This document shows positions 1 through 64,000 of a stretch of DNA of 64,000 nucleotides, one piece after another. The first letter of the stretch is position 1. Each line of letters starts with the position of its first letter. The notes under the pieces were generated by a model. It saw only the letters and a list, made by a program, of their open reading frames with translations, did no database searches and was not told the DNA's origin. The DNA is from Patescibacteria group bacterium (GTDB lineage Bacteria > Patescibacteriota > Microgenomatia > UBA8517). The stretch spans positions 27,522-91,521 of the forward strand of contig JBBTWD010000016.1 of NCBI GenBank assembly GCA_038062915.1. The letters are read 5' to 3'. Made by a program: the position numbers and the translations under genes.

Positions 1-479
1 ATGAAAGCGGTTATTGGTAACAAACTAACCCTTTTTTCTTTTAATATTTTAACTCCAAGAAATATAAATAATGATGTGAATAAAAAGTGAAGTGCGTGTG
101 GATCGGCTTTAATAGCAACTGTCCACAAAGTTGGATTGACCGAAAGAAGAATCCCAAAAGTTATTGCAAGGAATAATTTTTTTGTAAGCTTGAATAGTAA
201 ATAAGAAAAAATATAAATACCCAGACTAACAAATATTGCCGAAAGAAAGTTCATTCTCCAGGCCACTGAATTAAAATGGAATATGGTCAGAAATATTTTA
301 CCAATGACCACATAAGTTGGGTAACCAGTAGGGTGGCCGATATCGAATGTGTAAGGGATGGTTTGAAATTCACCTGTGTCCCAAAATCCCACACCAGGCA
401 ATAAAGTTTTCAAATAAATCGCGAGAGGTAGTATGAAGGCAAGTATTAAAAACTTACCCATCCGAATTTGTTTATCCAT
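1..479 (-). CDS. GT-C fold membrane glycosyltransferase (DUF2723/protein O-mannosyltransferase-like), N-terminal part; runs off window start
   Basis: Minus-strand ORF starting ATG at 477-479 (MDKQIRMGKFLILAFILPLAIYLKTLLPGVGFWDTGEFQTIPYTFDIGHPTGYPTYVV...), open to position 1. The D.GE...GHPPGYP signature is typical of DUF2723 GT-C enzymes. Not in the ORF track because it is truncated by the window edge. Confidence 0.5.
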   Translation of the reverse strand, partial: MDKQIRMGKFLILAFILPLAIYLKTLLPGVGFWDTGEFQTIPYTFDIGHPTGYPTYVVIGKIFLTIFHFNSVAWRMNFLSAIFVSLGIYIFSYLLFKLTKKLFLAITFGILLSVNPTLWTVAIKADPHALHFLFTSLFIFLGVKILKEKRVSLLPITAF

Positions 480-1591
480 ATAACTCCCCAGAGGTTAACA
501 ACTACTCCAATAAAAAGTAGTATCCAATGATATTTTTTCAAACCCACTTTCTCGATGCCTTTAATGGTCAAAAGTGTCAAGAATGGATAAAAATCGACTG
601 CATACCTATAACCAAACTGGGTCCAACCTGTTCCACCTCTTAATGCAACTAGTATAAAGATCAAAATGACGGCTAGCCACAGCATCTTTGTGAGATTTTC
701 TTTAATTGGTGACCAAAACGCAAAAATGAAAACCGGGGTAGTTATCCAAATGGCAAGTCCGTACCACGAGGGTTGAATATATGGTGGGTGATTAAAAAAG
801 TTAGGAAGTTTTAGGAAGAGTATTTTTAAATGTTCTGGAATATAGGCGATATTTAGCATACCCTTAGAAAACCAGGGTTCAGAATAAATCCCAGGTATTA
901 GGAAGTATCCCTTATCTAAAACTGTCCCAAATCTTATAAAATTGTAGTAAAAATTAAACAATACAAAAGGAAGAATACCCAGTCCTAGATAAAAATATTT
1001 TTTAAACCAATCCTTATTAGCTAGTAGGTACAAAAACAAAGGAAGGGATAAAATTGTATGTAGACGTGATAAAAATGCGCTACCCAAAAAGATTCCAATG
1101 AGAAAAGAACGCCTTTTATTTAAACTTTCGTAAAGTGCAGCTGTAGTCAAAAAAGCGGCACTAACTTGCCCCAAATACCAAACCGAACCGGTTGCGGAAA
1201 GATACCAGACAATGCTTCCAAAGCCAATCATTATTCCAAAAAAAATAGCTAGTGGATAACTCTTTTTAAGTTTGTAAGAAATGGCCATTGTTAAAATAAT
1301 AATTCCAGCTCCCAAAATATGCGCTAGATATTGTTGTTCAAAGTTTTTTCCGAAGAAATAGACAAAAGGAAATGATAAAATTGCTGGCATAGGCGGCTGG
1401 ATTACATAGAACCTGCCTCCTGGCCCGGGAACCAGTTCAGATAACCAGTGGGGATTTTCACTTAGGTAGTATTTACCCTGCAGAAACGAACTGGAAAGTC
1501 GGGTAAAATAATCGTAAGGGGTTTTTCCTGCGGAAGTTAAATAATAAACAATGAGAGAAAAGACAAAAGCTAAAATAAAAAGTTTTTTCAT
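446..1591 (-). CDS. polytopic membrane protein, divergent paralog of the downstream GT-C glycosyltransferase
   Basis: 381 aa with many TM segments. N-terminus (MKKLFILAFVFSLIVYYLTSAGKTP) parallels the downstream gene N-terminus (MGKFLILAFILPLAIYLKTLLPGVGF) but lacks the D.GE/GHPxGYP signature. Confidence 0.45.
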   Translation of the reverse strand: MKKLFILAFVFSLIVYYLTSAGKTPYDYFTRLSSSFLQGKYYLSENPHWLSELVPGPGGRFYVIQPPMPAILSFPFVYFFGKNFEQQYLAHILGAGIIILTMAISYKLKKSYPLAIFFGIMIGFGSIVWYLSATGSVWYLGQVSAAFLTTAALYESLNKRRSFLIGIFLGSAFLSRLHTILSLPLFLYLLANKDWFKKYFYLGLGILPFVLFNFYYNFIRFGTVLDKGYFLIPGIYSEPWFSKGMLNIAYIPEHLKILFLKLPNFFNHPPYIQPSWYGLAIWITTPVFIFAFWSPIKENLTKMLWLAVILIFILVALRGGTGWTQFGYRYAVDFYPFLTLLTIKGIEKVGLKKYHWILLFIGVVVNLWGVIWINKFGWVSF

Positions 1592-3950
1592 ACATCCTAT
1601 TTTATACGTTTTATTCTTAGGATTAATAGTTAGACTTATTCTTTCGAATTTTGGAACCCTTCATCTTGATCAAGGGACTTTTACGGCGTGGAGCCGAATT
1701 CTTGCCGACGGAGGACTTAAGACTTTTTACAACGGTTGGAGTGACTACCTCCCGGGGTATTTATATGTTCTCTGGTTTTTGGGAAAAATAAATTTGCTGA
1801 ACATATTACCTCAAGTTGTTCTTTATAAACTTCCAGCAATTTTTGCCGACATATTTACTGGATACTTGATATATAAAATAGTCGGTAGAAAGTTTGGGAC
1901 ATTGGGTGCAAGTTTGTATATTTTTAATCCGGCAATTTTTGCCAATTCGACACTTTGGGGCCAAGTCGATTCGTTTACTATCCTATTTTCTTTGTTAGCT
2001 ATTTATTTACTACCCATACACTATCCGCTATCCGCCATTGCCTTGTCCGTAGGTACTCTTATTAAACCTCAAGCCGCATTCATAGCTCCACTTATCTTGA
2101 TAATGATGATTAGACACAAGTTTTCTCTAGCAAAAGTTTTAGCATTTATCTTTTTAGCATTTAGTATTTTTGTTCTCGCCTTTGTTCCTTTTTGGAACCA
2201 TGGAAATTTATTTGAGTTTATTTTTGGCCGTTTGACGGTCTCTGCAAATCAATATCCTTACACTGCCGTTAACGCATTTAATTTCTGGGGTCTTTTTGGT
2301 CAGTGGAAGCCAGATAATTTATATTTTCAATTTGGGGGTTATTTAATATTTTTGATCTCGTTTATTATTTTTGCAAAAAAAATAAAATCACAATATCTGC
2401 TTGCTGCCTTTTCTTTTTTGTTTTCTTTTTTGTTTTTTACTAGAATGCACGAAAGACACCTCCTCCCTGTTTTTGCCCCTTTGACAATACTTACAGCTAC
2501 CGAATCACTATACCTAATACCACTAGTTGGTCTCTCTTTTGCTTATATTTTAAATCTTCTCTACTCATATAGATGGATAACCAGTGATTTCTTGGTTTCA
2601 TTTGAGCCGTTTCCCGTAATAATTTTGAGTCTTGTTTCTTTCTTAATGCTCTTGTTTATTTCCCTGAAAACCAAAAATGTAAAAATACTGATTAATTCCC
2701 TGGTTAAATTCTTTAACAAAGGCAGGAAAGTTGTCCCCGAGAAGTTCCCCAAGTTTGCCATTCTACGTTCTACATCCTACTTGTTACTGTCCGTCATTCT
2801 TCTTTTTTCTTTTATATCACGAGTATATAAATTAAGTGAACCACCAAAAGATTATTTTGATGAGATTTATCACGCCTTCACCGCCCGTCTTGTTTTGCAT
2901 AATGACCCCAAGGCCTGGGAATGGTGGAATCCACATCCGGAAGGTTTTGCCTATGAGTGGACCCACCCGCCGCTTTCTAAATTAATGATGGCGGGGAGCA
3001 TGAAGATTCTTGGTGAAAATGCTTTTGGCTGGAGATTCCCGCAGGCGATTTTTGGAACGCTATCAATATTCATGATTTACCTTCTTTCCAAGAAAATATT
3101 TAACGACGAAATAATCAGTCTTTTATCCACGTTTATTTTCTCATTAGATGGGCTTTTTTTAGTGCTATCAAGAATGGCCATGAATGACGTCTATGTTTTA
3201 TTCTTCATGCTTTTAACGATTTATCTTTTTTTGAAAGAAAAAGATTTTTGGTCGGCGATTTCTTTGGGTCTTGCAATTGCTTCAAAATGGTCAGCCATTT
3301 GGGTAATTCCGATTTTATTTATCTTGTGGTTAAAACGTAAAAACAAATTCAAGCTTTCGACATTCTTGTTTTTTGGTCTATTACCTATTACTTGTTACAT
3401 ATTAACTTACCTACCTATGTTTTTAACCGGTCATGACTTGGGAACCTGGTGGGGGATGCAGAAACAGATGTGGTGGTACCATACTGGCCTACGTGCGACT
3501 CATCCATATACATCTGCCTGGTGGAGCTGGCCACTAATGACCCGGCCTGTTTACCTTTACACAAGCGATGAGGTGGGTGGCTTTGTCAGCAGAATCTATG
3601 CGATAGGAAACCCGCTTGTTTTTTGGTTTGGTTTAGTATCTATTTTTATGTCTTCAGTTTTTGCATATATTGAGCGAAATAGAAAACTTGGCTTAGTCGT
3701 GTTTGCATATTTAATCTTTTTTGTTCCGTGGGCAATCTCGCCTAGAATAATGTTTCTATATCATTATTTACCATCAATACCATTTTTGGCGATAGCCACG
3801 GGTTACATTCTTCGTCGAAACCCCAAGCTTGCTACATACTACATTCTACTTGCTACTGTTTTATTTGTTTACTTCTACCCTCACTGGGCAGGACTACAAA
3901 TTCCTCTTTGGCTAGACAAATCCTACTATTGGATGGAAAGCTGGAGATAA
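1551..3950 (+). CDS. large two-module GT-C membrane glycosyltransferase (PMT/GT39-like C-terminal module)
   Basis: 799 aa with about 20 predicted TM segments. The second half carries DEIYHAFTARL...WWNPHPEGFAYEWTHPPL, resembling the DE-motif loop of GT39/PMT mannosyltransferases. The first half is a separate GT-C-like module. Confidence 0.5.
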   Translation: MREKTKAKIKSFFIHPILYVLFLGLIVRLILSNFGTLHLDQGTFTAWSRILADGGLKTFYNGWSDYLPGYLYVLWFLGKINLLNILPQVVLYKLPAIFADIFTGYLIYKIVGRKFGTLGASLYIFNPAIFANSTLWGQVDSFTILFSLLAIYLLPIHYPLSAIALSVGTLIKPQAAFIAPLILIMMIRHKFSLAKVLAFIFLAFSIFVLAFVPFWNHGNLFEFIFGRLTVSANQYPYTAVNAFNFWGLFGQWKPDNLYFQFGGYLIFLISFIIFAKKIKSQYLLAAFSFLFSFLFFTRMHERHLLPVFAPLTILTATESLYLIPLVGLSFAYILNLLYSYRWITSDFLVSFEPFPVIILSLVSFLMLLFISLKTKNVKILINSLVKFFNKGRKVVPEKFPKFAILRSTSYLLLSVILLFSFISRVYKLSEPPKDYFDEIYHAFTARLVLHNDPKAWEWWNPHPEGFAYEWTHPPLSKLMMAGSMKILGENAFGWRFPQAIFGTLSIFMIYLLSKKIFNDEIISLLSTFIFSLDGLFLVLSRMAMNDVYVLFFMLLTIYLFLKEKDFWSAISLGLAIASKWSAIWVIPILFILWLKRKNKFKLSTFLFFGLLPITCYILTYLPMFLTGHDLGTWWGMQKQMWWYHTGLRATHPYTSAWWSWPLMTRPVYLYTSDEVGGFVSRIYAIGNPLVFWFGLVSIFMSSVFAYIERNRKLGLVVFAYLIFFVPWAISPRIMFLYHYLPSIPFLAIATGYILRRNPKLATYYILLATVLFVYFYPHWAGLQIPLWLDKSYYWMESWR

Positions 3951-3956
3951 GTTACC

Positions 3957-4361
3957 TTATTTTTCGCACTTGAGGATTCTGTCCCATCTTTTACATTGCT
4001 GATTGGTGAAACACCTCTTAAATCGTGTGGAGCATGAACCCCCTCCACAGGGATTATCCGCGTCACACTTGGTATGATTTCCGCCGCCACCCCCTCCGTC
4101 ATCGCTGGGTTCATAGCAACAAACAAGATCGCCTACACTACAGTCATCCGTCCTCCTTTTTTTATCTGGATGTCTACACTCAGGTTCAGACACACAATCG
4201 CCTCGTAATTGCAAACAAGTATCCCCCGCTGCTTTTTCTCGGATGTCTTGGGACTGCTTGACCAGAAGTACGCCGGCGACGATGGCGCCGACCAAAAAAA
4301 TAAGACTAACCAACTGCCAGGGCTTTTTATTTTCCCTTTTTCCTTTAAAAATTCTAAACAT
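3957..4361 (-). CDS. small membrane-anchored cysteine-rich extracytoplasmic protein
   Basis: 134 aa. N-terminal TM anchor, a poly-Gly stretch, and 15+ Cys in C..C spacing (CDADNPCGGGSCSTRFKRCFTNQQCKRW). Confidence 0.4.
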   Translation of the reverse strand: MFRIFKGKRENKKPWQLVSLIFLVGAIVAGVLLVKQSQDIREKAAGDTCLQLRGDCVSEPECRHPDKKRRTDDCSVGDLVCCYEPSDDGGGGGGNHTKCDADNPCGGGSCSTRFKRCFTNQQCKRWDRILKCEK

Positions 4362-4391
4362 GCTTACGTATAAACGCTATTACAAATTAAA

Positions 4392-4931
4392 TTAAATTGC
4401 AAGTAGCAGTGAGCCCATTATGACGAGTATTCCAAGTCCTGCTCCAAATACTGTTGGCCAGCTGGTTCCAGAGTTTGGAAGAGATGGCTGTGTTGGTGTT
4501 TGGGCCGAGGCACCAGCACATGTACAGTCAGTTTCTGCTACACACGAGGCGTTTCGGCAGAATCCCTGGTAGCAAATAAGATCACTCCCGCAGTTACTAT
4601 TGCTCCCACATGTTCCTCCGCAGGAATTTGGAGTACCGGGAGGTGAAGTTGGGGATTCAGTTGGCGTTGATGTTGCGGTACTGGTTGCCGTAGAAGTGGC
4701 GGTCGATGTTGCGGTTGCCGTGGCTGTAGCTGTAGCTGTTGATGTCGCACCAATCGTAAATGACAATGAGCAATTATTTGTTTCTGCAGCCCTTGGTTTA
4801 CTAGATGGTACATTTGGAGCCACCGGCTGTGCTCTCAATTGGTAAAGCCTGATAGCGGTAAAAATAGCAACTCCAGCTAGAACTAGAGTTATGATTATTA
4901 TTATTCCGGTTACAAATTTAGATTTTTTCAT
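4392..4931 (-). CDS. membrane-anchored protein with Thr/Ser/Ala-rich repeat linker and Cys-rich knot-like domain; C-terminal LPNSG + hydrophobic tail
   Basis: 179 aa. N-terminal TM, TATATATATSTATSTATSTATSTPTESPTSPP linker, CGGTCGSNSNCGSDLICYQGFCRNASC, and a C-terminus of SLPNSGTSW + 20 hydrophobic residues. Confidence 0.45.
   Translation of the reverse strand: MKKSKFVTGIIIIITLVLAGVAIFTAIRLYQLRAQPVAPNVPSSKPRAAETNNCSLSFTIGATSTATATATATATSTATSTATSTATSTPTESPTSPPGTPNSCGGTCGSNSNCGSDLICYQGFCRNASCVAETDCTCAGASAQTPTQPSLPNSGTSWPTVFGAGLGILVIMGSLLLAI
4660..4760 (-). repeat. short in-frame tandem codon repeats (GCxACx units) encoding the (T-A/S-T-A) linker
   Basis: Plus-strand gcggtNgccgtNgNtgtagctgt periodicity is visible directly. 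Confidence 0.7.
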
Positions 4932-4932
4932 A

Positions 4933-5796
4933 TTATTTCCATTGATTTAATATTTTAACTTGTGCTGAAATGTTAAATGTTGTTGTTCCTGCCGGAATTG
5001 TATAAAGATCACAAAATTCATTCTTGCCCCCGCCCGGCCTTTTACCTATCGTTTCCGGCCTTGTGGTTCCATTAACAGTGAACCTTGCGGCTGTAAATTG
5101 AACTCGATCTTGTGCTGGGGTAGTAGTTCCAGTTGCACAGAAATTAACTTGGTTATTAGCTTTGAGGCTAGAAAGCTGAGCTACACTTAGTTGCGTCCAT
5201 GTTGGAGAATAGGCTTTAATATTTTGACAACTAGCGGTGGGAGTGCCATCACCATCATTTACAACACATCTACCACACTTGTCACCAGAAAGAGGTATCC
5301 ATTTACATTTATCTGCCTTTTCTATAGTACATTCCCGTTCGGCAGTTGCGCAGTCTGTTGCCCCAGATTCAGAACAAGTTTCTTCGTATGCTTTTTCTGA
5401 AACACTTTGTTTTTGTTGGGTCAAGATTACTCCTCCGGCGATGCCGCCAATTAATAAAAATAATCCCAATATTGTTGCGATGATTTTTCCTCCGCCGAAT
5501 TTTTTCTTTGGTGGTGGGGAAACCATCATTGAGGACACGTCGTCTAGTGGTGCAGCTGTTCCACCACTTTCACTGGCGATTGGAGACTGGAGATTGGAGA
5601 CTGGCTGCGAGTCTTCAGTTGGCATAGATGAAATATCTGAAGTATCTGCCATTTGAAAGTCAGGGACAGTTATAACTGGATTATCGTCAACTGGGGGAAC
5701 TACCGGAGTTTGAACCGGATCTGTTTGAGTTGGGTCCAACTTCGCTGAAGCTCCGCTGGATAAATCAGATTGATTGGGCATGTTTATAGGTAACAA
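4933..5796 (-). CDS. bitopic protein: Pro/Ser-rich disordered N-terminal region, single TM, Cys-rich extracytoplasmic domain
   Basis: 287 aa. KKKFGGGKIIATILGLFLLIGGIAGGVIL TM at about residue 110. 14 Cys in the C-terminal half. Internal 12-bp tandem repeat (gattggagactg x2) at 5561-5590. Confidence 0.4.
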   Translation of the reverse strand: MLPINMPNQSDLSSGASAKLDPTQTDPVQTPVVPPVDDNPVITVPDFQMADTSDISSMPTEDSQPVSNLQSPIASESGGTAAPLDDVSSMMVSPPPKKKFGGGKIIATILGLFLLIGGIAGGVILTQQKQSVSEKAYEETCSESGATDCATAERECTIEKADKCKWIPLSGDKCGRCVVNDGDGTPTASCQNIKAYSPTWTQLSVAQLSSLKANNQVNFCATGTTTPAQDRVQFTAARFTVNGTTRPETIGKRPGGGKNEFCDLYTIPAGTTTFNISAQVKILNQWK

Positions 5797-7075
5797 AAGA
5801 CAGCGCCATAACGCCTATACCCAGAATAGAGAAAAGAATGGTCGGAGTCAAGTTACCAGTTTGAGGAATAGGCGCTGGGCTTGCAGTTACTTTTGGACTA
5901 GACGTTGGTTTAGCATTTGACGAGGCGGTGGGAGTTGGGGTTGCAGTTGTGGTCTCTCCAGAACCAGATGCCTCAAAGGCCGGAGCTTCACCCGCTTGAA
6001 CAACAAAATTTCTAGTTAGTTTTCTGGTTATTCCGGTTATATCTTTCCAGGAAATAGTAATTTTATGAACTCCAGGACTTAAATTTTCCGGTGGATTCCA
6101 ATTCCAAGATCCGGCAGTGCCAATAGTGACGGATGCTGTTATGGGATTTTCAGACTCGACAGTTATTGTTAATATAGTTCCTTTTGGCCCGTCACCAAAA
6201 AATTCTGGTTCGGTGCTAGTTACCACCTCTCCATCATCTAAACTCTCAAGGGTTACACTTTGAGCTGGTCCAGAAACGGGGACATTGTCGGCTACGGCGA
6301 ACTTGGATTTTTCTTCTGAATTTTCAGGAAGATCGACTTCGGCATTAGGTGTTCCTCCAGATGTTGATATTGGAAGGCTTCGAAAATCATGTGTTTGCCC
6401 AAGTACCATGGGTGGGGCGGGTTTAGCAGATTGTGGAAAAATTTGAGCGGTTGAAACATCCCCAGTTCCTGTCTCCACAAAAATTTCAACTAAGGTTTGC
6501 GCCTCGTTGATTTCTAGCAAGTTTTTTAAATCTTGAGTTCTTGTAGCCCCTAACTGAAAAACATAATTGCCGGTAGGAGAGGTTAATGTTGAGAGTATAT
6601 ATCCTTGAATATTTGCATAAACTAAGGCATTTTTGATTGTTTCCCCAGTTGAACTTATTACCGATCCTGATATAAGCACAGAATTTTCGCTAACATTTAA
6701 AGCAGATCCTGTTTTTGTTTTCCAGGGAATCCCATTGTTGTCAAACAGTATTCCTCCTGAATTTATTTTATAGGAGTATTCAGTTTCAGCCTTAAGATCG
6801 TTTAGTGCCACACTGTGAGTGAAAGACTTTTTGCTATCTTGAACCAATTTGTTTTGACCCCAAAGCACAAACCCGACAGACTCCTTGTCTGTAACCCAAG
6901 AGATTGTCAGACTAGTATCTGAAATATTAGAAACCCGTATATTTTTAGGCATTGCCTCTCCGGATGCTCCTAATCTAAAAATAGCTCTCGAATTAACTAA
7001 TATAACTCCAAAAAGTGTTCCAACAATTAAAACTATTAGTCCGAGTATTGTTGGAAGTTTATTTTTTTTAATCAT
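5765..7075 (-). CDS. surface protein with N-terminal signal-anchor, fibronectin type III-like domain, Ig-like/beta-sandwich region, Thr/Pro/Ser-rich stalk and C-terminal IPQTG sorting-signal-like motif
   Basis: The ORF track starts at a TTG at 7093, but the ATG at 7075-7073 (MIKKNKLPTILGLIVLIVG) is the likely start. IRVSNISDTSLTISWVT...YSYKI resembles FN3. The C-terminus is PIPQTGN-LTPTILFSILGIGVMALSFV-TYKHAQSI (motif + TM + basic tail). Confidence 0.5.
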   Translation of the reverse strand: MIKKNKLPTILGLIVLIVGTLFGVILVNSRAIFRLGASGEAMPKNIRVSNISDTSLTISWVTDKESVGFVLWGQNKLVQDSKKSFTHSVALNDLKAETEYSYKINSGGILFDNNGIPWKTKTGSALNVSENSVLISGSVISSTGETIKNALVYANIQGYILSTLTSPTGNYVFQLGATRTQDLKNLLEINEAQTLVEIFVETGTGDVSTAQIFPQSAKPAPPMVLGQTHDFRSLPISTSGGTPNAEVDLPENSEEKSKFAVADNVPVSGPAQSVTLESLDDGEVVTSTEPEFFGDGPKGTILTITVESENPITASVTIGTAGSWNWNPPENLSPGVHKITISWKDITGITRKLTRNFVVQAGEAPAFEASGSGETTTATPTPTASSNAKPTSSPKVTASPAPIPQTGNLTPTILFSILGIGVMALSFVTYKHAQSI

Positions 7076-7140
7076 AAGCGTAGCTTGTGACAAACTTTGT
7101 TTATCATAAGCGTAGCTTGTGACAAACTTTGTTTATCATG
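7071..7140. repeat. perfect 32-bp tandem direct repeat x2 plus 6-bp partial third copy
   Basis: atcataagcgtagcttgtgacaaactttgttt occurs at 7071-7102 and 7103-7134, then atcatg. The first copy overlaps the ATG (read on minus strand) of the FN3 gene. Confidence 0.9.
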
Positions 7141-7145
7141 AAATG

Positions 7146-7340
7146 TTACTCATTTCTATTTTGAATATCTCTAATAATATCTTGATCTAGGAATGGCACC
7201 AATGGTTTTGAGATTTCATCAGGTACCACCAAAGATGGTTTTACGACAACTGCTCGGTAAACGCTTAAAGATATCCACATAATTGCAGTTAGGGTTGTCA
7301 AAATTAAAATTGTAACAATGTTAGGAATTTTGTTTTTCAC
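7146..7340 (-). CDS. small single-TM protein (pilus-assembly associated?)
   Basis: 64 aa. N-terminal TM. Positioned between the pilO-like gene and the FN3 gene in the same operon. Confidence 0.3.
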   Translation of the reverse strand: MKNKIPNIVTILILTTLTAIMWISLSVYRAVVVKPSLVVPDEISKPLVPFLDQDIIRDIQNRNE

Positions 7341-7990
7341 TGGATAAACGGTAACCTGCCTGAAATTATAGCTACAATAATATTTCCACTTTCGGACGTA
7401 GTTGTATTAATTCCAAAGGCATCAATTTTTATCGGACGGCGCAAGTTTTCTAAGTCGCGGGCTGTAGAAATTATTCCCTGATAATTTCCACTAATACTAA
7501 TTGAAACAGTCATTTCTTTTGATCCTGTAGATAATGGTTTTAAACCAGCTTCCTTCTTCTTGGCCTGATCATCTTTTCCCAAAAGTATTATTTCTCCTAC
7601 AGATACACCCAAGACTTGAACGGCGTTTTTGCTTGCGACAGCTTGTATCTGCCCAACAAAAATTTCTGGCTGTGGTTGATTGGGGACGGCCAGGTCTACC
7701 AGTGGAATAACCCCTGAATTTTCAGAATAAAGACTGCTTGCGGTATCTAGATTTGCAATTTTCTGATCAAGTAAAGAAATAGTTTTTTCTTTCTCATTGA
7801 CTTCTTTAACCAAGGAGATAATGGTCAGGGCGGTAGGTTTTAGGGCAAATAAACCAAATATGGTTATTGTAATTAGGGAAAGAATAACTTCCAAAAACAT
7901 CTTGAGGTCACGGCGCTGTTTGTAAAGCACCACGACATTTAAAAAATACTCTTTGTACCGTAAATATTGTCCTCGCCATCCAAGTGCCAT
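7337..7990 (-). CDS. pilO: PilO-like type IV pilus assembly protein
   Basis: 217 aa. Basic N-terminus, one TM, coiled-coil, then a globular domain. Immediately follows the PilN-like gene with a 1-bp gap. Confidence 0.4.
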   Translation of the reverse strand: MALGWRGQYLRYKEYFLNVVVLYKQRRDLKMFLEVILSLITITIFGLFALKPTALTIISLVKEVNEKEKTISLLDQKIANLDTASSLYSENSGVIPLVDLAVPNQPQPEIFVGQIQAVASKNAVQVLGVSVGEIILLGKDDQAKKKEAGLKPLSTGSKEMTVSISISGNYQGIISTARDLENLRRPIKIDAFGINTTTSESGNIIVAIISGRLPFIQ

Positions 7991-7991
7991 A

Positions 7992-8531
7992 TTATTTTAT
8001 TAAAAGCTTGATATTAAAGACTGTTAGTGACGGATTATTTTCTGATGAATTTAGTTGACCGAGAGATATGTCTTTAAATGCGGCATCGGCGTTTAGATTG
8101 GAAATAAATTGAGCAATTCCCATTTCACTTCCAGCAACTCCTTTGATTTGGGCTGAAGTTTCCTGAAATGATATCGACTGAAGGCTAACCTCACCGGGTA
8201 CCTTGGCAACGATTTTAGCTATAGTATCGGAAGGTTTTTTCTCTTTTGATAGATCTTTAAAAATTTGGAGTTTTGCTTGTAAAGTTCTAAAACTTTTTTC
8301 AAAATCACTTTGGGCTTTTATTTGGGCAGTCTTAATTTGTAGTTGATCGTTTAGATCAGAGTTTTGAGCATCTAACCAAAATCGGGAAAGAAATGCTCCC
8401 ATAACTACCATTTCGGTGATTATTACAATATACCTAAAAGATGTCATTGCCCAACGAAGCAATCTCCCTAGCGTTGAAGCCTCAAATTCTTCTTGAGGAA
8501 GTAGATTGATTAACTTTTTTTTGGTAGCCAT
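7992..8531 (-). CDS. pilN: PilN-like type IV pilus assembly protein
   Basis: 179 aa. N-terminal INLLP signature (MATKKKLINLLPQEEF), single TM, coiled-coil. Confidence 0.55.
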   Translation of the reverse strand: MATKKKLINLLPQEEFEASTLGRLLRWAMTSFRYIVIITEMVVMGAFLSRFWLDAQNSDLNDQLQIKTAQIKAQSDFEKSFRTLQAKLQIFKDLSKEKKPSDTIAKIVAKVPGEVSLQSISFQETSAQIKGVAGSEMGIAQFISNLNADAAFKDISLGQLNSSENNPSLTVFNIKLLIK

Positions 8532-8546
8532 GCTACTTTCAATATA

Positions 8547-8795
8547 CTATTTTGATTTTGTTTTTGGAAGAAGCTTTGACAAAGCGCTTTTAATCCTGGC
8601 GGATTTATTTTTGTGGATAACTTTCTTTTTTGTGGCCCTGTCAGCCAATGAAGTTGCTTTGAATATCGAGTCTAGACTCTTAAGTTTTCTAGCTTTTCTT
8701 AAGGCCACTTCAAGCTTTGAAATGATAATTTTATTAACACTAGTTTTTTTATGGGAGCTTCTCAAGGCTCTTTTGGCTGTTTTAGTAACCGGCAT
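8547..8795 (-). CDS. rpsT: 30S ribosomal protein S20
   Basis: MPVTKTAKRALRSSHKKTSVNK... internal Met of the 95-aa ORF is the conserved bS20 start. Confidence 0.75.
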   Translation of the reverse strand: MPVTKTAKRALRSSHKKTSVNKIIISKLEVALRKARKLKSLDSIFKATSLADRATKKKVIHKNKSARIKSALSKLLPKTKSK

Positions 8796-8814
8796 CCCAA
8801 TAGTATAATCGACC

Positions 8815-10476
8815 TTGATAATGAAATCAATCAAAAACCTATTTAATTCACAACAAAAGACTGTTCTTTCCGCCGCGACAATTATTATGTTTATGGTTGT
8901 TGCCAGTCGAATCCTGGGTCTTGTTCGTCAAAGAGTTTTGGCAAGTTTTTTTACGCCAGATGAACTTTCACTTTTCTTTGCCGCGTTTCGCTTACCCGAT
9001 TTGGTTTTTGAGGTATTAGTTTTTGGGACCTTTTCAGCCGCATTTATCCCAGTTTTTACAGGACTTATCAAAAAAAACAAAAATGAGGCTTGGAAGGTGG
9101 CTACAACAGTTGTCAATATTGGATTTTTAGTTTTTTTAATTTTGGCAGGATTTTTAATCTTTTTTTCATCTCATCTTTATGGTGTTTTAGCTCCTGGATT
9201 CACAAATGGACAACAAGTAACAATAGTAAGGCTTACTAGAATTCTGTTTGCGGCCCAAGGCTTTTTTGTTATTAGTTACGTTTTAACTGCAGTTTTAGAA
9301 TCATCACGGCGTTTTTTAATTCCTGCGGTCGCTCCACTTTTTTATAACCTAGGAATCATTTTTGGTACACTAATTTTTGCTCCCAAGTTTCATCTTATGG
9401 CCCCAGTCATCGGGGTTATAGTGGGCTCTGCTCTGCATCTTTTAATTCAACTCCCCCTTTCTTTAAAACTTGGTTTCAGATTTAGGTCAAAAATTTCCAT
9501 TGATGATAATGTAAGAAAAATTGGAAGACTTGCACTCCCCAGAATTATTGAAGTTTCAGTGATTCAGGTTATGAAAACGGTCGAGCTTTTTTTGGCTTCA
9601 TTAATTTCAACTGCTTCATATACTTATTTTACTCTAGGCAACACCATTCAACTTATTCCAGTTGGACTTTTTGGGACATCGATAGCCAAAGCATCTCTAC
9701 CCACACTATCAAGACAGGTGGGCCAGCCAGGCGTTTTCAGGAAAACACTTTTTGATGCTCTATATCAGATGGTTTTTTTAATTTTGCCAGTTTCGGCCAC
9801 ATTGATAGTTTTAAGAATCCCCATAGTAAGGCTTATTTTTGGGACAGATATGTTTGATTGGGAAGCAACGGTCCAAACCGGAATGGTTGTTTCGGCATTC
9901 GCCGTTGGAGTTATCTTCCAAGCTGGTGCAAGTCTACTTTCAAGGGCATTTTATGCCATGCACGATACAAAGACTCCCGTTATTATTTCTATAATCTCAT
10001 TAATTATTAATATTAGCTTGGCATTTATTTTTGTCAAAGTTTTTAGTCTTCCCTCTTGGTCTCTGGCACTTGCCTACTCTATCGGAGTTTTTATACAAGG
10101 CGCCACTCTTTTTATAGTAATCAATAATCGTCTTAAAAATGGTCCGATTTGGAAACTTCTTTCCCCACTTTTTAAATCAGTATTTTCATCCGTAGTTTCA
10201 GGTGTCGTGATGTATTTTATGCTCAAGTTTTTTGATAGATGGGTTTGGATAAAAAATTCGCCGGCCAATCTTCCTTTTGAGAGGTTTGTTTTGGATACAA
10301 GATATGCCGGAAACCTTTTGGCATTAACCATGTTGGTAATTTTATCGGGCGCCTTGGCTTACTTTTTAACTTCTTATTTACTAAAATCTCAAGAATTAAC
10401 TAATTTTTTAAACTTGTTTAAACGATTTTTTATTTCAAGAAAAATAGAACCCATTTCAGACCTTGACAAGGGTTAG
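8815..10476 (+). CDS. murJ: lipid II flippase MurJ (MviN)
   Basis: 553 aa with 14 TM segments. ILGLVRQRVLASFFT N-terminal motif. Confidence 0.8.
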   Translation: MIMKSIKNLFNSQQKTVLSAATIIMFMVVASRILGLVRQRVLASFFTPDELSLFFAAFRLPDLVFEVLVFGTFSAAFIPVFTGLIKKNKNEAWKVATTVVNIGFLVFLILAGFLIFFSSHLYGVLAPGFTNGQQVTIVRLTRILFAAQGFFVISYVLTAVLESSRRFLIPAVAPLFYNLGIIFGTLIFAPKFHLMAPVIGVIVGSALHLLIQLPLSLKLGFRFRSKISIDDNVRKIGRLALPRIIEVSVIQVMKTVELFLASLISTASYTYFTLGNTIQLIPVGLFGTSIAKASLPTLSRQVGQPGVFRKTLFDALYQMVFLILPVSATLIVLRIPIVRLIFGTDMFDWEATVQTGMVVSAFAVGVIFQAGASLLSRAFYAMHDTKTPVIISIISLIINISLAFIFVKVFSLPSWSLALAYSIGVFIQGATLFIVINNRLKNGPIWKLLSPLFKSVFSSVVSGVVMYFMLKFFDRWVWIKNSPANLPFERFVLDTRYAGNLLALTMLVILSGALAYFLTSYLLKSQELTNFLNLFKRFFISRKIEPISDLDKG

Positions 10477-10491
10477 CACTCGAGATAAGAT
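10463..10491 (+). promoter_or_regulatory. sigma70-like promoter (TTGACA-17-TAAGAT) for hrcA operon
   Basis: TTGACA at 10463-10468 and TAAGAT at 10486-10491. Overlaps CIRCE. Confidence 0.45.
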
Positions 10492-10499
10492 ACTGCTAA
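10473..10499 (+). promoter_or_regulatory. CIRCE operator (HrcA binding site)
   Basis: TTAGCACTC-gagataaga-TACTGCTAA versus consensus TTAGCACTC-N9-GAGTGCTAA. Lies 3 nt upstream of the hrcA ATG. Confidence 0.75.
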
Positions 10500-10501
10500 C
10501 T

Positions 10502-11242
10502 ATGGCTGAAGGATTAACCGCAAGGCAAACACGAGTCTTAAAAGCTATTATCGACGAGTATATTGAAACTGCCGATGCGGTTGGCTCCGAGGCTCTCGAT
10601 AAAAAATATAATTTAGGGGTTTCTCCGGCTACGATCAGAAATGAGATGGTTTCTTTGACAAAATCTAATTATCTTAAACAACTACATACATCTGCGGGTC
10701 GCGTCCCCACCCCAACCGCGATGAAATTTTACATCGATCAACTAATGGAGGAAAAAGAGATGAGTTTGGTCGATGAAGTTAAAGCAAAAGAGGATGTTTG
10801 GGATTCTAGGGCAGACTTAAAGGATCTAATGGAGGAGGCAACACATGCTTTGTCTGATGCCACCCAAAGCCTGTCTGTTTCTGCGCTCCAAGAAGGAGCA
10901 AGTAATAGGTTTTGGCATTCAGGCTACTCCCATCTTTTTGAGAACCCAGAATTTTCAGATATACAGGCTTGTGCAAATATATTTTCATTACTTGAACAAG
11001 GAGAAAAAATGCAAAAGCTTTTTTTTGAGATTTCAGAACCCACCTCTCCTTTAGATATTTTATTTGGAGAAGAATTAGGCTGGCCGGAGTTGACGCCAGC
11101 TGGTATTATTGCGACACATTTTAATGTTCGAGGAAAACCCGCCATGCTTGCTATAATCGGACCATCAAGGGTTTCTTATTCGACACTGATCCCAGTTGTT
11201 AAATATTTTAAGGGATTAATTGAGGAGGTAGCATCAGCATGA
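10502..11242 (+). CDS. hrcA: heat-inducible transcription repressor HrcA (short form)
   Basis: MAEGLTARQTRVLKAIIDEYIETADAVGSEAL...SPATIRNEM. First gene of the hrcA-grpE-dnaK order. Confidence 0.75.
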   Translation: MAEGLTARQTRVLKAIIDEYIETADAVGSEALDKKYNLGVSPATIRNEMVSLTKSNYLKQLHTSAGRVPTPTAMKFYIDQLMEEKEMSLVDEVKAKEDVWDSRADLKDLMEEATHALSDATQSLSVSALQEGASNRFWHSGYSHLFENPEFSDIQACANIFSLLEQGEKMQKLFFEISEPTSPLDILFGEELGWPELTPAGIIATHFNVRGKPAMLAIIGPSRVSYSTLIPVVKYFKGLIEEVASA

Positions 11243-11628
11243 AAAACCAACTAGCCAGAGCTCTTGCTGATTATGATAACTTAAGAAAAAGAGTTGAAAC
11301 AGATAAAAACAATTTTGAAAAGTTGGCTAATTTAAGATTAGTGTTAAAATTATTACCAGTTTTAGATGTTTTGAAAAAAGCTCAAGAGCATGTTAAGGAC
11401 CCAGGAATTGCTGTCACCATTAAAGAATTTGAAGAAGCAATAAAAACTGAAGGGATAGAAGAAATAAAAGTTAAAGCTGGAGATGGGTTTAACCCAGAGC
11501 TTATGGAGGTTATCGAAGCTGTGGTTGGGAAAGCTGTTAATACAGTTGCAGAAATAGTGCAAACAGGTTATAAAATTATAGACGGGCCAGTAATAAGACA
11601 CACAAAAGTAAAAGTATGGCAAAAATAA
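11239..11628 (+). CDS. grpE: nucleotide exchange factor GrpE (short)
   Basis: [20 protein letters not shown] and [15 protein letters not shown] motifs. Confidence 0.7.
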
Positions 11629-11629
11629 T

Positions 11630-13540
11630 ATGAGTAAAATCATTGGAATTGATTTAGGAACAACAAATTCGGCCCTTTCTGTAATGGAGGCAGGACGCCC
11701 AGTGGTTATAGCAGCCTCTGACACCGGTCGTAATGTTACCCCATCAGTTGTTGAACCTATTAAAAATTTAGTGGGGGATGTGGCTAAACGTCAAATGATT
11801 CTTAACTCTAAAAATACAGTTTTCTCTGCCAAGCGCCTTATGGGTAGAAGATTTGAAGATAAAGAGGTCGAAAGAACTATCAAAATGGTTCCTTACGAAA
11901 TTGTAAAGGGTAAAAATGGAATGGCCGATATTAAAATTGGTGACAAAGTATTTACACCTCAAGAAATTGGAGCCAGGGTTTTAATGAAACTCAAAAAAGA
12001 TGCAGAGGCTTATCTTGGTGAAAAAGTAGAATCAGCAGTAATTACGGTTCCGGCCTACTTTGATGATGCCCAAAGGCAAGCTACGAAGCAAGCGGGCGAA
12101 ATTGCAGGACTTAAAGTTGAGCGAATAATTAATGAACCAACCGCGGCAGCTCTTGCATATGGGCTAGATAAGAAAAACGCTCATAAAATTGCTGTCTATG
12201 ATCTTGGTGGTGGAACATTTGATATTTCAGTGCTTGAATTGGGTGAGGGGGTATTTGAAGTTAAGGCTACAAATGGCGACACTCACCTTGGAGGAGATGA
12301 TTTTGATCAAACAATTGTTGAATATATAGTTGATGAATTTAAAAAGGAAAATGGCGGGCTTGATCTTTCAGCTGACAAACAAGCACTTCAAAGAGTAAGG
12401 GACGCCGCGGAGAAAGCAAAAATCGAGCTTTCTGCCGCAGAAGAAGTTGAAATAAACCAACCATACATTACTCAAAAAGATGGTCAACCACTTCATTTAA
12501 CTATGAAGTTGACAAGAGCAAAACTAGAAAGCTTGGTTGGGGAGTTAATCGAAAAAACAATGAAGCCGGTAGCTTTAGCCTTGAAAGACGCCAAATTAGA
12601 CCCACACGATATTAATGAAATTATTTTAGTAGGTGGAATGACAAGAATGCCAAAGGTGGTCGAAACTGTTAAAAATTTCTTTGGCAAAGATCCAAATAAA
12701 TCAGTCAACCCAGACGAGGTAGTAGCAATTGGAGCAGCTATTCAGGGCGGAGTATTAGGTGGAGAAGTAAAAGATATTTTGCTTTTGGATGTTACCCCAC
12801 TTACTTTAGCGATTGAGACTTTGGGTGGAGTAGCTACACCAATGATTCCAAGAAATACCACTATTCCTACAAGTAAAACTGAAACATTTTCAACTGCGGC
12901 TGATAATCAAACACAGGTTCAAATAGTGGTAACTCAAGGAGAGCGCCCAATGAGTGCCGATAATAAAACACTTGGAACGTTTACTCTTGATGGAATTCCT
13001 CCGGCCCCAAGAGGAGTGCCACAGGTTGAAGTAACTTTTGATATGGATGCATCGGGCATTTTGACAGTTACCGCAAAAGATAAAGCATCGGGAAAGACTA
13101 CAAACATAAAAATCACAGGAGCAGTGGGACTTTCCGACGAGGAAGTAAAAAGAATGCAGGAAGAAGCCGAAAAACACAAAGATGAAGATGAAAAGAAAGC
13201 AGAAGGTATTAAAGCAAAGAATAATGCTGACGGCCTAATTGCAACTGCAGAAAAGGCATTAAAAGATGCTGGAGACAAGGTTGATACTAAAATAAAAGAA
13301 GAAGTAGAAGAAAAAGTAAAAGCGCTTAAAGAAGTAGCGGGGAAAGACAGCTCAACTAAAGAAGAAATAGAAACCGCAACAAAAGATTTGAGTGATGTTT
13401 TGTCTTCAGTTGGCCAAGCGATGTATGGGGATCAAAACAAAACCAGTGAACCGGAGAACAGTGGAACCGAAGAACCGAAAACTGAAGGTTCTGAAAAGAA
13501 AAAACCAGAGGATGTTGAAGAAGGACAGGTGGTTGAATAA
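11630..13540 (+). CDS. dnaK: chaperone DnaK (Hsp70)
   Basis: [18 protein letters not shown] and other canonical motifs. 636 aa. Confidence 0.95.
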
Positions 13541-13905
13541 ATGGAATCTTTTTTTGGTCTTGTTGAAAGATATAGTTTTTCAAAATCTTCCAGTGAAGAA
13601 AAGGCTTTAAAAATATTGGCACAGCCAATAAGATATTATTTGAGGTTGGAATTGATGATGTTTTGGATCGAAATGCTACCGTCCTTAATTTAAAAAATTT
13701 AGGGAAGCCCTTTAATGGGGAATCGCTTCTGAAAATTATTTCTCGTGAAGTTTGGGAACAGGATGTGTTAAATGATAAAAAGGGAATTTTAATATCATTA
13801 CCAACAAACCATATTTCAAATTTAACAATCGATGATGTTGTTGTTAATTTGAAAGGTAAAGAATCAAACAAATTTGAATTGTCTTTTGCAACTTCATCTA
13901 AATAA
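13541..13905 (+). pseudogene. frameshifted ORF remnants of unknown origin
   Basis: A 51-aa ORF (MESFFGLVERYSF...) and an 80-aa ORF in a different frame occupy the spacer. No recognisable family. Confidence 0.25.
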
Positions 13906-13941
13906 TTACAAATTTATAATTTCTAGTTTAGAATAAGGGTT

Positions 13942-14004
13942 ATGTCTACAAAAACTGATTACTACGATATTTTAGGTTTAATTTTGGCAAGTGTTAGCCT
14001 TTGA
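13942..14004 (+). pseudogene. dnaJ-like 5' gene fragment (J-domain start only)
   Basis: [13 protein letters not shown] then divergence and a stop after 20 codons. The true dnaJ 430 bp downstream starts [13 protein letters not shown]. Confidence 0.55.
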
Positions 14005-14018
14005 GTTTTTTGAAGATT

Positions 14019-14117
14019 TTACTTTAGTTTGAGGAATTCTTTTTCTGAAGAGTCAGCCTTGTTGATGAAATTTCTTAACAAGCCAGGTTTTACATCTTTG
14101 GTTTGAATGAAGGCATT
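14019..14117 (-). pseudogene. HicA toxin C-terminal remnant
   Basis: The frame directly after the hicB stop reads NAFIQTKDVKPGLLRNFINKADSSEKEFLKLK. This resembles the HicA C-terminus (..KPGTLRSILKQAGL..EEF..LL). The N-terminal catalytic half is absent. Confidence 0.4.
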
Positions 14118-14384
14118 TTAGGCAGTTAAGACTGGATAAGAAACAGCAATTTTTGTAAAAAATGTTTCCGTTTTTTCTCTTGGAATCTCCAACCCTTCTT
14201 CTTCCATAACAGCAATTACACCTGAAATAGCCTCTTTGATGTTTCTAACTGCTTCTTCTATAGTTTCCCCTTGAGTTGCACAACCATCTAAAGCGGGAAC
14301 GGTAACAATATAGCCACCCTCTTCGGCAGGCTCAAATAGAACAGTATACTCTAAAATATTTTTGGTAATCTTTTTCATACCCAA
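14118..14384 (-). CDS. hicB: HicB-family antitoxin (N-terminal RNase H-like domain only)
   Basis: YTVLFEPAEEGGYIVTVPALDGCATQGETIEEAVRNIKEAI matches the HicB/UPF0150 core. Confidence 0.6.
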   Translation of the reverse strand: MGMKKITKNILEYTVLFEPAEEGGYIVTVPALDGCATQGETIEEAVRNIKEAISGVIAVMEEEGLEIPREKTETFFTKIAVSYPVLTA

Positions 14385-14421
14385 AATTATATCATAGATT
14401 TGGAAACAGATTTTGATATAA

Positions 14422-14448
14422 TTAGCATTATTAATTTATGAGTGCCAA
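14422..14448 (+). promoter_or_regulatory. degenerate CIRCE-like inverted repeat overlapping dnaJ start codon
   Basis: TTAGCATTA-ttaatttat-GAGTGCCAA (arms 7/9 and 8/9 versus consensus). The ATG of dnaJ is at 14438. Confidence 0.4.
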
Positions 14449-15304
14449 AACAGATTATTATGACATTTTGGGAGTAGGTAAGACTGCTTCTAGTGATGAA
14501 ATTAAAAAGGCATATAGAAAGCAAGCTCTCGAGTGGCATCCGGATAGACATAAAGATGAGAAAGAAGTTGCTGAAAAAAAATTCAAAGAAATAAACGAAG
14601 CATATCAAGTATTGTCCGACCCAAATAAACGCTCTTCATATGATCAATTTGGCTCAGCGGGTGGCCCAACAGGAAATCCATTTACTGGAGGTTTTTCGGG
14701 GCAATCCAGTCCGTTTACATATACCTGGTCATCGGGTGGGGACAGTAACCCGTTTGCAAACGCAGATTTTGGCGATCCATTTGATATTTTTGAAAGTTTC
14801 TTTGGTGGGGGAAATCCATTTGGAAGGTCTCAATCAAGATCTATTCCTCGTTATTCAATGACAATGGACTTTATGGATGCAGTAAAGGGCATAGAGAAAG
14901 AGATAGAGATAGAAAGAGGAAAAACAAGAAAAATTAAAATTCCTGCAGGAATTTATGAAGGAGCAAGAATTAATTTCGGAGACTTTACTCTTTCAGTTAA
15001 TATTAAACCCCATAAGGTATTTGAGCGCCAGGATGACGATATCTATGTAACAGTTGGCATTCCTTTTTCACTAGCAGTACTTGGAGGAGAAATTAGTGTT
15101 CCTGCGATCGATGAGGAAATAAAAATTAAAATTCGCCCAGGGACACAAAGCGGAGCAATGGTACGCCTTCGCGAACGAGGAGTTCCCCATCTTCATGGAA
15201 GAGGCCGTGGTGATGAATACGTGAGAATTAACATCCTAACACCAGATAAACTCACTCGAAACCAAAAAAGCATACTTGAAGAAATGAAAGAAGAGGGGCT
15301 TTAA
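14438..15304 (+). CDS. dnaJ: DnaJ-family co-chaperone lacking the CxxCxGxG zinc-finger region (class B/CbpA-like)
   Basis: J domain with HPD (EWHPDRH), Gly/Phe-rich region and C-terminal substrate-binding domains. Only 288 aa and no Cys repeats. Confidence 0.8.
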
Positions 15305-15349
15305 ACCTTCTTGTTAATTTAGCTTCTTTAAGGTAAACTTCAAGCTTGT

Positions 15350-16450
15350 ATGCAAGCAGCTAGAACAGAATTTTCACAAGCCTTAAAAGCAATCGCTGCA
15401 GAGCGAGGGCTTGACCCCAATGTTATTCTCGAAACCATTAAACAAGCAATAATTGCGGCCTATAGGCGAGACGCCAAAGAGCAGGGTGAAGAAATCGCAG
15501 AGGAAATCGAGATAGTGGCTCAAATCGACTCAGTTTCCGGTGAAACCAAGGTCTTTATAGATAAAAAAGACGTTACCCCTCCTGGTTTTGGAAGAATTGC
15601 GGCTCAAACAGCAAAACAAGTTATTCACCAAAAAATAAGAGAGGCAGAGAAAGGTGCAATTTTAGAGGAGTTTGAGGAAAAAGTAGGAGCTTTGGTTTCG
15701 GGACTTATTTTACGGTTTGATGGTCCAAATGTGAGAGTGGATCTGGGTAGAACCGAGGCTATAATGGAAGCTAGTGAGCGGATTTCAAATGAACGTCTTA
15801 ATTTAAACCAAAGACTTACATTCCTTCTGAAAGAAATAAAGGAAACTCCAAGAGGAAAAGATCTGTTTTTATCTCGAGCCGAACCTGAATTTATTAAAAA
15901 ACTTTTTGCCAGGGAAGTTCCGGAAGTTTCCTCGGGTGCTGTAGTGATTAAAGAAATTGCAAGAGAAGCCGGTGTCAGAACAAAAATTGCTGTTTTTTCA
16001 GAGCAGACCGGAGTTGACCCAGTTGGCTCTTGTGTGGGGCAAAAAGGAGTTAGGGTTCAAGCTGTAACAAATGAAGTTGGTGGAGAGAGGGTTGATGTTA
16101 TCCCTTGGAGCAAAGACGTTGCCGAACTAATAAAGTCGGCCTTGTCCCCCGCAGATGGCCTTACAGTCAAACTCAATGAGAAAGTGAAAGTTGCTAAAGT
16201 GCTTTGTCCGGAGGATCAACTCTCGATGGCCATAGGCAAAGATGGGCAAAATGTTCGTTTAACAGCAAAGTTGACGGGTTACCGAATTGAAGTTGAAGGA
16301 AATGGGGAAAGACTTGAGAAAGAGGTGGAGACGGAAAAAATAGAAGAGATTTTACCCATATCCGACGTTAATAAAATTACAAAAACTAAAGCTAGGAAAA
16401 TTGCTAAAAAATTAAAAAAGGAGAAAGCTGAAGAAGAGAAGCCGGAGTAA
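15350..16450 (+). CDS. nusA: transcription termination/antitermination factor NusA
   Basis: N-terminal NusA domain, S1 and KH regions. Directly precedes infB. Confidence 0.85.
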   Translation: MQAARTEFSQALKAIAAERGLDPNVILETIKQAIIAAYRRDAKEQGEEIAEEIEIVAQIDSVSGETKVFIDKKDVTPPGFGRIAAQTAKQVIHQKIREAEKGAILEEFEEKVGALVSGLILRFDGPNVRVDLGRTEAIMEASERISNERLNLNQRLTFLLKEIKETPRGKDLFLSRAEPEFIKKLFAREVPEVSSGAVVIKEIAREAGVRTKIAVFSEQTGVDPVGSCVGQKGVRVQAVTNEVGGERVDVIPWSKDVAELIKSALSPADGLTVKLNEKVKVAKVLCPEDQLSMAIGKDGQNVRLTAKLTGYRIEVEGNGERLEKEVETEKIEEILPISDVNKITKTKARKIAKKLKKEKAEEEKPE

Positions 16451-16455
16451 TATGT

Positions 16456-17790
16456 ATGAAAAAAAGAAATCCAATAGTTGTAGTTTTGGGGCATGTAGAT
16501 CACGGTAAGACTACGCTTCTTGATGCAATTCGAAAAACTAGTGTGGCTTCACGAGAGGCAGGAGGAATTACGCAAAGTATCGGGGCTTCTGTTGTAAACG
16601 GAATTTGTTTTATTGACACACCGGGGCACGCCGCCTTTGGTAAAATGAGGGGGCGTGGGACAAGGGTTGCAGATATAGCCATCTTGGTTGTTTCAGCAGA
16701 TGATGGGATTAAACCACAAACAAAAGAAGCGCTTGAGATGATTAAGGAAGCTAAAATTCCATTTATTGTTGCTCTAACAAAGATTGATATAGTAGGAGTT
16801 CGTCTAGAGATAGTTCGTGGCCAGCTTGAAAAAGAAGGGCTACTCTTTGAAGGTAGAGAAGGAGAGGTTCCACTCGTTTCACTTTCTGCCAAAACAGGAG
16901 AAGGGTTAAAAAACCTTCTTGAAACAATCACACTTCTTTCTGAAGTTAATAATGTTTCAGGCGACCTCAATGCTCCACTTGAAGCGGTTATCATCGAGTC
17001 GTTTAAAGATGCAAGAGGCCCGGTTACCAATATCATAGTCAGAAACGGGAATATTAAAGTTGGGGATCAAATTGATATAGATAACTTATCAGGAAAAGTA
17101 AGGGGAATCTTTAATGATAAAGGAGAATCTGTCCGAGAAGTCCTACCCGGTGAACCATCTCAAGTTATTGGTTTAACCCAAAAACAAGATGTTGGTCCAA
17201 GAAAAGTTTTGGGTGATGCTAGACGGTTGGCAGAAGATGAACTGCCAATTGTATTAAAAGCAGCAAATTCAGGGATACTTGAGGCAATTATTGCCTCACT
17301 ACCCCCTAAAGTTATAGTTGTCGACTATGGAATTGGAGACGTTTTAGGTAATGATATTCTAACTGCAAAAGTAGGTAATGCCTATGTTTTTGCCTTTGGA
17401 ACAAAAATTCCAAATAACATTGCAAAATTAGCAGAAACAGAAGGAGTAAGGGTTAAAAAATTTGATATCATTTATGAGTTAATTTCAGAAATTGAAGAAA
17501 CCTTAAAAGGTGGAAAAGTTCAAATATTAGGTAAGGCTCAAGTTTTAGCAAGTTTTCCTTTTAATAAAAAAAGCGTTGCTGGGTGTAGAGTTTTAACCGG
17601 TAGATTTAATAAGGGTGATCGCTTAATTTTAACCAGAGACGAAAAAGAAATTGGAAAAGCAAAAGCCCTGACAATTAAAAAACAGAAAGTAGACACAACT
17701 TCGGTTGGGGCTAATGAGGAATTTGGAGTAATCTTAGAACCCCAACTTGATTTCCAAGTTAATGATGTGTTACTATCGGTCACAAAATGA
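16456..17790 (+). CDS. infB: translation initiation factor IF-2 (minimal, 444 aa, no N-terminal extension)
   Basis: [17 protein letters not shown] and TKID G-domain motifs. Begins directly at the G domain. Confidence 0.85.
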   Translation: MKKRNPIVVVLGHVDHGKTTLLDAIRKTSVASREAGGITQSIGASVVNGICFIDTPGHAAFGKMRGRGTRVADIAILVVSADDGIKPQTKEALEMIKEAKIPFIVALTKIDIVGVRLEIVRGQLEKEGLLFEGREGEVPLVSLSAKTGEGLKNLLETITLLSEVNNVSGDLNAPLEAVIIESFKDARGPVTNIIVRNGNIKVGDQIDIDNLSGKVRGIFNDKGESVREVLPGEPSQVIGLTQKQDVGPRKVLGDARRLAEDELPIVLKAANSGILEAIIASLPPKVIVVDYGIGDVLGNDILTAKVGNAYVFAFGTKIPNNIAKLAETEGVRVKKFDIIYELISEIEETLKGGKVQILGKAQVLASFPFNKKSVAGCRVLTGRFNKGDRLILTRDEKEIGKAKALTIKKQKVDTTSVGANEEFGVILEPQLDFQVNDVLLSVTK

Positions 17791-18671
17791 ACGATTCTTT
17801 TTCTTCTTTGATTAGCTCTGCCAATTCTATTCTGGTGCTTTTGCCAAGTAAACCGTATTTCGATCAGGTAGCAGCAGGGCTTTCACTCTATCTCACTTTA
17901 AAAGATCAGAAACCAACTACAATTTTTTCATCTAGTTCGATGACCGTGGGCTTTAATAGATTAATTGGTGTAGACAAAATTTCTTCAAACCTTGGAGATA
18001 AAAATTTGGTGATTAAATTTACCAACTATGATGGAAATGGAATTGACAAAGTAAAAGCGGATTTAGAAAATGGAGAATTTATTTTGACAGTTATACCCAA
18101 ACCAGGCTTTAATTCTCCAAAAAAGGAGCAACTATCCCTATCAACTGCTGGGGTTTCTGCTGATTTATTAATCCTTATAGGGGGAGCAAGTGATTCTCAT
18201 TTTCCGGAATTGGCTGACAAGCAGTTGCAAGGAGTCAAAATCCTACATATTGGCACACGCGTTTTGACGAGTGATCGTGGGATTATGTCATTTGCAAAAC
18301 CTGGTTCTTCAGTCTCTGAACTTATTGCCTCCACAATTAAAGAAAATGGGATTCCAATGGATTCTGACTCTGCAACAAACCTAATTATGGGAATTGAGGA
18401 AGGGAGTAGTCATTTTGAAAGTAGCGAGGTAACTCCTGAAACATTTGAAATTTTTGCCCACCTTCTTCGAAATGGGGGTCAAAGAATGCCAAAAACAATA
18501 CCAGAGCCGAAGAGTTTCCCTATGGGAAGTATTCCGACTCAGCCTTTCGGACAAAAAGTATCACAAGTAGATCCGGTTTTAGAACAGATTGAGGCAAAAG
18601 AAGAGATTGTCGAGAATCCTCCACAAGATTGGTTACAACCAAAGATTTACAAAGGGACTAGCGTAAGTTAA
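17787..18671 (+). CDS. DHH/DHHA1-like (NrnA-like) protein with degenerate catalytic motifs
   Basis: 294 aa. In the infB-(rbfA)-nrnA-truB-rpsO-pnp neighbourhood. DxD appears as YFD and DHH as DSH, so it is probably inactive. Confidence 0.35.
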   Translation: MNDSFSSLISSANSILVLLPSKPYFDQVAAGLSLYLTLKDQKPTTIFSSSSMTVGFNRLIGVDKISSNLGDKNLVIKFTNYDGNGIDKVKADLENGEFILTVIPKPGFNSPKKEQLSLSTAGVSADLLILIGGASDSHFPELADKQLQGVKILHIGTRVLTSDRGIMSFAKPGSSVSELIASTIKENGIPMDSDSATNLIMGIEEGSSHFESSEVTPETFEIFAHLLRNGGQRMPKTIPEPKSFPMGSIPTQPFGQKVSQVDPVLEQIEAKEEIVENPPQDWLQPKIYKGTSVS

Positions 18672-18747
18672 GTTTATATGTTATCATTTGCAAGATGTTA
18701 ACAAGGTTTGCTCTGGAATGAGCCTACTTTGTTCCACATGACGACCT

Positions 18748-19017
18748 ATGGCATTAGCAAAAGATTTAAAGCTAGAATTAATAAAGAAATTTGCTCGAGA
18801 AAAAGGCGACACAGGTTCTCCTGAAGTTCAAATTGCGCTTCTCTCAACACAAATAGAGAAATTAACAGCTCACTTAAAGGAACATAAAAAAGATACTCAT
18901 TCAAGACGAGGGCTTTTGAGCATGGTAGCTAAAAGAAGAAGACTTTTGTCTTATCTTCAAAAACATGACGAGGGGCGTTATAAAGACCTCATTAAAGAAT
19001 TAAAATTAGACAAGTGA
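18748..19017 (+). CDS. rpsO: 30S ribosomal protein S15
   Basis: 89 aa. Canonical S15 sequence upstream of pnp. Confidence 0.9.
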
Positions 19018-21371
19018 AAAAAATAGAAAAATCAATTGAACTTGGAGGTAGAACCCTAACTTTAACTACAGGTGAACTTGCCCAGCAAGCCGCCGGCGCT
19101 GTTATGGCCAGACATGGCGATACTGTAGTTTTGGCTACTGTCGCTTCAGCGCCACTTAAAATTGAGCTCGACTATTTCCCTTTAACTTTAGAATATCAAG
19201 AAAAGCTTTACGCCGGCGGGCGAATCAAAGGTAGTCGCTGGGTTAAAAGAGAAGGCAGACCCACAGATGAAGAAATTCTTTCAGCTCGCCTGATAGACCG
19301 TTCAATTCGTCCACTTTTCCCTAAAACTTATAAACGTGAAGTCCAAGTAATTATCACGGTTCTTTCGGTAGATATGGAATCTGATCCATCAATTTTAAGT
19401 GCAATCGCGGCTTCAGCTGCAATTCATATATCAAATCTCCCCTGGAAGGGTCCTGTAGCTCCGCTTACCGTAGGACTTGTTGATGGAAAGTATTTAGTCA
19501 ATCCGACAGCAAAAGATTTAGAAGCTAGCTCGATGGACCTAACTGTTTCTTGCACAAAAGACGCCATTTTAATGGTCGAAGCTGGCGCACGCGAAGTAAC
19601 TGAAGAAGAAATTATTAAAGGTGTTGAGTTTGCAGTCAAAGAGTCAAAAGCAGTTCTAAAGTTAATTGAGGATATGGCTAAAGAGGTTGGGGTAGAAAGG
19701 GAAGTTTATAAAGAAGAAAAGCCTTCGGCCGAACTTGAATCACAAGTTAAAAAATTAGTTGGTAACAAAATTGAAGATTTAGTTAAAAACATGGCCTTTC
19801 ATGAAGGGCCAACTGGGGAATATGCGGAATTTGTTGATGCAGTTAAAAGTAACTTCGAGAAGGATGAAGATAAAAAGTTTGTTCTCGATATTGTTGACCA
19901 TTTAAAGAAAGACTTTATTCGTGAACAAATTCTCAAAAAAGGAAAACGACCAGATGGCAGAAAATTAACAGAGATTAGAGAACTATCAGGGCAAGTTGGA
20001 TATCTGCCTAGAGTTCATGGTTCGGCACTCTTTAAAAGAGGCCAAACCCATGTTTTATCAGTTGCTACTCTTGGAGCTTCCAAATTGGGTCAACTACTAG
20101 AGTCAGCCGAAGGAGAAGTTGAAAAACACTACATGCATCAGTACAACATGGCTCCTTTTGCGAGTGGTGAAACAGGAAGAGTGGGGAATCCTGGTAGGCG
20201 AGAAATTGGCCATGGTGCACTAGCTGAAAGGGCCTTGATACCAGTTATTCCTTCAATCGAGGAATTTCCATACGCAATTCGAGTAGTTTCAGAAGTAATG
20301 AGTTCAAACGGTTCAACATCAATGGCTAGTGTTTGTGGCTCCACCCTTTCTTTAATGGATGCTGGAGTCCCTATAAAATCGCCTGTAGCTGGAATAGCCA
20401 TGGGGCTTATATTTGGAGATAAGGCCATGCCTGCCGGTAGGCAGGAGTATGCGGTTCTCTCTGACATTATGGGGATTGAAGATTTTAATGGGGATATGGA
20501 CTTTAAAGTGGCGGGAACTTCTAAAGGAATCACGGCGCTCCAGTTAGATGTAAAAACATTAAATTTAACCAGTGAAATTTTACGTGAGGCACTCATACAA
20601 TCAAAAGATGCAAGAGCCAAGGTGATGAAGTCGATAACCGACATATTGAAAGCTCCGAGAGCTGAAGTTTCAGTATTTGCACCAAAGATCAAGGTTGTTA
20701 AGATTCCAGCAGACAGAATAGGAGAGTTTGTAGGACCTGGTGGAAAAGCTATCAAGAAATTAATAGCAGATACTGGAGCACAAATTGAAGTTAATGATGA
20801 TGGTGGAGTAAGTATTTCTGCAATTGACGAAAGTGCAATAGCTAAAGCTGTAACTTGGGTGGAAGGATTTGCAAAAGTAGTTGGGGCAGGTGAAGTTTAC
20901 GAAGGAACAGTAGCTAGAGTCTTAAATTTTGGAGCTTTTGTAGAAATCTTGCCCGGAAAAGAAGGGATGGTTCATGTTAGTGACATGGGTCAAGAGGGAT
21001 TTGTAGCAACAGCAGAAAGTGTCGTTAAAGTTGGAGATAAAATTCAAGTTCGAGTCAAAGAAATTGACGATATGGGCAGAATTAATTTGTCAATGAATTT
21101 AGATCCTGCAATGGATGAAAAAATCAGGGTTGAAAGATCCCACTTCGCTCCTCGCGGAGCTTCGAGGGACAATGCAAGAGGTGGGTTTGGTGGAGGAAGA
21201 TCATTTGGCGGTGGAGCAAGATCTGGTGGATACCAAAGAAGCGGAGGATTTTCCCCCAGAGGACGATCCTCTTTTGGAGGAAACAGAGATGGTCGTGGTG
21301 GGTCGGGTGGTCCCCACTTCCCAACTTCAAGATTGGTAGATGACAGCAGTAAAAAAGACTTCGGGAGATAA
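19014..21371 (+). CDS. pnp: polynucleotide phosphorylase with C-terminal RGG/Gly-Arg-rich tail
   Basis: Two RNase PH domains, KH and S1, then about 85 aa of [42 protein letters not shown]. Confidence 0.95.
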
Positions 21372-21380
21372 ACAACCTCT

Positions 21381-21408
21381 TTACAATCGTCTAATAATCG
21401 TCTATAAT
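21381..21408 (+). promoter_or_regulatory. sigma70-like promoter TTACAA-16-TATAAT with embedded direct repeat aatcgtcta x2, upstream of fic
   Basis: TTACAA at 21381-21386 and TATAAT at 21403-21408. aatcgtctaataatcgtcta fills the spacer. Confidence 0.4.
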
Positions 21409-21448
21409 ACGGCTAGTAGTGCCAAGCCTCGCTTAATATACGTCTAGT

Positions 21449-22498
21449 ATGTTTAATCCTAAATTTGCCATTACCAACAAACTCCTTTCAAATATTAAAG
21501 AAATAGGATCAATTATCACCGAACTTAACAATAGGAAATTTTCTAACCTAGTTCTGGTGGAAATGGAAAGGCTTGCTCGCGAAATCTCTTCGCATGCCTC
21601 AACTAGTATTGAAGGTAATCCACTACCATTAACCGATGTTAAACGACTGATTAAAACTGACCCGAAAAATATTCGTGATAGTGAAAAAGAAGTCCTAAAT
21701 TATAATAACGTCTTAAAACAAATAAACAAAAATCTTAAAAACAATAACATTCATTTTTCCCTAGATTTGATCTTAAAGATACAAAAAGGAGTTGTTGATG
21801 ATCTGCTACCAGATTACGACACAGGGGTGTTACGAAAGCGGCCAGTGTTTGTAAATAACCCGTCATTAAGAAAGGTAGTTTATCTACCTCCAGATCATTC
21901 TAATGTCCCCCTATTAATAGATGAACTGATTATGTTTATAAAAAGCAAGAGTGATGAAATAGACCCAATAATATTGGCGGGAATATTTCATAAACAATTT
22001 GTTTTAATCCATCCGTTTATAGATGGAAATGGAAGAACGACAAGACTACTCACAAAGATTTTACTTGCGGAAATGGGTCTGAATACTTTTAATTTGTTTA
22101 GTTTTGAAAATTATTACAATAAAAATGTAACAAGATATTTTGAATTTGTTGGAGAAATTGGTAATTACTATGAATTAAGTAAAAATGTTGATTTTACGAA
22201 GTGGCTTGAATATTTTACCGATGGAATTATTGATGAACTTTTAAGGGTTAAAAAGATACTTAGTATTCAAGTTGATCCTAAAAATGTAGTTTATAGTCAT
22301 GACCAAAAGGTGTTGGATTTTGTTGAAAAAAACGGATTTATTAAAAATAGTGATTACGCCAAGTTAATTAAGCGCTCAAAAGCTATGCGAGTAATCAATC
22401 TTAATAGACTAATTGAAATGGGTTTAATTGAGCGGAAAGGAAAAGGTAAGGCAACTTTTTATGTTTTAAAAAAGACTTTGGGAGATAAATTTCACTAA
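21449..22498 (+). CDS. Fic/DOC family protein (AMPylation-type active site) with C-terminal winged-helix region
   Basis: HPFIDGNGRTTR matches the Fic motif HxFx(D/E)GNGRxxR. 349 aa. Confidence 0.8.
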   Translation: MFNPKFAITNKLLSNIKEIGSIITELNNRKFSNLVLVEMERLAREISSHASTSIEGNPLPLTDVKRLIKTDPKNIRDSEKEVLNYNNVLKQINKNLKNNNIHFSLDLILKIQKGVVDDLLPDYDTGVLRKRPVFVNNPSLRKVVYLPPDHSNVPLLIDELIMFIKSKSDEIDPIILAGIFHKQFVLIHPFIDGNGRTTRLLTKILLAEMGLNTFNLFSFENYYNKNVTRYFEFVGEIGNYYELSKNVDFTKWLEYFTDGIIDELLRVKKILSIQVDPKNVVYSHDQKVLDFVEKNGFIKNSDYAKLIKRSKAMRVINLNRLIEMGLIERKGKGKATFYVLKKTLGDKFH

Positions 22499-22517
22499 TT
22501 AATATATAATCGGCCAA

Positions 22518-23066
22518 GTGAACGATAATTTAAAACAAAAAATTAGAATATTTCAGAATATCCTTAATAAAATTCCGGAATTTAGATATATTGGCGATCC
22601 AATCTTAAGAAAAAGAACTAAGAAAGTTAGTTTGTCTGAAGGAATTAAGATAGGTAATAAATTAGGTAAAGTTTTGATTAAATATAGAAAAATTGCAGGA
22701 TTTGGTAGAGGTCTGGCTGCCCCCCAAATTGGAATTGATAAATCTGTCTTTGTAAGCTTTGTTGATGACAAGCTTCAAATTTTTATTAATCCTGTAATAA
22801 CCAAAGTTTCAAAAACTAAAAATTACTTCAGGGAACTTTGTTTAAGCACGGGATTTATATGGGGAGATGTTAAGAGATCGGAATGGATGGAGCTTAAATG
22901 GACCAATGAGGCAGGAAAACTTCAAAAACAAAAGTTTGATAGTTTTATGGCAAGACTTATTCAACATGAATATGCACATTTGTTAGGGGAAACAAATTTA
23001 GACGCAGCTGAAAACAAAACTATTGAATTTGCCAAAAATCCACTTGAAGAAAAACTTCGTAGATAA
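22518..23066 (+). CDS. def: peptide deformylase
   Basis: GRGLAAPQIG, ELCLS and QHEYAHL correspond to PDF motifs 1-3. Confidence 0.8.
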   Translation: MNDNLKQKIRIFQNILNKIPEFRYIGDPILRKRTKKVSLSEGIKIGNKLGKVLIKYRKIAGFGRGLAAPQIGIDKSVFVSFVDDKLQIFINPVITKVSKTKNYFRELCLSTGFIWGDVKRSEWMELKWTNEAGKLQKQKFDSFMARLIQHEYAHLLGETNLDAAENKTIEFAKNPLEEKLRR

Positions 23067-23146
23067 GACACCTATTTATTATTAATTAAACTTCCACGAA
23101 TTAATTATATCACCATGTTTCAACTTCCTGTTATACTCTAATTGAT

Positions 23147-24193
23147 ATGGATTCTGCTGCCCAGGAAATTACCACTTTAGTTGATAGAGTTAAAAAAGCT
23201 TCAATGCCAGATAAGCTTCGTGAATTAGTACTCGTACGACTTAATCAACTTTCAAAATTAACCTCGTCTGCAACTTTTTTACCTGAATTTGATCGAATGG
23301 AAAAGTATATTGATTGGATTTGTGATCTTCCCTGGGACAAAAGAACGCAGGATATCCTTGACCTCGAGAATGCCAAGAAAGTTTTGGATGCACATCACTA
23401 TGGACTAGACGACATCAAAACTAGAGTTTTGGAGTATACGAGTGTGATGAAACTTAAACAAGAAAAAGGAGAGAGTAAGGACATATATCGTGCTCCAATT
23501 CTTTGTTTTGTGGGTTTAGTCGGAACAGGGAAAACTACGATTGCATTTTCAATTGCAGAAGCCCTAGGCCGGCCCATTGCTCGCATTCCTTTTGGAGGGA
23601 TGGGAGATCCACTAGATCTTCGAGGTCAGAGTAGAATGCACCCAGAAGCCGAACCGGGTAAAATTATTAAGGCACTGCGGGATTGCCAAAGCAGAAATCC
23701 TGTAATACTTCTTGATGAAATTGATAGGGTAACTGATCAAGGAAGGGCTTCTATAATGGGAGTTTTGGTTGAGCTACTTGATCCTAAACAAAACCACGCG
23801 TTTGTCGATCACTATATCGATTTTCCGTTTGATTTATCTGAAGCCTTGTTTATAGCTACAGCCAATAACACTACAAGTATAGCAACTGCCGTTATGGATA
23901 GATTAGAACCCATTGGGATGCCAAGCTATACCGATCAAGAAAAAATTATTATTGGACAGAAATATATAATGCCATCTGCGATGAAAGCGTCAGGACTTCC
24001 TAATGGAAGTTTGACCATTGATGATGACGTTTGGGCGAGTATAGTAAGGCCCCTTGGATATGATGCTGGAATTCGTACACTGGAAAGAAACATTGATGGA
24101 GTTGTAAGGAAAGTTGCTAAAATGATAGTAGAGGGAAAATCAACTTCAGCCCATATCACTTCTGCCAACGTTAAAGAATTTTTACCACAATAG
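23147..24193 (+). CDS. Lon-derived AAA+ ATPase module without LON N-domain and without S16 protease domain
   Basis: Lon pre-AAA helix (MPDKLRE...YIDWICDLPW), Walker A GLVGTGKTT, Walker B ILLDEIDR, sensor ATAN, and MDRLEPI..YTDQEK. The ORF stops where the Lon protease domain would start. Confidence 0.7.
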   Translation: MDSAAQEITTLVDRVKKASMPDKLRELVLVRLNQLSKLTSSATFLPEFDRMEKYIDWICDLPWDKRTQDILDLENAKKVLDAHHYGLDDIKTRVLEYTSVMKLKQEKGESKDIYRAPILCFVGLVGTGKTTIAFSIAEALGRPIARIPFGGMGDPLDLRGQSRMHPEAEPGKIIKALRDCQSRNPVILLDEIDRVTDQGRASIMGVLVELLDPKQNHAFVDHYIDFPFDLSEALFIATANNTTSIATAVMDRLEPIGMPSYTDQEKIIIGQKYIMPSAMKASGLPNGSLTIDDDVWASIVRPLGYDAGIRTLERNIDGVVRKVAKMIVEGKSTSAHITSANVKEFLPQ

Positions 24194-24207
24194 TATAAAA
24201 TAGGCTA

Positions 24208-24654
24208 GTGAAAATACTTATTATCTCTGATTCTCATGGTAATATTGCCAACATTAAGCATGTAATGGGTTTTGCAACCAACATAAATGCAAATGCTGTA
24301 ATTCACTGTGGGGATTGGGATAATTTAGAATCAGTTAAAACGGTTTTATCTTTCGGCATTCCCCTATATTCAGTTCTAGGAAATGCTGATACTGATCCGG
24401 GCTTTAAATTTAAAGAATTTTTAGAGGTCAATATTGATAATAGAAAAATTGGGGTTACACATAAACCAAGTGGTGTTAAGAAATATTTTGAAGGTAAAAA
24501 AATGGACATTATTTTTTGTGGACATTTACATTCGAAGGATGAAAGAATGTTAAATGAGGTAAGAGTTGCCCGTCCTGGAGCAATCCTAAATGGAATTAAT
24601 TTTGCGGTCTATGAAACTAAAGCAAATACAGTAGAATTTTTTCAAGATGAGTAA
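24208..24654 (+). CDS. metallophosphoesterase (YfcE/MJ0936-like)
   Basis: ISDSHGN, GDWDN, GNAD and GHLH motifs. 148 aa. Confidence 0.7.
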   Translation: MKILIISDSHGNIANIKHVMGFATNINANAVIHCGDWDNLESVKTVLSFGIPLYSVLGNADTDPGFKFKEFLEVNIDNRKIGVTHKPSGVKKYFEGKKMDIIFCGHLHSKDERMLNEVRVARPGAILNGINFAVYETKANTVEFFQDE

Positions 24655-25219
24655 ATACGAATTACTTCATAAACTAAAAGAAAAAATGGAAAAAGATAAT
24701 TCATTGCCTCTTAAAAAAGGCGCTAATAAATTAGTTTTTGGATCGGGAAATACTGAAGCAAAAGTTTTACTAATTGGAGAGGGACCAGGAAGAAATGAGG
24801 ATGTTCAGGGATTACCATTTGTTGGTCAAGCTGGAAAGTTATTAGATAAATTACTTTTGTTGGCAGGTTTAGAAAGAAAAAAAGTTTTTGTTACAAACGT
24901 GGTTCACCACAGACCTCCTGAAAATCGTGACCCATTTCCCAGTGAAATAGAAGCCTATGGCAAGTACCTTGACAAAATTCTGGAAATTATTAAACCCAAA
25001 TTAATCATAACTTTAGGTAGATTTTCCATGGCAAAATTTTTACCAAACGTTTACATAAGTTCAGTGCATGGTAAAAAGTTTGAGTTAATTGTTAATAGTA
25101 AAAAGTTAATTGTTATCCCCATGTATCATCCGGCGGCATCGTTACGCAATGGCAATGTTTTAGAACAAGAAAAGAAAGACTTCTTACATTTAAAAGAAAT
25201 ATTGAGTAAAATAAGATAA
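24647..25219 (+). CDS. uracil-DNA glycosylase family 4-like, cysteine-free (no Fe-S ligands)
   Basis: GEGPGRNED, PFVGQAGKLL and HPAA motifs. The protein has no Cys. Confidence 0.65.
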   Translation: MSKYELLHKLKEKMEKDNSLPLKKGANKLVFGSGNTEAKVLLIGEGPGRNEDVQGLPFVGQAGKLLDKLLLLAGLERKKVFVTNVVHHRPPENRDPFPSEIEAYGKYLDKILEIIKPKLIITLGRFSMAKFLPNVYISSVHGKKFELIVNSKKLIVIPMYHPAASLRNGNVLEQEKKDFLHLKEILSKIR

Positions 25220-26871
25220 TGGCTTTAAAGTTTATCGCTCTTTCCGGGACTGTCGGTGTAACCGAGAATCTCTATGTTTACGAAACAGATAGAGACATGA
25301 TGGTTGTTGATTGTGGTGTGGGATTTCCTGATCTTGAAATGCCTGGGGTAGAACTTGTTCTTCCCGATTTTTCTTACATTATTAAAAATAAAAACAAGTT
25401 ACGGGGAACAATCCTTTCTCAAGGACATGATGATCACGTTGGGGCCCTACCATTTCTTCTAAAGGAAGTGAATACTCCTATCTGGTGTACGGCTCTTGTC
25501 ACTGAATTTTTAAAAGTTAAGTTTAAAGATTATGGAGTTAAAAATTATCAAATTAATACATTTAACCCAGAACGAGATGTTTTTGAGGTGGGATCATTTA
25601 AAATTAATTCATTTAGGGTCACTCACTCGGTTCCCGACACTGTTGGTTTTGCAATCGATACCCCAGAAGGGAGAATCTTCCATGTGGCAGAGCATAAAAT
25701 GGACCAAACTTCAGTTGATGGGATGAGTTTTGACATTCTAAAAGCAAAAAAATTTGCGGATGAAAAAGAAGCGCTTTGTTTAATGTCTGATTGTTTGGGA
25801 TCAAATGACCCGGGATATACTCTAAGTGGAGTTTCTATTGAAGAAAATTTGCTAAAAATCGCAAAAAATGCTGGGCGCGGGGCCATTTATATGACTGCCA
25901 TCTCCTCAAGTATCGGAAGATTTCAGCAAATGATAAATGTTGCCACGAAGATTCATAGAAAAATTGTTCTTGTTGGCCGTTCCATTCAAAGTAAAGTTGA
26001 AATTGCTTATAACCTTGGTTATTTAAAATATTTACCAAGCCAAATAATCGATCTTAAAGAATCTCAAAAGTACGACGCGAGCCAAATCGTGTACATTATT
26101 GCCGGTTGTTATGGGCAAGTCGGAAGTTCTGTTTACAGACTTGCTCTAGGAGAACATGACAGAGTCAAAGCTAATCTAGGTGATACATTTATATTCTCGG
26201 CCGATCCCGGGCCAGCATACTCTAAAGAAGCCCAAGATTTAATTGTTGATGAATTAATTGATATTGGAGTAGATGTTCATTATTACGACTTAAATGAAGG
26301 ACTTCATGTTTCAGGTCATGGTAGCCAGGAGGACATTATAGAGTTATTTAAAATTGTCAAACCAAAATATTTTATTCCAACAGGTGGAACAATTAGATAT
26401 ATGTCTTCGTATCAAAAACTAGTTGTTGGTATGGGCAAACCTAAAGAAAATGTTTTTAGATTAAAGCCAGGTGAGAGTGTAATTTTTGAAAATGGAAATG
26501 CAAGGCGAGGAGAAACAATTAAAACAAGAGAGGTTATGGTCCACGGCCTTGGAATCGGAGATATTGGAAAGGTTGTTCTTGAAGATAGAACCGCACTGGG
26601 TAAAGAGGGGATTGTGGCCGTAACGCTTCTTGTTGGCAGAAACGGTATGGTTAGCAAAAAACCAGAAATGACTAGTCGGGGATTTGTTTTTGAACAAAAA
26701 TACCGTGGAATATTGGACGATGCGGCAAATAATTTACTGGACAATTTAAAAAGCAAAAAGGCTAAAAATATAGCGGAGTTAAAAAGTGTAACGGAGCATT
26801 TTTTAGAAAAATACTTTTTTGATAAAACTGGCCGCCGCCCCATGGTACTCCCCGTTGTAATTGAAGTATAA
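25219..26871 (+). CDS. rnj: ribonuclease J (metallo-beta-lactamase/beta-CASP)
   Basis: HGHDDHVGALPFLL and beta-CASP motifs. 550 aa. Confidence 0.85.
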   Translation: MALKFIALSGTVGVTENLYVYETDRDMMVVDCGVGFPDLEMPGVELVLPDFSYIIKNKNKLRGTILSQGHDDHVGALPFLLKEVNTPIWCTALVTEFLKVKFKDYGVKNYQINTFNPERDVFEVGSFKINSFRVTHSVPDTVGFAIDTPEGRIFHVAEHKMDQTSVDGMSFDILKAKKFADEKEALCLMSDCLGSNDPGYTLSGVSIEENLLKIAKNAGRGAIYMTAISSSIGRFQQMINVATKIHRKIVLVGRSIQSKVEIAYNLGYLKYLPSQIIDLKESQKYDASQIVYIIAGCYGQVGSSVYRLALGEHDRVKANLGDTFIFSADPGPAYSKEAQDLIVDELIDIGVDVHYYDLNEGLHVSGHGSQEDIIELFKIVKPKYFIPTGGTIRYMSSYQKLVVGMGKPKENVFRLKPGESVIFENGNARRGETIKTREVMVHGLGIGDIGKVVLEDRTALGKEGIVAVTLLVGRNGMVSKKPEMTSRGFVFEQKYRGILDDAANNLLDNLKSKKAKNIAELKSVTEHFLEKYFFDKTGRRPMVLPVVIEV

Positions 26872-26877
26872 TGAATC

Positions 26878-28983
26878 TTGCCTATGGCTAAGAATCATCA
26901 CAGAAGAAGACTTGATAAAAGAGGGTTTAAGTTAAAACTTAAAAGAGATACTGTCTTTTCTATTGTTCAGATTTTTTTCTTTGCCCTCGCCGGACTAGTT
27001 TTAATTTCCTTTTCCAGAACGGGCGCAATTTTGATGCGCTTCAACGATCTTTTAATCGCTTATTTCTCCTGGTCGGCAATTTTTTTACCTTTTGTTTTTC
27101 TTTCATTTGCATTTTTAATATCGAAAATAAAACTTATTATTGGTCAACCTAATGTAATAGTCGGATCACTTCTTTTTTTTCTTTCAATAATGGCAATTGG
27201 GCGCGCAGGTATATTGGGTCACGGAGCGTGGGAAGCTATTAGTATATTGATTACTGGGGTCGGAGCAGGAATTGTTTTAGCAGGAACTGCCCTAATTGGT
27301 TTAATTGTGCTTTTTAATACTTCAATTGATCAGGTGTTTAGGGTTGTCGCCAATATCATTTTAACCATCCGAGGCTATACTTTTGGAAACACCGATATTA
27401 AAATTGGAGGATCTCTTTCAAAAGGTCCTTTAAAAGTTTCCGGTGGTGGAATGGCCAAATCCCAAGTTGCCAATATGCCAAAAGAACCATTGGAACAAAA
27501 ACTTGTTAGTAATATACCTGGAGAAGAAAAAGTTTGGCACTACCCATCAATTGATTTGTTGGGCGAGGAAGAGGTGGGTAAGGCGGACCGAGGGGATATT
27601 AAGGGGAATGCCGCAATTATTGAAAAAACCCTTGAATCGTTTGGAATTACTGCCCACGTTGTTGAGGTTAATCTGGGTCCCGCCGTTACTCAATATGCTA
27701 TTGAGCTTGCTCATGGCACCAAGCTTTCTAAGATTACATCTTTGGAGCGTGATTTAGCACTAGCCCTTTCGGCTCCAACTGGGACAATTAGAATTGAAGC
27801 CCCGATTCCTGGAAGAAATTTGGTGGGAATAGAACTCCCCAATAGGAATGCAGAATTTGTACCGCTTAGAAAAATGATTGAAAGTGAAGCTATGTCTGGC
27901 AACCGCTCAAGATTAGCAGTTGCTTTGGGATTAGATGTTTCTGGTAGGGCAATTGTTGCCGATGTTTCTAAGATGCCACATATATTAATTGCTGGTCAAA
28001 CCGGATCTGGAAAGTCGATTTGTATCAACGCCTTTTTAGCATCGATTCTTTTTAGAGCTAGTCCATCTGAAGTTAAAATGATAATGGTCGACCCTAAACG
28101 AGTCGAGCTTACCCATTACAATGGCATTCCACATCTTCTTTCCCCTGTTATAGTAGAACCGAAAGAAGTTATCTCGGCTCTTCGTTGGATTTTAGCCGAA
28201 ATGGATAGGCGTTATAAACTTTTTGCTGAAGCGGGGGCCAGAAACATCGATAGTTACAATGAGATGTCAGGATTTCAAGCTCTTCCCTACATTTTATTAT
28301 TCATAGATGAACTCGCTGATATTATGCTTTTTTCTCCTGTTGAGGTTGAAGATGCGATTACCAGAATTGCTCAAATGAGTAGGGCTACTGGGATTCATAT
28401 GGTTCTAGCTACCCAAAGGCCATCAGTTGACGTTATAACTGGTCTTATCAAAGCCAATATTCCCTCTAGAATCGCTTTTGCAGTTGCGTCTCAAGTTGAT
28501 TCCCGGGTAATTCTCGATACTCAAGGAGCTGAAAAACTACTTGGAAAAGGGGATATGCTTTACCTTCCCCCGGAACAGGCAAAGCCAATGAGAATTCAAG
28601 GAGCTTTTGTTAATGACAAAGAAATTAACGCACTCGTATCTTTTATTAAAAATCAAGGTGTAACACCACAATATACACAGGAGGTTATAACCATGCAAAA
28701 GGCTGGGACGATTACGGTTTCAGGGATAAGTGGGGAGATTGATGATTTTTTCAAAGATGCCATTCGAGTCGTTTGCCAATATGAGAGAGCTAGCGCGTCA
28801 CTTCTCCAGAGAAGGCTGTCGATCGGATATGCAAGAGCTGCAAGAATTATGGATCAACTTGAAGATGGTGGTGTAATCGCGGCAAGCGATGGCACCAGTA
28901 AACCTCGAGAAGTTTTAGTGAAAAACGCAGAAGAGTTTATAGCAAATTTAGAAGGAAATGAAAACAATCGGCCAAATACTTAA
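26878..28983 (+). CDS. ftsK: DNA translocase FtsK/SpoIIIE
   Basis: N-terminal TM region. Motor domain GQTGSGKS with the gamma domain at the C-terminus. Confidence 0.9.
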   Translation: MPMAKNHHRRRLDKRGFKLKLKRDTVFSIVQIFFFALAGLVLISFSRTGAILMRFNDLLIAYFSWSAIFLPFVFLSFAFLISKIKLIIGQPNVIVGSLLFFLSIMAIGRAGILGHGAWEAISILITGVGAGIVLAGTALIGLIVLFNTSIDQVFRVVANIILTIRGYTFGNTDIKIGGSLSKGPLKVSGGGMAKSQVANMPKEPLEQKLVSNIPGEEKVWHYPSIDLLGEEEVGKADRGDIKGNAAIIEKTLESFGITAHVVEVNLGPAVTQYAIELAHGTKLSKITSLERDLALALSAPTGTIRIEAPIPGRNLVGIELPNRNAEFVPLRKMIESEAMSGNRSRLAVALGLDVSGRAIVADVSKMPHILIAGQTGSGKSICINAFLASILFRASPSEVKMIMVDPKRVELTHYNGIPHLLSPVIVEPKEVISALRWILAEMDRRYKLFAEAGARNIDSYNEMSGFQALPYILLFIDELADIMLFSPVEVEDAITRIAQMSRATGIHMVLATQRPSVDVITGLIKANIPSRIAFAVASQVDSRVILDTQGAEKLLGKGDMLYLPPEQAKPMRIQGAFVNDKEINALVSFIKNQGVTPQYTQEVITMQKAGTITVSGISGEIDDFFKDAIRVVCQYERASASLLQRRLSIGYARAARIMDQLEDGGVIAASDGTSKPREVLVKNAEEFIANLEGNENNRPNT

Positions 28984-29587
28984 AGATGGAAGGCAACGGA
29001 AAAAATACTCCCTTAAAAAACTTGAAGATCTCACGAAGATTAAAAGCGATTTTATAAGCGCAGTTGAAAACGAAGATTGGGGAGTTCTTCCGCCCTTTCC
29101 AACTGTTTTAGGATTTGTTAAAAGTGTCTCGGCGGCGTTGGGCATAGATGAAAAAATCGCAGTTGCCATACTCAAAAGAGATTATCCACCAAAAATAGAA
29201 GCGGTAAATCCAAAACCCGATGTTTCATCAAAATTTGTCTGGAGTCCAAAAATTACATTTGTCGTAGGGGTGGGAGTAGTCACAGCAGCAATATTGGGGT
29301 ATTTAGTCTTTCAATATTCCAGGTTTATTTCACCCCCCAAATTAGATATAGATTCGCCAGTAAATGGGCAAATTATTACAGGTCGTCTTGTGGTAGTTTC
29401 AGGAAAGACAGATTCAGATGCAAAAATTACAGCAAACAATCAAGCCGTACTGGTTAATTCTGATGGAAAGTTTGACACTAATCTTGAGGTTGATCTTGAG
29501 ACGAGGGAGGTTGTTATAAAGTCAATTTCTAGATCTGGTAAAGAAACGGTTATACATCGAACAATAAATGTTCGAGTAAATAACTAA
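28958..29587 (+). CDS. RodZ-like protein: XRE-type HTH, single TM, extracytoplasmic C-terminal domain
   Basis: N-terminal HTH (SLKKLEDLTKIKSDFISAVENEDWGVLP), TM at about residue 95, then a beta-rich C-terminal domain. Confidence 0.45.
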   Translation: MKTIGQILKDGRQRKKYSLKKLEDLTKIKSDFISAVENEDWGVLPPFPTVLGFVKSVSAALGIDEKIAVAILKRDYPPKIEAVNPKPDVSSKFVWSPKITFVVGVGVVTAAILGYLVFQYSRFISPPKLDIDSPVNGQIITGRLVVVSGKTDSDAKITANNQAVLVNSDGKFDTNLEVDLETREVVIKSISRSGKETVIHRTINVRVNN

Positions 29588-29663
29588 TTGCTCTAAGTGC
29601 TCTAATTGTTCTAATATTGCTTAGGTCAATTAGGTTAATTAGAAATTAGAAATTTTTATAAAC

Positions 29664-29897
29664 ATGGATCCAGTTCAAAGACTTTTAGTTATAGTGGTAG
29701 TTTCTTTAACACTCCTTTTGGTAATTGTTGGAGTGCAGGTTATGTTAATTATTATTGATTTGAGGCGGGCCATAAAAAGATTGAACAGTATTTTAGAAGA
29801 CGCGATTCTTGGAGGAGGTTTAATTCGTCCCGAGAAACTTACTTCTGTTCTTGAGATCCTTCGCAAAAACAAAACTCTTGAGTCCCACGGCGGCTAG
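29664..29897 (+). CDS. small membrane protein, unknown function
   Basis: 77 aa. One strongly hydrophobic helix. Preceded by an unusual ctaa/ttag repeat-rich spacer. Confidence 0.25.
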   Translation: MDPVQRLLVIVVVSLTLLLVIVGVQVMLIIIDLRRAIKRLNSILEDAILGGGLIRPEKLTSVLEILRKNKTLESHGG

Positions 29898-29918
29898 AAG
29901 TGGTATACTTTAGCCACG

Positions 29919-31685
29919 ATGGTTACGACAAATGAAGTTCGAGAAAAATATTTAAAATTTTTTGAAAAAAGGGGTCACAAAGTTATTCCCGCCTCCCCAC
30001 TTGTTTTAGAAAATGATCCTACGACCCTTTTTACTTCAAGCGGTATGCAACAAATGATTCCATATCTTAAAGGTGAAAAACATCCGTTGGGTAAAAGGTT
30101 GGTTGACTCGCAGCCCTCAATTAGAATGCAGGATCTTGATGAGGTGGCAGACAACAGACATTATTCTTTTTTCGAGATGCTTGGCAATTGGTCTCTGGGT
30201 GACTATTTTAAGAAAGAACAACTTGACTGGATTTGGGAATTTTACACAAAAGAATTGGGACTGGATAAAAAGAGATTATATGTTTCAATATTTGCTGGGA
30301 ACAATGATGTTCCAAAAGACACAGAAAGTTACGAGATTTGGAAAAGTCTGGGGGTAGAAGAGGGCCATATCCACTTCTATGGTGCCAAAAAGAACTGGTG
30401 GAGTATAAGTGGGCTCCCAGACAAAATGCCAGCAGGTGAAATCGGCGGACCAGATAGTGAAATTTTTTTTGAATTCGATTCAGTCGAACACAATACAAAA
30501 TTTGGTCAAGAATGTCACCCCAACTGTGACTGTGGAAAATTTCTTGAGATAGGCAATTCAGTTTTTATACAGTTCAAAAAAGAAGCGGATGGAACCTTGT
30601 CTGAACTGCCACAAAAAAATGTCGATTTTGGGGGAGGTTTAGAAAGAATCACGGCCGCGGTCAATAACGATCCTGATACATTTCATATTGATTCGTTTTC
30701 AGAAATAATCAAAAAAATAGAAGAAGAGGTTGGTATAAAATATAATTCAGATTCCAAAAAAGACAAAAATTTTAGAATAATCGCGGACCATATTCGTGCT
30801 TCGACGAGTTTATTAAAAGAGGGGATTCTACCGGCCAATAAATTACATGGTTATGCATTACGAAGACTGATTCGTCGCGCAATGTTTCATTTACACTTAC
30901 TTGGAGGGGGAGTTTCTGGAACAACTTTGGCCCATATTGCAGGAGACCCAGAAGGTGCAAAAGAAGGATTTATAGAAGAAGGTAAAAGATTTGCTGATGC
31001 CTTAAAGCGCGGACTTAAAAAATTAATCAATATTGTTTCAAATGATACCAAAGTTGATGGAAAAGTAGCCTTTGATTTATACCAAACAGGTGGCTTTCCA
31101 CTTGAACTTACACTTGAAATTCTTTCCCAGAATGAAATGACTTTTAATGAAGGCGCAAAAGAAGAATTTAAAAAAGAGTTTGAAAAACACAAAAATTTAA
31201 GTAGAACAACTTCAGCTGGAATATTTAAAGGTGGGTTGTCTGATAAATCTGATAAAACGGTTACAAAACTTCATACGGCAACACACCTACTTCATGCTGC
31301 ACTTCGAGAAATTATAGGTAGTCATGTCTCACAGAAAGGAAGCCATATAACTGCCGAAAGATTACGCTTTGATTTTTCTCATCAAAATAAACTTAGCGAT
31401 GAGGAAAAAACCGAAGTTGAAAATTTAATAAATAAAAAAATTAAAGAAAACTTACCAGTTTCTTTTAAAGAAACAAGTCTTGATGATGCGATTGTCCAAG
31501 GTGCATTACATTTTTTTGCTGAAAAATACGGAAAAGATGTTAAGGTCTACTCAATCGGTGATTTTTCAAAAGAAGTTTGTGGTGGCCCGCATGTGGGGAA
31601 CACCAGTGAGGTTGGTCGTGTTAAGATTATCAAACAGGAGAAAATTGGCGCGGGAGTTATTAGAATCTACGCTAGCTTACAATGA
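29919..31685 (+). CDS. alaS: alanyl-tRNA synthetase, short form lacking C-Ala domain
   Basis: Catalytic-core motifs (FFEMLGNWSLGDYFK) and editing-domain motifs (HTATHLLHAAL, CGGPHV). 588 aa. Confidence 0.85.
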   Translation: MVTTNEVREKYLKFFEKRGHKVIPASPLVLENDPTTLFTSSGMQQMIPYLKGEKHPLGKRLVDSQPSIRMQDLDEVADNRHYSFFEMLGNWSLGDYFKKEQLDWIWEFYTKELGLDKKRLYVSIFAGNNDVPKDTESYEIWKSLGVEEGHIHFYGAKKNWWSISGLPDKMPAGEIGGPDSEIFFEFDSVEHNTKFGQECHPNCDCGKFLEIGNSVFIQFKKEADGTLSELPQKNVDFGGGLERITAAVNNDPDTFHIDSFSEIIKKIEEEVGIKYNSDSKKDKNFRIIADHIRASTSLLKEGILPANKLHGYALRRLIRRAMFHLHLLGGGVSGTTLAHIAGDPEGAKEGFIEEGKRFADALKRGLKKLINIVSNDTKVDGKVAFDLYQTGGFPLELTLEILSQNEMTFNEGAKEEFKKEFEKHKNLSRTTSAGIFKGGLSDKSDKTVTKLHTATHLLHAALREIIGSHVSQKGSHITAERLRFDFSHQNKLSDEEKTEVENLINKKIKENLPVSFKETSLDDAIVQGALHFFAEKYGKDVKVYSIGDFSKEVCGGPHVGNTSEVGRVKIIKQEKIGAGVIRIYASLQ

Positions 31686-33691
31686 AAATGAATTTGAAAG
31701 ACTTTTTTGCCCAAAAAGAAAAACCGCCGGAAACGTATTGGTCATTGGTTCTTGAACCTGGTTGGGTACAGGCTGGTATTTGGCACATAACGGACAGTGT
31801 GGCTCAGGTGATAACAAGTAGTCCCGCAACGCCCTGGGAAGCTAACGATGAACTTATAGGGGCAATCGATACTGCACTTTCTTCCGCTGTTCAAAAACTT
31901 CCAGAAGGAGCTTCTGAACCCACAAAAACTGTTTTTGGGGTAAGTAGCAATTGGATAAAAGATGGAGAAATCGGTAGTGAATATCTAGAAAAAATTAAAA
32001 AGGTTTGTGAAGATCTTTCCTTAACCCCAACCGGCTTTGTAGTACTCCCCGAGGCAATCGCCCATTATTACAAATCTATTGAGGGGGTACCTATCAACTC
32101 TATAATTTTAGGTCTTGGTAAGAATTTTTTGGAGGTTTCTGTTTTTTCGTTGGGAAATTTAGTTGGAACATCAAGTGTTGCAAGGAGCGTTTCTTTAGCT
32201 GACGACGTGGTCGAGGGTTTATCAAGGTTTGAGGGGGCAAGCCCTCTTCCTTCTAGGATAATTATATTTAATGGTCGGGGTGGCGAACTTGAAGAAGCAA
32301 GAGATACCCTTTCCGGGGTTGCCTGGGATCAAAATACAAAAATCCAATTTTTACACACACCTAAGGTTGAAATTTTAGAATCCGACAAAAAAGTCCTTGC
32401 CACATCACTAGCTGGAGCGGCTGAAATTGGTCAGGCTTCAGCGATATCTAATGTTTCTGAAGTTTCAGCCACTACCTCACTTGCGAATCTTGGATTTTCT
32501 GTCGGGAAAGATGTTTCAGAGGAGGTTTTGCCACCCCCACCATCTCCTGTAGTCCAAAAGCCTGAACTTTACCTAACAAAACTAAAAAGTTTCTTTACTG
32601 GCAAAAAATTCACACCCCTTATAGTTATTTTTGGGGTTTTTATATTTGGTTTAATATTTTTTTGGTGGTTTTATCCTAAAGCCACAGTATCGATCTATGT
32701 TTCTCCTCAAAAGTTTGAGGAAGAGTTTGATATTTCATTTGATGTCAACGAAATTAATAAAGTAAGCGTTTCAGGAGAAAAAACTAAATCCGCAACCGGA
32801 ACGAAATTAATTGGAGAAAAAGCTAAAGGTGTCGTGAGTTTGAGAAATGGCACAGATTCTCCTATAAACTTTCCAGCTAGCACGGTTTTGGTGTCTTCGG
32901 GGGACTTAAGATTTAGTTTAAACGAAACCGCTTCGGTTTCTGCCGCAATTGACGCTGATAATCCGGGAACTGCCGGGGCCAATGTGACTGCTCTCGACCT
33001 TGGGTCGGCTTACAATTTAGCTAAAGATGAAGTTTTTAAGGTTGGCAATTATCCTAAGGCGGATGCTTATGCAAAATCTACTTTGGATTTTTCAGGCGGG
33101 TCAAGTAGGGAGATTTCAGCTGTAAACATAGAAGATCGAGAAAAACTCTTAAACGAATTAACAAACGAACTTTCCGATAAAGCTAGGGGGGAATTTTTGG
33201 TAAAAACTAATAATGATCAAGTTTTTGTTAATTCGTTTGCTGTTTTTGAAATAGATAAACAATCTTTTAGTCACAAGATTGGGGATGAGGCGGATACTCT
33301 AAAACTAGATCTATCCATGATCGCTACTGGAGTTATTACAAATAAGCAACGTTTGGCTGACTTTGTTAGGGAAAAATTAAAAGACAAAATTCCCCAGGGA
33401 TTTGTTTTAAGAGATACACAAGTGGATTATAAATTTGAATTTATAGATGCTGATGGGGAAAAATATAATTATAAAATGACTACAACCGTTAATTTTTTAC
33501 CAGAGATCAAAACAGAGGAAATAATCAAAAAGATCACTGGTAAGTTGCCTCAACTGGTTGAAGAGTATCTTTCATCAACTCCCGGTTTTTCTCGAGCCGA
33601 AATTCGCGTCACCCCTCTCCTTTTTGGTAAATTTGCAACTTTACCAAGGGTAGCTAAAAACATTACCATAGAGGTCGTAGCGGAAAAATGA
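31682..33691 (+). CDS. membrane protein: N-terminal actin-fold ATPase-like (PilM/FtsA-like) cytoplasmic domain, one TM, large extracytoplasmic domain
   Basis: 669 aa. LVLEPGWVQAGIW, LPEAIAHYY and IILGLGKNFLEVSVF are consistent with an ASKHA/PilM-FtsA fold. TM at about residue 315. Confidence 0.4.
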   Translation: MKMNLKDFFAQKEKPPETYWSLVLEPGWVQAGIWHITDSVAQVITSSPATPWEANDELIGAIDTALSSAVQKLPEGASEPTKTVFGVSSNWIKDGEIGSEYLEKIKKVCEDLSLTPTGFVVLPEAIAHYYKSIEGVPINSIILGLGKNFLEVSVFSLGNLVGTSSVARSVSLADDVVEGLSRFEGASPLPSRIIIFNGRGGELEEARDTLSGVAWDQNTKIQFLHTPKVEILESDKKVLATSLAGAAEIGQASAISNVSEVSATTSLANLGFSVGKDVSEEVLPPPPSPVVQKPELYLTKLKSFFTGKKFTPLIVIFGVFIFGLIFFWWFYPKATVSIYVSPQKFEEEFDISFDVNEINKVSVSGEKTKSATGTKLIGEKAKGVVSLRNGTDSPINFPASTVLVSSGDLRFSLNETASVSAAIDADNPGTAGANVTALDLGSAYNLAKDEVFKVGNYPKADAYAKSTLDFSGGSSREISAVNIEDREKLLNELTNELSDKARGEFLVKTNNDQVFVNSFAVFEIDKQSFSHKIGDEADTLKLDLSMIATGVITNKQRLADFVREKLKDKIPQGFVLRDTQVDYKFEFIDADGEKYNYKMTTTVNFLPEIKTEEIIKKITGKLPQLVEEYLSSTPGFSRAEIRVTPLLFGKFATLPRVAKNITIEVVAEK

Positions 33692-34380
33692 CTCAAAAAA
33701 TAATTCTTCGAATAGCAGCAGCAGTATCAGGGATATCTGGAACAATCATCCTAATTGGAGTGTTTTATCCAATTGTTTCATATAATAATACCTATTCTCA
33801 AAAATATCCAAATTTAATTTCACCCATCTCCGAAAAAAAACCAGTTAATATTGAAGAAGTAGATTATACCCAGGCAAGCAATTGGTTTACAGGAGGAGCA
33901 AAAAAAGAAGATTTTATTTCGAGTAAGGTTGAATATTACACGATTTCTATTCCAAAATTGAAGATCGAAAATGCAACAGTTGCCATAGGGGGGAATGATT
34001 TAAGTCAACACATTATTCAATATCCCGGGACAGCCCTACCCGGGAAGCGTGGTAACTCTGTCCTTTTTGGTCATTCGATCTTGCCCATTTTTTATAACCC
34101 TAAAGATTATCTATCGATTTTTTCTCTTTTACCGAGTTTAAAAATAGGAAACGAAATTTTTATTGAATATGACGGTGTTTCATATAAATACAGAGTTGAG
34201 AATATGTTCGAAGTTTTGCCTACCGATATTCAAGTTTTGGAGCAGGATGATTCTGATTCATTTTTATCTCTTGTAACCTGTGTTCCTCCGGGTGACCCCA
34301 GGAAACCAAAAAGGCTAATAGTCAGGGCAAGGGTGGTTCCACCAGAAGAACTTACATACAATGAAAATTCTAGCAATTGA
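33688..34380 (+). CDS. sortase family transpeptidase
   Basis: N-terminal TM anchor. His in VLFGHS, Cys in SLVTCVPPG (TLxTC-type) and a downstream conserved Arg (RLIVRARV). Confidence 0.6.
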   Translation: MTQKIILRIAAAVSGISGTIILIGVFYPIVSYNNTYSQKYPNLISPISEKKPVNIEEVDYTQASNWFTGGAKKEDFISSKVEYYTISIPKLKIENATVAIGGNDLSQHIIQYPGTALPGKRGNSVLFGHSILPIFYNPKDYLSIFSLLPSLKIGNEIFIEYDGVSYKYRVENMFEVLPTDIQVLEQDDSDSFLSLVTCVPPGDPRKPKRLIVRARVVPPEELTYNENSSN

Positions 34381-34708
34381 TTACGGTAGAAGTAAGATTG
34401 GGCTGGCCACAGCAGAGGGCCCCTTGGCAGGGCCCTGGAAGGTCGTTGGTTTAAACGAATTGAATGAAATTTTAAAAAAAGAAAAATTTGATAAATTGGT
34501 TGTTGGAGTTTCATCGGGAACTATGGCAGAGGAACAAAAAAAGTTTGCCAAAAATATCGGCGCTGAAACTTTTGATGAAACCTTAACTACTAAAGAGGCC
34601 CAAAGACTTTCGTTGGAAGCTGGAATGGGAAGGAAAAAAAGAAGAGATATGGAAGATGCATTTGCAGCAGCCCTTATGCTACAATCTTATTTGGACTCAA
34701 ATGTTTAA
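34361..34708 (+). CDS. ruvX: Holliday junction resolvase-like protein RuvX/YqgF
   Basis: MKILAIDYGRSKIGLATAEG with DE..T motifs. Typical alaS-proximal position. Confidence 0.75.
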   Translation: MKILAIDYGRSKIGLATAEGPLAGPWKVVGLNELNEILKKEKFDKLVVGVSSGTMAEEQKKFAKNIGAETFDETLTTKEAQRLSLEAGMGRKKRRDMEDAFAAALMLQSYLDSNV

Positions 34709-34895
34709 AAATGTCATAGCGCCGATTCAGGCATGGTTGCTCTCGCAAGGGAAATGCGTTGGTTGTGGGGCACTTCTTTCTGAAGGGAAAAGCAAGTCTA
34801 CTAAGTTTGGTGAACAAATAACTTGTAAAAAGTGTGGAAGAATTTTTATTAAAGAAAGCGGTAAGTATAGACGTGCACTTCTCGAAGAAGTGTAG
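34701..34895 (+). CDS. small zinc-ribbon protein (CxxC...CxxC)
   Basis: MFKNV...CVGCGALL...CKKCGRIF. Overlaps the ruvX stop by 8 bp. Confidence 0.4.
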   Translation: MFKNVIAPIQAWLLSQGKCVGCGALLSEGKSKSTKFGEQITCKKCGRIFIKESGKYRRALLEEV

Positions 34896-34902
34896 CTCGA
34901 AT

Positions 34903-35307
34903 TTCCAGTCCCCAATTGCCAGTCTCCAGTGAATTATCAAATTATAAATTACGAATTTTTCTTTTCAAGAGTGATTATTGATGAAGTTAATATTTTAACT
35001 ATCTCCTTACCTTCTGCGGTTAGCTCTCCACATTCTTGCTCTACTTTACCAAGTGCCTCCAATGCCTAAATATAATTTGCCCCAGGCGAAGCCGAAGATC
35101 TTATGAGTTGGCTTCCGTACTCAAGGTTAAACTGAGTTCTTGGTAGGGTTGAAGTTATTTTTTGGGATCTTTGTCCAAACCGCTTTAGTCTTTCCAAGAA
35201 AGCTTCTGAATCAAACTTACTGGTGGACATTATTTTAGTTTAGCACTTATAATTTGCAATTATTAACTCGTGATTCTTTGGAAACTGGAAACTGGCGACT
35301 GGAAACT
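34903..35307. repeat. pair of imperfect approximately 28-bp inverted repeats (ccagt-rich) flanking a roughly 350-bp non-coding/pseudogene segment
   Basis: tttccagtccccaattgccagtctccagt (34903-34931) versus the reverse complement of ggaaactggaaactggcgactggaaact (35280-35307). About 24 of 29 positions match. Confidence 0.5.
34949..35230 (-). pseudogene. small ORF interrupted by an in-frame TAG (54 + 38 codons), unknown family
   Basis: MSTSKFDSEAFLERLKRFGQRS...ANYI-(TAG)-ALEALGKVEQECGELTAEGKEIVKIL... Confidence 0.25.
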
Positions 35308-35326
35308 TTATACTTAGCTTTGACAA

Positions 35327-36250
35327 ATGAAACGACTATTACTTTTACCCATTGCTTTAGTTTTAATTGCTGTCACATTGGTCTTTTGGTTTAGGTCAAA
35401 TACAAAATCAGTTTCTTCTGACAAGAATTTTAAAGATTTCTTGATCGTAAAAGGATCGGGAGCAAGCCAAATTGGCAACAAGCTCTATGATGAAGATTTA
35501 ATTAAAAATCCATTGGTTTTCAAAATTTATATCCAGATATCGGGACAGGCTGGTAAAATTCAGGCAGGTGAGTACAGGCTCTCACCCAGCCTTTCTCTGT
35601 TTGAAGTAGTTACCCAACTACTCCGAGGACCGGCAGAAATTTGGATAACAATTCCGGAAGGACTTAGGCGTGAAGAAGTTGCAGAAAGATTTTCTAAGGC
35701 TTTGGGTAAAGATGAAGTTTTTACTAAAGAATTTTTAAGCTCATCTTCTGATGAAGAAGGATATCTTTTCCCAGATACATATCTTTTCCCTAAAACCGCT
35801 AGTGCTTCAGCAATTGTTAACAAAATGACAAACACTTTTGATAGCAGGACCTCAAAAATGAATCTAACGCGAGACCGGGTGATATTAGCCTCGTTAGTTG
35901 AAAGGGAAACAAAAACTAGTCAGGAGCGCCCAATTGTGGCTGGAATTTTACTCAATCGAATTGAGATTGGAATGGCTCTTCAGGTCGACGCTACTTTGCA
36001 ATATGTCAATGGCACATGGGGTTTAATTAATTCATCTGATAAAAAAACAAATTCGCCATATAACACATACAAATTTCCAGGGCTTCCTCCTGGTCCCATA
36101 GCAAGCCCCGGGTTAAGCTCTCTTGAGGCTGTGGTTAATCCAAGCGATTCTGATTACCTATATTATCTTCATAATTCAAAAGGACAAATTTATTATGCAA
36201 AAACACTGGCAGAACACAATGAAAATATAAGAAGGTACTTGACAGATTGA
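35327..36250 (+). CDS. mltG: endolytic murein transglycosylase MltG (YceG-like)
   Basis: N-terminal TM. YNTYKFPGLPPGPIASPG signature. Confidence 0.75.
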   Translation: MKRLLLLPIALVLIAVTLVFWFRSNTKSVSSDKNFKDFLIVKGSGASQIGNKLYDEDLIKNPLVFKIYIQISGQAGKIQAGEYRLSPSLSLFEVVTQLLRGPAEIWITIPEGLRREEVAERFSKALGKDEVFTKEFLSSSSDEEGYLFPDTYLFPKTASASAIVNKMTNTFDSRTSKMNLTRDRVILASLVERETKTSQERPIVAGILLNRIEIGMALQVDATLQYVNGTWGLINSSDKKTNSPYNTYKFPGLPPGPIASPGLSSLEAVVNPSDSDYLYYLHNSKGQIYYAKTLAEHNENIRRYLTD

Positions 36251-36323
36251 TAATTCAATTTATAATCTCCACTTAGGCGTACAAGCAGGATCGGTACGTC
36301 CTTTCTGTGTCTACTAAAAGCTA

Positions 36324-39300
36324 ATGACTCAAGCTAAAAAACGTCGAAATTTCGGAAAAGAAGAAAAAGATCTACCTGAAATTAATTTGTCGTTGGTTCA
36401 AAAAGAATCTTGGGGGTGGTTTTTGACGGAAGGGATAAAAGAAGAACTTGTTAACGTTTCACCAATTGATGACTTTACTGGAAAAAACTGGCAGCTTAAA
36501 CTTGGCGACCACACTCTTCTTCCCCCGACAATTACTCCAAAAGTGGCTGAAATTAAAGGATTAACATATTCATCTTCACTTAAAATTCGTGCAACCCTAG
36601 TTAATAAAAAAACAGGTAAAGAAGTATCTCAAGATGTATTTTTAGGAGATGTACCTCAAATGACAACTCGAGGAACATTTATTGTCAACGGTATTGAACG
36701 AGCTGTTATTAACCAAATAGTGCGCTCTCCTGGAGTTTATTTTTCTGGAGAACTCGACGCATCGAGTGGCCGAATATTATATAAAGCAGAGGTCAGGCCA
36801 CTTCACGGAAGCTGGTTGGAATTTGAAGTAACCAGGAGCGATCTTATTTATGCTAGAATTGATAGACGCCGAAAGGTTTTGGCGACTGTATTTTTAAGGG
36901 CAATTGGGGTCGCGACAGACCAAGAAATAGCTTCTGTTTTTGCAGATATAGATAAAGGGGCCGATCATAAATATATAGGCACCACTCTTGCAAAAGACTT
37001 GGCTAAATCCAGAGAAGAAGCCCTGCTTGAAATTTATAGAAAACTTCGTCCAGGAGAACCTGTGATCTTGGACAATGCCAAATCTCTTTTTGAAACTCTT
37101 TTCCTTGACCATAGAAGATACGATATGGGAAAGGTGGGCAGATTCAAAGTAAATAGAAGGCTTGGACTCAATCTTCCCAATGATAAGGCGACATGGGTTT
37201 TAACCAAACAAGATGTGGTGGCCACACTTTCTTACTTAATTAATCTTCAAAATGGTATCGGTAGGATTGACGATATTGACCATTTGGCAAATAGGCGGCT
37301 CCGTCGTGTTGGGGAGCTTGTTGCTGTTAACGCTTTTCGAGTTGGACTACTTCGGCTTGAGAGGTCAATTAAAGAGAAAATGAGTTTAATTTCCCCCGAT
37401 GATAAACCGCTTCCAGCAAACTTGATTAATGCAAGACCTTTGATCGCCTCTCTTAATGAATTTTTCAGAAGTAACCAACTTTCTACAATTCTGGATGATA
37501 CGAATCCATTAAGTGAAGTTGATAATTTAAGGCGTGTATCTGTTTTGGGGCCAGGTGGAATCAATAGGGAGAGGGCAAGCTTTTCAATCCGTGACGTTAA
37601 TGCCTCACAATATGGCAGGATTGATCCCGTAAGATCTCCGGAAGGTCCTAATATTGGACTTGTTACCTATTTGGCTTTATATGCAAGAGTTAACGAGTTT
37701 GGATTTATAGAAACACCATATAGGAAAGTTGAGAAAAAGAAAATCACAAGCGAAACTGTTTATTTGGCCGCAGATGATGAAGAAAATTTTTACATTACCC
37801 ATTCAGGCGTAAATATAGACAAAAACGGAAATATTACTGACAAGCGTGTGCCATTGAGGTTTGCTGGTAAGTTTATTGAAGGATCAAGTGACTTGGTCAA
37901 CTATATTGATGTAACACCAAGACAGGTTATAGGTGCTTCGGCTTCTTTAATTCCGTTCTTGGCCAACGATGAAGGAAACAGAGCGCTTATGGGAAGCAAT
38001 ATGCAGTGTCAATCTGTCCCCCTTGTTAATCCGGAATCACCGATTATAGGAACCGGAATGGAAGGGATTATTGCTCAAGGCATGGGAAGAGTAATTAGGG
38101 CTAGGCACGCAGGGGTAGTTGAGTACGCTGATAATGAAAAAGTAGTCGTAAAACTAGATGCAAAAATATCAATAGATTCAAAGACCAATGAAGAAGAAAT
38201 AATTGAAGGTGGCAGAAAAGAAGTTTACGGTTTAACTAAATTTAGACGTACCGCCCATTCGACATGCTATAACCAGATTTTAAGAGTTTCGCCTGGCGAT
38301 AGGGTTCAGGCAGGGGATCTTCTTATTGATGGCCCAGCCTCTCAAAATGGAGAGCTTGGACTGGGTCGTAATTTAGTAATTGCCTATACAAATTTTGGGG
38401 GTTATGGATTCGAGGATGCAATTTTAGTTTCAGATAGACTAGTTAGAGAAGACCTTTTGACATCCGTCCATATTGAAGAATACGACGCTGAAGTAGTTGA
38501 CACCAAACTGGGTCCCGAAGAGCTTACTCGGGATATTCCCAATGTTGCAGAAATGGAACTTGCAAGTCTTGCAGAGGATGGAATTGTGGTAATCGGTGCT
38601 GAAGTTTCTCCAAACGATATATTGGTGGGTAAAATAGCCCCTAAGGGAGAGACTGAACTAACAAGTGAGGAAAGATTATTAAGAGCCATCTTTGGAGAAA
38701 AAGCCAGAGAAGTAAGAGATACGTCATTACGTGTTCCACATGGAGAAAAAGGAATTGTGGTTGATGTACAAGTTTTAGATCGTGAGAAAGGTGATGAACT
38801 AGGGCCCGGCGTAATTAAAAAAGTAGTTGTCAAGGTTGCTCAAATTAGAAAAATAACTGTTGGAGATAAGGTTGCTGGTCGACATGGGAATAAGGGAGTT
38901 ATTGCCAAGATCATGCCCGTAGGTGATATGCCATATTTAGATGACGGAACACCGGTTGACATTATCATTTCTCCACTTTCTGTTTTATCCCGTATGAACT
39001 TAGGTCAACTGATGGAAGCCCACCTTGGCTGGGCACTTAGTAAAAAAGGTGAAAAGGTCGCACTACCTGTTTTTGATAAAATTGATGAAAATATTATAGC
39101 TCGCGAACTGGAAGAAGCAGGACTTCCGGTTAATGGAAAAACCAGACTTCATGATGGAAGAACCGGCGAGGTTTTTAAAGAAGATACTGTAGTGGGGATT
39201 AGTTACATTATGAAACTTACCCACATGGTTGAGGATAAAACTCATGCCAGGTCCACCGGCCCATACTCACTTGTTACCCAGCAACCACTGGGCGGAAAAG

Positions 39301-39638
39301 CCCAAATGGGTGGCCAGAGACTTGGGGAAATGGAAGTCTGGGCGCTTGAGGCACATAGAGCCAGCCATACCTTGCAAGAAATGCTTACTATTAAAAGTGA
39401 TGATGTAACAGGAAGAGCTAAAGCTTTTGAGGCAATTGTCAAAGGAATAGATATCCCAGAGGCAACTATTCCTGAATCGTTTAAAGTACTTGTTCGCGAA
39501 CTAAATTCACTATGTCTTTTTATAGAACCCAAAGGGGTAAGATTTGTTAAAGAAGATGAGGTTATCGGCCTTGCTGGGCAGGAGTTGGCTAAAGAGGCTG
39601 GAGCCGAAATCGTAGCAACGGAGGAAGTGGTATTATGA
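36324..39638 (+). CDS. rpoB: DNA-directed RNA polymerase subunit beta
   Basis: 1104 aa with canonical beta-subunit blocks. Confidence 0.97.
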   Translation: MTQAKKRRNFGKEEKDLPEINLSLVQKESWGWFLTEGIKEELVNVSPIDDFTGKNWQLKLGDHTLLPPTITPKVAEIKGLTYSSSLKIRATLVNKKTGKEVSQDVFLGDVPQMTTRGTFIVNGIERAVINQIVRSPGVYFSGELDASSGRILYKAEVRPLHGSWLEFEVTRSDLIYARIDRRRKVLATVFLRAIGVATDQEIASVFADIDKGADHKYIGTTLAKDLAKSREEALLEIYRKLRPGEPVILDNAKSLFETLFLDHRRYDMGKVGRFKVNRRLGLNLPNDKATWVLTKQDVVATLSYLINLQNGIGRIDDIDHLANRRLRRVGELVAVNAFRVGLLRLERSIKEKMSLISPDDKPLPANLINARPLIASLNEFFRSNQLSTILDDTNPLSEVDNLRRVSVLGPGGINRERASFSIRDVNASQYGRIDPVRSPEGPNIGLVTYLALYARVNEFGFIETPYRKVEKKKITSETVYLAADDEENFYITHSGVNIDKNGNITDKRVPLRFAGKFIEGSSDLVNYIDVTPRQVIGASASLIPFLANDEGNRALMGSNMQCQSVPLVNPESPIIGTGMEGIIAQGMGRVIRARHAGVVEYADNEKVVVKLDAKISIDSKTNEEEIIEGGRKEVYGLTKFRRTAHSTCYNQILRVSPGDRVQAGDLLIDGPASQNGELGLGRNLVIAYTNFGGYGFEDAILVSDRLVREDLLTSVHIEEYDAEVVDTKLGPEELTRDIPNVAEMELASLAEDGIVVIGAEVSPNDILVGKIAPKGETELTSEERLLRAIFGEKAREVRDTSLRVPHGEKGIVVDVQVLDREKGDELGPGVIKKVVVKVAQIRKITVGDKVAGRHGNKGVIAKIMPVGDMPYLDDGTPVDIIISPLSVLSRMNLGQLMEAHLGWALSKKGEKVALPVFDKIDENIIARELEEAGLPVNGKTRLHDGRTGEVFKEDTVVGISYIMKLTHMVEDKTHARSTGPYSLVTQQPLGGKAQMGGQRLGEMEVWALEAHRASHTLQEMLTIKSDDVTGRAKAFEAIVKGIDIPEATIPESFKVLVRELNSLCLFIEPKGVRFVKEDEVIGLAGQELAKEAGAEIVATEEVVL

Positions 39639-42600
39639 ACGAGCAACAAAACGACCTGAAAAACCTAGGTGATTTTTCCAGTCTTGTTGTGAGGTTGGCA
39701 TCGTCAGATGAAATAAGACGATGGAGTAGGGGTGAGGTTACAAAACCTGAAACGATTAATTACAGAACCCTCAAACCCGAAAAAGACGGTCTTTTTGACG
39801 AAAGAATTTTTGGGCCAACCAAAGACTGGGAGTGTTATTGTGGTAAATATAAAAGGATTAGATATAAAGGAGTAATTTGTGATAAATGTGGAGTTGAAGT
39901 AACACAAAGTAGAGTAAGACGAGAGAGAATGGGACATATAACACTAGCCACTCCTACCGCCCATGTTTGGTTTTTTAAAGGGGCACCTTCTAAAATATCA
40001 CTTCTTCTTGGGGTTCCCCCTCGTGGAATGGAGCAGGTAATTTATTTTGCCAGATACCTTGTTATTAATGTTGACGAAGAAAAGAAAAAAATAGCAGTCA
40101 AAAATATTACTAGTGCCATGGACGAGAGACTCAAAGAGACAATGGAATCGTATAGAGAGAAACGCGAAGCCCTTTCGGCTGAAGGTGTAATTGCAAAAGA
40201 AAAGATAAAAGAAAAAATAAAAGATAAGGAACAGGCTTCTTTGGCGATATCAGAAATAGAGTTAGACCTAAGAAAGAAAGATGTGGCAATAACAGAAGAA
40301 GAAAAATCAACTATAGTAAAAACAGAGCAACTTTTTGAAAATTTGATTTCAGTTGTCAAAGTTCTTAAACCACTAAGTATTTTAAGCGAGGAAGAGTATG
40401 ACGAGCTTGGTGTGCATGGAGCTTCAGACTTTTTTACAGCTGGAATGGGTGCTGATGCATTGCTTTCAGCAGTCGAAAAAATAGATCTTGAAACTATCTC
40501 AAAGACCTTGCGAGAAGAAATAGGAAGTGCTAAGGGGGGAAGTTCAAGATATATTAAATTAGTTAAAAGATTAAAATTAATTGATGGACTAAGAAGGGCT
40601 AAGGTTGACCCTTCTTGGATGATTCTTAAGGTTTTGCCGGTTTTACCCCCAGACCTAAGACCTATGGTTCAGCTTTCGGGGGGCAGGTTTGCAACAAGTG
40701 ACTTAAATGATCTTTATAGGCGAGTAATAAATAGGAACAATCGTCTTAAACATTTGATTGGACTAGGTGCCCCAGAGATAATTTTAAGAAACGAGAAAAG
40801 AATGTTGCAAGAATCGGTTGATTCACTAATTGATGCCTCTCAAAGGAAAGCAACAAGAAAATCCCGAGGTCGCCAACCATTAAGGTCTTTATCTGACATG
40901 CTTCGAGGTAAACAAGGTAGGTTCAGACAGAATTTATTAGGTAAAAGAGTCGACTATTCGGGACGAAGCGTAATTATTATTGGCCCAGAACTTAAGCTTA
41001 ATCAATGTGGACTTCCCAAAGATATGGCTCTTGAGATGTTTAAACCATTTGTTTTGAGGGAAATGATATCAAGAGGTATCGCCCCCAACGTTAAAAGTGC
41101 AAAGAACATGTTAGAGCGCCGTCCTCCGGAAGTGTTTGATATTTTGGAAGAAATTACAAAAGATCATCCAGTTCTACTTAACAGAGCGCCTACATTACAC
41201 AAGCTTTCAATTCAAGCTTTTTACCCCGTTTTAATTGAAGGAAGTGCCATCAGAGTTCATCCTGCGGTCTGTGCGGCCTTTAATGCTGATTTTGACGGGG
41301 ATCAAATGGCGGTTCACGTCCCCTTGTCCTCAAAAGCAATCGAGGAAGCTAAAACCCTAATGCTTCCTGAAAATAATCTCCTTCGACCTTCTGATGGTAG
41401 CCCTGTTGCCACTCCATCTACAAAAGAAATAGCTTTGGGGGTTTATTATTTAACATCAGAAGATTCAAGAATTTCGCTATATCAGAGTATTTTAGGAGAT
41501 AGAGATGAAGCAATAACTGCATACCAAGCTGGGAAAATCGAAGTTCGACAAAAAATTAAAGTAAGGCTTGATAAGACAATTATAGAAACAACCCCTGGCA
41601 GAATTCTTTTTAACGAAGTTCTTCCTGAAAATTTTGATTTTGTTAATGAGGCGATAACATCTTCAGTCATAAAGACGCTTTTTAGCACAGCATATTTAAC
41701 CTGTTCACGCTCTCGTGTTACACAAATGGTAGACGATATTAAAGATCTAGGATTTTTTGGAGGAACAATTTCAGGCCTATCTTTCGGAATATTTGACGCT
41801 AAACTTTATCCAGGAAAAGGTAAGGCGCTTTTAGAAGCAGATGCAAGAGTTACAGAGATTGATGAGAATTTTGCACAAGGTTTAATTACAGCCGAGGAGA
41901 AAAAACGTTTAAATCAAGAAGTTTGGATCGAAACGGCTGAAGATCTTTCTGACAAGACCTGGGATGGGCTTGAGGCAACCAATCCAATAAGAATAATTAT
42001 CGACGCTAAAGTGGGGCGTGCTTCAAAAGACCAAGTTAAACAGCTAGCAGCAATTCGTGGACTTGTGGTTGATCCTTTAGGAAAAATCGTTGAGCTTCCA
42101 ATTAAATCTAATTTCAGAGAGGGTTTGTCAATTTTTGAATATGTCACTTCATCTAGAGGTTCTAGGAAAGGTTTAACCGATACTGCGATTAAAACTGCGG
42201 ATGCAGGATATCTAACTAGGAGACTTGTTGATGTTGCCCATGATGTTTTGATCCGGCATGAGGATTGTGGAACCAAAGATGGGTTTGAAATTAGGAAAGA
42301 TGTTAGGTCGGGATCTTTTGTTAATAGAATTACAGGCAGATTTGTAGCAAAAGATATTCTAACCAAAATGAGCAAGAAACCACTTGTTGTTGCGGGGGAT
42401 CTTATAGAGGAGGAAATGGCCAAAAAGATTGATGAAGTTGGAATAACTGAAGTGGTAATTAGGTCTCCCCTAACATGTGAGTCAAGATATGGGATGTGTG
42501 TTAAATGTTATGGTTGGGATCTGGGAACCAAGAGCTTGGTGGAAGTTGGAATGCCGGTCGGAGTCGTTGCTGCCCAATCAATTGGAGAACCTGGCACCCA

Positions 42601-43363
42601 GCTTACTTTAAAAACTAAACATGCGGCTGGGATTATTGGAGTTGACGTTACTCAAGGATTGCCTCGTGTTGAAGAATTGGTTGAAAGCAGAACCCCAAAA
42701 GTTGTTTCTGCATTATCTGAAATTACAGGTAAGGCAAGAATAGGTGAAACAGATGCTGGCTGGAAGGTTGTTATTTCTTCGGGAAGGGGAGCTCCTAAAG
42801 AAGAAAGAGAATATATAATTCCAAAAACATTACAACTAGCCATAAAAGACGGTGAAGTGGTTGAGGCCGGACAGCCATTATCTCATGGGCCACTTGATGT
42901 TAAAGATGTCCTTTCGATTAGAGGTGTCCGTGCGGCTCAAGAATATGTTGTTCATGAAATTCAAAAAGTCTATGAGTCACAGGGAATTCCAATAAATGAT
43001 AAACATTTTGAAGTGATTGTCAGAAAGATGACTGATGAGGTTAGAATTGTAACTCCTGGGGATACACAGTTCTTACCAGGTGAGCTTGCAAGCAGAACAA
43101 TGTTTCAAGAGGAAAATGATAAAACCTTGGCTGCTGGTGGAGAACCGGGGAGTGCACAGCAGGTGGTCTTGGGGATTACCAGGCGCGCCCTTTATACAGA
43201 TAGCTGGCTTTCAGCGGCATCATTTGAACAAACAACAGACGTTTTAACAGAAGCTTCACTATTTAGCCGTGAAGACAGGTTACTTGGTTTGAAAGAAAAT
43301 GTTATTATAGGCAGGCTGATTCCTGTGAGTGCAGAAAGGGCCCATTTAGATGCCAACAATTAA
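39635..43363 (+). CDS. rpoC: DNA-directed RNA polymerase subunit beta'
   Basis: 1242 aa. NADFDGD catalytic motif. ATGA overlap with rpoB. Confidence 0.97.
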
Positions 43364-43775
43364 TCAACTAGTCAGAGGTGGTAGGAAAGTTATCCAAAAA
43401 AAGACAAAAACCACGTCTCTTAAACGTTGGTTTAATGCTAAAGATAGAGTTTACAGTGAAACCGCTTCCCCTTTTAAACGTGGAGTAGTTTTGGCAGTTA
43501 GAACCATGACGCCAAGGAAGCCAAATTCAGCCCTAAGAAAGGTCGCAAGAGTGAGACTTTCTAATAAACAAGAGGTCACAGCTTATATTCCGGGTGAGGG
43601 GCATGAACTTGCAGAGCACTCAATCATTTTGGTGCGGGGTGGTCGCGTTAAAGACCTTCCGGGTGTAAGATACAAAATTGTTCGTGGGAAATTTGATACG
43701 ACAGGTGTGGTTGGCAGGTTAAAAGGAAGGAGTAAATATGGCGCGAAAAGGAGCAGTAAAACCAAGGCAAGTTAA
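43350..43775 (+). CDS. rpsL: 30S ribosomal protein S12
   Basis: [13 protein letters not shown]... Confidence 0.95.
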
Positions 43776-44217
43776 TTTAGACCCTATTTATGACAGCATA
43801 CTTGTAACAAAGCTGGTAAATAGGAGCATGCGTGATGGAAAAAAGAGTGTCGCCCAGAAAGAAATTTATAAGGCTTTTGATTTGATCAAAGAAAAACTAA
43901 AAGATGATCCGATAAAAATCTTCACACTTGCCATTGAAAATATTAAACCTTCGATGGAAGTTAAAGCAAGAAGAGTTGGGGGAGCCGCTTATCAGGTTCC
44001 TCAAGCGGTTAGAGGGCCAAGAAAAGAGTCATTGGCCATTAGGTGGCTCATTGAGATTGCTAATAAAAGATCTAATTCGGAGTTCCACACATATGCTGGA
44101 AAACTAGCGGCAGAAATAATTGAGGCTTCAAAAAGCGAAGGTGGAGCGGTCAAGAAAAGAACCGACATGGAGCGAGTAGCCGAGGCAAACAAGGCATTTT
44201 CCCACTTTAGGTGGTAA
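43738..44217 (+). CDS. rpsG: 30S ribosomal protein S7
   Basis: 159 aa. Canonical S7. Confidence 0.95.
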
Positions 44218-44226
44218 CAAATCGAT

Positions 44227-44466
44227 ATGACGATATCTTTCACAACAAGTAGTAGTAATGTTAGTAAAGAAAGAATGTATGCACCGTTAGGAGCCCAGAC
44301 CATGAGAGAATTACCTGATTTTGATGCTATAAAAGAAGAAGATCTTCAAGTTGGTACTTCAGTTGGAGCGAGTCCGATTGTTCCACGCACTTGGGTCGAT
44401 CCCGATAAACATATATATTTGCACGGTGAAGAAGGTGTATTGGCTGCCCTAAAAAACAAAAGATAG
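44227..44466 (+). CDS. hypothetical small protein
   Basis: 79 aa, no recognisable family. Convergent with the PIN gene. Confidence 0.25.
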   Translation: MTISFTTSSSNVSKERMYAPLGAQTMRELPDFDAIKEEDLQVGTSVGASPIVPRTWVDPDKHIYLHGEEGVLAALKNKR

Positions 44467-44468
44467 TA

Positions 44469-44912
44469 CTACTGCTCCAGGTTTAAAATAGTTATTTCTT
44501 GTACAAACTCTTTTGGTGAAACTATTTTTATACCTCTAAAGTTTTTAATTAGTAAAACATGTTTTTTATCACCACTAACAATGTAATCGGCTTTGGCCTC
44601 AAAAGCACAAGAAAAGAGTTTGTCATCATCTGAATCGAGCGAAGTTTTGACATTAATTTCTTCAGGAACAATTATTGAAGTTTTCAAAAGTTCAGCAGAA
44701 ACATTTTGAATTTCGGTTTGACTTAGCTTTATAAATTTTTGAACCTTTGGATAATTAAAAGCTCTTTCTAAATCTCTTAAAATAGAAAATGAAGTCGCAA
44801 ATAAAATCTTATCTTGCCTCCAAAGTTTTAGAATCAGAGAGGGTGGGGTATTTGAGAAAGCAAGACCGCTTAAGATTACATTAACATCAGGAACAACTAT
44901 GACTGGAATCAT
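44469..44912 (-). CDS. PIN-domain toxin (VapC-like/TA-system PIN family)
   Basis: VVPDVNVILSGL N-terminus and DSDDDKLFSCAFEAKADYIVSGDKKHVL acidic-pocket motifs. Confidence 0.65.
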   Translation of the reverse strand: MIPVIVVPDVNVILSGLAFSNTPPSLILKLWRQDKILFATSFSILRDLERAFNYPKVQKFIKLSQTEIQNVSAELLKTSIIVPEEINVKTSLDSDDDKLFSCAFEAKADYIVSGDKKHVLLIKNFRGIKIVSPKEFVQEITILNLEQ

Positions 44913-45157
44913 ATCTGATTTGTTGCTTCGTCAATCGCAGCTTGAACTTCTGACTGTTTGTATTTTGAAGTATTTTTGCGAATCTTTTCAATTGTTTTAA
45001 AAAGTCTATCTTTTGATTCCTGTCTGTATTTTCGAAATTGTTCAAATTGAATCATAGAAACTAGCACCGCCTTTGGCTTTCCTGCACGTTCGATTATAAA
45101 AGCCATTTGTTTCAAATCAACTTGGTCAAGATAGGTTCCAGGCTGTTTTCTAAAATT
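44909..45157 (-). CDS. Phd/YefM-type antitoxin
   Basis: MNFRKQPGTYLDQVDLKQMAFIIERAGKPKAVLVSMIQFEQF. Stop overlaps the PIN start (ATGA-type coupling). The start may instead be at 45202. Confidence 0.5.
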   Translation of the reverse strand, partial: NFRKQPGTYLDQVDLKQMAFIIERAGKPKAVLVSMIQFEQFRKYRQESKDRLFKTIEKIRKNTSKYKQSEVQAAIDEATNQI

Positions 45158-45591
45158 CATGGCACTAATTGAAGCTGTACCTGAAAGCGAATTGTTTATC
45201 ATAATTATATCAATTATAGTAATTACAACAGTCTTGTCAAGTATCACTTTACATCTTGACTTCCGCAGAGAGAGAGTAATATTTGGGTTGAAATGAACTG
45301 GAAAGAATTTCTCACAACTCCATTTACTGTGGAAAAAGAAGCTACTGGAGTTTATCTTGGTCACGCTATCGACGCTCAAAAGGACTTAGAAGTAATTGAA
45401 GCGGTTCAGTTAGGCGGACATGTACCACCTGGCTTAGATGCTATTAAAAGAAGAGCTGCCATAAACGCAAGAAGAGCCAATGATCAATTAAAACATGAAT
45501 CTCCGATGCCAGGGGTAAAAGACTAGGTTATCTCATTGATCCCCAAACCTATCTCTGTTAAAATCACTCTTGCTCCGGAAGGAGTTTTTGT

Positions 45592-47760
45592 ATGGCGGAA
45601 GTAGCAAAGAAAAAGGCGAGCATTATCATGACGGCCACAAAGGACCGTAATGTTCCTTTGGAAAAGATCCGAAATATTGGGATTATCGCCCACATTGATG
45701 CGGGTAAAACAACAACTACTGAAAGATTATTGTTCGAGACAGGCCGAACGTACAAGCAAGGCTCCGTCGATGATGGAACAACGGTAACTGACTGGATGGC
45801 CCAAGAGAGAGAACGAGGAATTACTATAGTTTCTGCGGCAATTACAGCCTTTTGGGATATTAAAAACACAACTTCAGTTGAATCTGGGCATTATAGAATT
45901 AACTTAATTGACACCCCGGGCCATATTGATTTTACGGCAGAAGTTGAGCGCTCATTACGTGTTTTGGATGGAGCTGTTATGGTTTTTGATGGTAGAACTG
46001 GAGTTGAAAGTCAAAGTGAAACTGTTTGGAGGCAGGCTGATAAATATAATGTTCCCAGAATCTGCGTACTTAATAAATTAAATTTAATTGGAGCTGATTT
46101 TGAAGGATCAATTAAATCAATTCACGAGAGACTTGGTGCCAATGCAGCGCCCGTTATTATTCCAATAGGTCAGGAACATGACCATCGAGGAGTTGTTGAT
46201 TTAGTTAAAATGAGGGCATTTACTTTTAAGGCCATTGAGGATGCAAATTTAACTGAAGGCGAAATCCCTACCGAATTTGTCGAAATGGCCAAGAAATATA
46301 GAGTTCATCTACTTGAAAAAGCCTGTGAGTTTGACGATGAAGCACTGTCAAAGTTTTTAGAAGGTCAGGAAATTGATGAGCTAATTCTTAAAAGGGCGAT
46401 TAGAAAGGGAGTAATTTCTGGTAAATTCTTCCCTATTTTTGGAGGGGACAATAGGACCGCAGAAGCACAACTTTTATTAAATGGAGTTGTTGAATATTTG
46501 CCTTCACCAACAGACCTTCCACCAGTATCTGGAATTGATACTAAAACTGGTGAAAAAACCCAAAGGGAAAGAAAAAGTGACGCACAGCTTAGTGCCTTGG
46601 CTTTTAAAGTAATGACAGATCCACATGTCGGTAGACTTGTTTATATGAGAGTTTATTCAGGTACTCTTAAGGCTGGTCAGGCAGTTTATAATTCAACCAA
46701 ACAAGTTGCCGAAAGAATAGGAAAACTGGTTTTACTTCATGCAGATCAAAGGGAATTAATAGAAGAAGCTTATGCTGGAGAAATTGTGGCTGTTGTTGGA
46801 GTAAAAGATACAACTACTGGAGACACAATTTCTGATTCGGGGAACCCAATTGTTCTTGAGTCAATAAGTTTTCCAGAACCTGTTATCTCGCTTGCAATCG
46901 AACCCGCCACAAAAAGCGATCAAGAAAAAATGGGACTTGCCTTAGGAAAACTTTCTGATGAGGATCCTACATTTAGAATTAAAAGTAATCCCGAAACAGG
47001 GCAAACTATTATCTCCGGAATGGGAGAACTCCAGCTTGAAGTATTGGTTGATCGTATGAAGAGAGAGTTTAATGTGGAGGCTACAACTGGGGCTCCACAA
47101 GTAGCCTATAAAGAGACGATCAAGAAAATTGGTGAAGGAGAAGGAAAATATATAAGACAAACCGGAGGACGTGGACAGTATGGACATGCTTTACTTCGTC
47201 TTGAGCCATTGGGTCGTGGAGAAGGATTTGAATTTAAGAGCGAGATTAAGGGCGGATCTATTCCCCAGGAATACATTTCTCCAATCGAAAAGGGAGTCAA
47301 AGAAAAGATGGAAAATGGGGTTATGGCGGGATTCCCTATGGTTGACATGAGAGTAATAGTTTTCGATGGTAGTTTCCATGACGTAGATTCAAGTGAAATT
47401 GCATTCAAAATTGCAGGTTCGATGGCACTTGAGGACGCTTTCAAAAAATCCGATCCAATACTTCTTGAGCCAGTAATGAAAGTTGAAGTTTCAACTCCAG
47501 ATGAATTTATGGGAGATGTAATCGGGGATCTTTCAAGTAAAAGGGCACAAGTGTCGGGAACTGACAAAAGAGGAACAATGACAGTTGTTAATGCTTTAGC
47601 ACCTTTGGCTGAACTTTCAGGATATGCCACAAAACTTAGATCTCTATCCCAAGGACGAGCAAGCTACTACATGGAGCCAAGCCACTACGAAGAAGTACCT
47701 AGAAACATTGCTGATGCTATTGTTGCCAAGGCCGGTAAGATCACAATGGCAAGAGGGTAG
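45592..47760 (+). CDS. fusA: elongation factor G
   Basis: AHIDAGKTT, DTPGH and NKLN motifs. 722 aa. Confidence 0.97.
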   Translation: MAEVAKKKASIIMTATKDRNVPLEKIRNIGIIAHIDAGKTTTTERLLFETGRTYKQGSVDDGTTVTDWMAQERERGITIVSAAITAFWDIKNTTSVESGHYRINLIDTPGHIDFTAEVERSLRVLDGAVMVFDGRTGVESQSETVWRQADKYNVPRICVLNKLNLIGADFEGSIKSIHERLGANAAPVIIPIGQEHDHRGVVDLVKMRAFTFKAIEDANLTEGEIPTEFVEMAKKYRVHLLEKACEFDDEALSKFLEGQEIDELILKRAIRKGVISGKFFPIFGGDNRTAEAQLLLNGVVEYLPSPTDLPPVSGIDTKTGEKTQRERKSDAQLSALAFKVMTDPHVGRLVYMRVYSGTLKAGQAVYNSTKQVAERIGKLVLLHADQRELIEEAYAGEIVAVVGVKDTTTGDTISDSGNPIVLESISFPEPVISLAIEPATKSDQEKMGLALGKLSDEDPTFRIKSNPETGQTIISGMGELQLEVLVDRMKREFNVEATTGAPQVAYKETIKKIGEGEGKYIRQTGGRGQYGHALLRLEPLGRGEGFEFKSEIKGGSIPQEYISPIEKGVKEKMENGVMAGFPMVDMRVIVFDGSFHDVDSSEIAFKIAGSMALEDAFKKSDPILLEPVMKVEVSTPDEFMGDVIGDLSSKRAQVSGTDKRGTMTVVNALAPLAELSGYATKLRSLSQGRASYYMEPSHYEEVPRNIADAIVAKAGKITMARG

Positions 47761-47770
47761 GATCTTCTAA

Positions 47771-47799
47771 TTGACATAAAAATTGAAAGATAGTATATT
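47771..47799 (+). promoter_or_regulatory. near-consensus sigma70 promoter TTGACA-17-TATATT
   Basis: Lies 11 bp after the fusA stop and drives a 69-aa ORF. Confidence 0.5.
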
Positions 47800-47805
47800 T
47801 ACGAT

Positions 47806-48016
47806 CATGAATCAGGACGATTTAGCCAAAGTTACAGCGGAGGAATTAACCAAACTATTCGAAAATGGTAGGGCGAAATTAACTCGATCTGTTGGCAATT
47901 ATCACGTATTGAGTATAGACAATGAAACAGTTGGAGGCATGTTTCAAAATTCATATGAAGGACCGTATGTCATTAAAGTTGGAGAGCGGATTGTCGGTTT
48001 TACGACTGACCGATAA
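47806..48016 (+). CDS. hypothetical small protein between fusA and tuf
   Basis: MNQDDLAKVTAEELTKLFENGRAKL... The ORF-track start at 47783 lies inside the promoter, so the ATG at 47806 is preferred. Confidence 0.35.
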
Positions 48017-48024
48017 TTTCCCTG

Positions 48025-48054
48025 TTGACAGGCGTGATTAGCCTCGAATATAAT
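48025..48054 (+). promoter_or_regulatory. consensus sigma70 promoter TTGACA-18-TATAAT upstream of tuf
   Basis: Perfect hexamers at 48025-48030 and 48049-48054. Confidence 0.55.
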
Positions 48055-48063
48055 TCAAGTTAT

Positions 48064-48090
48064 CAAGAGCAAGTTTGCTCTTGTTTATTT
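48064..48090 (+). terminator. perfect 9-bp stem hairpin + T-rich tract (terminator of small ORF and/or 5' stem-loop of tuf mRNA)
   Basis: caagagcaa-gt-ttgctcttg followed by tttattt. Confidence 0.4.
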
Positions 48091-48135
48091 GCCCGAAAAT
48101 TTGTATACTAATCGCTAGTAACTAATAACTAACAC

Positions 48136-49326
48136 ATGGCAGACGCAAAACAAAAATTTGATAGAACAAAACCACATGTAAACGTTGGCACCATTGGTCA
48201 TGTTGATCATGGTAAAACCACACTTACTTCAGCTATTACTATGGTTTTGGCCAAGCAAGGGCTTGCTAAAGCTAAAACTTATGCAGATATAGATAGCGCT
48301 CCGGAAGAAAAGGAACGAGGGGTTACAATCAATCTTTCTCATCAAGAGTACGAAACAAAGAAACGTCACTATGCCCACATAGACGCTCCGGGGCACGCAG
48401 ATTACATCAAGAACATGATTACAGGAGCGGCCCAAATGGATGGCGCTATTTTGGTTGTTTCAGCGGCCGATGGACCCATGCCTCAAACTCGAGAACATGT
48501 AATTTTAGCCAGACAGGTTAATGTTCCAGCGCTCGTAGTCTTTCTTAATAAATGTGATACGGTTGACGATCCTGAAATCATTGACTTGGTTGAAGCAGAT
48601 GTCCGAGAGCTTCTAAAGAAGTATGAGTACGAAGGTGACAAAGTCCCTGTAATTAGAGGATCCGCTCTTAAGGCAACCGAGGGGGACGCGGAGGCCGAGA
48701 AAAAGATTCTAGAGCTTATGGAAGCGGTTGATACTTATATCCCAGATCCGGTCCGAGATGTAGATAAACCATTCCTAATGCCTGTTGAGGATGTATTTAC
48801 CATCCAAGGCCGTGGTACGGTTGTCACGGGTAGAGTCGAAAGAGGACAAATCAAAGTTAACGAAGAAATTGAAATTGTTGGGATTAAAGACACTCAAAAG
48901 TCAGTTGTAACCGGGCTTGAGATGTTCAGAAAAACCTTGGACGATGCTATGGCAGGAGATAATGTTGGTGTACTACTTCGCGGTATCGAAAAAGATCAGG
49001 TAGAACGTGGTCAGGTTTTGGCTAAGTCTGGAAGTGTAACTCCTCATACAGAATTTGAAGCTGAAGTGTACATTTTAAGCAAAGAAGAAGGTGGAAGACA
49101 TACGCCATTCTTCACAGGTTACAAACCGCAATTCTATATTAGAACAGCCGATGTTACGGGTGAGGCTACTCTTCCAGAAGGAATTGAAATGGTTATGCCT
49201 GGAGACAATGCTAAGATGAAAGTTAAGTTAATTCAGCCAGTTGCAGCAGAAGAAGGTTTAAGATTTGCAATTCGAGAGGGTGGACATACAGTTGGAGCTG
49301 GTGTAATCACTAAGATTTTGGCCTAA
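48136..49326 (+). CDS. tuf: elongation factor Tu
   Basis: [15 protein letters not shown] and NKCD motifs. 396 aa. Confidence 0.97.
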
Positions 49327-49365
49327 AAACTGCACCATCTGGGTGATGTAAGCACATTAAAGAGA

Positions 49366-49680
49366 ATGGCGACTAATTTGCGCTTGAGAGTTAAACTCAA
49401 AGGCTACGATCATAGGGTCATAGATGAGGCGGCAGGAAAAATTATTGATACCGCTTTATCTTCAGGTGCAAAAATAATTGGGCCCATTCCTCTCCCCACA
49501 AAAAGAACATTAATCCCAGTTGTCCCTTCGACTTCTCGTGGAATAAAGAATGCACAGGAACATTTTGAAATTCTAATCCACAAGCGCTTAATTGATATTC
49601 TTGATCCATCTCCTCGTACTGTTGACTCCCTGGGCAACCTTGATCTTCCAGCTGGAGTTTCTATAGAAATCAAAATGTAA
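49366..49680 (+). CDS. rpsJ: 30S ribosomal protein S10
   Basis: 104 aa. Canonical S10. Confidence 0.95.
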   Translation: MATNLRLRVKLKGYDHRVIDEAAGKIIDTALSSGAKIIGPIPLPTKRTLIPVVPSTSRGIKNAQEHFEILIHKRLIDILDPSPRTVDSLGNLDLPAGVSIEIKM

Positions 49681-49722
49681 ACATTTTGTGAAATTAAGAT
49701 GTAAGTCTGCTATAAGCGTAGC

Positions 49723-49751
49723 TTGCAACGGGCTGCTTAAACCGTTATAAT
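49723..49751 (+). promoter_or_regulatory. sigma70-like promoter TTGCAA-17-TATAAT in rpsJ-rplC spacer
   Basis: Hexamers at 49723-49728 and 49746-49751. Confidence 0.5.
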
Positions 49752-49811
49752 TCCCCCATAACATGAAAGTGGTTAATAGGTTCAACCACAGCAGGTAGTC
49801 TTTGTTAGGAT

Positions 49812-49849
49812 GCTTCTAATTTAGAAGCGCCTACAAGGGCGCTTTTTTT
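49812..49849 (+). terminator. intrinsic terminator with overlapping alternative hairpin (attenuator-like) just upstream of rplC
   Basis: Hairpin A: gcttctaa-t-ttagaagc (49812-49828). Hairpin B: aagcgcc-tacaag-ggcgctt + TTTTTTT (49825-49849). The two share gaagc, so they are mutually exclusive. Confidence 0.6.
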
Positions 49850-49854
49850 GTTTA

Positions 49855-50574
49855 ATGACCATGCTTAATACTGTACTTGGTTCAAAACAGGGTACGAGTC
49901 AAACCTTTTTAGAAGGATTTAGAATTGCTGTGACAAAAATTACAGCTGGGCCATGTGTCGCAACTCAAGTTAAGAAAATGGAACCAGATGGTTACTGGGC
50001 GATCCAATTAGGATTTGGGACCAAAAGAATTAAGAATATAACCAAACCCCAGAAAGGTCACTTCAAAAGTTCAAATTCCACACCAAGATTCGTTAGAGAG
50101 ATTAGATTAGATAAAGAGCCAGAGACAAAAGTCGGAGATGTAATAAAAGTTTCCGACATTTTTGATATTGGGGACATTATAGCCGTAACCGGCACCTCTA
50201 AAGGGAAAGGTTTTGCGGGAGTAGTCAAACGTCACCATTTTCGGGGTGGGCCAAGAACACATGGACAGTCAGACAGGGAGCGTGCACCTGGTTCAATAAG
50301 TCAAGGAACAACCCCAGGGAGGGTCCATAGAGGTAAGAGAATGGCGGGTAGGATGGGTGGAGAAACTGTAACAGTTAAGAATCTACATATAATTTCTATC
50401 GATCCTGAAAAAAATGAACTAGTCGTTTCGGGACCGACCCCAGGAATTCCAGGATCACTTTTAACAATTAGAAAGATTAAAAAAGGAAGCTTGAAAGAAC
50501 TTGAAAAAGAAGTCGTGGCACAAGTGGTTGAAGGAGAGCCAGAGGCAGCTGCAACTAAAGATGTTAAAAATTAA
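49855..50574 (+). CDS. rplC: 50S ribosomal protein L3
   Basis: Canonical L3. Confidence 0.95.
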   Translation: MTMLNTVLGSKQGTSQTFLEGFRIAVTKITAGPCVATQVKKMEPDGYWAIQLGFGTKRIKNITKPQKGHFKSSNSTPRFVREIRLDKEPETKVGDVIKVSDIFDIGDIIAVTGTSKGKGFAGVVKRHHFRGGPRTHGQSDRERAPGSISQGTTPGRVHRGKRMAGRMGGETVTVKNLHIISIDPEKNELVVSGPTPGIPGSLLTIRKIKKGSLKELEKEVVAQVVEGEPEAAATKDVKN

Positions 50575-51163
50575 TACATATTCTATAAAAGGAACAAAAT
50601 TGGCAGACTATAGTTTACCTAAAGAGTTTGATATTAAGCCAAATTTAAACTTATTGGCTCAAGGCATCAGGGTCTATGAGGATATGTCCCATACCGGATT
50701 AAGAAAAACAAAAACAAGGGCTGAAATCAATAGAACTGGGAAAAAAGTTTATAAACAAAAAGGTACAGGTGGGGCAAGACATGGAAGTAGAAGGGCGCCA
50801 ATCTATGTTGGTGGTGGTATAGCACATGGTCCAAGGCCGATAAGAAGAATGCTATCACTTCCCGCCAAAATGAAGCTAAAAGCTAAAACGATGGCAATTT
50901 CATTTAAAGTACAAAAAAAGGAAGCCGTTTTACTTGATGGGGTCGGAAAAATTAAGAAAACAAATGAAGCTGGTAATGTTGTTAATAAACTTGGGAGAGT
51001 TAGTGGGGTTACAAGGTTTACATTTGCATTACTTAAGCACAATATTGCCTTTAGAAACATTGAAAAAGTAAATATTGTTCCGTTTAAAGATCTAAATGCT
51101 TGGCAAATATTAACAGGTGGACTTTTGGTAATCGATAAAGAAGTTTTTAACAAAAAATCATGA
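50561..51163 (+). CDS. rplD: 50S ribosomal protein L4
   Basis: Start taken at MLKINTYSIKG, an internal Met of the track ORF. Confidence 0.9.
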   Translation: MLKINTYSIKGTKLADYSLPKEFDIKPNLNLLAQGIRVYEDMSHTGLRKTKTRAEINRTGKKVYKQKGTGGARHGSRRAPIYVGGGIAHGPRPIRRMLSLPAKMKLKAKTMAISFKVQKKEAVLLDGVGKIKKTNEAGNVVNKLGRVSGVTRFTFALLKHNIAFRNIEKVNIVPFKDLNAWQILTGGLLVIDKEVFNKKS

Positions 51164-51441
51164 TCCAGCCAATTTTTACAGAAAAAACAACAAGGCTTGC
51201 TAAAGAAGGGAAATATACTTTTTTAGTTTCTGCCCGAGACGTTAAAAGTATGCTTAAAAGTGAAATTGCCAGCCTTTTTAAGGTTCATGTTAAAAGTATT
51301 AGAATACTTAAGACTGGAGGCGAGGCTAAAAGAAATTCAAAGGGAATAAAGGTCACTAAATTAGCTAGTAAAAAAGCGATAGTGACACTTAAAGCAGGCG
51401 AAAAAATCGACTTATTTGACGAGAAGAAGAAAAAGAAATAA
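51160..51441 (+). CDS. rplW: 50S ribosomal protein L23
   Basis: 93 aa L23. Confidence 0.9.
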   Translation: MIQPIFTEKTTRLAKEGKYTFLVSARDVKSMLKSEIASLFKVHVKSIRILKTGGEAKRNSKGIKVTKLASKKAIVTLKAGEKIDLFDEKKKKK

Positions 51442-51445
51442 GAAT

Positions 51446-52192
51446 ATGATTAAAAAATTACAAACAATATTATCTAAAAAAGCAGGGAGAAGAAATGGAA
51501 AGGTGACAGTTCGTCACCAGGGTGGACGAGAAAAAAGATTTTTGCGAGAAATTGATTTTAAGAGAGATAAAAAAGATGTTTGGGGTAGGGTTGAAGGTAT
51601 TGAGTATGATCCAAACAGAAACTCAAGTATCGCTAGGATTTTATACGAAGATGGAGACAGAAGGTATATTTTAGCTCCAATAGGGTTTAAAATTGGAGAT
51701 AGGGTAATTAGTTCCAACACTGCTCCGGTTGAGCCTGGGAATAATCTTGCTTTAGCGAGTATTCCAGTGGGGACACAGGTTCACAATATTGAGCTTCGCC
51801 CAGGCAAAGGTGGCCAACTTGTTAAAAGCGCAGGTAGCGCTGCAGTTATTTTTGGAAAAGAGGAATTGTGGGTTTTAATTAAGCTACCATCGGGTGAGAT
51901 TAGAAGATTTTACCCACACTGTTTTGCCACAATAGGTCAGGTGGGAAATATTGAAGCTAAAGAAAGAGTTTGGCGCAAGGCTGGAATAAAACGTCATATG
52001 GGGATTAGGCCAACTGTAAGAGGGGTCGCGATGAATCCAGATTCTCATCCTCACGGAGGAGGAGAGGGTAGAAGCGGAATCGGTATGAAAGGTCCTAAGA
52101 CAGTTTATGGTCGAAGCGCAGTGGGTAAGACTAGACTAAAGAAAAAATATAGTAGTAAATTTATCGTTTCCGGACGTGGAGGGAAAAGATGA
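51446..52192 (+). CDS. rplB: 50S ribosomal protein L2
   Basis: Start taken at MIKKLQT. Shorter than typical L2. Confidence 0.9.
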
Positions 52193-52470
52193 GCAGAAGC
52201 ACTAAAAAGGGACCATATGTAGACATCAATCTGACTAAAAAGGTCGGGTGTGGCATGGGAACAAAAGACGCTCCTATAAAAACATGGGCAAGGGCAAGTC
52301 AAATTGCTCCGGATTTTGTGGGTAAATATTTTCAAGTTCATAACGGACGAATCTTTATAGACGTTTTTGTAACCGAAGACATGGTGGGACATAGATTGGG
52401 CGAATTTTCTCCGACCAGAACATTTAGGGGTCATGGGGAAATAGTAAAGAGAACATTAGATAAGACCTAA
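52189..52470 (+). CDS. rpsS: 30S ribosomal protein S19
   Basis: 93 aa S19. Confidence 0.95.
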
Positions 52471-52471
52471 A

Positions 52472-52870
52472 ATGGAAAAGGATTTTATTTCAACACAAAA
52501 ATATCTAATAGTCGGGCCAAGAAAGGTCAGGGATGTAGTTGCATTAATTAAAAAACTTAAACCATTGGACGCCATAGCAAAATTAGAATTTATTAATAAA
52601 AAGTCATCTGATTTTTTGATTAAAGTCATTAAAACCGCAATTGCTCAAGCTAAGGTTGCAGGGGTTACCGATACTGACTTAATTTTTAAAGAAATTCAAA
52701 TTGGGGAAGGACCAAGGCTTAAGAGGGGGCGTCCTGCTTCAAGAGGAAGATGGCATCCTTACAAAAAGAGAATGTGTCACGTTAGAGTCGTATTGACAAC
52801 GCGCGAAGTACCAAAAGTAGAAAAAGTATCAAAAGCCAAAAAAACAAAGAAAGATGTCACACAAAGTTAA
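52472..52870 (+). CDS. rplV: 50S ribosomal protein L22
   Basis: 132 aa L22. Confidence 0.9.
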   Translation: MEKDFISTQKYLIVGPRKVRDVVALIKKLKPLDAIAKLEFINKKSSDFLIKVIKTAIAQAKVAGVTDTDLIFKEIQIGEGPRLKRGRPASRGRWHPYKKRMCHVRVVLTTREVPKVEKVSKAKKTKKDVTQS

Positions 52871-53486
52871 CCCAGTCGGTATAAGAATCGGAACATTTTT
52901 GCCTTGGAAATCAAGGTGGTTTGCCAATAATACGAATTTCAAAGACTTTCTAATTGAAGACATAAAGATTAGAAAAGGTTTAATGGAAAAACTTAAGCTC
53001 GCTGGAGTTACATCAGTCGAGATCGAAAGATTGCCAAAAAGTATGGTAATAAATATCTTTGTTAGCCGACCAGGGGTAGTTATCGGCAGGGGTGGCGCTG
53101 GAATTGAAGATGTTAAAAAATTAGTATTAAAGTTTGCCAAAAATCCAAGTCACAAAATTGATATAAGAATTAATGAAATAAAAAGTCCAGAACTTTCGGC
53201 GTATTTAGTTTTGGGTAGAATTATATCGGAGCTTGAAAGAAGAATTCCACATAGGCGTGTTGTTCAAAAAACAATGGAACGAGTTATGTCTGCTGGAGCT
53301 TTGGGCGTTAAAGTCACACTAGGAGGACGGATTAATGGGGCTGAAATTGGTAGGGTTGAAAAATTTCATCAAGGATCAGTACCAAGCCAAACCTTGAGAG
53401 AAGAAATAGATTATGCCCAAATGCCAGCCCTACTTAAAAGAGGCTATGTAGGTGTAAAAGTTTGGATTCATAAAAAGAAAGATTAA
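52854..53486 (+). CDS. rpsC: 30S ribosomal protein S3
   Basis: KH domain and S3 C-terminal domain. 210 aa. Confidence 0.95.
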   Translation: MSHKVNPVGIRIGTFLPWKSRWFANNTNFKDFLIEDIKIRKGLMEKLKLAGVTSVEIERLPKSMVINIFVSRPGVVIGRGGAGIEDVKKLVLKFAKNPSHKIDIRINEIKSPELSAYLVLGRIISELERRIPHRRVVQKTMERVMSAGALGVKVTLGGRINGAEIGRVEKFHQGSVPSQTLREEIDYAQMPALLKRGYVGVKVWIHKKKD

Positions 53487-53506
53487 TCACGATTTCTAAT
53501 CGAACA

Positions 53507-53920
53507 ATGTTACAACCAAAAAGAAGGACATATATAAAAGATTTTAGGGGCAGGAGAAGGGGGGTCGCATCCAGGGGGAGCGCTATTGCCTTTGGTGAAT
53601 ATGCTCTAAAGGCTCAAGAAGTTGCTTGGGTGACAACAGCTCAAATCGAAGCCGCACGTCGGGCCATAACACATGCTTTAAGAAAAGGTGGACGTGTTTG
53701 GATAAGAATCTTTCCAGATAAGCCGATTTCAGCTCGTCCTGCAGGAAAAAGAATGGGTGGCGGAAAAGGCGATATCTCAACATATGTTGCAGTTGTTAGA
53801 CCTGGAGTGATTCTTTTTGAGGTAGCTGGAGCCGAGAAAAGTATAGTTGTCGATGCATTTAACAAAGCATCTGCTAAACTACCCATTGCGACAAAAATTA
53901 TAAGCCGAGAGGAAAACTAA
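53507..53920 (+). CDS. rplP: 50S ribosomal protein L16
   Basis: 137 aa L16. Confidence 0.95.
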   Translation: MLQPKRRTYIKDFRGRRRGVASRGSAIAFGEYALKAQEVAWVTTAQIEAARRAITHALRKGGRVWIRIFPDKPISARPAGKRMGGGKGDISTYVAVVRPGVILFEVAGAEKSIVVDAFNKASAKLPIATKIISREEN

Positions 53921-53921
53921 G

Positions 53922-54071
53922 ATGAAAAAGAAAGATTTATTAGATTATCGAACAAAAGAAATTAAAGATTTAATAAAGCTTGTGGTTGAAAAGAAACTGG
54001 TGCCATCTAAAAATTCTAGACGTGAAGTTGCACAAATTTTAACAATTATTAAAGAAAAACAGCTCAAATGA
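53922..54071 (+). CDS. rpmC: 50S ribosomal protein L29 (49 aa; below ORF-track threshold)
   Basis: MKKKDLLDYRTKEIKDLIKLVVEKKLV... The TGA stop overlaps the rpsQ ATG. Confidence 0.8.
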   Translation: MKKKDLLDYRTKEIKDLIKLVVEKKLVPSKNSRREVAQILTIIKEKQLK

Positions 54072-54286
54072 AAATATTTACGGGTCAAGTAATCGCATTA
54101 AAAAATGAAAAAACAGCTACTGTGTCAGTCGCTAGGGTTACAGTGCATCCTTTATATAAGAAAAGATTAAGAAGGCTAAAGAAATATCAAGTCCATGATG
54201 AAATTGAAACAAAAATTGGGGACAAGGTCAGTTTTATTGCCAGTAAACCCTACAGTAAGACGAAGAAGTGGAGGATTATCAAATGA
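54068..54286 (+). CDS. rpsQ: 30S ribosomal protein S17
   Basis: 72 aa S17. Confidence 0.9.
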   Translation: MKIFTGQVIALKNEKTATVSVARVTVHPLYKKRLRRLKKYQVHDEIETKIGDKVSFIASKPYSKTKKWRIIK

Positions 54287-54648
54287 TACAGTTGAGATCA
54301 ATATTAAAACCAGCAGACAATAGTGGCGCCAAAAGGCTTATGGTAATAGGATTACCCGGGAAAATAGGCAAATTCGCGTCATTGGGTGATGTTGTCTTAT
54401 GTGTTACTCAAGGAGCTGATTCGGCCGGGGCGGTACTGGACCATGAAAAAGTATCAGTTTTAATTGTTAGAACGAGGAAAGAGGTAGGTAGGAAAGATGG
54501 AACTTATGTTCGGTTTGATGATAACGCAGGTGTAGTTATCGATAAACAGGGGCTTCCTCGTGGAACGCGTATATTTGGCCCAGTTGCCCGTGAAGTCAAA
54601 GAAGTTGGATACAATAAAATCGCTTCGTTAGCAAGGGAGGTTGTATGA
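54283..54648 (+). CDS. rplN: 50S ribosomal protein L14
   Basis: Start at MIQLRSILKPADNSGAK. Confidence 0.95.
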   Translation: MIQLRSILKPADNSGAKRLMVIGLPGKIGKFASLGDVVLCVTQGADSAGAVLDHEKVSVLIVRTRKEVGRKDGTYVRFDDNAGVVIDKQGLPRGTRIFGPVAREVKEVGYNKIASLAREVV

Positions 54649-54953
54649 TCAAATTTAAATTGGGCGACAATGTAAGGATTATGACTGGAAAAGACAAAGG
54701 CAGAGAGGGAAAAATTGAGAAAATTTTTCCTAAAGAGGCCAAAGTTTTGATCCCTGGAATGAATATTTACAAGAAACATGTTAAAGGTGTGGGGGAAGTT
54801 AAGGGTGGAATTTACGACTTACCACGCCCCATTGGATTGGGTAAAATAGCTTTGGTTTGTCCCAAATGCAAAAAGATTACAAGAGTTGGTTTTCGAATGG
54901 CAGGTAGTCAAAAAGTTAGAATATGTAAGAAGTGTAAAAAGGAAATATCATGA
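54645..54953 (+). CDS. rplX: 50S ribosomal protein L24
   Basis: KOW domain. 102 aa. Confidence 0.9.
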   Translation: MIKFKLGDNVRIMTGKDKGREGKIEKIFPKEAKVLIPGMNIYKKHVKGVGEVKGGIYDLPRPIGLGKIALVCPKCKKITRVGFRMAGSQKVRICKKCKKEIS

Positions 54954-55468
54954 GCAGACTTAAAGACAAATATATAAAAGGGTTTAATCCTAAAGAAGAT
55001 CTTTCATTTCCAAAGCTTGTGAAGGTTACCTTAAATTTAGGTATAGGCAATATTGCTAAAAATGCCCCTGCTCTTGAGGTTTTGAAAAAAGACATCGCAG
55101 CAATTTCGGGCCAGATGCCATCAATTAGACCAGCTAAGGTTTCTATTGCAAGTTTTGGAATAAGGGCTGGAATGCCAGTTGGATTATCAGTGACCTTAAG
55201 AGGAGAAAGAATGTATTCTTTCTTGGACCGTCTTTTTTCCATAGTTCTCCCTCGGCTTAGAGATTTTAGAGGAATTCCAACTAAATCGTTTGATAGCTTT
55301 GGCAACTATACTTTAGGTTTAGCCGAACATACAGTTTTTCCAGAAATTGATACTGCAAAAGGAAATAACCCGCATGGCATGGAAATTACAATTGTGACAA
55401 CTGCAAAAAATAAAGAAGACGCTAGAAAACTTTTAGAACTTTTAGGTTGTCCCTTTGAAAAACCATGA
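54950..55468 (+). CDS. rplE: 50S ribosomal protein L5
   Basis: 172 aa L5. Confidence 0.95.
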
Positions 55469-55650
55469 GTACAGTAGCTAAAGAAGTCCGAGAGACTAAA
55501 AAATTAAAATATAAAGGCCGATATAGAAATAGATGTAGAATTTGTGGCAGAGGCCGTGGATATCTAAGGAAATTTGGTCTATGTCGTCTATGTTTCCGTG
55601 AACACGCATTAAAAGGGGAAGTCCCAGGCGTTAGAAAGGCATCATGGTAG
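55465..55650 (+). CDS. rpsN: 30S ribosomal protein S14 type Z (zinc-binding)
   Basis: 61 aa. [20 protein letters not shown]. Confidence 0.9.
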
Positions 55651-55997
55651 CCGACTTTTTAATTCGAATAAAAAATGCTGTTATGGCAAAAAATAAAGAA
55701 GTGAAAATTGTATCAAACAAGCATGTTTTGGCTGTGGCCAATTCTCTTAAAAAATTAGGTTTTTTGGAGAAAGTTGAGGCTGATAAGGTGACACTTTCCT
55801 TTATGGACAAAAAACCGATTCTTATGGATATAAAACTTGTATCAAAACCTGGGCGAAGAATTTATATTGGAGCTCGTGAGTTGGAAAAAAGAAAGAAGCC
55901 ATCAATTCTTTTGATATCTACTCCTATAGGGATAATTTCGTCTAAACAAGCTTTGAAAAGTAGGATTGGAGGGGAGGTATTAGCTGAAGTACTATAA
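55644..55997 (+). CDS. rpsH: 30S ribosomal protein S8
   Basis: 117 aa S8. Confidence 0.9.
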
Positions 55998-56015
55998 TTT
56001 CAGCGAAATTAAATC

Positions 56016-56567
56016 ATGAGTAAAATAGGCAAACAACCGGTATTAATTCCAGAGGGTGTAAAAGTAGAACTAAATGATAAATTGGTTAGGATTACTGGTC
56101 CCAAAGGAACCCTAGAGAGAAAGTTACCTCGTGCGATTGAGGTGGTTTTCAAGGATGGCCAGATTGATGTTAAAAGGAAGTCAAATTCGAAAGTAGCTAC
56201 AAGCTTACATGGAACAATCCGTTCACTAATAAACAATATGGTTAAGGGTGTAACAGAGGGCTTTATTCGTCAGCTAGAGCTTATTGGAACCGGTTTTAGA
56301 GCAGAGGTTGTGGGTAGTGATATATCGCTTATTGTGGGTTATTCACACCCTGTTAAAATTCAAGCTCCCGAAGGAGTTAACTTTAAGGTTGAAAAAATGA
56401 TAATTACAGTTAGCGGATTTGATAAAGAGGTGGTTGGTCAAGTAGCTGCCAATGTAAGAGCTGTAAGGCCACCCGAGCCATATAAAGGAAAAGGAATTAA
56501 ATATGTGGAAGAGGTTATAAGAAGAAAGCCTGGTAAAGCAGCAGCAGCTAAAACCACAGTAGCCTAA
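56016..56567 (+). CDS. rplF: 50S ribosomal protein L6
   Basis: 183 aa L6. Confidence 0.95.
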
Positions 56568-56571
56568 TATT

Positions 56572-56886
56572 ATGGAAATAAAAAGAAAGAGATATATACA
56601 AAGGAAAAGAAGGGTACGCTCAAGGATCGAAGGATCACCCGAGAGGCCCAGGCTTTCTGTTTTTAGATCTAATAAATATGTTTATGCTCAAATAATCGAT
56701 GACATTAAGGGTGTAACTTTGGTGTCGGCTCATGGAATTGATCCCAAAAGTGTAGGTGAGGAAATTGCCAAAAAGGCAATAAAAAAGAAAATAGAAAGCG
56801 TTGTTTTTGATAGAGGAGGTTTTAAGTATCATGGAAGGGTAATGGCTGTAGCTGTTGCAGCAAGAGAGGGGGGACTTAAATTATGA
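56572..56886 (+). CDS. rplR: 50S ribosomal protein L18
   Basis: 104 aa L18. Confidence 0.9.
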
Positions 56887-57377
56887 TGAGAAGACAATAT
56901 AATAACCAGAATCAGTTTGCCTTTAGTGAATTTGAAGAAACAGTTGTTCAAATAAATAGAATTTCTAAAAAAACCAAAGGAGGAAATCAAATCCGTTTTT
57001 CTGCGCTTGTTGTGGTTGGAGATAAAAAAGGAAAGGTGGGTGTGGGACTGGCTAAGGCCACGGACGTTCGAAATGCAATTAGGAAGGCAATCGAGGCCGC
57101 TAAAAGAAAAATGATTAAAGTCCCGCTTGCTGGTACTACTGTACCTTATTCCGTAAATGAGAAATTTTCAGCAGCTAGAGTACTTGTTAAGCCAGCTCCT
57201 CCTGGAAGCGGTATTATTGCCGGAGGGCCAATGAGGGTAGTTTTGGAGGCGGCTGGAATAAGAGACGTGGTAGGTAAGATATTGGGTACAAAAAATAAAA
57301 TTTCTAATGTTTATGCAACCCTAAAAGCGCTATCATCAATCTATGCAATTGCCAAAAGTCGTAACAAAATCGAATAA
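56883..57377 (+). CDS. rpsE: 30S ribosomal protein S5
   Basis: 164 aa S5. Confidence 0.95.
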
Positions 57378-57759
57378 AAGAGTTGGCCGCGGAATAGGAT
57401 CCGGAAAAGGAGGCCATACTTCTGGTCGTGGACAAAAAGGTCAAAGAAGTAGGGGGAAAATCGGAATTTTATTTGAAGGAGTAAAAATGAAGAAGTCGCT
57501 TATTAAAAGACTTCCTCTTTCTCGTGGTAAAGGAAAATTTAAATCAAAGAATGGGCCAATTGTAGTCAACATGGAAGTCTTAAATATTATGCCTACTGGG
57601 TCAATTGTTAATATCGAGAGCTTGGTTAAGGCAGGAATTGTAGATAGTAAGGATGCTAAAAAATATGGAGTTAAAATATTAGGTAAGGGAACACTTACTA
57701 AAAAATTAAAAATAGAACTTCCCATGTCCAAGTCAGTTGCCAAAAGACTAGCTAAATGA
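57343..57759 (+). CDS. rplO: 50S ribosomal protein L15 (directly after S5; no L30 gene)
   Basis: [23 protein letters not shown]. Confidence 0.9.
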   Translation: MQLPKVVTKSNKRVGRGIGSGKGGHTSGRGQKGQRSRGKIGILFEGVKMKKSLIKRLPLSRGKGKFKSKNGPIVVNMEVLNIMPTGSIVNIESLVKAGIVDSKDAKKYGVKILGKGTLTKKLKIELPMSKSVAKRLAK

Positions 57760-59039
57760 TTCAATCTATTGCCCATTTCTTTTTAAAAGTAGTAAAGTCC
57801 CCCTCTATTAGGAGAAAACTGTTTATTACTGGAATAATTTTGATGGTTTTTCGCTTGGCGGCCCATATCCCAGCTGCGGGGATAGATAGAACTACACTTT
57901 CAGCGCTTTTTGCAGGAAGCCCGCTTCTATCACTACTCGATGTTTTTTCTGGGGGAACACTGGCCAATTTTTCTGTACTAGCATTGGGTCTAAACCCTTA
58001 TATTAATGCTTCTATTATTTTTCAACTTTTAGGCTACGTAGTTCCAAGTATTGAAGCGCTTCAAAAAGAGGGAGAGTATGGTCAGGAAAAAATAAATCAA
58101 TACACAAGACTTTTAAGTGTCCCCTTGGCGGCACTTCAAGCGTTTGGAATGTATGCTCTCCTTAAGGGTCAGAATATCATTCCAAATTTATCAACAATTT
58201 CACTCATTTCTTTGATTTTGACAATGGTTGCGGGTACCGTTTTTGCCGTTTGGTTGGGAGAGTTGATCACAGAGTATGGATTTAAAAATGGGATATCCAT
58301 CCTAATATTTACGGGGATAGTAGCAAGGCTCCCCGTTACCCTTGGGCAATCTGCTAGTATCATCGGGTCGGCAGATGTAATTAAGGTGGTTATATTTTTG
58401 GTTGCAGCCATAATCGTTGTGGGGCTAATTGTTTTTATGGGTGAAGCAGCTCGCCAAATCCCCATTCAATATGCCAGAAAGAGAACTGCTGGTGGCCTTC
58501 CATCTTCTTCTTATTTGCCTTTAAGATTAAACCAGGCAGGAGTGATACCAATTATATTTGCGGTATCTTTGGTTTTACTACCATCACTTTTGGGCCAATT
58601 TTTGGGAAATTCAGCCAATCCTAATATTGCAAATTTTGCTAGAGGTATTAGTACTGCATTTGATCCCCAAGGAGTTGTCTATAATCTTATATATTTCCTT
58701 TTGGTTTTTGGTTTCACATACTTCTATACTGCTATAGTTTTTAATCCAGATAAAATATCTGAAAATTTACAAAAAGGAGGTGGATTTGTTCCTGGAATCC
58801 GGCCGGGTCCCGAAACTGCTAAATATCTTTCTTTCGTGTTATCTAGAATTACTGTGGTTGGAGGGGTATTTTTGGGGCTTGTTGCGGTTTTGCCATCATT
58901 TTTCCAGAATTTTATTGGTGTAGCTAATTTAGCAATAGGAGGGACTGGGATTTTGATTGTGGTTTCTGTGGTTCTTGAGATGATTCGGGAAATGGAAGGT
59001 GAACTTGTTATGGGTAGCTACGACAAGTTAATTAGATGA
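57756..59039 (+). CDS. secY: preprotein translocase subunit SecY
   Basis: 427 aa with 10 TM segments. Confidence 0.95.
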   Translation: MIQSIAHFFLKVVKSPSIRRKLFITGIILMVFRLAAHIPAAGIDRTTLSALFAGSPLLSLLDVFSGGTLANFSVLALGLNPYINASIIFQLLGYVVPSIEALQKEGEYGQEKINQYTRLLSVPLAALQAFGMYALLKGQNIIPNLSTISLISLILTMVAGTVFAVWLGELITEYGFKNGISILIFTGIVARLPVTLGQSASIIGSADVIKVVIFLVAAIIVVGLIVFMGEAARQIPIQYARKRTAGGLPSSSYLPLRLNQAGVIPIIFAVSLVLLPSLLGQFLGNSANPNIANFARGISTAFDPQGVVYNLIYFLLVFGFTYFYTAIVFNPDKISENLQKGGGFVPGIRPGPETAKYLSFVLSRITVVGGVFLGLVAVLPSFFQNFIGVANLAIGGTGILIVVSVVLEMIREMEGELVMGSYDKLIR

Positions 59040-59587
59040 ACTTATTGATATTAGGCCCCCAAGGATCGGGTAAAGGAACGCAAGCTAAAATATTAGTAGA
59101 GAAATTTGGTTTTTTTTATCTGGAATCTGGTGAATTTTTGAGAGAAATTGCAGTAAGTAATGATGTCTTAAAAAAAATGATGGATGAGGGACTGTTTGTT
59201 CCAGATAATGAAATGGTTTCCTATATTACGGCCTTCTTAGATTCAAAGGGAATTTATGGCAATATACTTTTCGACGGTTTTCCAAGAAATATTGAGCAGT
59301 ATAAATTTCTTAAAAATTGGCTAAATGATAAACAAGTAGTGATTGATCTTGTTTTAGTCTTAAAAATAGACGAAGAAGAGTCGGTCGAAAGGTTAATTTT
59401 AAGAGGGAGAGAAGATGACAATCTAGACTCAATTAAAAAAAGGCTATCTCTTTATACTCAAAAAACTGAAATTTTAATTCAAGAATTAAAGAAAGAAATT
59501 AAAGTGGTTGAAGTTGATGGAGAAAGATCGGTTGAAGCGATTTCTGGTGATTTAATTAAGATTATCAATGATATCAATCAAAACTGA
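59036..59587 (+). CDS. adk: adenylate kinase
   Basis: GPQGSGKGTQ P-loop. 183 aa. Confidence 0.9.
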   Translation: MNLLILGPQGSGKGTQAKILVEKFGFFYLESGEFLREIAVSNDVLKKMMDEGLFVPDNEMVSYITAFLDSKGIYGNILFDGFPRNIEQYKFLKNWLNDKQVVIDLVLVLKIDEEESVERLILRGREDDNLDSIKKRLSLYTQKTEILIQELKKEIKVVEVDGERSVEAISGDLIKIINDINQN

Positions 59588-60338
59588 CGAAGAAATAAAA
59601 ATCATGGCCGAGGGTGGGGCTATACTTGCTCGTGTCAAAACCAAACTCGGCAATACCATAAAAGAAGGAGTAACTGCGATGGAAATTGAGAAATTGGCGA
59701 ATAAGCTGATTTCAGACGAAGGTGCCGAGGCTTCTTTCAAAAAGGTTCCGGGATATCATTGGGCAACGTGTATCAATGTTAATGAAGGTTTGGTCCATGG
59801 CATACCCAATCCAAGTGTCGTTTTTAAAAAAGGTGATTTAGTAAGCGTGGATGTTGGACTTTTTTTTAAAGGTTTTCATACTGATACCTCAATCTCGGTT
59901 GGAATCGATCTGTCAGATGATAGTAAAAAGTTTTTAGAGGTGGGCAAAAAGGCACTAAAAGAGGCAATTGCTAAAGCAAGAGTGGGTAATCATATTTATG
60001 ATATTTCAGAAAGGATAGAGAAAATAGTAACTGAAGCAGGGTATTGTCCTATTAGAGCTTTAGTGGGGCACGGAGTGGGAAGAGAGTTGCATGAAGAGCC
60101 ACAGATTCCATGTTTCCTGCCTGCCGGCAGGCATGGCCTGCCTGGTAAGATCGAAGAAAGTCCAGAGATTGTTGAGGGGATGATTTTAGCTATTGAGGTC
60201 ATGTATGCTTTGGGAAGCGATAAAGTACATATTTTAGAAGACGGGTGGACAATAGCCATGCGTGATGATAAAATATCAGCACTTTTCGAGGAGACTGTCG
60301 CTGTTACCCTAAAGGGTCCTAAAGTATTGACGGTCTAG
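59568..60338 (+). CDS. map: methionine aminopeptidase type I
   Basis: Pita-bread fold motifs. Confidence 0.9.
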   Translation: MISIKTDEEIKIMAEGGAILARVKTKLGNTIKEGVTAMEIEKLANKLISDEGAEASFKKVPGYHWATCINVNEGLVHGIPNPSVVFKKGDLVSVDVGLFFKGFHTDTSISVGIDLSDDSKKFLEVGKKALKEAIAKARVGNHIYDISERIEKIVTEAGYCPIRALVGHGVGRELHEEPQIPCFLPAGRHGLPGKIEESPEIVEGMILAIEVMYALGSDKVHILEDGWTIAMRDDKISALFEETVAVTLKGPKVLTV

Positions 60339-60352
60339 TCGCCGTTTTTTGT

Positions 60353-60568
60353 ATGAAGCAAAATATTGTTACAGAGATTGACGGGGTTATTACCCAGGCA
60401 TTACCTAACACAATGTTTAGAGTGGAACTGACTGACGGTAGATTAATCTTAGCTACTCTTAAAGGTAAGATGAGAAAGGCTTATGTTAGGATTTTTCCAG
60501 GAGATAAAATCAAGATCGAAATGACACCGTACGACGAAGATAGAGGAAGAATAGTATTTAAGTATTAA
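60353..60568 (+). CDS. infA: translation initiation factor IF-1
   Basis: 71 aa S1-like. Confidence 0.9.
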   Translation: MKQNIVTEIDGVITQALPNTMFRVELTDGRLILATLKGKMRKAYVRIFPGDKIKIEMTPYDEDRGRIVFKY

Positions 60569-60619
60569 AATGAATTATAAGCATAGCTTAGCAAAATATT
60601 ATTATAAGAAAGGAATTTT

Positions 60620-60733
60620 GTGAAAGTTTCAAGTTCAATAAAACCAAGGTGTAAAGACTGTAAATATGTCAAAAGAGGTGGGGTTTTATATATCATTTGT
60701 AGAAACCCCAGGCATAAACAGCGTCAAGGATAA
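60620..60733 (+). CDS. rpmJ: 50S ribosomal protein L36 (GTG start; below ORF-track threshold)
   Basis: (M)[36 protein letters not shown]. Confidence 0.8.
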
Positions 60734-60741
60734 TTTAAATT

Positions 60742-61155
60742 ATGTCAAGAATTGTAGGAGTTGAATTACAAGATAATTGGAAAGTAGATTTTGCTCTAAC
60801 GAGAATTAAGGGTATTGGTTGGAGCTTGGCTAAAAAACTGATAGAAGAAGCCAAGATTGATAGCAGTAAGAGGGTTTCTGATTTAACTGCAGATGATGTC
60901 GCTAAGATTTCTAGCTTACTTGAAAAGCATCCAACAGAGGGAGAGCTTTTTAGAGTAGTTAGGGGGAACATTCAAAGACTTCAAGCGATTGGATCATATA
61001 GGGGTTTGAGGCACACAAAGAATCTGCCAGCACGAGGACAAAGGACTAAAACAAATGCGCGCACAAAAAGGGGTAAAAGAAAGACAGTAGGAGCGTTCAA
61101 AAAAGAAGTTTTAAGTAAGATGCAGACGGGAGAGAAAACAGATGCTAAAAAGTAA
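60742..61155 (+). CDS. rpsM: 30S ribosomal protein S13
   Basis: 137 aa S13. Confidence 0.95.
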   Translation: MSRIVGVELQDNWKVDFALTRIKGIGWSLAKKLIEEAKIDSSKRVSDLTADDVAKISSLLEKHPTEGELFRVVRGNIQRLQAIGSYRGLRHTKNLPARGQRTKTNARTKRGKRKTVGAFKKEVLSKMQTGEKTDAKK

Positions 61156-61528
61156 GACAAAAAATACAATCAAAAAAGAAGTTAGTCTTGCAAAAGTTTA
61201 TATTGCCGCATCTTTTAACAATACTCTTATAACCGTAGTAGATGAGTTGGGTAATACTCTAGCTTGGGGATCGTCAGGGGCGTCTGGGTTTAAAGGAACC
61301 AGGAAGGCTACCCCATATGCGGCAACCACAGCAGTTGAGACAACAATCAAAAAAGTGATTAATGAAATTGGGGTAAAGGAAGTTGAGATTTATGTTAAAG
61401 GGCCAGGATCGGGTAGAGATGCCGCGCTTCGAGCTATCAGGTCATCTGGAGTCACAATCTCGCTTATTGCTGATGTTACACCTGTTCCACATAATGGCCC
61501 AAGGCCAAAAAAGAAAAGGAGAGCATAA
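61142..61528 (+). CDS. rpsK: 30S ribosomal protein S11
   Basis: 128 aa S11. Confidence 0.95.
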   Translation: MLKSKTKNTIKKEVSLAKVYIAASFNNTLITVVDELGNTLAWGSSGASGFKGTRKATPYAATTAVETTIKKVINEIGVKEVEIYVKGPGSGRDAALRAIRSSGVTISLIADVTPVPHNGPRPKKKRRA

Positions 61529-61553
61529 GCGAAGCTTAAGACTTTGTCAAAAA

Positions 61554-62150
61554 ATGAGATACACAGGACCAAAAGATAGATTAAGTCGACGAGAAGGAGT
61601 TGATTTATTTGGTCGTGGATCAAAATTGACCCGTCTTAATATTCCACCTGGGGTTCATGGCCCTAAAGGTACCCGTGGATCTTCCCAGTATGGTCGCCAG
61701 TTAAGGGAAAAACAGAAGGTTAAAAGAATCTATGGAGTAATGGAGGCGCAATTTAGAAGATATATAGATTCAGCTTTTAAGGTAAAGGGGAATACGGGAG
61801 AGGCTATTCTTTCAAGTTTAGAAAGACGTCTTGACAATGTTGTTTATCGTCTCGGTTTTAGCCCAACAAGAGCATCGGCAAGACAGATTGTTTCTCACGG
61901 ACACGCTGTGGTAAATGGGAAAAAAGTGAACATACCATCGTATCAGGTGAATATTTCTGATACAATCTCCATTGATTCTAAAGCTTTATCAGTTCCTGAA
62001 GTCAAGAAAAGTTTGGAAGATAAGGACATAAAGATTCCAGAATGGTTGGAAAAAAAGGCTGCAGTTGGTAAGATTAAGCGCTTGCCTAGGCGTGAAGATG
62101 TGTCAGAACCAGTTAGTGAACAAGATATAGTTGAGTTTTACAGCAGATAG
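61554..62150 (+). CDS. rpsD: 30S ribosomal protein S4
   Basis: Start at MRYTGPKDRLSRREG, an internal Met of the track ORF. Confidence 0.9.
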   Translation: MRYTGPKDRLSRREGVDLFGRGSKLTRLNIPPGVHGPKGTRGSSQYGRQLREKQKVKRIYGVMEAQFRRYIDSAFKVKGNTGEAILSSLERRLDNVVYRLGFSPTRASARQIVSHGHAVVNGKKVNIPSYQVNISDTISIDSKALSVPEVKKSLEDKDIKIPEWLEKKAAVGKIKRLPRREDVSEPVSEQDIVEFYSR

Positions 62151-62165
62151 TTATAAAATACCCGA

Positions 62166-63083
62166 ATGCACGACCCAATGTTCGAAATTAAAGAAGAAAC
62201 CTTGAAGGGCGGATATGGAAAATTTGTCATTTCCCCACTCGCTCAAGGTTATGGGCTTACGTTGGGTAACTCTTTAAGACGAGTTCTTTTAACCTCTTTA
62301 CCTGGACTAGCGGTTACTTCAGTCAAAATCAACGGAGTGAAGCATCAATTCTCAAGCCTCGTGGGTATGAAAGAGGATGTGGTTGAATTTATTTTAAACT
62401 TAAAAAAAGTTAGATTTTCTTCCCAAACAGATGGCCCCATAAAGGCAAGTCTGGATGTAAGTAAAGCGGGACAAGTTACTGCGGGTGACATTAAAGTTGG
62501 GGCGGGAACTAAGGTCATAAACCCAGATTTAATTTTGTCTACCCTAAATAAAGGCATCAAACTTTCTGCCGAAATCACAATCGAAATTGGAGTAGGTTAT
62601 TCACCAGCAGAGGAAAGGTCAGTTAGCGTTGTAGGATTAATCCCAGTTGATGCATCTTTCTCACCGGTTAAAAGAGTTAGTTATAAAATTGAGGAAACTC
62701 GTGTCGGGCGGCTTACTAATTATGACAAACTAATTTTAGAACTTTGGACCGATGAGGCTTCCTCGCCCAAAGAGGCAATGGTTACAGCTTCAAAGATTTT
62801 AGTTTCTTACTTTAGTCAGATAGTAAACCCAAAGAAGGTCGACAAGCCAAAAGCAGTTAAAGAAACTGATTTGGGACCCGTTGGAAAGCTTTCGGTTGAG
62901 GAAATAGGGCTCCCCACAAGAGTAGCTAATGCATTAATTAAAGCGGGATATGAAACAGTTGAGGGCGTTGTTAATGCTAAAAAGGCCGATTTGGTCAAAG
63001 TAAGAAACTTGGGTGAAAAATCATTAAAGATTGTAGCTGCTGCACTGGGACAAAAAGGAGTAGAGTTTCTCCAACATGAATAA
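62166..63083 (+). CDS. rpoA: DNA-directed RNA polymerase subunit alpha
   Basis: 305 aa with N-terminal domain and alpha-CTD. Confidence 0.9.
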   Translation: MHDPMFEIKEETLKGGYGKFVISPLAQGYGLTLGNSLRRVLLTSLPGLAVTSVKINGVKHQFSSLVGMKEDVVEFILNLKKVRFSSQTDGPIKASLDVSKAGQVTAGDIKVGAGTKVINPDLILSTLNKGIKLSAEITIEIGVGYSPAEERSVSVVGLIPVDASFSPVKRVSYKIEETRVGRLTNYDKLILELWTDEASSPKEAMVTASKILVSYFSQIVNPKKVDKPKAVKETDLGPVGKLSVEEIGLPTRVANALIKAGYETVEGVVNAKKADLVKVRNLGEKSLKIVAAALGQKGVEFLQHE

Positions 63084-63453
63084 AAGGGTTTATGGCAAAA
63101 AACTTTCAAGAAGTAGACCTGCCAGGGAAGCGCTTTTTGCTTCCCTCATTAGTTCTCTGATAATTAGGGGGAAAATAACAACTACAAAAGCGAAAGTTCA
63201 AGCTATTAAAGGCCAAATTGGGAAATATTTGAGTTTAGCCAAAAAGGGAACTCTGGACGGCCGGCGCCGAGTTTTAGCCGACCTAGATAATAGCAAGGAA
63301 CCAGTAAAGGTCTTGTTTTCCAAAAAATTTAAACATTTGAAAATTATAAATTTACCAGCTAGAAAAGGAGACAATGCTTCCATGGCAAGAATTGAATTAG
63401 TAGAAGAAGAAACAAAAAATGAAAACCTACCAACCAAAAGCAAAAGAAGTTAA
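63076..63453 (+). CDS. rplQ: 50S ribosomal protein L17
   Basis: 125 aa L17. Confidence 0.9.
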   Translation: MNKRVYGKKLSRSRPAREALFASLISSLIIRGKITTTKAKVQAIKGQIGKYLSLAKKGTLDGRRRVLADLDNSKEPVKVLFSKKFKHLKIINLPARKGDNASMARIELVEEETKNENLPTKSKRS

Positions 63454-63829
63454 AAGAAATTGGCATTTAATTGACGCAAAAGGCCAAGTATTAGGTAGAC
63501 TTTCCACTAAAATATCTGGGCTTTTGATGGGTAAAGGTAAAACCAATTATTCGACCCATATGGACATGGGCGACTTTGTTGTTGTTTTAAATTCAGAGAA
63601 TATAGAGGTTACAGGAAAGAAAAGTTCACAAAAAGTCTATAGAAGGCATTCTGGGTATCCTAACGGACTTAAAGAAGAATCATATAAAAAAATCTTAGAA
63701 AATCATCCAGAGCGAATAATTACACATGCAGTTAACGGAATGCTCCCAGATAATCGCTTAAAAAATGAAAGATTAAAGAGGTTAAAGGTTGTTATCGGAA
63801 GTAAAAATCCATATGAAAGTAAATTCTAA
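63419..63829 (+). CDS. rplM: 50S ribosomal protein L13
   Basis: 136 aa L13. Confidence 0.9.
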   Translation: MKTYQPKAKEVKRNWHLIDAKGQVLGRLSTKISGLLMGKGKTNYSTHMDMGDFVVVLNSENIEVTGKKSSQKVYRRHSGYPNGLKEESYKKILENHPERIITHAVNGMLPDNRLKNERLKRLKVVIGSKNPYESKF

Positions 63830-64000
63830 GAACTATACATACGCAATAGGAAGAAGAAAAGAGTCTAGTGCTCGAGTTAGGCTTTTTAAAGGTAAAGGAG
63901 AAAATCAAATTAATTCTAAACCTGCTAATGAGTACTTTCAACAAGAAGTGGCCAAAAAAGTTTTAGGTAAACCTTTTGAGGTTACAGAAACTTCTGATAA
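63813..64000 (+). CDS. rpsI: 30S ribosomal protein S9, 5' part (continues past window end)
   Basis: MKVNSKNYTYAIGRRKESSARVRLF... Confidence 0.85.
   Translation, partial: MKVNSKNYTYAIGRRKESSARVRLFKGKGENQINSKPANEYFQQEVAKKVLGKPFEVTETSD

Follow-up and report, generated by a model that had tools for sequence, protein, structure and literature searches.

Self-contained loci that encode LPXTG proteins with long Ser/Thr-rich repeats, together with dedicated glycosyltransferases, are known from streptococci and staphylococci (the SRRP loci of Fap1, GspB and SraP). The SRRPs are glycosylated in the cytoplasm by GT-A and GT-B enzymes from nucleotide sugars, and are then exported by an accessory SecA2/Y2 system. 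In Actinomyces oris, glycosylation of a sortase substrate takes place on the membrane and precedes wall anchoring; the glycan is transferred by an LCP enzyme and not by a GT-C. Wu et al. reportedly described this in 2014 as the GspA-LcpA-SrtA pathway, leading to an LCP-dependent glycosylated, sortase-anchored surface protein. In actinobacterial O-mannosylation, a polyprenyl-phosphate donor supplies the sugar for transfer on the outer side of the membrane (PMC11727336, PMC5882110), and the Ser/Thr-rich linker of an actinobacterial secreted enzyme has been found to receive 58–65 hexoses. Human TMEM260 O-mannosylates Ig-like IPT domains, and "distant homologs in bacteria" are merely mentioned (PMC10214176). 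In Saccharibacteria, pilMNO genes are located inside full type IV pilus (T4P) loci (PMC11623550).

No description of the locus presented here, or of GT39 or TMEM260-like enzymes in CPR bacteria, was found in the literature, in agreement with the initial annotation, which had not recognised the combination as a described system. The window (the whole stretch of DNA that was analysed, 64 kb long) comes from the genome of an uncultured, ultrasmall member of the Patescibacteria. Eight tightly packed genes on the minus strand, in the order rpsT-pilN-pilO-sTM-FN3-C287-C179-C134, adjoin genes for GT-C membrane glycosyltransferases. All eight, from rpsT to the trio of Cys-rich proteins, lie where they had been annotated, and the families of rpsT, pilN, pilO and FN3 are established by Pfam or ortholog profiles. 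The intergenic gaps, from rpsT to C134 in order, are 15 bp, 1 bp, a 4-bp overlap, 70 bp, an overlap, 1 bp and 30 bp. A promoter and terminator scan of positions 1–9200 returned sites no more numerous than in shuffled sequence, so the operon boundaries are taken from spacing. The co-directional run begins with rpsT (8547–8834, minus strand; ribosomal protein S20, Pfam S20p 31.8 bits against a cutoff of 29.5), which has murJ (8815–10476, plus strand; lipid II flippase, Pfam MurJ 5e-74) as its divergent neighbour. The GT-C genes do abut the operon, as had been noted, but form transcription units apart from it; the GT39 gene is transcribed towards the operon and away from the other two.

PilN (7992–8531, minus strand) matches the Pfam PilN family (2.2e-10, 40.9 bits against a cutoff of 22.8), and the profile of its orthologs matches M. 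xanthus PilN (3jc8, 1.8e-8). Its amino-terminus contains an INLLP motif of the PilM-binding type, of which N9, L10 and P12 are nearly invariant. The PilO-like bitopic protein (7337–7990, minus strand) stays under the Pfam PilO cutoff as a single sequence (0.012, 16.1 bits, cutoff 22); its ortholog profile matches the PilO structures 3jc8 (best, 2.4e-8), 5uvr and 2rjz. Judged by these matches, both pilN and pilO are genuine. Directly after pilO, a conserved gene encodes the small bitopic protein sTM (7146–7340, minus strand; 64 aa), which sits between pilO and FN3 in 59 of 59 loci and has no family match in Pfam or NCBIfam. The sTM alignment contains a conserved TM helix and a VP-x-EIL-x-PL-x-P-x-LD segment followed by a variable tail, and most relatives carry an extra Pro/Thr-rich tail. 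The possibility that the short sTM is a pseudogene or the result of a frameshift was rejected, as the protein is equally short in six other lineages and FN3 is located 70 bp away. No pilM, pilB, pilC, pilT, pilD or pilin gene is present among the identified flanking genes within 10 kb in the 59 loci, nor is any pilM, pilus motor, platform or pilin gene present among the window ORFs scanned with Pfam, a set that covers the window largely outside the rpoB/rpoC-ribosomal-protein stretch. The coupling to pilus assembly proposed earlier stays conjectural, genuine as pilN and pilO are.

The FN3 protein (5765–7075, minus strand; 436 aa) contains fn3, CarboxypepD_reg-like and Big_13 domains according to Pfam. 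These domains are preceded by a signal/TM helix and followed by a T/P/S/A stalk, the sequence IPQTG-LTPT, a TM helix and a basic tail; the carboxy-terminal end of the protein reads ...IPQTGNLTPTILFSILGIGVMALSFVTYKHAQSI. The initial description of this end as sorting-signal-like (IPQTG, TM helix, basic tail) is retained, while the start codon had to be corrected to the ATG at 7075. The start region is duplicated by a 32-bp tandem repeat of 2.4 copies (7064–7139, minus strand; TRF score 138, 95% matches), which creates two 11-codon uORFs, each with an ATGA overlap onto the next start codon. At least 366 full-length homologs of the FN3 protein exist, with about 50% identity and constant length, and residues G413 and T418 are invariant in the alignment.

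Of the Cys-rich proteins, C287 (4933–5781, minus strand; TM-anchored, 9 Cys) has a disordered cytoplasmic amino-terminus, a TM helix, a Cys-rich segment and a conserved carboxy-terminal beta-sandwich domain. C179 (4392–4931, minus strand; TM-anchored, 179 aa, 9 Cys) is made up of an amino-terminal TM helix, a (TA/TS)n stalk, one 8-Cys module, the sequence LPNSGTSWPT and a TM helix without a basic tail. All 64 C179 matches in a jackhmmer search have STPAG-rich stalks, the list including some stalk-bearing neighbours, and their Cys counts are 0/1, 9, 17 or 25, so the Cys modules are optional. C134 (3957–4361, minus strand; TM-anchored, 134 aa, 12 Cys) is an accessory paralog of the amino-terminal part of C287, with a TM helix and a Q-x-Q-D-I-R-E-K-A motif common to C287-type proteins. 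It is present in few loci only and does not have a carboxy-terminal signal; a longer form (328 aa) in locus L003 ends in a sorting-type carboxy-terminus. Both the number of Cys modules and the number of C287/C179 pairs differ between genomes.

FN3 and C179 have in common an extended carboxy-terminal signal, P-x-[TSA]-G-x-x-x-P-T followed by a TM helix, in the same register. They are the only ORFs in the window with this signal and, of 80 window ORFs, the only two with Ser/Thr/Pro/Ala-rich stalks. Motif statistics were taken from first-pass phmmer family assignments, because the jackhmmer families are cross-contaminated via the low-complexity stalks and the common signal. Members of the FN3 family carry [LVTI]-P-x-[TSA]-G and a TM helix, with on average 1.45 K/R among the last ten residues. 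In the C179 family, L-P-x-[SA]-G is likewise combined with a TM helix, but the last ten residues are free of K/R in 53 of 53 members, 46 of which have the longer motif L-P-x-[SA]-G-x-x-W-P-T. The LPXTG models stay under their cutoffs (PF00746, 14.7 against 20; TIGR01167, 12.7 against 15.9), and none of the NCBIfam sorting-domain models matches C179. That the motif is in register in two unrelated families argues for recognition by a processing enzyme. The candidate enzyme for both signals is a sortase (33688–34380, plus strand; PF04203 4.7e-22, TIGR01076 sortase_fam 46.8 bits against a cutoff of 39.35) encoded about 27 kb from the operon, in which the GHS, TC and R motifs (His, Cys and Arg) are readable; no class model reaches its cutoff. 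A 669-aa ORF beside it gave no match in a PDB sequence search. An exosortase, archaeosortase or rhombosortase-type signal in C179 was considered and rejected, as the motif has the register of the FN3 signal; enzymes of these types are not present among the Pfam-scanned window ORFs.

Three GT-C genes had been proposed next to the operon; two of them, the TMEM260-like gene and the PMT-like fusion, pass Pfam cutoffs, while the third is a probable member. Of the TMEM260-like (DUF2723) gene, the window contains the amino-terminal 159 codons (1–477, minus strand), the gene continuing past the window start. This fragment matches PF11028 (6e-20, 72.2 bits against a cutoff of 24.2) and has an acidic motif, WDTGEF, after TM1. 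Its ortholog in L003 is 463 aa long. GTC381 (446–1591, minus strand), a polytopic membrane protein of 381 aa, is found in 26 of 43 related loci, at times duplicated. No Pfam family was found for the window protein or 25 orthologs, and a PDB sequence search gave no match. The NCBIfam model for the LA_3751/LA_3752 putative glycosyltransferase gives 1e-6, far under the cutoff, and hhalign against the profile of the amino-terminal half of the fusion described below gives a probability of 93% (E 3.5e-7). As the assignment comes from hhalign and this weak NCBIfam score, with no Pfam match, GTC381 is described as a probable divergent GT-C.

The 799-aa protein (1551–3950, plus strand), initially read as one PMT-like enzyme, is a fusion of two GT-C modules. 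The amino-terminal module (1551–2765, plus strand) has a polytopic, ALG3/PIG-M/PimE-like GT-C fold, and an acidic residue is conserved in the first loop that faces outwards; the profile of this module found no match in a PDB sequence search. The carboxy-terminal module (2793–3950, plus strand) is a GT39 protein O-mannosyltransferase module, residues 415–798 matching PF02366 (PMT, 57 bits, cutoff 22.7), PF16192 (PMT_4TMC, 65.2 bits, cutoff 32.4) and PF13231 (PMT_2, 59.9 bits, cutoff 26.1). Its DE motif, located in the first extracytoplasmic loop (YFDEIYHAF), aligns to VVFDEVHFG of fungal Pmt4 (9i5k), and residues D437 and E438 are invariant in 26 orthologs. The score against NCBIfam NF058602 (PrMnsylTfPmt, the actinobacterial equivalog) is 62.9 bits, with a cutoff of 800; by this score, the module is a distant GT39 member and not an ortholog of actinobacterial Pmt. 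Orthologs of the fusion are named "glycosyltransferase family 39 protein" at NCBI. In summary of the HMM searches, the hits are to GT39 (PMT and PMT_4TMC) and TMEM260-like families, and none is to lipid-carrier or arabinosyltransferase families.

The neighbourhood is kept in about 59 related genomes; neither of the two outcomes that the initial annotation had named as refuting it is therefore observed. In Woesebacteria (Microgenomates, Patescibacteria/CPR) the recurring order is murJ, then rpsT-pilN-pilO-sTM-FN3-C287-C179, then the GT39 fusion, a variable GT-C island and an LCP gene. The core is present in 59 of 59 loci, C287 in 44 of 51, C179 in 46 of 51, the GT39 fusion in 40 of 43 (loci L028, L030 and L035 do not have it) and LCP in 37 of 38, and rpsT precedes pilN in every Woesebacteria locus. 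With one gene order found in 59 independent loci, the arrangement is not a matter of chance. The locus is a cell-envelope locus common to the whole Woesebacteria lineage and not a mobile or strain-specific island. The LCP gene of the relatives encodes an LCP-family glycopolymer transferase (NCBIfam), and its position corresponds to a place beyond the left edge of our window; FemAB-type genes are also found near the locus in relatives. The content of the GT-C island varies between genomes, with PMT_2, DUF2298, PIG-V-like and GT87-like members. In distant lineages, the pilN-pilO-sTM-FN3 unit is kept without C287 and C179, and the adjacency of murJ and pilN persists (in L060, murJ is directly upstream of pilN on the same strand). 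The FN3 proteins of the distant loci L058, L060 and L061 are 26–30% identical to ours, L061 reaching 44% over a partial match of 133 residues. In all three loci, PMT or PMT_2 GT-C genes lie downstream of FN3 on the same strand, with different housekeeping flanks. A UbiA prenyltransferase or flavoprotein gene is located beside the GT-C genes in distant loci, which hints at other lipid-linked sugars.

When the locus is compared with the systems described above, it resembles, in its enzymes, the actinobacterial Pmt/GT39 systems with Ppm1 (M. tuberculosis, C. glutamicum, S. coelicolor and Cellulomonas): both have a membrane GT39 with a DE motif and no MIR domain, and the substrates, candidates in our case, are exported proteins with Ser/Thr/Pro-rich linkers. 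Here, however, the GT39 module is fused to an ALG3/PimE-like GT-C, the host is a CPR bacterium, no Ppm1 is seen nearby, and the candidate substrates cluster beside the enzyme and carry sortase-type signals. With the A. oris pathway, the locus shares an LCP-family gene in the neighbourhood, but in our case this gene is outside the window and convergent with the GT-C genes, and its role is conjectural. SRRP loci likewise cluster Ser/Thr-rich proteins of sortase type with glycosyltransferases; unlike them, our locus has extracytoplasmic GT-Cs and no accessory Sec genes. The locus shares with metazoan TMEM260 the PF11028 amino-terminal GT-C domain, the first outward-facing loop of which has an acidic motif, and here Ig-like/FN3 proteins are encoded near the TMEM260-like gene. 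The human enzyme has a catalytic Asp52 and a carboxy-terminal TPR substrate-recognition region, whereas no TPR family is detected by Pfam in the L003 ortholog. As in T4P PilM-PilN-PilO(-PilP-PilQ) systems, PilN and PilO are encoded adjacently in the canonical order, with a PilM-binding type amino-terminus, and where diderm pil operons encode PilP and PilQ, the genes here encode a small envelope protein and one with a beta-sandwich. In contrast to those systems, the locus lacks both an upstream pilM and a secretin. Its downstream proteins have no sequence relationship to PilP or PilQ, and one of them is a candidate sortase-type substrate.

Our preferred reading, to which we give a little less than an even chance, is that the stalk proteins are O-glycosylated by the adjacent GT-Cs and then tethered to the wall by sortase. 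The stalk proteins would be exported with their stalks outside the membrane, since Lys-rich segments precede each TM helix. At the outer face of the membrane, the GT-Cs would glycosylate the stalks from a polyprenyl-phosphate sugar, as in Actinobacteria. The GT39 half of the fusion would put the first sugar, presumably a hexose, on Ser or Thr, and the ALG3/PimE-like half would extend it, while the TMEM260-like enzyme may target folded Ig-like domains instead. The sortase would probably cleave the signals of FN3 and C179 and link both proteins to peptidoglycan, giving a glycosylated, wall-tethered surface layer of stalked domains, and the FN3 protein is likely to be in physical association with PilN and PilO. 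Glycosylation and display, as first suggested for this locus, are plausible by homology, if unproven, and fit the stalks, the signals and the sortase in the window; the functional coupling of the GT-C genes to the operon is argued from adjacency, next to a GT-C island that is variable. To call the module self-contained would be premature, as no polyprenyl-phosphate-sugar synthase (Ppm1-type GT2) is present among the Pfam-scanned window and locus ORFs, the sortase is encoded 27 kb away, and the position of the LCP gene of the relatives falls beyond the window edge. In a more speculative and rather improbable version, PilN, PilO and sTM would assemble with the FN3/Ig protein of sortase type, and with C287 and C179 in accessory roles, into a hitherto unrecognized complex that spans the envelope in Woesebacteria and related CPR bacteria. 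This would be a T4P alignment module attached covalently to peptidoglycan via O-glycosylated stalks, a monoderm substitute for PilP and the secretin, served by a dedicated enzyme with an initiating GT39 and an extending GT-C module.

An unlikely alternative is that these genes are neighbours by descent: the GT-C island, together with LCP, MurJ and FemAB, would build and attach a wall glycopolymer or modify lipids, the operon would merely adjoin it in a small, poorly rearranged genome, and the stalk proteins would not be substrates. The near-constant presence of a gene of the glycopolymer transferase family and the nearby FemAB genes agree with this, as do the lack of a protein-specific signature in the variable island and the UbiA and flavoprotein genes of the distant loci, which resemble pathways for lipid-linked sugar donors of wall polymers. 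Moreover, the transcription units are separate and the housekeeping synteny hrcA-murJ-rpsT is as conserved as the locus within Woesebacteria, so the adjacency of operon and GT-C genes could be inherited and not functional. However, the sole characterized TMEM260 homolog, the human one, O-mannosylates proteins (PMC10214176). In the GT39 module, both the DE motif and the GT39-specific PMT_4TMC domain are intact, PMT-like genes remain beside FN3 in deep-branching loci where the flanks are different, and the only stalk proteins in 64 kb sit within about 3 kb of the fusion enzyme.

The operon itself may be viewed as part of a pilus machine, a T4P or competence pseudopilus unit in which sTM and the wall-anchored FN3/Ig protein replace PilP/PilQ-type components and tie the alignment complex to peptidoglycan, with C287, C179 and glycosylation as accessories. 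PilN and PilO are genuine, the former with its INLLP motif, the four genes pilN-pilO-sTM-FN3 are contiguous with stop/start overlaps in 59 of 59 loci and survive as a unit in distant lineages, and FN3 is unusually conserved for a surface protein. With no other pilus genes among the flanking genes identified within 10 kb, this is quite unlikely, and we are not aware of a characterized monoderm T4P system that has a sortase-anchored component. That same conservation of FN3 also counts against a plain adhesin cassette, in which FN3, C287 and C179 would be host-attachment or S-layer-like proteins of an episymbiont, the stalks unglycosylated spacers and the carboxy-terminal motifs mere membrane anchors. 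Beta-sandwich and Ig-like folds are indeed generic adhesin modules, C179 has no charged tail, and the numbers of Cys modules and C287/C179 pairs vary as under diversifying pressure; nevertheless, with the motif kept in register in two unrelated families and a sortase encoded in the window, we consider this explanation very improbable.

Patescibacteria are mostly uncultured epibionts, the surface of which is the interface with their host, and the decoration and anchoring of their surface proteins are almost unstudied. If the wall-glycopolymer alternative is true, the locus would be a case of ordinary conserved envelope synteny. If, on the other hand, the stalk proteins are glycosylated by the adjacent enzymes and tethered by sortase, this would be the first candidate protein O-mannosylation system in bacteria outside Actinobacteria, with a naturally occurring fusion of two GT-C enzymes, one initiating and one extending. 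It would offer a new signal of sortase type and a compact, defined set of candidate substrates, all testable by heterologous expression, and would give PilN and PilO a setting different from the standard pilus operon.

The left 8.8 kb of the window holds eight co-directional genes on the minus strand, separated by very short spacers. The series begins with rpsT (8547–8834, Pfam S20p) and continues with pilN (7992–8531, Pfam PilN 2e-10), pilO (7337–7990) and the gene of a 64-residue bitopic protein, sTM (7146–7340). These are followed by a 436-residue FN3/Ig protein (5765–7075), in which Pfam detects fn3, CarboxypepD_reg-like and Big_13 domains, and by three transmembrane-anchored, cysteine-rich proteins: C287 (4933–5781, 9 cysteines), C179 (4392–4931, 9 cysteines) and C134 (3957–4361, 12 cysteines). 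As a single sequence PilO gives only a weak Pfam match (0.012); a profile of 30 orthologs matches the solved PilO structures 3jc8 (2.4e-8), 5uvr and 2rjz. The PilN ortholog profile matches PilN of 3jc8 (1.8e-8), and the INLLP motif is retained at its amino-terminus.

Between the stop codon of sTM (7146) and the start codon of the FN3 protein (ATG at 7075), a 32-bp tandem repeat (7064–7139, minus strand, 2.4 copies, 95% matches) duplicates the FN3 start region. Each upstream copy contains an ATG (7139 and 7107) opening an 11-codon upstream reading frame (MINKVCHKLRL), and these are chained, the TGA of each overlapping the next ATG (ATGA overlaps). Most relatives have a 4-bp overlap between the sTM gene itself and the FN3 start. 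The GC content of positions 4001–6000 is 0.454, against 0.36–0.39 in the neighbouring 2-kb bins, because the coding of the stalk and cysteine-rich proteins is biased towards Thr, Ala, Pro, Gly and Cys; a foreign origin of this segment is thus not needed.

Convergent with the operon lies the gene of a 799-residue protein (1551–3950, plus strand), in which two GT-C modules are fused in tandem. Its residues 415–798 score above cutoff against the Pfam families PMT, PMT_2 and GT39-specific PMT_4TMC; this carboxy-terminal half can be aligned to fungal Pmt4, FDE motif included, with Asp437 and Glu438 invariant among 26 orthologs. It is similar to the initiating enzyme of protein O-mannosylation, and the amino-terminal half resembles lipid-phospho-sugar-dependent, glycan-extending enzymes. 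For both modules we infer the usual N-in topology, with which the Lys/Arg-rich junction between them (residues 389–410) is consistent. NCBI already names the orthologs "glycosyltransferase family 39 protein", which means that assigning the enzyme to this family is nothing new. Two genes are divergent from the fusion: that of a 381-residue polytopic protein (446–1591, minus strand) and that of a TMEM260-like/DUF2723 protein (1–477, minus strand), of which the window contains the first 159 codons. The 381-residue protein matches no Pfam family, even with 25 orthologs included, and is tied to GT-C enzymes only by hhalign (GT-C profile, probability 93%) and a weak NCBIfam match to a putative glycosyltransferase. 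The longest-frame starts of its gene and of the fusion overlap by 41 bp (1551–1591); either one start is mis-assigned, or each promoter lies inside the coding sequence of the other gene. No Ppm1-type sugar-donor gene was seen among those reading frames of the window and the related loci that were scanned with Pfam.

Ser/Thr/Pro/Ala-rich stalks occur in just two of the 80 non-nested reading frames of the 64-kb window, those of the FN3 protein and C179, and the same two are the sole carriers of a carboxy-terminal signal of motif plus helix. In the FN3 family the signal reads [LVTI]-P-x-[TSA]-G-x-L-T-P-T, followed by a transmembrane helix and Lys/Arg residues; in the C179 family it reads L-P-x-[SA]-G-[TIV]-x-W-P-T, with a helix ending in LLLAL and without Lys or Arg in the last ten residues (53 of 53 members). 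The two families are otherwise unrelated, and the identical register of their signals (Pro at 1, Gly at 4, Pro at 8, Thr at 9) speaks for their processing by one and the same enzyme. The window encodes a sortase (33688–34380); it passes a general sortase model and no class-specific one. The curated LPXTG models stay below their cutoffs on both tails, which are therefore putative sortase substrates, that of C179 less firmly so. The stalk is present in all 64 jackhmmer matches to C179, a list that also took in some stalk-bearing neighbours; the eight-cysteine modules are optional, the matches having 0/1, 9, 17 or 25 cysteines.

The sortase gene is located in the run alaS, a 669-residue reading frame (31682–33691, plus strand), sortase and ruvX, the end of the 669-residue frame overlapping the sortase start. 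The product of the 669-residue frame would have a cytoplasmic amino-terminal domain of about 300 residues, one transmembrane helix (around 310–330) and a large ectodomain, and has no match in Pfam, NCBIfam or PDB sequence searches. The remainder of the window carries housekeeping genes (murJ, hrcA-grpE-dnaK-dnaJ, nusA, infB, pnp, rpoBC and ribosomal proteins). A Fic/DOC-domain protein (21449–22498) is encoded between pnp and def, and a Phd/YefM-PIN toxin-antitoxin pair (44469–45379, minus strand) between rpoC-distal genes and fusA.

The source organism is a Patescibacteria/Microgenomates MAG with relatives among the Woesebacteria; the top database match, 100% identical, is a protein listed by NCBI under "Patescibacteria group bacterium". 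Scanning a genome collection with the FN3 alignment gave 58 loci, nearly all from Woesebacteria or Microgenomates MAGs and including complete genomes; further loci were added by separate look-ups. The order, as read by placing the window proteins on the loci, is hrcA, murJ / rpsT, pilN, pilO, sTM, FN3, C287, C179, in some loci C328 (a longer C134-like form) and a 98-residue transmembrane protein, then the convergent GT39 fusion, a GT-C island, LCP and UvrD, followed by FemAB-family genes. The island combines, variably, one or two copies of the 381-residue family with TMEM260-like, PMT_2, DUF2298 or PIG-V-like proteins. Counting only loci whose contig extends far enough, pilN-pilO-sTM-FN3 is present in 59 of 59, C287 in 44 of 51, a C179-type protein in 46 of 51, the GT39 fusion in 40 of 43 (38 convergent) and LCP in 37 of 38. 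About half of the loci encode a conserved transmembrane protein (90–114 residues, motif SYPFDLF...GGWS.GYF; 14456–14752 in L003) between C179 and the GT39 gene; the window lacks it, and there the end of C134 is 6 bp away from the GT39 stop. In related genomes UvrD, just past LCP, is followed by one or two genes of the FemAB family (L011 18391–20263, L028 18347–20163, L043 19820–20764); this family comprises peptidoglycan cross-bridge peptidyltransferases and strengthens the cell-wall theme of the neighbourhood.

Parts of known kinds are recognisable here: GT39 O-mannosylation as in Actinobacteria, sortase anchoring, the PilMNO alignment complex, LCP-linked glycosylation of a sortase substrate as in A. 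oris, and serine-rich-repeat glycoprotein loci. In contrast to these systems, GT39 is fused to a second GT-C, the host is a CPR bacterium, the carboxy-terminal signal is extended and comes in two classes, and pilN and pilO lie inside a surface-protein operon beside murJ rather than in a pilus locus. Full-text literature searches found no published description of this locus.

How the parts belong together can be read in three ways, which are not fully exclusive. The GT-C island may serve wall polymers together with LCP, MurJ and FemAB, its adjacency to the operon being inherited; this main rival is the less probable account. Housekeeping neighbours are equally conserved in Woesebacteria, so synteny alone is no proof that the parts are functionally linked. 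The deep-branching loci L058, L060 and L061 (FN3 identity 26–30%, and 44% over a 133-residue partial match in L061) are more informative. Their outer flanks differ (lepA, metG, tatD, folD) and they lack C287 and C179; murJ, pilN, pilO, sTM and FN3 stay together, with PMT/PMT_2 GT-Cs after FN3 on the same strand and one or two enzymes in between. These are a flavin amine-oxidase-like protein (L058 5661–6947, L061 10745–12013) and a UbiA prenyltransferase (L060 11303–12226), which may be part of a pathway to a lipid-linked donor of some sugar that is not mannose. In L060 (6862–9084), murJ immediately precedes pilN, both being on one strand, and rpsT is on the other side of murJ, so the murJ-pilN adjacency withstands rearrangement. 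A reading centred on PilN and PilO, with sTM and the wall-anchored FN3 protein as monoderm stand-ins for PilP and PilQ, is unlikelier still; in no locus do the flanking genes that were identified within 10 kb include pilM, pilB, pilC or a pilin gene.

We tentatively favour a conserved surface-display locus, in which the adjacent GT-Cs O-glycosylate the exported stalk proteins and a sortase attaches FN3 and perhaps C179. The exported proteins would be glycosylated at the outer membrane face, with initiation by the GT39 module and extension by the fused ALG3/PimE-like module; by analogy (PMC10214176), the TMEM260-like enzyme might act on Ig-like domains. The sortase would then join the FN3 protein, and perhaps C179, to peptidoglycan.

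Follow-up and report, generated by a model that had tools for sequence, protein, structure and literature searches.

CPR bacteria (Patescibacteria) spend their lives attached to other cells, a lifestyle that is decided at the cell surface, yet nearly all the envelope proteins they encode carry the annotation "hypothetical." The question raised by the present locus is what kind of proteins are encoded by three adjacent minus-strand genes, p134, p179, and p282, within a 64-kb window (the whole stretch of DNA that was analyzed). They proved to be genuine, conserved proteins of the cell surface, encoded by an uncultured, ultra-small member of the Woesebacteria. The best reading of the locus, to which we give slightly better than an even chance, is that it encodes Sec-exported, probably O-mannosylated, sortase-anchored surface proteins, with p282 and p179 possibly forming a disulfide-linked pair.

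Conservation and operon context

Gene p134 (positions 3957 to 4361, minus strand; 134 aa) is a clade-specific accessory gene. The product of p179 (4392 to 4931, minus strand; 179 aa) is a modular surface protein whose homologues are encoded beside a p282 homologue in about 50 loci, and p282 (4933 to 5781, minus strand; 282 aa) encodes a type II bitopic membrane protein. The longest ORF for p282 spans 4933 to 5796 (287 aa); the likeliest start was deduced to be the ATG at 5781, giving 282 aa beginning MPNQSD, since this agrees with NCBI record MEK7550600.1 and with the conserved N termini of 34 homologues. Cysteine makes up 30 of the 600 residues of the trio (5.0%) versus 69 of 19,787 (0.35%) for the 72 ORFs that make up the rest of the window. 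Relative to the related locus L054, pN was 0.14 to 0.31 and pS was 0.66 to 0.84, with pN far below pS in each case, and all three genes are under purifying selection. Hydrophobic segments were assigned by the Kyte-Doolittle method (19-residue window, score >1.6). The preliminary description of three membrane-associated, extracytoplasmic, Cys-rich proteins is borne out by these TM segments, by the Cys content, and by the purifying selection, and the proteins are not unique to this genome, orthologues being present in about 50 species.

No family was assigned to p134, p179, or p282 by Pfam (E ≤ 0.1) or NCBIfam, and an Rfam scan of positions 3500 to 9000 gave no match. The GC content is 0.45 at window positions 4001 to 6000 versus about 0.38 elsewhere, a rise attributed to Thr, Ala, Pro, Gly, and Cys codons. 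In related contigs, genes have been miscalled on the opposite strand in the TA-repeat region.

Genes p282 and p179 are evidently the last two of a deeply conserved, pilus-linked envelope operon, with p134 lying outside it. The first gene, also on the minus strand, as are those that follow, is pilN (7992 to 8531; PF05137, E = 2.2e-10, 40.9 bits against a cut-off of 22.8). It is followed by a gene for a PilO-like bitopic protein (7337 to 7990; a weak PF04350 match at E = 0.012, below cut-off, in a conserved position after pilN), by p64 (7146 to 7340), which encodes a small bitopic protein and is present in 47 loci, and by p442 (5765 to 7075; start ATG at 7075, inferred from homologues). The p442 protein contains no Cys and comprises an N-terminal TM segment, fn3/PurAcPhosph_N, CarboxypepD_reg, and Big_13 Ig-like domains, a T/S/P/A linker, and a C terminus consisting of IPQTG, a TM segment, and the charged tail KHAQSI. 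The order pilN-pilO-p64-p442-p282-p179 is kept in 40 of 42 Woesebacteria/Microgenomates loci, 42 being the number with all operon genes among 53 loci from about 50 species. Co-transcription is suggested by gene spacings of −17, +1, and +30 nt. Promoter and terminator scans gave matches at chance level, which weigh neither for nor against it. By their sequences, p282, p179, and p134 are all Sec-type membrane-inserted proteins with extracytoplasmic disulfide-rich parts. MurJ, on the other side of the operon, is conserved to the same degree as the PMT considered below. Searches of the literature on CPR or Woesebacteria with sortase, PMT, or cysteine-rich proteins yielded no account of the operon. 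Neither its pilN/pilO context, nor the sortase signals (including the C-terminal LPNSG and TM segment of p179), nor the unpaired-Cys signature had figured in the preliminary description.

Architecture of p179 and its 8-Cys module

The p179 protein has two hydrophobic segments, at residues 6 to 24 and, C-terminally, 161 to 179. Reading from its N terminus (all features on the minus strand), it consists of a conserved TM helix (4830 to 4916), an invariant P-x2-P-x-S-x-P-x-A motif, an invariant unpaired Cys54 within CSLSFTI (4752 to 4772), a T/S/A/P linker (residues 60 to 101, 4629 to 4754; 90% S/T/A/P, 57% S+T), an 8-Cys module, CGGTCGSNSNCGSDLICYQGFCRNASCVAETDCTC (4518 to 4622), the LPNSG motif (4467 to 4481), and a TM segment ending in LLLAI (4395 to 4460). 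The (TA)n/(STAT)n linker noted earlier was confirmed, and period-6 and period-24 arrays were located in it by TRF at 4696 to 4741. Across homologues the middle of the protein is hypervariable, with VWA, DUF11, or no cargo swapped in, and the family Cys count follows 1+8n. The N-terminal helix has one invariant face (T15, L18, A19, A22, T25, A26, L29, Y30, and R33), and the conservation of this helix and of the P-x2-P-x-S-x-P-x-A motif is far above that of an ordinary cleaved signal peptide. The conservation of the ends hints that they act in the membrane in their own right and are not discarded as signals.

Two other assignments for p179 were considered and rejected. Cys54 does not belong to a lipobox, as the preceding residues do not match [LVI][ASTVI][GAS] and it is placed some 20 residues past the hydrophobic core. 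A sortase pilin motif was discounted because the Lys of SSKPKA is variable, being replaced in homologues that read SQPAA, SIPHA, or SEPEA.

A word-index search for the 8-Cys module found 2 proteins, and an exhaustive HMMER search found it in at least 327 protein clusters (50% identity) of CPR-type surface proteins. In many unrelated surface proteins it is membrane or wall proximal, as a stalk element, and unrelated proteins carrying it end in canonical LPKTG...KFRLI C-terminal signals. In the metagenomic protein P0092 it is fused to a DsbA-like oxidoreductase. AF2 modeling of the p179 Cys module with an alignment of only 3 sequences gave pLDDT values of 40 to 54, which reflect the shallow input and do not count against a fold. 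Against the PDB, the module profile matched the Dumpy DPY structure 1OIG at E = 0.0026 (22 of 39 positions) and kiwellin at E = 0.0028, with knottin chains at E = 0.03 to 1. For the Pfam model of the Dumpy DPY module (PF21164), the p179 homologue of L001 gave E = 1.5 and P0058 reached 19.1 bits against a cut-off of 27. The earlier term "knottin-like" was therefore abandoned: p134, p179, and p282 gave no Pfam knottin or defensin match, the module has 8 Cys, and knottins in the PDB were found only at E > 0.03. Nor is such a protein unusual for CPR, as had been supposed, given the number of clusters with the module and the Cys-rich proteins and sortase known from Peregrinibacteria (PMC4736985).

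Glycosyltransferases and predicted O-mannosylation

Convergent with p134 lies a gene (1551 to 3950, plus strand) for a fused GT-C protein of 799 aa (PF02366, PF13231, and PF16192), its stop codon 6 nt from that of p134. Weakly Mannosyl_trans4-like in its N-terminal half, it is in its C-terminal half a GT39 protein O-mannosyltransferase (PMT) with an intact FDEIYH (DE) motif that aligns with FDEVHF of the solved PMT 9i5k. Beyond it are two more genes of GT-C type, for a putative membrane glycosyltransferase of 381 aa (446 to 1591, minus strand; LA_3751/LA_3752 family, NCBIfam E = 9.5e-07, below the curated cut-off), found beside the PMT in many related loci, and for the N-terminal part of a TMEM260-like protein O-mannosyltransferase (3 to 479, minus strand; PF11028, E = 6e-20), which runs off the window edge.

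A convergent PMT (GT39) gene lies at most 2.5 kb downstream of the operon in 32 of 42 loci. This recurrence, with the intact enzyme and the neighboring glycosyltransferases, gives comparative support to the earlier proposal that the T/S/A linker is a candidate for O-glycosylation. The extracytoplasmic linkers are 76 to 90% S/T/A/P overall, the lower value being that of p442 residues 376 to 412. Against the best reading, PMT adjacency is absent in 10 of the 42 loci and could be inherited synteny.

Sorting signals and predicted mode of anchoring

The LPNSG of p179 is followed by 22 hydrophobic residues. Its L, P, and G are invariant in 19 aligned homologues, the motif recurs in some 45 loci, and the family signature LP[QDNE][SA]G(T)xWPT plus TM is conserved, as is [IVL]Px[TS]G plus TM and charged tail among p442 homologues. 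Among the ORFs of the window, only p179 and p442 have an LPxxG-type C terminus. Points against sortase anchoring also exist. In the p179 family, motif position 4 is S, A, or V instead of T, and no positively charged tail follows the TM segment in p179 or its homologues, all of which end in ...LLLA[LIF] with no K or R. A sortase gene (33688 to 34380, plus strand; PF04203, E = 5e-22) with H...LSLVTC...R motifs is located 29 kb from the operon. Its product scored 46.8 bits against TIGR01076 (cut-off, 39.35), and none of the class A to F models reached its own cut-off; this and the distance likewise count against the best reading. This sortase is the candidate enzyme for both the LPNSG and the IPQTG signals.

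Theoretically, p179 could instead be doubly membrane anchored and unprocessed by sortase, its helices packing on the TM segments of p282, p442, PilN, and PilO and LPxxG-WPT forming a structural turn. The invariant face of the N-terminal helix, a C-terminal TM segment conserved well past mere hydrophobicity, and the missing charged tail all speak for such an arrangement. It was nevertheless considered unlikely, since the invariant L-P-x-x-G core resembles a sortase signal, p442 carries a canonical PxTG, TM, and K-containing tail, the window includes a sortase gene, and unrelated module proteins end in canonical sorting signals.

Relation to type IV pili

PilN is bitopic, and its N terminus, MATKKKLINLLPQ, contains the INLLP motif, which we take to be the PilM-binding motif of PilM-PilN structures. 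It was asked of this context whether p64, p442, p282, and p179 are an envelope-spanning type IV pilus accessory, sitting where diderms have pilP and pilQ, namely after pilMNO. In a monoderm they would form a wall-anchored, β-sandwich-rich collar or connector from the PilN/PilO platform to the peptidoglycan or S-layer. Such a role is compatible with the best reading, to which it adds a specific function. It is consistent with the constant order of the four genes behind pilN-pilO, with the INLLP motif, and with the bitopic nature of all six operon products, whose TM helices are conserved; PilP is likewise a membrane-tethered β-sandwich protein. Against it, Pfam, NCBIfam, and Foldseek searches turned up nothing that resembles PilP or PilQ in sequence or fold, no genes for pilins or for pilB, pilC, pilM, or pilT lie adjacent (the window otherwise carrying housekeeping genes), and the middle of p179 is hypervariable and swaps its cargo, which is unusual for a machine part. 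We regard the pilus accessory role as an unlikely but reasonable proposal. The proteins are not type IV pilins or pseudopilins themselves, as the motif of a class III signal peptide (G|F/M-T-L-x-E) is absent from the N termini of p64, p442, p282, p179, and p134, where no conserved Gly precedes the helix.

The bitopic protein p282 and the unpaired cysteines

The sole TM segment of p282 was assigned to residues 100 to 118. It is preceded by an acidic, Pro/Ser-rich tail (residues 1 to 92; 5506 to 5781, minus strand) with 16% P, 24% S+T, 13 acidic residues, and 2 basic residues, and by KKKFGGGK, which together with the TM segment occupies 5422 to 5505 (minus strand). The Pro/Ser-rich segment reported earlier for the 287-aa protein is thus present; since it is N-terminal to the TM segment on the KKK..K-flanked, cytoplasmic side, and PMT acts extracytoplasmically, its proposed role as an O-glycosylation substrate was dropped. 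After the membrane come a variable Cys-rich region with 6 Cys (5266 to 5376, minus strand) and a conserved C-terminal β-sandwich (4936 to 5235, minus strand), which opens with the invariant unpaired Cys185 (5227 to 5229). In the AF2 model, the β-sandwich at residues ~180 to 282 has a pLDDT of >90. Foldseek against the PDB returned generic β-sandwich matches, none with E < 0.01.

Forty-six p282 homologues were aligned. The Cys count of the family is odd in 34 of 34 proteins, and one invariant Cys, C185, is unpaired; the variable region always has an even number, with the NFC/DFC pair either both present or both absent. In p179-type proteins the count is odd in 86 of 87 (49 of 50 plus 37 of 37), the invariant unpaired Cys being C54. 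Among other proteins with the same 8-Cys module, it is odd in 26 of 109, and PilN, PilO, p64, and p442 are essentially Cys free. The p282-like and p179-like genes are duplicated as adjacent pairs in L018, L032, and L048. In P0147, a p179-type protein, a p282-like sandwich lies 13 residues after CSLSFTI (hmmsearch E = 2e-10). A p282-like paralogue with 38 Cys in L052 breaks the odd-parity rule. The odd-Cys rule of the two families and the paired duplication of both genes are new here.

Since each protein has one invariant unpaired extracytoplasmic Cys, it is proposed that p282 and p179 may be joined through a C185-C54 intermolecular disulfide to form a membrane-to-wall bridge. The basis for this pairing is parity and adjacency, and homodimers or free reactive Cys would explain the parity equally well. 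The most elaborate version of the model is an O-mannosylated C185-C54 heterodimer, with p282 rooted in the membrane and extending a signaling or docking tail into the cytoplasm, and p179 linked to peptidoglycan by sortase and bearing swappable cargo; with p64 and p442 it would be the monoderm CPR counterpart of PilP/PilQ, bridging PilN/PilO and the wall. This combination is quite doubtful. If true, it would represent a previously undescribed architecture of sortase, PMT, and type IV pilus components.

The accessory gene p134

The hydrophobic segment of p134 was found at residues 16 to 34, and the signal-anchor is given as residues 16 to 35. It is followed by QSQDIREKA, the same anchor type (QxQxIREKA) as in p282. 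Two 6-Cys blocks (residues 49 to 82 and 99 to 132) are separated by a Gly-rich linker, making an even total of 12 Cys, and pN was 0.27 versus a pS of 0.84 relative to L054. The only cluster homologues are P0052 and P0053, encoded in L054 to L057 between the p179 homologue and the convergent PMT gene, which is the position of p134 itself. Both pass the DUF7107 (PF23416) cut-off of 24.6 bits (26.4 and 41.4 bits, respectively), and the window p134 has no match to these repeats above it. At the equivalent position in 53 related loci p134 is missing, tblastn matches there being to the TM anchor only. It is thus deduced to be a lineage-specific extra gene behind the operon, confined to the close clade of the window. 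The preliminary notion of a trio is not supported: p282 and p179 are core operon genes that recur with PMT-like genes, whereas p134 is a rare add-on.

The small size and 12 Cys of p134, its lack of a C-terminal anchor, and its clade specificity, as is often the case for accessory effectors, raise the possibility that the proteins are released knottin- or defensin-like effectors against a host cell, which would be most tenable for p134 if its signal peptide were cleaved; the weak matches of the p179 module profile to knottin-type inhibitors could be read in the same way. We consider this very unlikely. No knottin or defensin family was matched in Pfam, and the 20-residue hydrophobic segment of p134 followed by QxQxIREKA, as in bitopic p282, is signal-anchor-like. 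In addition, p179 is held at both ends, p282 is bitopic, and the module is a stalk element in many unrelated surface proteins, so that the "effectors" of the preliminary description fit surface display rather than release. The idea that the trio represents false or degenerating reading frames in a GC-richer stretch of low complexity, as the local GC content and the miscalls at the TA repeat might suggest, is refuted to near certainty by orthologues in about 50 species with invariant Cys frameworks, by pN far below pS, and by the confident AF2 domain.

Proposed mechanism and significance

According to the best reading, p179 would be exported, and the adjacent PMT would O-mannosylate its Thr/Ser/Ala/Pro linker while the protein crosses the membrane or afterwards, in the manner of actinobacterial PMT substrates. 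The 8-Cys module, with four predicted disulfides, would serve as a rigid stalk element, and sortase would cut at LPNSG and join p179 to peptidoglycan. In the same model, p282 would stay in the membrane in an N-in orientation, its acidic Pro-rich tail directed towards a cytoplasmic partner and its Cys-rich region and β-sandwich facing outward.

The locus provides a defined and widely conserved surface-protein gene set for Woesebacteria. It also provides annotation handles for which no Pfam or NCBIfam model was found: the 8-Cys stalk module, the p282-type β-sandwich, and the p179-type display scaffold, in which a conserved anchor and an unpaired Cys are combined with variable cargo and LPxxG. 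The parity rule of the unpaired Cys leads to the specific hypothesis of a covalent two-protein complex. Should the pilN/pilO link be functional, the operon would bear on the passage of type IV pili through the wall of these monoderm, ultra-small cells.

Comparison with known systems

The CPR module shares with the Dumpy DPY module, DUF7107, and the N-terminal "kissper" domain of kiwellin a core of C-x5-C-x5-C-x4-C with G/S-L-x-C-x2-G-x-C-R, and differs from them in having 8 Cys over ~35 residues, with an extra N-terminal C-x3-C and a C-terminal C-x5-C-x-C. As the Pfam scores are below the cut-offs, homology is not established. DPY modules build stiff extracellular fibers. A glycosylated sortase substrate, GspA, was reportedly found in Actinomyces oris by Wu et al. 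in 2014, its glycosylation being said to depend on an LCP enzyme and not on a PMT. The underlying idea is the same, namely glycosylation of a surface protein followed by its attachment to the wall by a housekeeping sortase, whereas GspA and the CPR proteins have no sequence relationship.

Actinobacterial PMT (GT39) enzymes, such as Streptomyces Pmt/Ppm1, O-mannosylate Sec-exported proteins with Ser/Thr/Pro/Ala-rich linkers (PMC5882110). The enzyme family, the catalytic FDE motif, and the extracytoplasmic linker composition are alike in the present system; the CPR host, the extra GT-C domain, and the TMEM260-like neighbor are not, and the substrates are here assigned from adjacency alone. In Streptococcus mutans, the Thr-rich region of the LPxTG adhesin Cnm is modified by an adjacent PMT_2-family operon, Pgf, and the modification guards the surface protein against proteolysis (PMC5856776). 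Cnm and WapA with pgf resemble the present proteins in having an N-terminal secretion signal, a Thr-rich repeat region, a C-terminal LPxTG-type signal, and adjacent modifying membrane proteins. The Pgf system consists of the GT-A enzyme PgfS and PMT_2-like proteins, whereas the CPR enzyme is a GT39 PMT with a DE motif and a fused second GT-C half, and, unlike Cnm and WapA, the CPR proteins have 8-Cys modules, an unpaired Cys, a partner gene, and a position behind pilN/pilO.

A parallel within CPR comes from Peregrinibacteria, in which Cys-rich extracellular proteins of ~1,655 aa resemble Myxococcus Cys-rich repeats and which also encode a sortase, one disulfide-bond protein, type IV pili, and many mannosyltransferase-like genes (PMC4736985). 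Both systems have Cys-rich exported proteins beside a sortase. The Peregrinibacteria proteins are large with Myxococcus-like repeats, whereas those described here are small and modular, carry a different module, and belong to a defined operon.

Gene models and neighborhood

The three Cys-rich genes, named by product length in residues, occupy minus-strand ORFs at 3957-4361 (p134), 4392-4931 (p179), and 4933-5796, the last being a 287-residue open frame. Its start is most likely ATG 5781, giving the 282-residue p282 (MPNQSD...), because the 282-residue form recorded as MEK7550600.1 (NCBI label "Patescibacteria group bacterium") and the conserved N termini of homologues agree. A minus-strand gene for a 442-residue protein (p442) shares 17 nt with p282. 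A single nucleotide separates p282 from p179, and 30 nt separate p179 from p134, whose stop lies 6 nt from that of a convergent gene. Hydropathy placed TM segments at residues 16-34 of p134, 100-118 of p282, and both 6-24 and 161-179 of p179. Cys content was 5.0% across the three products versus 0.35% across the other 72 window ORFs. The TA/STAT linker of p179 (residues 60-101; 4629-4754) is 90% S/T/A/P, and TRF detected period-6 and period-24 arrays in its DNA. The preliminary description of a Cys-rich, TM-bearing trio with such a linker was borne out by these data; its ORFs were also correct, apart from the third start and the overlooked C-terminal TM of p179.

The exact 179-residue sequence had no entry in the protein collection searched. 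In related contigs, public gene calls placed short spurious genes opposite the TA/TP-repeat strand (L001, 9775-9987; L054, 6258-6792), and the p179 homologue was shortened or missed; P0005 was called as 63 rather than 185 residues, and L054 carried three small minus-strand calls. GC is locally raised at 4001-6000 (0.45 versus ~0.38), coinciding with the three genes, and this was attributed to the codons used for Thr, Ala, Pro, Gly, and Cys; the syntenic orthologues speak against recent horizontal transfer of the segment.

Upstream on the minus strand are genes for PilN (7992-8531; PF05137, E = 2e-10; N terminus ...INLLP...), a PilO-like protein (7337-7990; weak match), a 64-residue bitopic protein (p64), and p442, which has fn3, CarboxypepD_reg, and Big_13 domains, a T/S/P/A linker, and a C terminus of IPQTG, TM, and KHAQSI. 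The p64-p442 intergenic region (7064-7139) holds a 32-bp unit, ATGATAAACAAAGTTTGTCACAAGCTACGCTT, in tandem (2.4 copies, 95% identity) that extends into the likely p442 start (ATG 7075) and appears to have arisen by recent duplication of the stretch immediately 5' of that start. Downstream, the convergent plus-strand gene at 1551-3950 encodes a 799-residue protein whose C-terminal half is a GT39 protein mannosyltransferase (PMT; PF02366, PF13231, PF16192), where FDEIYH aligns to the FDE motif of 9i5k, a PMT of solved structure. The N-terminal half forms another GT-C module, weakly Mannosyl_trans4-like. This gene adjoins minus-strand genes for a putative LA_3751-family glycosyltransferase (446-1591) and a TMEM260-like O-mannosyltransferase (3-479, the start of a gene cut by the window edge), the three forming a GT-C-type cluster.

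Operon conservation

Forty-six homologues of the p282 C-terminal part were found, most labelled Woesebacteria. Scanning one genome per species yielded 52 loci in Woesebacteria, Microgenomates, and Patescibacteria MAGs. By tblastn with the window proteins, nearly all contained a block of MurJ / PilN-PilO-p64-p442-(variable)-p282-p179 / PMT-GT381, GT381 being a 381-residue putative glycosyltransferase beside the PMT; matches to the latter two recur at many related loci. The five operon genes were collinear in 40 of the 42 loci containing all of them, and the convergent PMT lay within 2.5 kb past the p179 homologue in 32 of 42 evaluable loci. This adjacency may in part reflect inherited synteny, as MurJ shows the same degree of conservation at the other flank.

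For p134, tblastn matches in these loci did not extend beyond the TM anchor of p282-type proteins, and a search of 5.8 billion proteins gave just two homologues, both within L054-L057 and in the same slot (p282-like, p179-like, p134-like, convergent PMT). The trio is therefore confined to the close clade of the window, and its proposed coherence was not supported; p282 plus p179 is the ancient unit. Against L054, pN was 0.14-0.31 and the saturated pS 0.66-0.84 for all three genes, indicating purifying selection. The genes are thus real, conserved, and not unique to this genome, contrary to the outcome named beforehand as refuting the preliminary reading. Their products are membrane or surface proteins.

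The p442-p282 junction tolerates cargo. An insertion of ~2 kb was seen there in L002, L003, L020, L038, and L050, comprising two unrelated genes, for a ~325-residue Cys-free bitopic protein and a ~210- to 250-residue protein with HGAIxxRE in its C-terminal half; only the second was found in L038.

Architecture of p282

In the family alignment, the N-terminal tail is variable, acidic, and rich in Pro, with short conserved motifs (MPxxN, LPPxP, GSAAPxD). Next come the nearly invariant PKKKFGGGKIIATILGLFLLVGG TM with QxQxIxEKA behind it and then a Cys-rich stretch that is hypervariable. The C-terminal domain is conserved and was modelled by AF2 as a beta-sandwich (pLDDT >90), for which Foldseek against the PDB returned generic beta-sandwiches only. 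The N-terminal tail, which is free of hydrophobic segments, lies on the K-rich side of the sole TM; by the positive-inside rule it was deduced to be cytoplasmic and hence excluded as a PMT substrate.

An anchor of the form K-rich, TM, [VL]xQxQxI[RK]E[KR]A occurs in p282 (5422-5505), p134 (4224-4316), P0055, P0082, P0102, and P0108, and is common to otherwise unrelated CPR surface proteins. It matched no model in Pfam or NCBIfam and may act as a signal dedicated to sorting or processing.

Architecture of p179 and the 8-Cys module

Features of p179 were drawn from fifty orthologues. The N-terminal helix has one invariant face (T15, L18, A19, A22, T25, A26, L29, Y30, R33) and is followed by an invariant P-x2-P-x-S-x-P-x-A motif, a single invariant Cys within C-x-[LA]-x-F-x-[LIV], a T/A/P/S linker that differs greatly in length, an 8-Cys module in zero to three copies (at times with extra cargo domains), and a C terminus of LP-x-[SAV]-G-(T)-x-W-P-T with a TM terminating exactly at ...LLLAL. 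The Cys total of simple forms is 1+8n (1, 9, 17, or 25).

The module consensus is C-N-x2-C-x2-N-x2-C-x2-G-L-x-C-x2-G-x-C-R-N-P-x-C-x3-T-D-C-x-C. When the 45-residue module was searched exhaustively with HMMER (E ≤ 1e-3), 327 clusters at 50% identity were recovered, with 1 to 5 copies per protein. Carriers included proteins with DUF11, VWA, cohesin, or DsbA-like domains, canonical LPKTG...KFRLI proteins, and one Kerfeldbacteria protein. The module usually lies between T/P linkers close to the C-terminal anchor and therefore behaves as a generic stalk element. The suggested knottin fold was not upheld: no Pfam model scored above threshold, and a 51-module profile matched 1OIG, the DPY module of Dumpy, at E = 0.0026 and the N terminus of kiwellin at E = 0.0028, with knottins only at E > 0.03. 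AF2 with a three-sequence alignment gave a low, uninformative module pLDDT of 40-54, with a hairpin drawn at LICY-QG-FCRN. One metagenomic carrier, P0092, is a membrane-anchored DsbA-like thioredoxin (PF13462, E = 1e-19; CPFC) fused to the module and a C-terminal TM; it points to at least one module-bearing organism that also encodes a predicted extracytoplasmic disulfide oxidoreductase.

Unpaired cysteines

The Cys count was odd in all 34 aligned p282 homologues. Since the variable stretch always holds an even number (4-16) and the two sandwich Cys (NFC, DFC) occur either both or not at all, C185, invariant in the first strand of the sandwich, is left unpaired. The count was likewise odd in 49 of 50 p179 orthologues, the exception looking like a mis-called N-terminal extension. 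Among 150 module-bearing representatives, it was odd in 37/37 with a p179-type anchor versus 26/109 of the rest; odd parity is therefore specific to the p179-type family rather than a property of the module. The remaining operon proteins are essentially Cys-free.

These parity and pairing data are consistent with an intermolecular disulfide bridging p282 (C185) and p179 (C54, the invariant Cys in CSLSFTI), a speculative proposal. Genes of the two types are duplicated as neighboring pairs in L018, L032, and L048; Cys counts are even in hybrids (L051, L052) that have neither the sandwich nor the CxLxF motif; and in P0147, a p179-type protein, a p282-like sandwich lies 13 residues past CSLSFTI, with a further motif, C-T-K-T-F-T-I, after it. 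The parity would fit homodimers or a free, reactive thiol just as well, and the rule is broken by one paralogue (L052, 38 Cys).

Proposed export, glycosylation, and anchoring

The C termini of p179 and p442 are LPxxG-type, and no other window ORF has a C terminus resembling a sorting signal. The window encodes an intact PMT, whose adjacency is conserved, and a plus-strand sortase (33688-34380; PF04203, E = 5e-22; TIGR01076 above cutoff) 29 kb away, to which these family models assigned no class. A 669-residue ORF (31682-33691, plus strand) shares 4 nt with the start of the sortase gene and may be a sortase-associated protein; its sole family match was a weak one to Baseplate_J (E = 0.003). A Fic/DOC-domain protein (21449-22498, plus strand; PF02661, E = 2.5e-17) is encoded amid housekeeping genes.

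We propose that the surface proteins would be exported by Sec, their T/S/A/P linkers O-mannosylated, each 8-Cys module closed by four disulfides, and the proteins fixed to the wall by the sortase. Possibly p179 is instead doubly membrane-anchored, as it has no charged tail of the kind seen in classical sorting signals and the conservation of its "signal peptide" is unusual; its LPxxG-type C terminus and the sortase in the window favor wall anchoring. The suggestion of O-glycosylation substrates was partly supported, for the p179 linker by PMT adjacency at 32/42 loci, and failed for the cytoplasmic Pro/Ser tail of p282; that of released effectors was not supported. A role of the operon proteins in a type IV pilus envelope complex is speculative.

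Comparison with known systems

The locus is a conserved, PilN/PilO-linked Woesebacteria operon with a specific, testable unpaired-Cys signature. The preliminary description took Cys-rich proteins of this kind to be unusual for CPR, a premise that fails because exported proteins rich in Cys had previously been noted alongside a sortase in the CPR group Peregrinibacteria (PMC4736985). Among the closest experimentally studied analogues are Cnm and WapA of S. mutans, LPxTG proteins whose Thr-rich regions are modified by an adjoining operon that includes PMT_2-family proteins (PMC5856776), and actinobacterial Pmt/Ppm1 O-mannosylation (PMC5882110). The present locus is a new, unannotated variant of this theme of glycosylated, sortase-type surface proteins.

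Follow-up and report, generated by a model that had tools for sequence, protein, structure and literature searches.

The window, that is, the whole stretch of 64,000 nucleotides analysed here, encodes a 436-aa FN3/Ig protein, a conserved envelope protein of an uncultured Woesebacteria bacterium (Microgenomates, Patescibacteria/CPR) that is probably anchored to peptidoglycan by a single housekeeping sortase. The protein ends in a sortase-type signal, IPQTG followed by a hydrophobic segment, and is encoded in a conserved operon that begins with pilN. Related signals occur at the C-termini of many unrelated proteins, and a sortase gene with an invariant catalytic triad lies elsewhere on the contig.

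The FN3/Ig protein and its C-terminal signal

The gene and the parts of its C-terminal signal are located as follows.

5765..7075, minus strand: FN3/Ig envelope protein gene, 436 aa (ORF list, database identity, Pfam)
5855..5869, minus strand: IPQTG pentapeptide codons, residues 403-407 (conservation), with the putative sortase cleavage site T406/G407
5768..5854, minus strand: residues 408-436, comprising NLTPT, a 17-residue hydrophobic segment and YKHAQSI, the proposed membrane-retention part

The open reading frame spans 5765..7093 on the minus strand. The ATG at 7075 yields the 436-aa product, and a TTG at 7093 is a possible extended start. The product is 100% identical to database protein P0001, annotated as 'Ig-like domain-containing protein [Patescibacteria group bacterium]'. 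The reading frame is real, and the C-terminus, APIPQTG-NLTPT-ILFSILGIGVMALSFV-TYKHAQSI, is as a sequence-only reading of this DNA had given it.

The protein comprises three β-sandwich domains, an S/T/P linker and the C-terminal signal. Pfam detects fn3 at residues 49-111 (26.4 bits, cutoff 25) and Big_13 at residues 289-361 (32.6 bits, cutoff 27). The AlphaFold2 model, with a mean pLDDT of 80, predicts a helix at residues 7-29, strands at 44-121, 134-231 and 283-359, disorder from 366 to 407 and a final helix at 410-435. Comparison of this model to the PDB using Foldseek returned generic tandem Ig/FN3 stalks only (SiiE, MpIBP and contactins), with no functional lead. The N-terminal hydrophobic segment, about 20 residues long, corresponds to the predicted helix 7-29 and is followed by an invariant F33..G36-A37 that, by eye, could be a candidate signal peptidase site. 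The long N-terminal segments (about 20 residues) of this protein and of the 179-aa protein described below may also be uncleaved anchors, unlike those of classical substrates.

The C-terminal hydrophobic segment, ILFSILGIGVMALSFV, has a Kyte-Doolittle window mean of 2.4 and lies inside the predicted helix 410-435. The preceding motif, xPx[T/S]G, is kept in 117 of 120 FN3 homologues that share 48-71% identity. Among these 117, position 1 is V, I or L, the Pro and the Gly are present in every sequence, and position 4 is T in 101 and S in 16. An alignment of 45 sequences shows P404 and G407 to be invariant within an otherwise hypervariable, length-variable low-complexity linker, and the LTPT that follows is nearly invariant (100/117). 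The tail had been described in the sequence-only reading as basic. A tail is present, but in the window protein, which ends YKHAQSI, it offers just one Lys and one His; one K/R is found in the tail of 98 of the 117 homologues, and in 71 of the 117 the final 10 residues are without net charge.

Motifs of the form [I/V]PxTG are proven sortase signals in pneumococcal pilins, as IPQTG in RrgB and VPDTG in RrgC (PMC5640630). Curated sorting-signal models, which had been suggested as a check, narrowly miss their cutoffs: PF00746 (Gram_pos_anchor) scores 14.7 on the FN3 protein against a cutoff of 20, and TIGR01167 (LPXTG_anchor) scores 13.6 on its tail against 15.9.

A modular family of C-terminal signals

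A signal of a second type is found on a 179-aa protein encoded downstream of the FN3 gene.

4392..4931, minus strand: 179-aa protein gene (ORF; homologue endings)
4467..4481, minus strand: LPNSG of its signal
4395..4466, minus strand: TSWPT, hydrophobic segment and C-terminus

The 179-aa protein begins with a TM helix, continues through a linker rich in T, A and S and a module rich in Cys, and ends in the sorting signal. Its gene had been placed next to the FN3 gene; this was wrong, as the gene of a 287-aa protein (4933..5796) lies between them and the 179-aa gene is thus two genes downstream. All 120 homologues of this protein end L-P-x-[S/A/V/T]-G-xxx-P-[T/S], exactly 24 residues past the Gly and with no K/R, and every orthologue found at related loci (42/48) has the same ending. 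The SLPNSGTSW ending had been considered a weaker variant that lacks a basic tail. The tail is indeed absent, but the LPNSG ending is the commonest form of the signal rather than a weaker one. Every residue seen at position 4 (S, A, V or T) is either small or isosteric with Thr, which is what a P1 pocket would lead one to expect. Val occupies this position in 26 of the 120 homologues (for example LPVVG), and no natural sortase substrate known to us has Val at that place. The tail of the 179-aa protein scores 10.6 bits with TIGR01167 (cutoff 15.9).

We built a 36-position profile from both tail types and searched it against 1.84e9 proteins (E<=1e-3), which matched 155 cluster representatives. 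Among the 150 matches listed, all but one are at the extreme C-terminus, in proteins of up to 1152 aa. NHL+FN3, cohesin, DUF11 and FN3 proteins are among the carriers that belong to neither family. A modular sorting signal behaves in this way, occurring at the extreme C-terminus of unrelated passengers. By eye, N-termini resembling classical cleavable signal peptides occur among these FN3 proteins, and P0416 and P0484 are carriers with N-termini of this appearance. Most carriers, including the 179-aa protein, end exactly 24 residues past the Gly without a charged tail. In 37 representatives a canonical xPxTG is paired with the tail-less 24-residue end, and this combined form links both tail types.

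Applied to the ORFs of the window, the profile scores 62.5 and 49.8 bits for the two genes, the next best ORF reaching 4.2 bits. A regular expression for [any]Px[T/S]G with a hydrophobic end, run on every ORF of 40 aa or more in the six frames of the window, likewise returned these two genes only, and the signal is more than a chance occurrence. The single curated sorting-signal model that the tails resemble is TIGR01167, over positions 1-28 of 34 and at 9.4-13.6 bits against a cutoff of 15.9; with the other curated sorting-signal models, including PEP-CTERM, PGF-CTERM and GlyGly-CTERM, seven tails gave no match at E<=10. As aligned, the tails constitute a lineage-specific signal family composed of [L/I/V]-P-x-[T/S/A/V]-G, x-x-[W/L]-P-T and about 19 hydrophobic residues. 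By the same sequence comparison, the signal of the FN3 family is a derived version with a short W/Y-K-x-A-E-N tail.

The family shares several features with the LPXTG signal described by TIGR01167 and PF00746: Pro at position 2, Gly at position 5 and, in the FN3 family, T/S at position 4; a hydrophobic segment directly after the motif, at the extreme C-terminus; many unrelated surface passengers; and a His/Cys/Arg sortase in the same genomes. It differs in the additional conserved x-x-[W/L]-P-T block after the Gly, in the possible S, A or V at position 4 and, for the FN3 family, in V/I being commoner than L at position 1. Of the charged tail either one Lys remains, at zero net charge, or nothing, in which case the length after the Gly is fixed at 24 residues. 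The curated scores are below cutoff, and the hydrophobic segment used for export may stay uncleaved at the N-terminus as an anchor. As a mostly tail-less, lineage-specific version of the LPXTG signal of Gram-positive bacteria, the family would be a sensible, if unproven, extension of the known system.

The sortase and the pilN operon

The sortase locus includes the following features.

33688..34380, plus strand: sortase gene encoding 230 aa; TM helix at the N-terminus, catalytic domain starting near residue 85 (Pfam, NCBIfam, alignment)
34072..34074, plus strand: catalytic codon of His129
34279..34281, plus strand: catalytic codon of Cys198 (SLVTC)
34312..34314, plus strand: catalytic codon of Arg209
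31682..33691, plus strand: 669-aa single-TM protein gene (ORF), overlapping the sortase start codon by 4 nt
35327..36250: YceG/mltG-like gene, peptidoglycan-related

The sortase gene had been recognised earlier from a TLxTC-type Cys together with His and Arg, and it is real. The protein matches PF04203 with 78.5 bits (cutoff 26.6, E=4.7e-22) and TIGR01076 with 46.8 bits (cutoff 39.35), and it is the one sortase-profile match in the whole window. FGH129S, (T/S)LVTC198 and KR209LIVRAR are invariant in 37 sortase homologues, whose mean column identity is 72%. In the class C sortases that match best, the segment HRLLVRG follows the catalytic Cys, and its Arg aligns to Arg209. Class C enzymes are also the closest among solved sequences, with weak matches (E about 6e-8), and the window protein has no C-terminal TM segment. 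Sortase subclass HMMs, the other check that had been suggested, placed no class above its cutoff: class C came best with 48.2 bits of 160, followed by SrtD (44.7/140), class D (39.1/165), class E (37/160), class F (18.6/166) and GN (15.8/158). Since no defined class fits, the specificity of the enzyme is unreadable from homology. An AlphaFold2 model built with 37 close homologues has a mean pLDDT of 49.6, too poor for a fold search or a view of the binding groove.

The sortase sits among the housekeeping genes alaS, ruvX, mltG and rpoB. The 669-aa gene is its upstream neighbour in other genomes too, and the 669-aa protein may be functionally linked to it. Pfam and NCBIfam contain no significant family for this protein and a PDB sequence search gave no solved relative; a PilM/actin-like identity for it found no support in any of the three. 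Twelve pairs of FN3 and sortase homologues most likely share a contig, judged by identical lengths of their longest contigs.

A sortase has been reported as near ubiquitous in Microgenomates and taken as a sign of a Gram-positive-like envelope (fam000526, Meheust et al. 2019, PMC6744442). Judged by taxon and Pfam domain, the window sortase is very probably a member of this family. Neither substrates nor a signal are given in the paper; the present analysis adds conserved putative substrates, a variant of the signal and the context of an operon. 'Sortase motifs' on CPR surface proteins have also been mentioned (PMC5220378). The statement of the sequence-only reading that sortase-anchored surface proteins are poorly documented in such organisms is thus too broad for the enzyme and its motifs, but it stands for substrates and signal, as the literature searched went no further than naming the enzyme or 'sortase motifs' and we found no published definition of either.

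The FN3 gene itself belongs to an operon in the following context.

7992..8531, minus strand: pilN, encoding 179 aa, first gene of the operon, with an N-terminal INLLP motif (Pfam PilN)
7337..7990, minus strand: pilO-like gene, 217 aa (weak Pfam PilO match, E=0.012, 16.1 bits, cutoff 22)
7146..7340, minus strand: gene of a small, N-terminally anchored 64-aa protein, between the pilO-like and FN3 genes
4933..5796, minus strand: gene of the 287-aa protein, a conserved operon member (ORF)
1551..3950, plus strand: PMT-family protein O-mannosyltransferase gene, 799 aa (Pfam PMT, PMT_2 and PMT_4TMC above cutoffs)
8815..10476: murJ-like gene, peptidoglycan-related (orthology)

The order pilN, pilO-like, small TM, FN3, x, y is conserved in 48 Woesebacteria/Microgenomates species, with the first four genes (pilN to FN3) in the same order in 47-48 of the 48 species genomes and median gaps of -4 to +6 nt. 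PilN (E=2.2e-10, 40.9 bits, cutoff 22.8) is encoded in 48/48 loci, always with INLLP or a close variant, and the pilO-like gene follows it in all 48; the precomputed annotation of one pilO-like orthologue contains a faint PilO match. The small TM gene has an orthologue in 47/48 loci and overlaps its neighbour at either end (median gap -4 nt); elsewhere its product is about 110 aa long, with an S/T/P-rich extension. The 287-aa gene, whose start is probably the ATG at 5781, has an orthologue directly after the FN3 gene in 41/48 loci. Its product is predicted to be rich in Pro and Gln at the N-terminus, to cross the membrane once near its centre and to expose a domain with Cys residues outside the cell; it carries no sorting signal here and matches no Pfam or NCBIfam family. 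Every operon product is a single-pass membrane protein. The PMT gene is convergent with the operon and is found at the same position in 38/48 loci; its product could plausibly glycosylate the S/T/P linkers. In none of the 48 genomes is a sortase encoded less than 10 kb from the operon, and gene order therefore provides no direct link between operon and sortase. Promoter and terminator consensus matches between 3700 and 9000 were not more numerous than in shuffled controls, and tRNA and Rfam scans of the window gave no matches.

The operon is reminiscent of type IV pilus PilN/PilO loci (with PilP/PilQ in diderms) in that it starts with pilN and a pilO-like gene, the FN3 gene being fourth, in the PilM-binding-type INLLP of PilN and in its single-pass envelope products. 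It differs in containing no pilM, pilP, pilQ, ATPase or pilin gene, and the link to the pilus is by gene order only. To our knowledge, no type IV pilus system with a sortase-signal protein has been described.

Proposed anchoring to the cell wall and its possible significance

We infer the following pathway. The FN3 protein would be exported through Sec by its N-terminal hydrophobic segment, with its three β-sandwich domains and its S/T/P-rich stalk, probably O-glycosylated, outside the membrane, while the C-terminal helix would retain it in the membrane. Cys198 of the single housekeeping sortase (33688..34380) would then attack the Thr406-Gly407 bond of IPQTG, and transfer of the protein to an amino group of lipid II would link it covalently to peptidoglycan. 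Candidate substrate peptides for the sortase would be PAPIPQTGNLTPT and QPSLPNSGTSWPT. The core of the sequence-only reading, a sortase-type signal with its cognate sortase elsewhere on the contig, gains from the motif conservation, the unrelated passengers, the invariant His/Cys/Arg and the shared contigs; the curated LPXTG models and the sortase class models, all below their cutoffs, count against it. Further points against it are the weak or absent charged tail, Val at position 4 in the 179-aa family, the possibly uncleaved N-terminal segments and the lack of a sortase gene near the operon; the pneumococcal precedents and the peptidoglycan-related genes of the window speak in its favour.

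Alternatively, the C-terminal helix might be a permanent membrane anchor that is never cleaved. The membrane would then hold the FN3 protein by this end, or by both, and P...G...PT would have a structural role, as a cap or a turn where the chain meets the membrane surface. A recent preprint takes the C-terminal helices of pilus proteins in CPR for plain membrane anchors (10.64898/2026.03.03.709456). The charged tail needed by classical signals is weak or absent here, the curated LPXTG models are missed, position 4 tolerates Val and all operon products are single-pass membrane proteins, all of which such an anchor would accommodate. It leaves unexplained, however, the invariant L/P/G at fixed spacing before the helix across unrelated passengers, the fixed 24-residue length, the restriction of position 4 to T/S/A/V and the LPXTG anchor as nearest curated model, and a sortase as highly conserved in the lineage as this one (72% mean column identity) needs substrates. 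We thus regard a plain anchor as unlikely. Archaeal PGF-CTERM glycoproteins have S/T-rich linkers ahead of their signal, and the S/T-rich linkers found here before the signal, near glycosyltransferases, recall them. The commoner tail-less form, with its fixed 24 residues and S/A/V at position 4, moreover departs from all described sortase signals. A different enzyme might thus process the signal (an exosortase/PEP-CTERM, archaeosortase/PGF-CTERM or rhombosortase/GlyGly-CTERM analogue), the sortase serving other substrates. This is very improbable given that no exosortase-, archaeosortase- or rhombosortase-like gene was found in the window or beside the operon, where the multi-pass neighbours are the PMT mannosyltransferase and a glycosyltransferase-like protein; that the tails match no PEP-CTERM, PGF-CTERM or GlyGly-CTERM model; and that 37 representatives and the whole FN3 family have the canonical xPxTG.

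The FN3 protein and RrgB, the backbone pilin of pneumococci, have the same motif, IPQTG (PMC5640630), the preference for V/I at position 1 is shared with the RrgB and RrgC motifs, and the best solved-structure and class-model matches of the sortase are to class C. The FN3 protein could from this be a subunit of a sortase-polymerised, Gram-positive-type pilus and the sortase a class C pilin polymerase. These class C matches are weak, however (E about 6e-8; 48 bits against a cutoff of 160, less than one third of it), and the enzyme has no C-terminal membrane segment. No sortase lies in or near the operon in the 48 genomes; the one seen in the window is in a housekeeping cluster (alaS, ruvX, mltG, rpoB), away from its putative substrates. 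The FN3/Ig-like model matches adhesin stalks (SiiE, MpIBP) and not pilins, and no YPKN-like pilin motif is found among the invariant columns. With an adjacent sortase, a pilin motif and a pilin fold all lacking, this reading was rejected as scarcely credible.

The conserved placement of the FN3 gene after pilN and the pilO-like gene suggests that pilus machinery and cell wall are linked. It is conceivable, though doubtful, that the FN3 and 179-aa proteins are wall-linked parts of a type IV pilus platform, attached through a CPR-specific tail-less signal that a divergent sortase class reads. Such a class would recognise an extended LPx[T/S/A/V]G-xxWPT motif. If the N-terminal anchors are kept, sortase attachment to peptidoglycan would tether the membrane platform to the cell wall, and the two proteins would then take the functional place of PilP/PilQ where an outer membrane is lacking.

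Much of bacterial diversity belongs to the CPR/Patescibacteria, whose envelopes have hardly been studied. Few envelope enzymes are reported to be near universal in Microgenomates, and sortase is among them. Because current curated models miss the signal, surface proteins with this tail remain 'hypothetical' in annotation. A sortase of unusual specificity could find use in protein ligation. With the signal, the surface proteins that these organisms probably anchor to their wall could be listed, among them adhesin-like FN3, cohesin and NHL proteins, which may mediate attachment to hosts.

Conservation of a C-terminal signal in two operon proteins

The sequence-only reading had placed a sortase-type sorting signal at the end of an FN3 surface protein, and the gene itself is real: the minus-strand ORF 5765..7093 has an ATG start at 7075 and encodes a 436-aa product, in agreement with the coordinates first given and 100% identical to the database protein P0001 (NCBI name 'Ig-like domain-containing protein [Patescibacteria group bacterium]'). 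Its C-terminal sequence, APIPQTG-NLTPT-ILFSILGIGVMALSFV-TYKHAQSI, contains the predicted IPQTG, followed after the helix by an end that had been described as a basic tail and is barely basic.

Features of the FN3 protein (residues, feature, source)
7-29, N-terminal helix (AlphaFold2 model)
44-121, 134-231 and 283-359, three beta-sandwich domains (AlphaFold2 model)
49-111, fn3 (Pfam)
141-181, carboxypeptidase-regulatory-like domain (Pfam, sub-threshold)
289-361, Big_13 (Pfam)
366-407, disordered linker (AlphaFold2 model)
410-435, C-terminal helix (AlphaFold2 model)
410-436, Gram_pos_anchor (Pfam, E=0.03, sub-threshold)

In a Foldseek comparison of the AlphaFold2 model (mean pLDDT 80) with the PDB, the only matches were tandem Ig/FN3 stalks of a generic kind, from adhesins and receptors. 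The protein appears to be a stalk or an adhesin module, not an enzyme or a pilin.

In a six-frame ORF scan of the window, xPx[T/S]G followed by a hydrophobic end was found only in the FN3 gene and in 4392..4931 (-), which encodes a 179-aa protein with an LPNSG-type ending. A 36-position profile of both tail types scores 62.5 bits on the former and 49.8 bits on the latter, and at most 4.2 bits on all other ORFs. The two genes had been called adjacent; the second actually lies two genes downstream of the first. Among the 120 best FN3 homologues (48-71% identity, every one 410-470 aa), 117 end in xPx[T/S]G. In these 117 the Pro and Gly are invariant, position 1 is V (67), I (27) or L (11), position 4 is T (101) or S (16), and x-L-T-P-T follows the motif in 100. 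The homologues carry 26-32 residues beyond the Gly and end in W/Y-K-x-A/S-E-N. Across a 45-sequence alignment P404 and G407 never vary and L409-T412 almost never do; the length and sequence of the S/T/P linker immediately N-terminal of the motif are free to vary. The ending L-P-x-[S/A/V/T]-G-x-x-x-P-[T/S] is present in all 120 database homologues of the 179-aa protein, each with a fixed 24 residues past the Gly, among which Lys and Arg are absent. Orthologues were found at 42 of the 48 related genome loci and share this ending.

Spread of the signal and comparison with known sorting signals

We searched the tail profile against 1.84 billion cluster representatives, which returned 155 proteins at E<=1e-3. 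Among the 150 matches listed, in proteins of up to 1152 aa, all but one have the tail at the extreme C-terminus; 27 belong to the FN3 family, 86 to the 179-aa family and 41 to neither (the counts overlap slightly). The non-fragment proteins among these 41 have unrelated N-terminal parts, and the passengers include NHL repeats with FN3, a cohesin domain and DUF11, as well as FN3 proteins whose N-termini, judged by eye, resemble classical cleavable signal peptides. A single C-terminal module that recurs on many extracellular passengers unrelated to one another is the hallmark of a protein-sorting signal. Since 113 of the 134 parsed tails terminate exactly 24 residues past the Gly, and the LPNSG-type ending is kept throughout its family, the latter is not the weaker variant it had been taken for. 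Because 37 tails join a canonical [L/I/V]PxTG to the tail-less 24-residue end, the FN3-type and 179-aa-type tails are versions of one signal.

A scan of seven tails against NCBIfam at E<=10 gave LPXTG_anchor (TIGR01167) as the sole matching sorting-signal domain model, at 9.4-13.6 bits versus a cutoff of 15.9, with the tails covering model positions 1-28 of 34, that is, all but the charged tail. The sorting signal read from the sequence thus stays below threshold in this model, as it does in Gram_pos_anchor. Two of the seven weakly match the sortase-dependent surface protein family NF053819, and none matches the PEP-CTERM, PGF-CTERM or GlyGly-CTERM models. The curated models miss the Woesebacteria signal. 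In the pneumococcal pilins RrgB and RrgC, IPQTG and VPDTG respectively have been established by experiment as sortase motifs (PMC5640630), and the RrgB motif IPQTG is that of the FN3 protein.

Sortases are reported to be near ubiquitous in Microgenomates (PMC6744442), individual genome papers mention CPR sortases (PMC7143001, PMC4736985) and 'sortase motifs' have been mentioned on CPR surface proteins (PMC5220378), so the general idea of sortase anchoring in CPR is not new. The earlier description of the topic as poorly documented holds in part: the literature searched yielded no description of an extended, mostly tail-less signal, of its fixed 24-residue geometry, of its relaxed position 4 or of conserved carriers in a pilN/pilO operon.

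The FN3 protein P0416 (L058 10001..11164) also bears the tail, in the form LPVTG-TGWPT..., and its N-terminus resembles a signal peptide; an ATP synthase operon lies ~4 kb upstream of its gene, and the gene after it encodes a 430-aa protein without assigned identity. A 2026 preprint reports that the 'Pam' pilus operons of CPR adjoin ATP synthase and that their FnIII anchor protein PamR has a C-terminal TM helix (10.64898/2026.03.03.709456). A ~95-aa family (YPFDKF-FPKSG-KWSV, a hydrophobic segment, GGFYLxPA) is encoded directly 3' of the 179-aa-family gene in ~10 genomes (L014 13093..13380, L017 13471..13758, L026 13310..13597 and ~7 more loci), with no copy in the window. The FPxSG of this family probably does not serve as a sorting motif, as the helix is followed by a long tail.

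The pilN/pilO operon and its surroundings

Gene order was compared in 48 GTDB species-representative genomes, all with Woesebacteria/Microgenomates-type loci. The conserved order is rpsT, pilN, pilO-like, small TM, FN3, 287-aa family, 179-aa family and a convergent PMT mannosyltransferase, with the first four operon genes present in 47-48 of the 48 genomes and the last two found in 41-42. The genes are separated by median gaps of -4 to +6 nt, which points to an operon, one that begins immediately after rpsT. PilN matches above the Pfam cutoff and PilO weakly. An N-terminal INLLP-type motif, which binds PilM in known systems, is present in PilN of all 48 genomes (window gene 7992..8531 (-)). 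Neither the window operon nor the operons of the 48 related loci include a pilM, pilus ATPase or pilin gene, and pilM is not adjacent; the PilM partner of PilN must be encoded elsewhere. In none of the 48 genomes is there a sortase gene within 10 kb of the operon.

Genes at the operon end in the window
446..1591 (-), glycosyltransferase-like multi-pass protein, weak LA_3751/LA_3752 match; flanks the operon in 18/48 genomes
1551..3950 (+), PMT-family protein O-mannosyltransferase; flanks the operon in 38/48 genomes
3957..4361 (-), N-terminally anchored Cys-rich protein of 134 aa, the operon end in this genome

The operon proteins have long S/T/P-rich linkers and are encoded beside the PMT and glycosyltransferase-like proteins, which makes O-glycosylation of these linkers plausible. 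The 134-aa protein weakly resembles (E 1e-4 to 9e-9) a portion of the 287-aa family from other genomes, which suggests a duplicated Cys-rich module.

Metagenome-assembled genomes of Patescibacteria, Microgenomates and Woesebacteria are the source of the named homologues of the FN3 protein and the sortase, and the window (G+C 38.5%) includes a small genome's ribosomal protein and rpoBC clusters. Many GTDB records with the Woesebacteria-type operon bear the title 'uncultured Gammaproteobacteria bacterium' or 'Alphaproteobacteria bacterium' (L006, L013, L014, L020, L025 and others); these are evidently mislabelled submissions. No tRNA genes or Rfam families at gathering threshold were found in window 1..64000, despite its large ribosomal-protein, rpoBC and tuf clusters.

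The sortase and putative wall anchoring

The ORF 33688..34380 (+) encodes a genuine sortase-family protein (Pfam Sortase E=4.7e-22, TIGR01076 above cutoff), as the sequence-only reading had it, and the only one found in the window by profile search. The protein has a hydrophobic helix at its N-terminus, and its catalytic domain starts at ~residue 85. All of 37 homologues keep His129, Cys198 (in S/T-L-V-T-C) and Arg209, and their mean column identity of 72% exceeds that of the putative substrates. Assignment to a subclass was not obtained: none of the NCBIfam class models approaches its cutoff, with class C scoring highest (48 bits versus 160). In the best-matching class C sortases, the Arg of HRLLVRG, a segment after the catalytic Cys, aligns with Arg209. 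Among solved structures, the nearest sequences belong to class C and class D enzymes, at only E 6e-8 to 1e-6. Identical sortase genes occur in assembly GCA_964363755.1. The conserved housekeeping neighbourhood reads ftsK, HTH protein, alaS, ~700-aa TM protein, sortase, ruvX, mltG, rpoB, rpoC. In 12 FN3/sortase homologue pairs the longest contigs are equal in size (e.g. 118854, 381131, 684869, 604421), so that both genes are most likely on one contig in each case.

The gene for a 669-aa single-TM protein, 31682..33691 (+), overlaps the sortase start codon by 4 nt and is its conserved upstream neighbour in other Woesebacteria. We found no family or solved relative for this protein, just a weak Baseplate_J-like match in its extracellular half. 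A role as partner of the sortase is possible. Housekeeping genes elsewhere in the window surround those for a Fic/DOC-domain protein, 21449..22498 (+) (Pfam Fic, 2.5e-17), and an HTH_25 and Glucodextran_B-domain protein, 28958..29587 (+), presumably of RodZ-like layout.

The FN3 protein is likely to be a sortase substrate. Several observations count against this: the sorting-signal model scores are sub-threshold, the charged tail is weak or absent, Val occupies position 4 in ~1/5 of the 179-aa family, the N-terminal anchors are possibly uncleaved and the sortase fits no class model. The C-terminal helix is unlikely to be a plain membrane anchor, which would leave the invariant, fixed-spacing L/P/G on unrelated passengers unexplained. 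That the signal is served by another sorting enzyme is improbable, as neither a candidate gene in the window or next to the operon nor a model match for the tails was found, and membership of a sortase-built pilus is very improbable, given that an adjacent sortase, a pilin motif and a pilin fold are all missing.

As a sortase substrate, the FN3 protein would be exported by Sec and retained by its C-terminal helix; Cys198 would then attack the T406-G407 bond and the protein would be transferred to lipid II, and hence to peptidoglycan. Genes for a MurJ-like flippase and a YceG/MltG-like protein are present in the window, and a cell wall is therefore expected. A further reading, of low probability, is that the FN3 and 179-aa proteins are wall-linked parts of a type IV pilus platform, which would tie PilN/PilO to peptidoglycan.

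Follow-up and report, generated by a model that had tools for sequence, protein, structure and literature searches.

What fills the gap between dnaK and dnaJ in this genome, and how did it come to be there? The two genes are separated by an 897-bp spacer, at 13541-14437 of the window (the whole 64-kb stretch of DNA that was analysed). A reading of the sequence alone had described this spacer as a decay island, with two open reading frame (ORF) pieces, a duplicated DnaJ N-terminus, an intact HicB-like antitoxin, and the C-terminus of a HicA-like toxin. The coordinates and the contents are correct: all four features are above chance and are identical in four assemblies, and the spacer does hold a broken hicA, a broken gene that we call orfX, and a stub of dnaJ. 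How these pieces arose is a different matter, and there our account departs from the sequence-only reading. The genes and fragments are as follows (related loci and assemblies are given L numbers).

10463-11242: hrcA, in the gene order hrcA, grpE, dnaK, spacer, dnaJ, nusA, infB
11630..13540, plus strand: dnaK, 636 aa, the left border of the spacer
13541..13693, plus strand: N-terminal piece of orfX in frame 1, abutting the dnaK stop codon; residues 7-33 (13559-13639) match positions 15-41 of the proteins P0123 and P0124, and the rest is out-of-frame read-through
13597..13905, plus strand: C-terminal piece of orfX in frame 3, with an annotated TTG start at 13663; matches positions 129-210 of P0123 and P0124
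13942..13980, plus strand: dnaJ 5' stub of 13 codons, in a 20-codon ORF that continues to a stop codon at 14002-14004
13981..14018: junction of 38 nt, from the dnaJ stub to the hicA stop codon
14019..14099, minus strand: hicA 3' remnant, the last 26 codons (KDVKPGLLRNFINKADSSEKEFLKLK) and the stop codon
14100..14116, minus strand: hicA 5' remnant, the ATG (14116-14114) and 5 2/3 codons
14118..14378, minus strand: hicB, intact, encoding a small HicB antitoxin of 86 aa that is a HicB domain alone, without a DNA-binding domain
14438..15304, plus strand: the live dnaJ, 288 aa, with J-domain and DnaJ_C but without the zinc-finger domain; the right border of the spacer

Assembly errors do not account for the frameshifts and the fragments. 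Four independent assemblies (L161, L162, L163, and L166) have spacers that are 100% identical to that of the window, and two slightly divergent contigs (L164 and L165) have no indels in the spacer and differ only at contig ends and by one SNP; assembly error is therefore excluded. The only SNP within the spacer is 13981 A>G in L164, and it lies in the 38-nt junction, in which we detected no homology. The window's HicB was also found, at 100% identity, on contigs of Hainich groundwater assemblies and of Logan assemblies.

Pfam and NCBIfam scans found no direct match for the dnaJ stub, the remnant of hicA, or either piece of orfX, because these sequences are too short or because the family is not described. 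In place of these scans, we used custom profiles from relatives, without the window's own sequence, and compared them to the window's 64 kb in six frames, 2417 segments in all. Similarity above chance was found for both HicA and DnaJ. Rfam had no match in the spacer (and the dnaJ leader of L172 gave just a far sub-threshold chance match).

The antitoxin gene is intact, as had been claimed. Its product matches Pfam's HicB_lk_antitox (PF15919) with E = 3.8e-11 (43.6 bits versus a cut-off of 27), UPF0150 with E = 2.9e-6, and the HicB-like family of PHROG with E = 4.7e-20. It is 76-78% identical to the HicB of relatives with intact hicA (76% for L167/L168); for L169-L176 the identity is 67%.

The start codon of hicA is 1 nt past the stop codon of hicB. 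The sequence-only reading noticed a HicA C-terminus after the hicB stop, and this homology is real: a profile from only the intact HicA of L167 and L172 had a sole match in the window, at 14022-14117 on the minus strand (E = 2e-10, profile positions 44-71), and the remnant is 77% identical to the 3' end of the intact hicA of L167, which is in the syntenic position (E = 7e-13 by blastn). The remnant itself has no Pfam match; the intact 71-aa HicA proteins of relatives match PF07927 at 3.7e-19 and 1.5e-22. The 5' end of hicA, however, is not missing as the reading supposed. The ATG is kept, and the lesion is a single clean internal deletion of 118 nt, with its junction between 14100 and 14099. 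In alignment A1, ATGCCTTCATTCAAACC of the window pairs with ATGACTTCGTTTAAACC of the relatives, 118 gap columns follow, and the window resumes at AAAGATGTAAAACCTGG (K-D-V-K-P-G). Codons 7-45 are gone and the frame is shifted, and the residual ORF is MPSFKPKM* (14116-14090). The last 26 codons are out of frame with the hicA ATG and coincidentally in frame with hicB, which is why NAFIQT had been seen ahead of the HicA C-terminus; these residues are an out-of-frame reading of the first codons of hicA (ATG CCT TCA TTC AAA CC). In HicA from E. coli and B. pseudomallei, the catalytic histidine lies in a conserved G-S-H segment, and the RQ(S/K)GSHL segment of the relatives' HicA falls inside the window's deletion.

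The positions of the two hicA breakpoints carry, in L172 and L169, copies of a 7-nt direct repeat (CTAAAGA), 117 nt apart, which suggests slippage during replication, between short repeats, as the origin of the deletion. The deletion is probably young relative to the divergence of these lineages, as the pN/pS of the remnant versus L167 (0.16/0.52) is about that of the two intact hicA genes (0.14/0.60), with small numbers in each case. We rejected a single illegitimate joint as the cause of both truncations, in hicA and in dnaJ, because the 3' end and the stop codon of hicA are intact and the lesion is internal. We also noticed that 9 amino acids of the hicA remnant (SEKEFLKLK) resemble an off-frame stretch in dnaK of L003, with E = 0.84, which we took as chance.

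Comparison with related genomes bears out the HicA homology and the decay, but the toxin-antitoxin (TA) cassette, which the earlier reading took to be integrated, is no recent acquisition of this genome alone. At least two further lineages at the species level, L167/L168 and L169-L176, have hicA-hicB-(divergent promoter)-dnaJ in synteny and in alignable form, and hicA is intact there. The gene order in those lineages is dnaK, variable genes, a 143-aa ORF, hicA, hicB, a short divergent control region, and dnaJ-nusA-infB, with hicA convergent to the 143-aa ORF. (We considered whether this ORF is kin to the dnaJ stub; it is unrelated.) L003 also has a hicBA module, but it is unrelated (32% HicB identity) and runs in the same direction as dnaJ; its hicA is likewise frameshifted.

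By homology, the two ORF pieces next to dnaK come from the two ends of a single gene, whose family is rare and has proteins of 211-213 aa; about 87 codons were lost from the gene, with a change of frame. Two members of the family, P0123 (211 aa) and P0124 (213 aa), are 58% identical to each other. A profile of these two proteins matches 13597-13902 with E = 2e-13 (profile positions 129-210), and its second-best match in the whole window is the adjacent and collinear segment at 13541-13690 (E = 0.04, profile positions 15-41). By itself, the profile match of the N-terminal piece is marginal; BLASTP gave E = 4e-4 for this piece. The C-terminal piece is similar to P0123 with E = 3.5e-5 in a HMMER search of 1.84 billion proteins, and tblastn gave E = 5e-11. 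The sequence-only reading had called the two pieces frameshifted debris. They are indeed the debris of one broken gene, but a simple frameshift near 13595-13600 is wrong: judged by homology to P0123 and P0124, frame 1 encodes protein as far as about 13640, and about 87 codons are absent. A word-indexed protein search with the orfX ORF returned nothing but the ORF itself, P0123 and P0124 have no match in Pfam or PHROG, and an AlphaFold2 model for the P0123 family had a pLDDT of 38.7 and was unusable. The context of the family is variable: a member lies after dnaJ in L177 and beside rpmA in L178.

The short duplicate of the DnaJ N-terminus, which had been described as nucleotide-divergent from the real start, is also confirmed. 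A J-domain profile from 13 relatives matches the live dnaJ with E = 4e-41, and its next match is 13927-14001 on the plus strand (E = 4e-4), at profile positions 1-13, beginning with the methionine. The stub does not include a full J-domain with the HPD motif (it covers positions 1-13 only and has a stop at codon 20), and the live dnaJ is complete. Just two six-frame sites in the window have at least 7 of 13 identities to the stub peptide: the stub itself and the live dnaJ.

The stub and the start of the live gene have 11 of 13 amino acids in common, but no more than 28 of 39 nucleotides. By the method of Nei and Gojobori, 7 of 7.5 synonymous sites and 4 of 31.5 replacement sites differ (p = 2e-5, Fisher's exact test), and two of the four replacement differences are a single switch between the serine codons TCT and AGT. 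Because nearly all of the synonymous sites and few of the replacement sites differ, the two copies diverged while both encoded a working DnaJ N-terminus. Judging from these substitutions, the stub is from a long-separated functional allele of dnaJ and not a recent local copy. At the nucleotide level, the dnaJ starts of L001 and L172 resemble it more closely (31 of 39) than does dnaJ of its own genome (28 of 39), which is a weak hint of its affinity given that it has only 39 nt.

The control elements around dnaJ help to explain how such a spacer might be tolerated. Genes hicB and dnaJ are divergent and have a 59-bp control region in common. CIRCE, the site of HrcA/CIRCE class I heat-shock regulation, controls the hrcA-grpE-dnaK-dnaJ operon of the Bacillus type. 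We searched for its consensus, a 9-bp inverted repeat (TTAGCACTC-N9-GAGTGCTAA), and found two sites in the 64 kb, versus 0.01 expected. The predicted elements are as follows.

10473..10499, plus strand: CIRCE no. 1 (TTAGCACTC-N9-tAcTGCTAA), at the hrcA-grpE-dnaK promoter; overlaps a promoter-like site (TTGACA-17-TAAGAT)
14386..14394, minus strand: extended -10 box of hicB (TGATATAAT), 7 nt from the hicB ATG, read from the sequence
14414..14422, plus strand: extended -10 box of dnaJ (TGATATAAT), abutting CIRCE no. 2
14422..14448, plus strand: CIRCE no. 2 (TTAGCAtTa-N9-GAGTGCcAA), with 3 mismatches; its right arm is dnaJ codons 1-4, and it spans the start codon

The two extended -10 boxes are the halves of a perfect 10-nt inverted repeat (I12). 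The hicB box is conserved in L167, and TGnTATAAT is conserved at the same place before dnaJ in L167, L172, and L003. Because its box is only 7 nt from the ATG, the mRNA of hicB is probably leaderless, and we infer that hicB is still expressed from this promoter as an orphan antitoxin. With a promoter and a CIRCE of its own, both predicted from consensus, dnaJ would be a separate HrcA-controlled unit and the operon would be split. As in Bacillus, the window has the order hrcA-grpE-dnaK and a CIRCE at the operon promoter; unlike in Bacillus, dnaJ is detached and the second CIRCE includes its first four codons. The spacer had been described as lying inside a heat-shock operon. It does lie between dnaK and dnaJ, but dnaJ has its own predicted promoter and CIRCE, and junk between the two genes may be tolerated for this reason. 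A second CIRCE at dnaJ is present in the window and in most of the enlarged-gap relatives that we scanned (L003, L007, L008, L082, L167, and L170/L172). Relatives with a short gap have a single CIRCE, at hrcA, and none of them has a second one at dnaJ. In the window, no convincing CIRCE lies upstream of the stub.

The gap between dnaK and dnaJ varies widely among relatives. In 11 of them it is 3-280 bp; in L003, L007, L008, L167, and L169 it is 0.7-4.5 kb with unrelated cargo. (For reference, the window's DnaK is 82% identical to that of L001.) Several of these loci have scars of their own. L081 has a CIRCE leader like that of L005, then a 10-codon dnaJ stub (MANGKSDYYD, where dnaJ of L005 starts with MPNGKSDYYD), then 65 nt, and then the live dnaJ; the 65-nt stretch has ACGGGGCAAG in common with the leader in L172. 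In L172, promoter, CIRCE, and ATGGCTGCTAA (4 codons, identical to the dnaJ start of L167) are followed by 98 nt and a different live dnaJ start. L003 has a duplicated, divergent 3' end of dnaK (67 codons) past an inserted membrane-protein gene. Together, the variation of the gap and the parallel stubs indicate that this is a hotspot, flanked by core genes, at which segments may be exchanged between diverged genomes.

We think it probable, then, that a recombination hotspot here carries a patch of non-essential accessory DNA, in the midst of deletional decay, and that the spacer combines a recombination scar with deletions. In this account, hicA was knocked out recently by the 118-nt deletion, via slippage between short repeats, and orfX lost about 87 internal codons. 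The stub would be the scar of a recombination between diverged genomes, with homology at one end of the exchange (in dnaJ or dnaK) and an illegitimate joint at the other. Such an event may have replaced either the segment hicA-hicB-promoter-CIRCE-dnaJ 5' end or the segment orfX-dnaJ 5' end, with the displaced 5' end left behind. Homology-facilitated illegitimate recombination and integration hotspots flanked by core genes have reportedly been described. As at such hotspots, there is variable cargo between two conserved genes, and divergent partial duplicates of the ends of the flanking genes are found at the border of the cargo; the difference is that the mechanism here is read from scars alone. 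We searched for near-identical strains and for the state before the event and did not find them. The best DnaJ matches are 60-69% identical in genomes (MAGs of Patescibacteria and Woesebacteria) and 62% or less in metagenome contigs, and none in either collection is above 70%. By these matches the organism is a Woesebacteria-like bacterium of the CPR, of Microgenomates type, and no sequenced relative is close to it. A sliding-window comparison of dnaJ gave no mosaic breakpoint that would point to a donor or to a direction of the exchange.

The sequence-only reading proposed instead that a complete second gene for a J-protein (a dnaJ or cbpA paralogue) once occupied the stretch from orfX to hicA and eroded there until 13 codons were left. 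The stub does have an ATG start, and 4 nt before it is a stretch that contains AGGG; its divergence pattern is that of a sequence that evolved as functional coding sequence; and internal deletions clearly occurred in other genes of the spacer. But the J-domain signal ends at codon 13, and the stub matches the N-termini of the clade's orthologous DnaJ proteins from Met1. Among about 30 related loci, none has two dnaJ genes here. Similar stubs occur in L081, L172, and L003, and in the first two 65-98 nt separate the stub from the live dnaJ, a setting in which an entire paralogue is hard to credit. We consider the decay of a paralogue unlikely.

It is quite improbable that hicBA, the promoter, the CIRCE, and the replacement 5' end of dnaJ form a site-specific, or Campbell-type, element that integrates at the 5' end of dnaJ, with the stub as attL and the live start as attR. 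Some known elements, such as the islands that target dusA, rebuild the 5' end of the gene into which they insert, and the topology fits exactly: a displaced 5' end, the cargo, and a restored 5' end with a new promoter. Stubs of the dnaJ 5' end are also found in three lineages. However, we found no integrase or recombinase ORF in 13541-14437 or in the enlarged gaps of L167, L169, L172 (by annotation), or L003. A repeat search found no terminal or flanking repeats besides the 39-nt pair of dnaJ starts, which is 72% identical. Relatives have the same hicBA-dnaJ block without a stub beyond hicA, the cargo varies by lineage, and the junctions of the stubs are scattered at codons 4, 10, and 13 instead of at one fixed position.

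These recurrent stubs (at codon 13 in the window, 10 in L081, and 4 in L172, along with the dnaK 3' end in L003) could also be viewed as the traces of a targeted process in Microgenomates/Woesebacteria, although we regard this as a long shot. Integrase-free cassettes with a promoter, a CIRCE, a replacement dnaJ start, and sometimes hicBA would insert by a single crossover at the ultra-conserved sequence that encodes DYYDILG or at the CIRCE hairpin. If so, each insertion of a cassette would rewire the heat-shock control of dnaJ.

A recent tandem duplication of the dnaJ start, with the upstream copy drifting neutrally, is very improbable. Ser2 and Thr5 are common to the stub and the live dnaJ and are absent from all of the relatives that we compared, which could be a sign of an origin within the lineage. 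However, neutral drift would strike synonymous and replacement sites equally, and the synonymous sites are saturated (7/7.5, versus 4/31.5 for replacement sites). Also, the regions upstream of the two copies have no similarity.

Finally, it is scarcely credible that there was no functional decay at all and that HicB and an 80-aa protein with the C-terminal domain of orfX are selected products amid plain spacer: NCBI does annotate the 80-aa ORF (P0121), its domain recurs as repeats in a 5306-aa protein (found with HMMER), hicB and apparently its promoter are intact, and the spacer is almost without polymorphism, but collinear N-terminal debris in another frame and a broken hicA are hallmarks of pseudogenisation, and word-indexed and HMMER searches found no homologue of the stand-alone 80-aa form.

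In class 2 hicBA modules, hicB is upstream of hicA, and HicB has 63-103 aa and lacks a DNA-binding domain (Gerdes 2024, mBio; PMC10865869). The window has this gene order and a HicB of 86 aa with no recognisable DNA-binding domain, and in its relatives hicB and hicA are 2 nt apart or overlap by 4 nt. Unlike in a working class 2 module, the toxin has been destroyed by the 118-nt deletion and only the antitoxin half is intact, and the module is divergent to dnaJ, with which it has the 59-bp control region in common. Orphan antitoxins beside disrupted toxins are common and may, it was proposed, be either TA pairs undergoing degradation or modules for anti-addiction (Horesh et al. 2020, NAR; PMC7192599). 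The window likewise has an intact antitoxin that adjoins a disrupted toxin in its original context. In contrast to those orphans, the exact lesion and an intact state of the ancestral type can be read from syntenic relatives, and the host is a bacterium of the CPR with a reduced genome and not Klebsiella.

Every component of the spacer is thus of a known kind: a class 2 hicBA whose toxin is deleted, an antitoxin left as an orphan, the pseudogene of a small uncharacterised family, a recombination scar, and HrcA/CIRCE control. This is no new system but ordinary genome decay at a hotspot, and it is mildly unusual in one respect only: dnaJ 5' stubs and start codons embedded in CIRCE recur across lineages. 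In an annotation, both hicA and orfX should be listed as pseudogenes, and the 20-codon ORF should not be listed as a gene. For the TA module, the decay follows the textbook course, in which the toxin is lost first and an orphan antitoxin remains, with a recombination scar beside it. As a gap hotspot with readable scars across a clade of the CPR, the locus is evidence of gene flow between diverged, uncultivated, and reduced genomes. And a dedicated CIRCE in the start of dnaJ is found only where dnaJ is detached from dnaK, which would show that the regulation was kept when the operon split.

The gap between dnaK and dnaJ, a hotspot enlarged with unrelated cargo in several relatives, is 2.9 kb long in contig L003 of one relative, where it holds several genes and a duplicated dnaK end.

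Features at the hotspot in contigs of relatives
L003 3169-5940: dnaK-dnaJ gap
L003, in this gap: membrane protein, 240 aa
L003 4191-4394: duplicated, divergent dnaK 3' end
L003, in this gap: 146-aa ORF
L003 5046-5309: hicB, unrelated to the hicB of the window
L003 5316-5523: hicA, frameshifted
L003, in this gap: NUDIX-like gene
L169 705-1010: 96-aa C-terminal fragment of an aspartyl/lysyl-tRNA synthetase (tRNA-synt_2), adjoining hicB
L172 1792-1890 (minus strand) and L081 1568-1632: GC-rich structured insert, 65-98 nt, separating an old dnaJ start from the live start

The frameshifted hicA of L003 is an independent second instance of toxin inactivation at the hotspot. L169, a single assembly, encodes the same HicB as L170 and L172 (two other relatives' contigs), but there the neighbour of hicB is not dnaJ. 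The breakpoint lies exactly at the -10/CIRCE region of dnaJ (CIRCE is the HrcA operator), and this junction at the dnaJ control region reflects either a rearrangement or a mis-assembly.

The insert of L172 and L081 has the edges CCCCG...CGGGG, and ACGGGGCAAG is common to both copies. The uORF that is opened by the old dnaJ start crosses the insert and ends 2-10 nt upstream of the real ATG. A search of Rfam gave no match for the insert; its possible identities are a miniature mobile element and a leader for translational coupling.

The window's locus has a single dnaJ (14438-15304), whose 288-aa product consists of a J-domain, a G/F-rich linker, and DnaJ_C; the CXXCXGXG zinc-finger domain is absent, and the layout is CbpA/class-B-like. 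In all close relatives, DnaJ is 290-302 aa long and appears to share this architecture, without the zinc finger.

Two low-coverage contigs, L164 and L165, are identical to the window over the dnaK-dnaJ spacer except for one SNP (13981 A>G, in L164). Their ends abruptly become about 20% diverged, within dnaK and dnaJ in L164 (window 13300-13375 and 14546-14548) and likewise at window 14461-14485 in L165. One reading is that the contigs are chimeric at their ends, which lie in conserved genes; the other is a second, co-occurring strain with which the spacer is shared through recombination.

Two further gene features lie elsewhere in the window.

TTG 10463: start of the mechanical hrcA ORF; the same TTG belongs to the TTGACA of a promoter-like site
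16456-17790: infB-like gene downstream of nusA; product only 444 aa

The CIRCE at 10473-10499 falls within the initial 13 codons of the mechanical hrcA ORF, and relatives align to this ORF only from residue 12-18 onwards. Translation of hrcA probably begins instead with the Met near 10502 (MAEGL...). The infB-like product opens directly with the GTPase domain (relatives' proteins are 476-493 aa) and appears to be an IF-2 with a minimal N-terminus.

Within orfX, the broken P0123-family gene of the spacer, the inverted repeat TATTGGC-ACA-GCCAATA (13614-13630), with a perfect stem of 7 bp and a loop of 3 nt, sits where the N-terminal homology ends, near the inferred deletion point. Residues 56-88 of the C-terminal piece match eight repeats in P0122, a protein of 5306 aa (E = 1.4e-9). 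Given these eight matches, large CPR surface proteins may use the small domain of the P0123 family as a repeat module.
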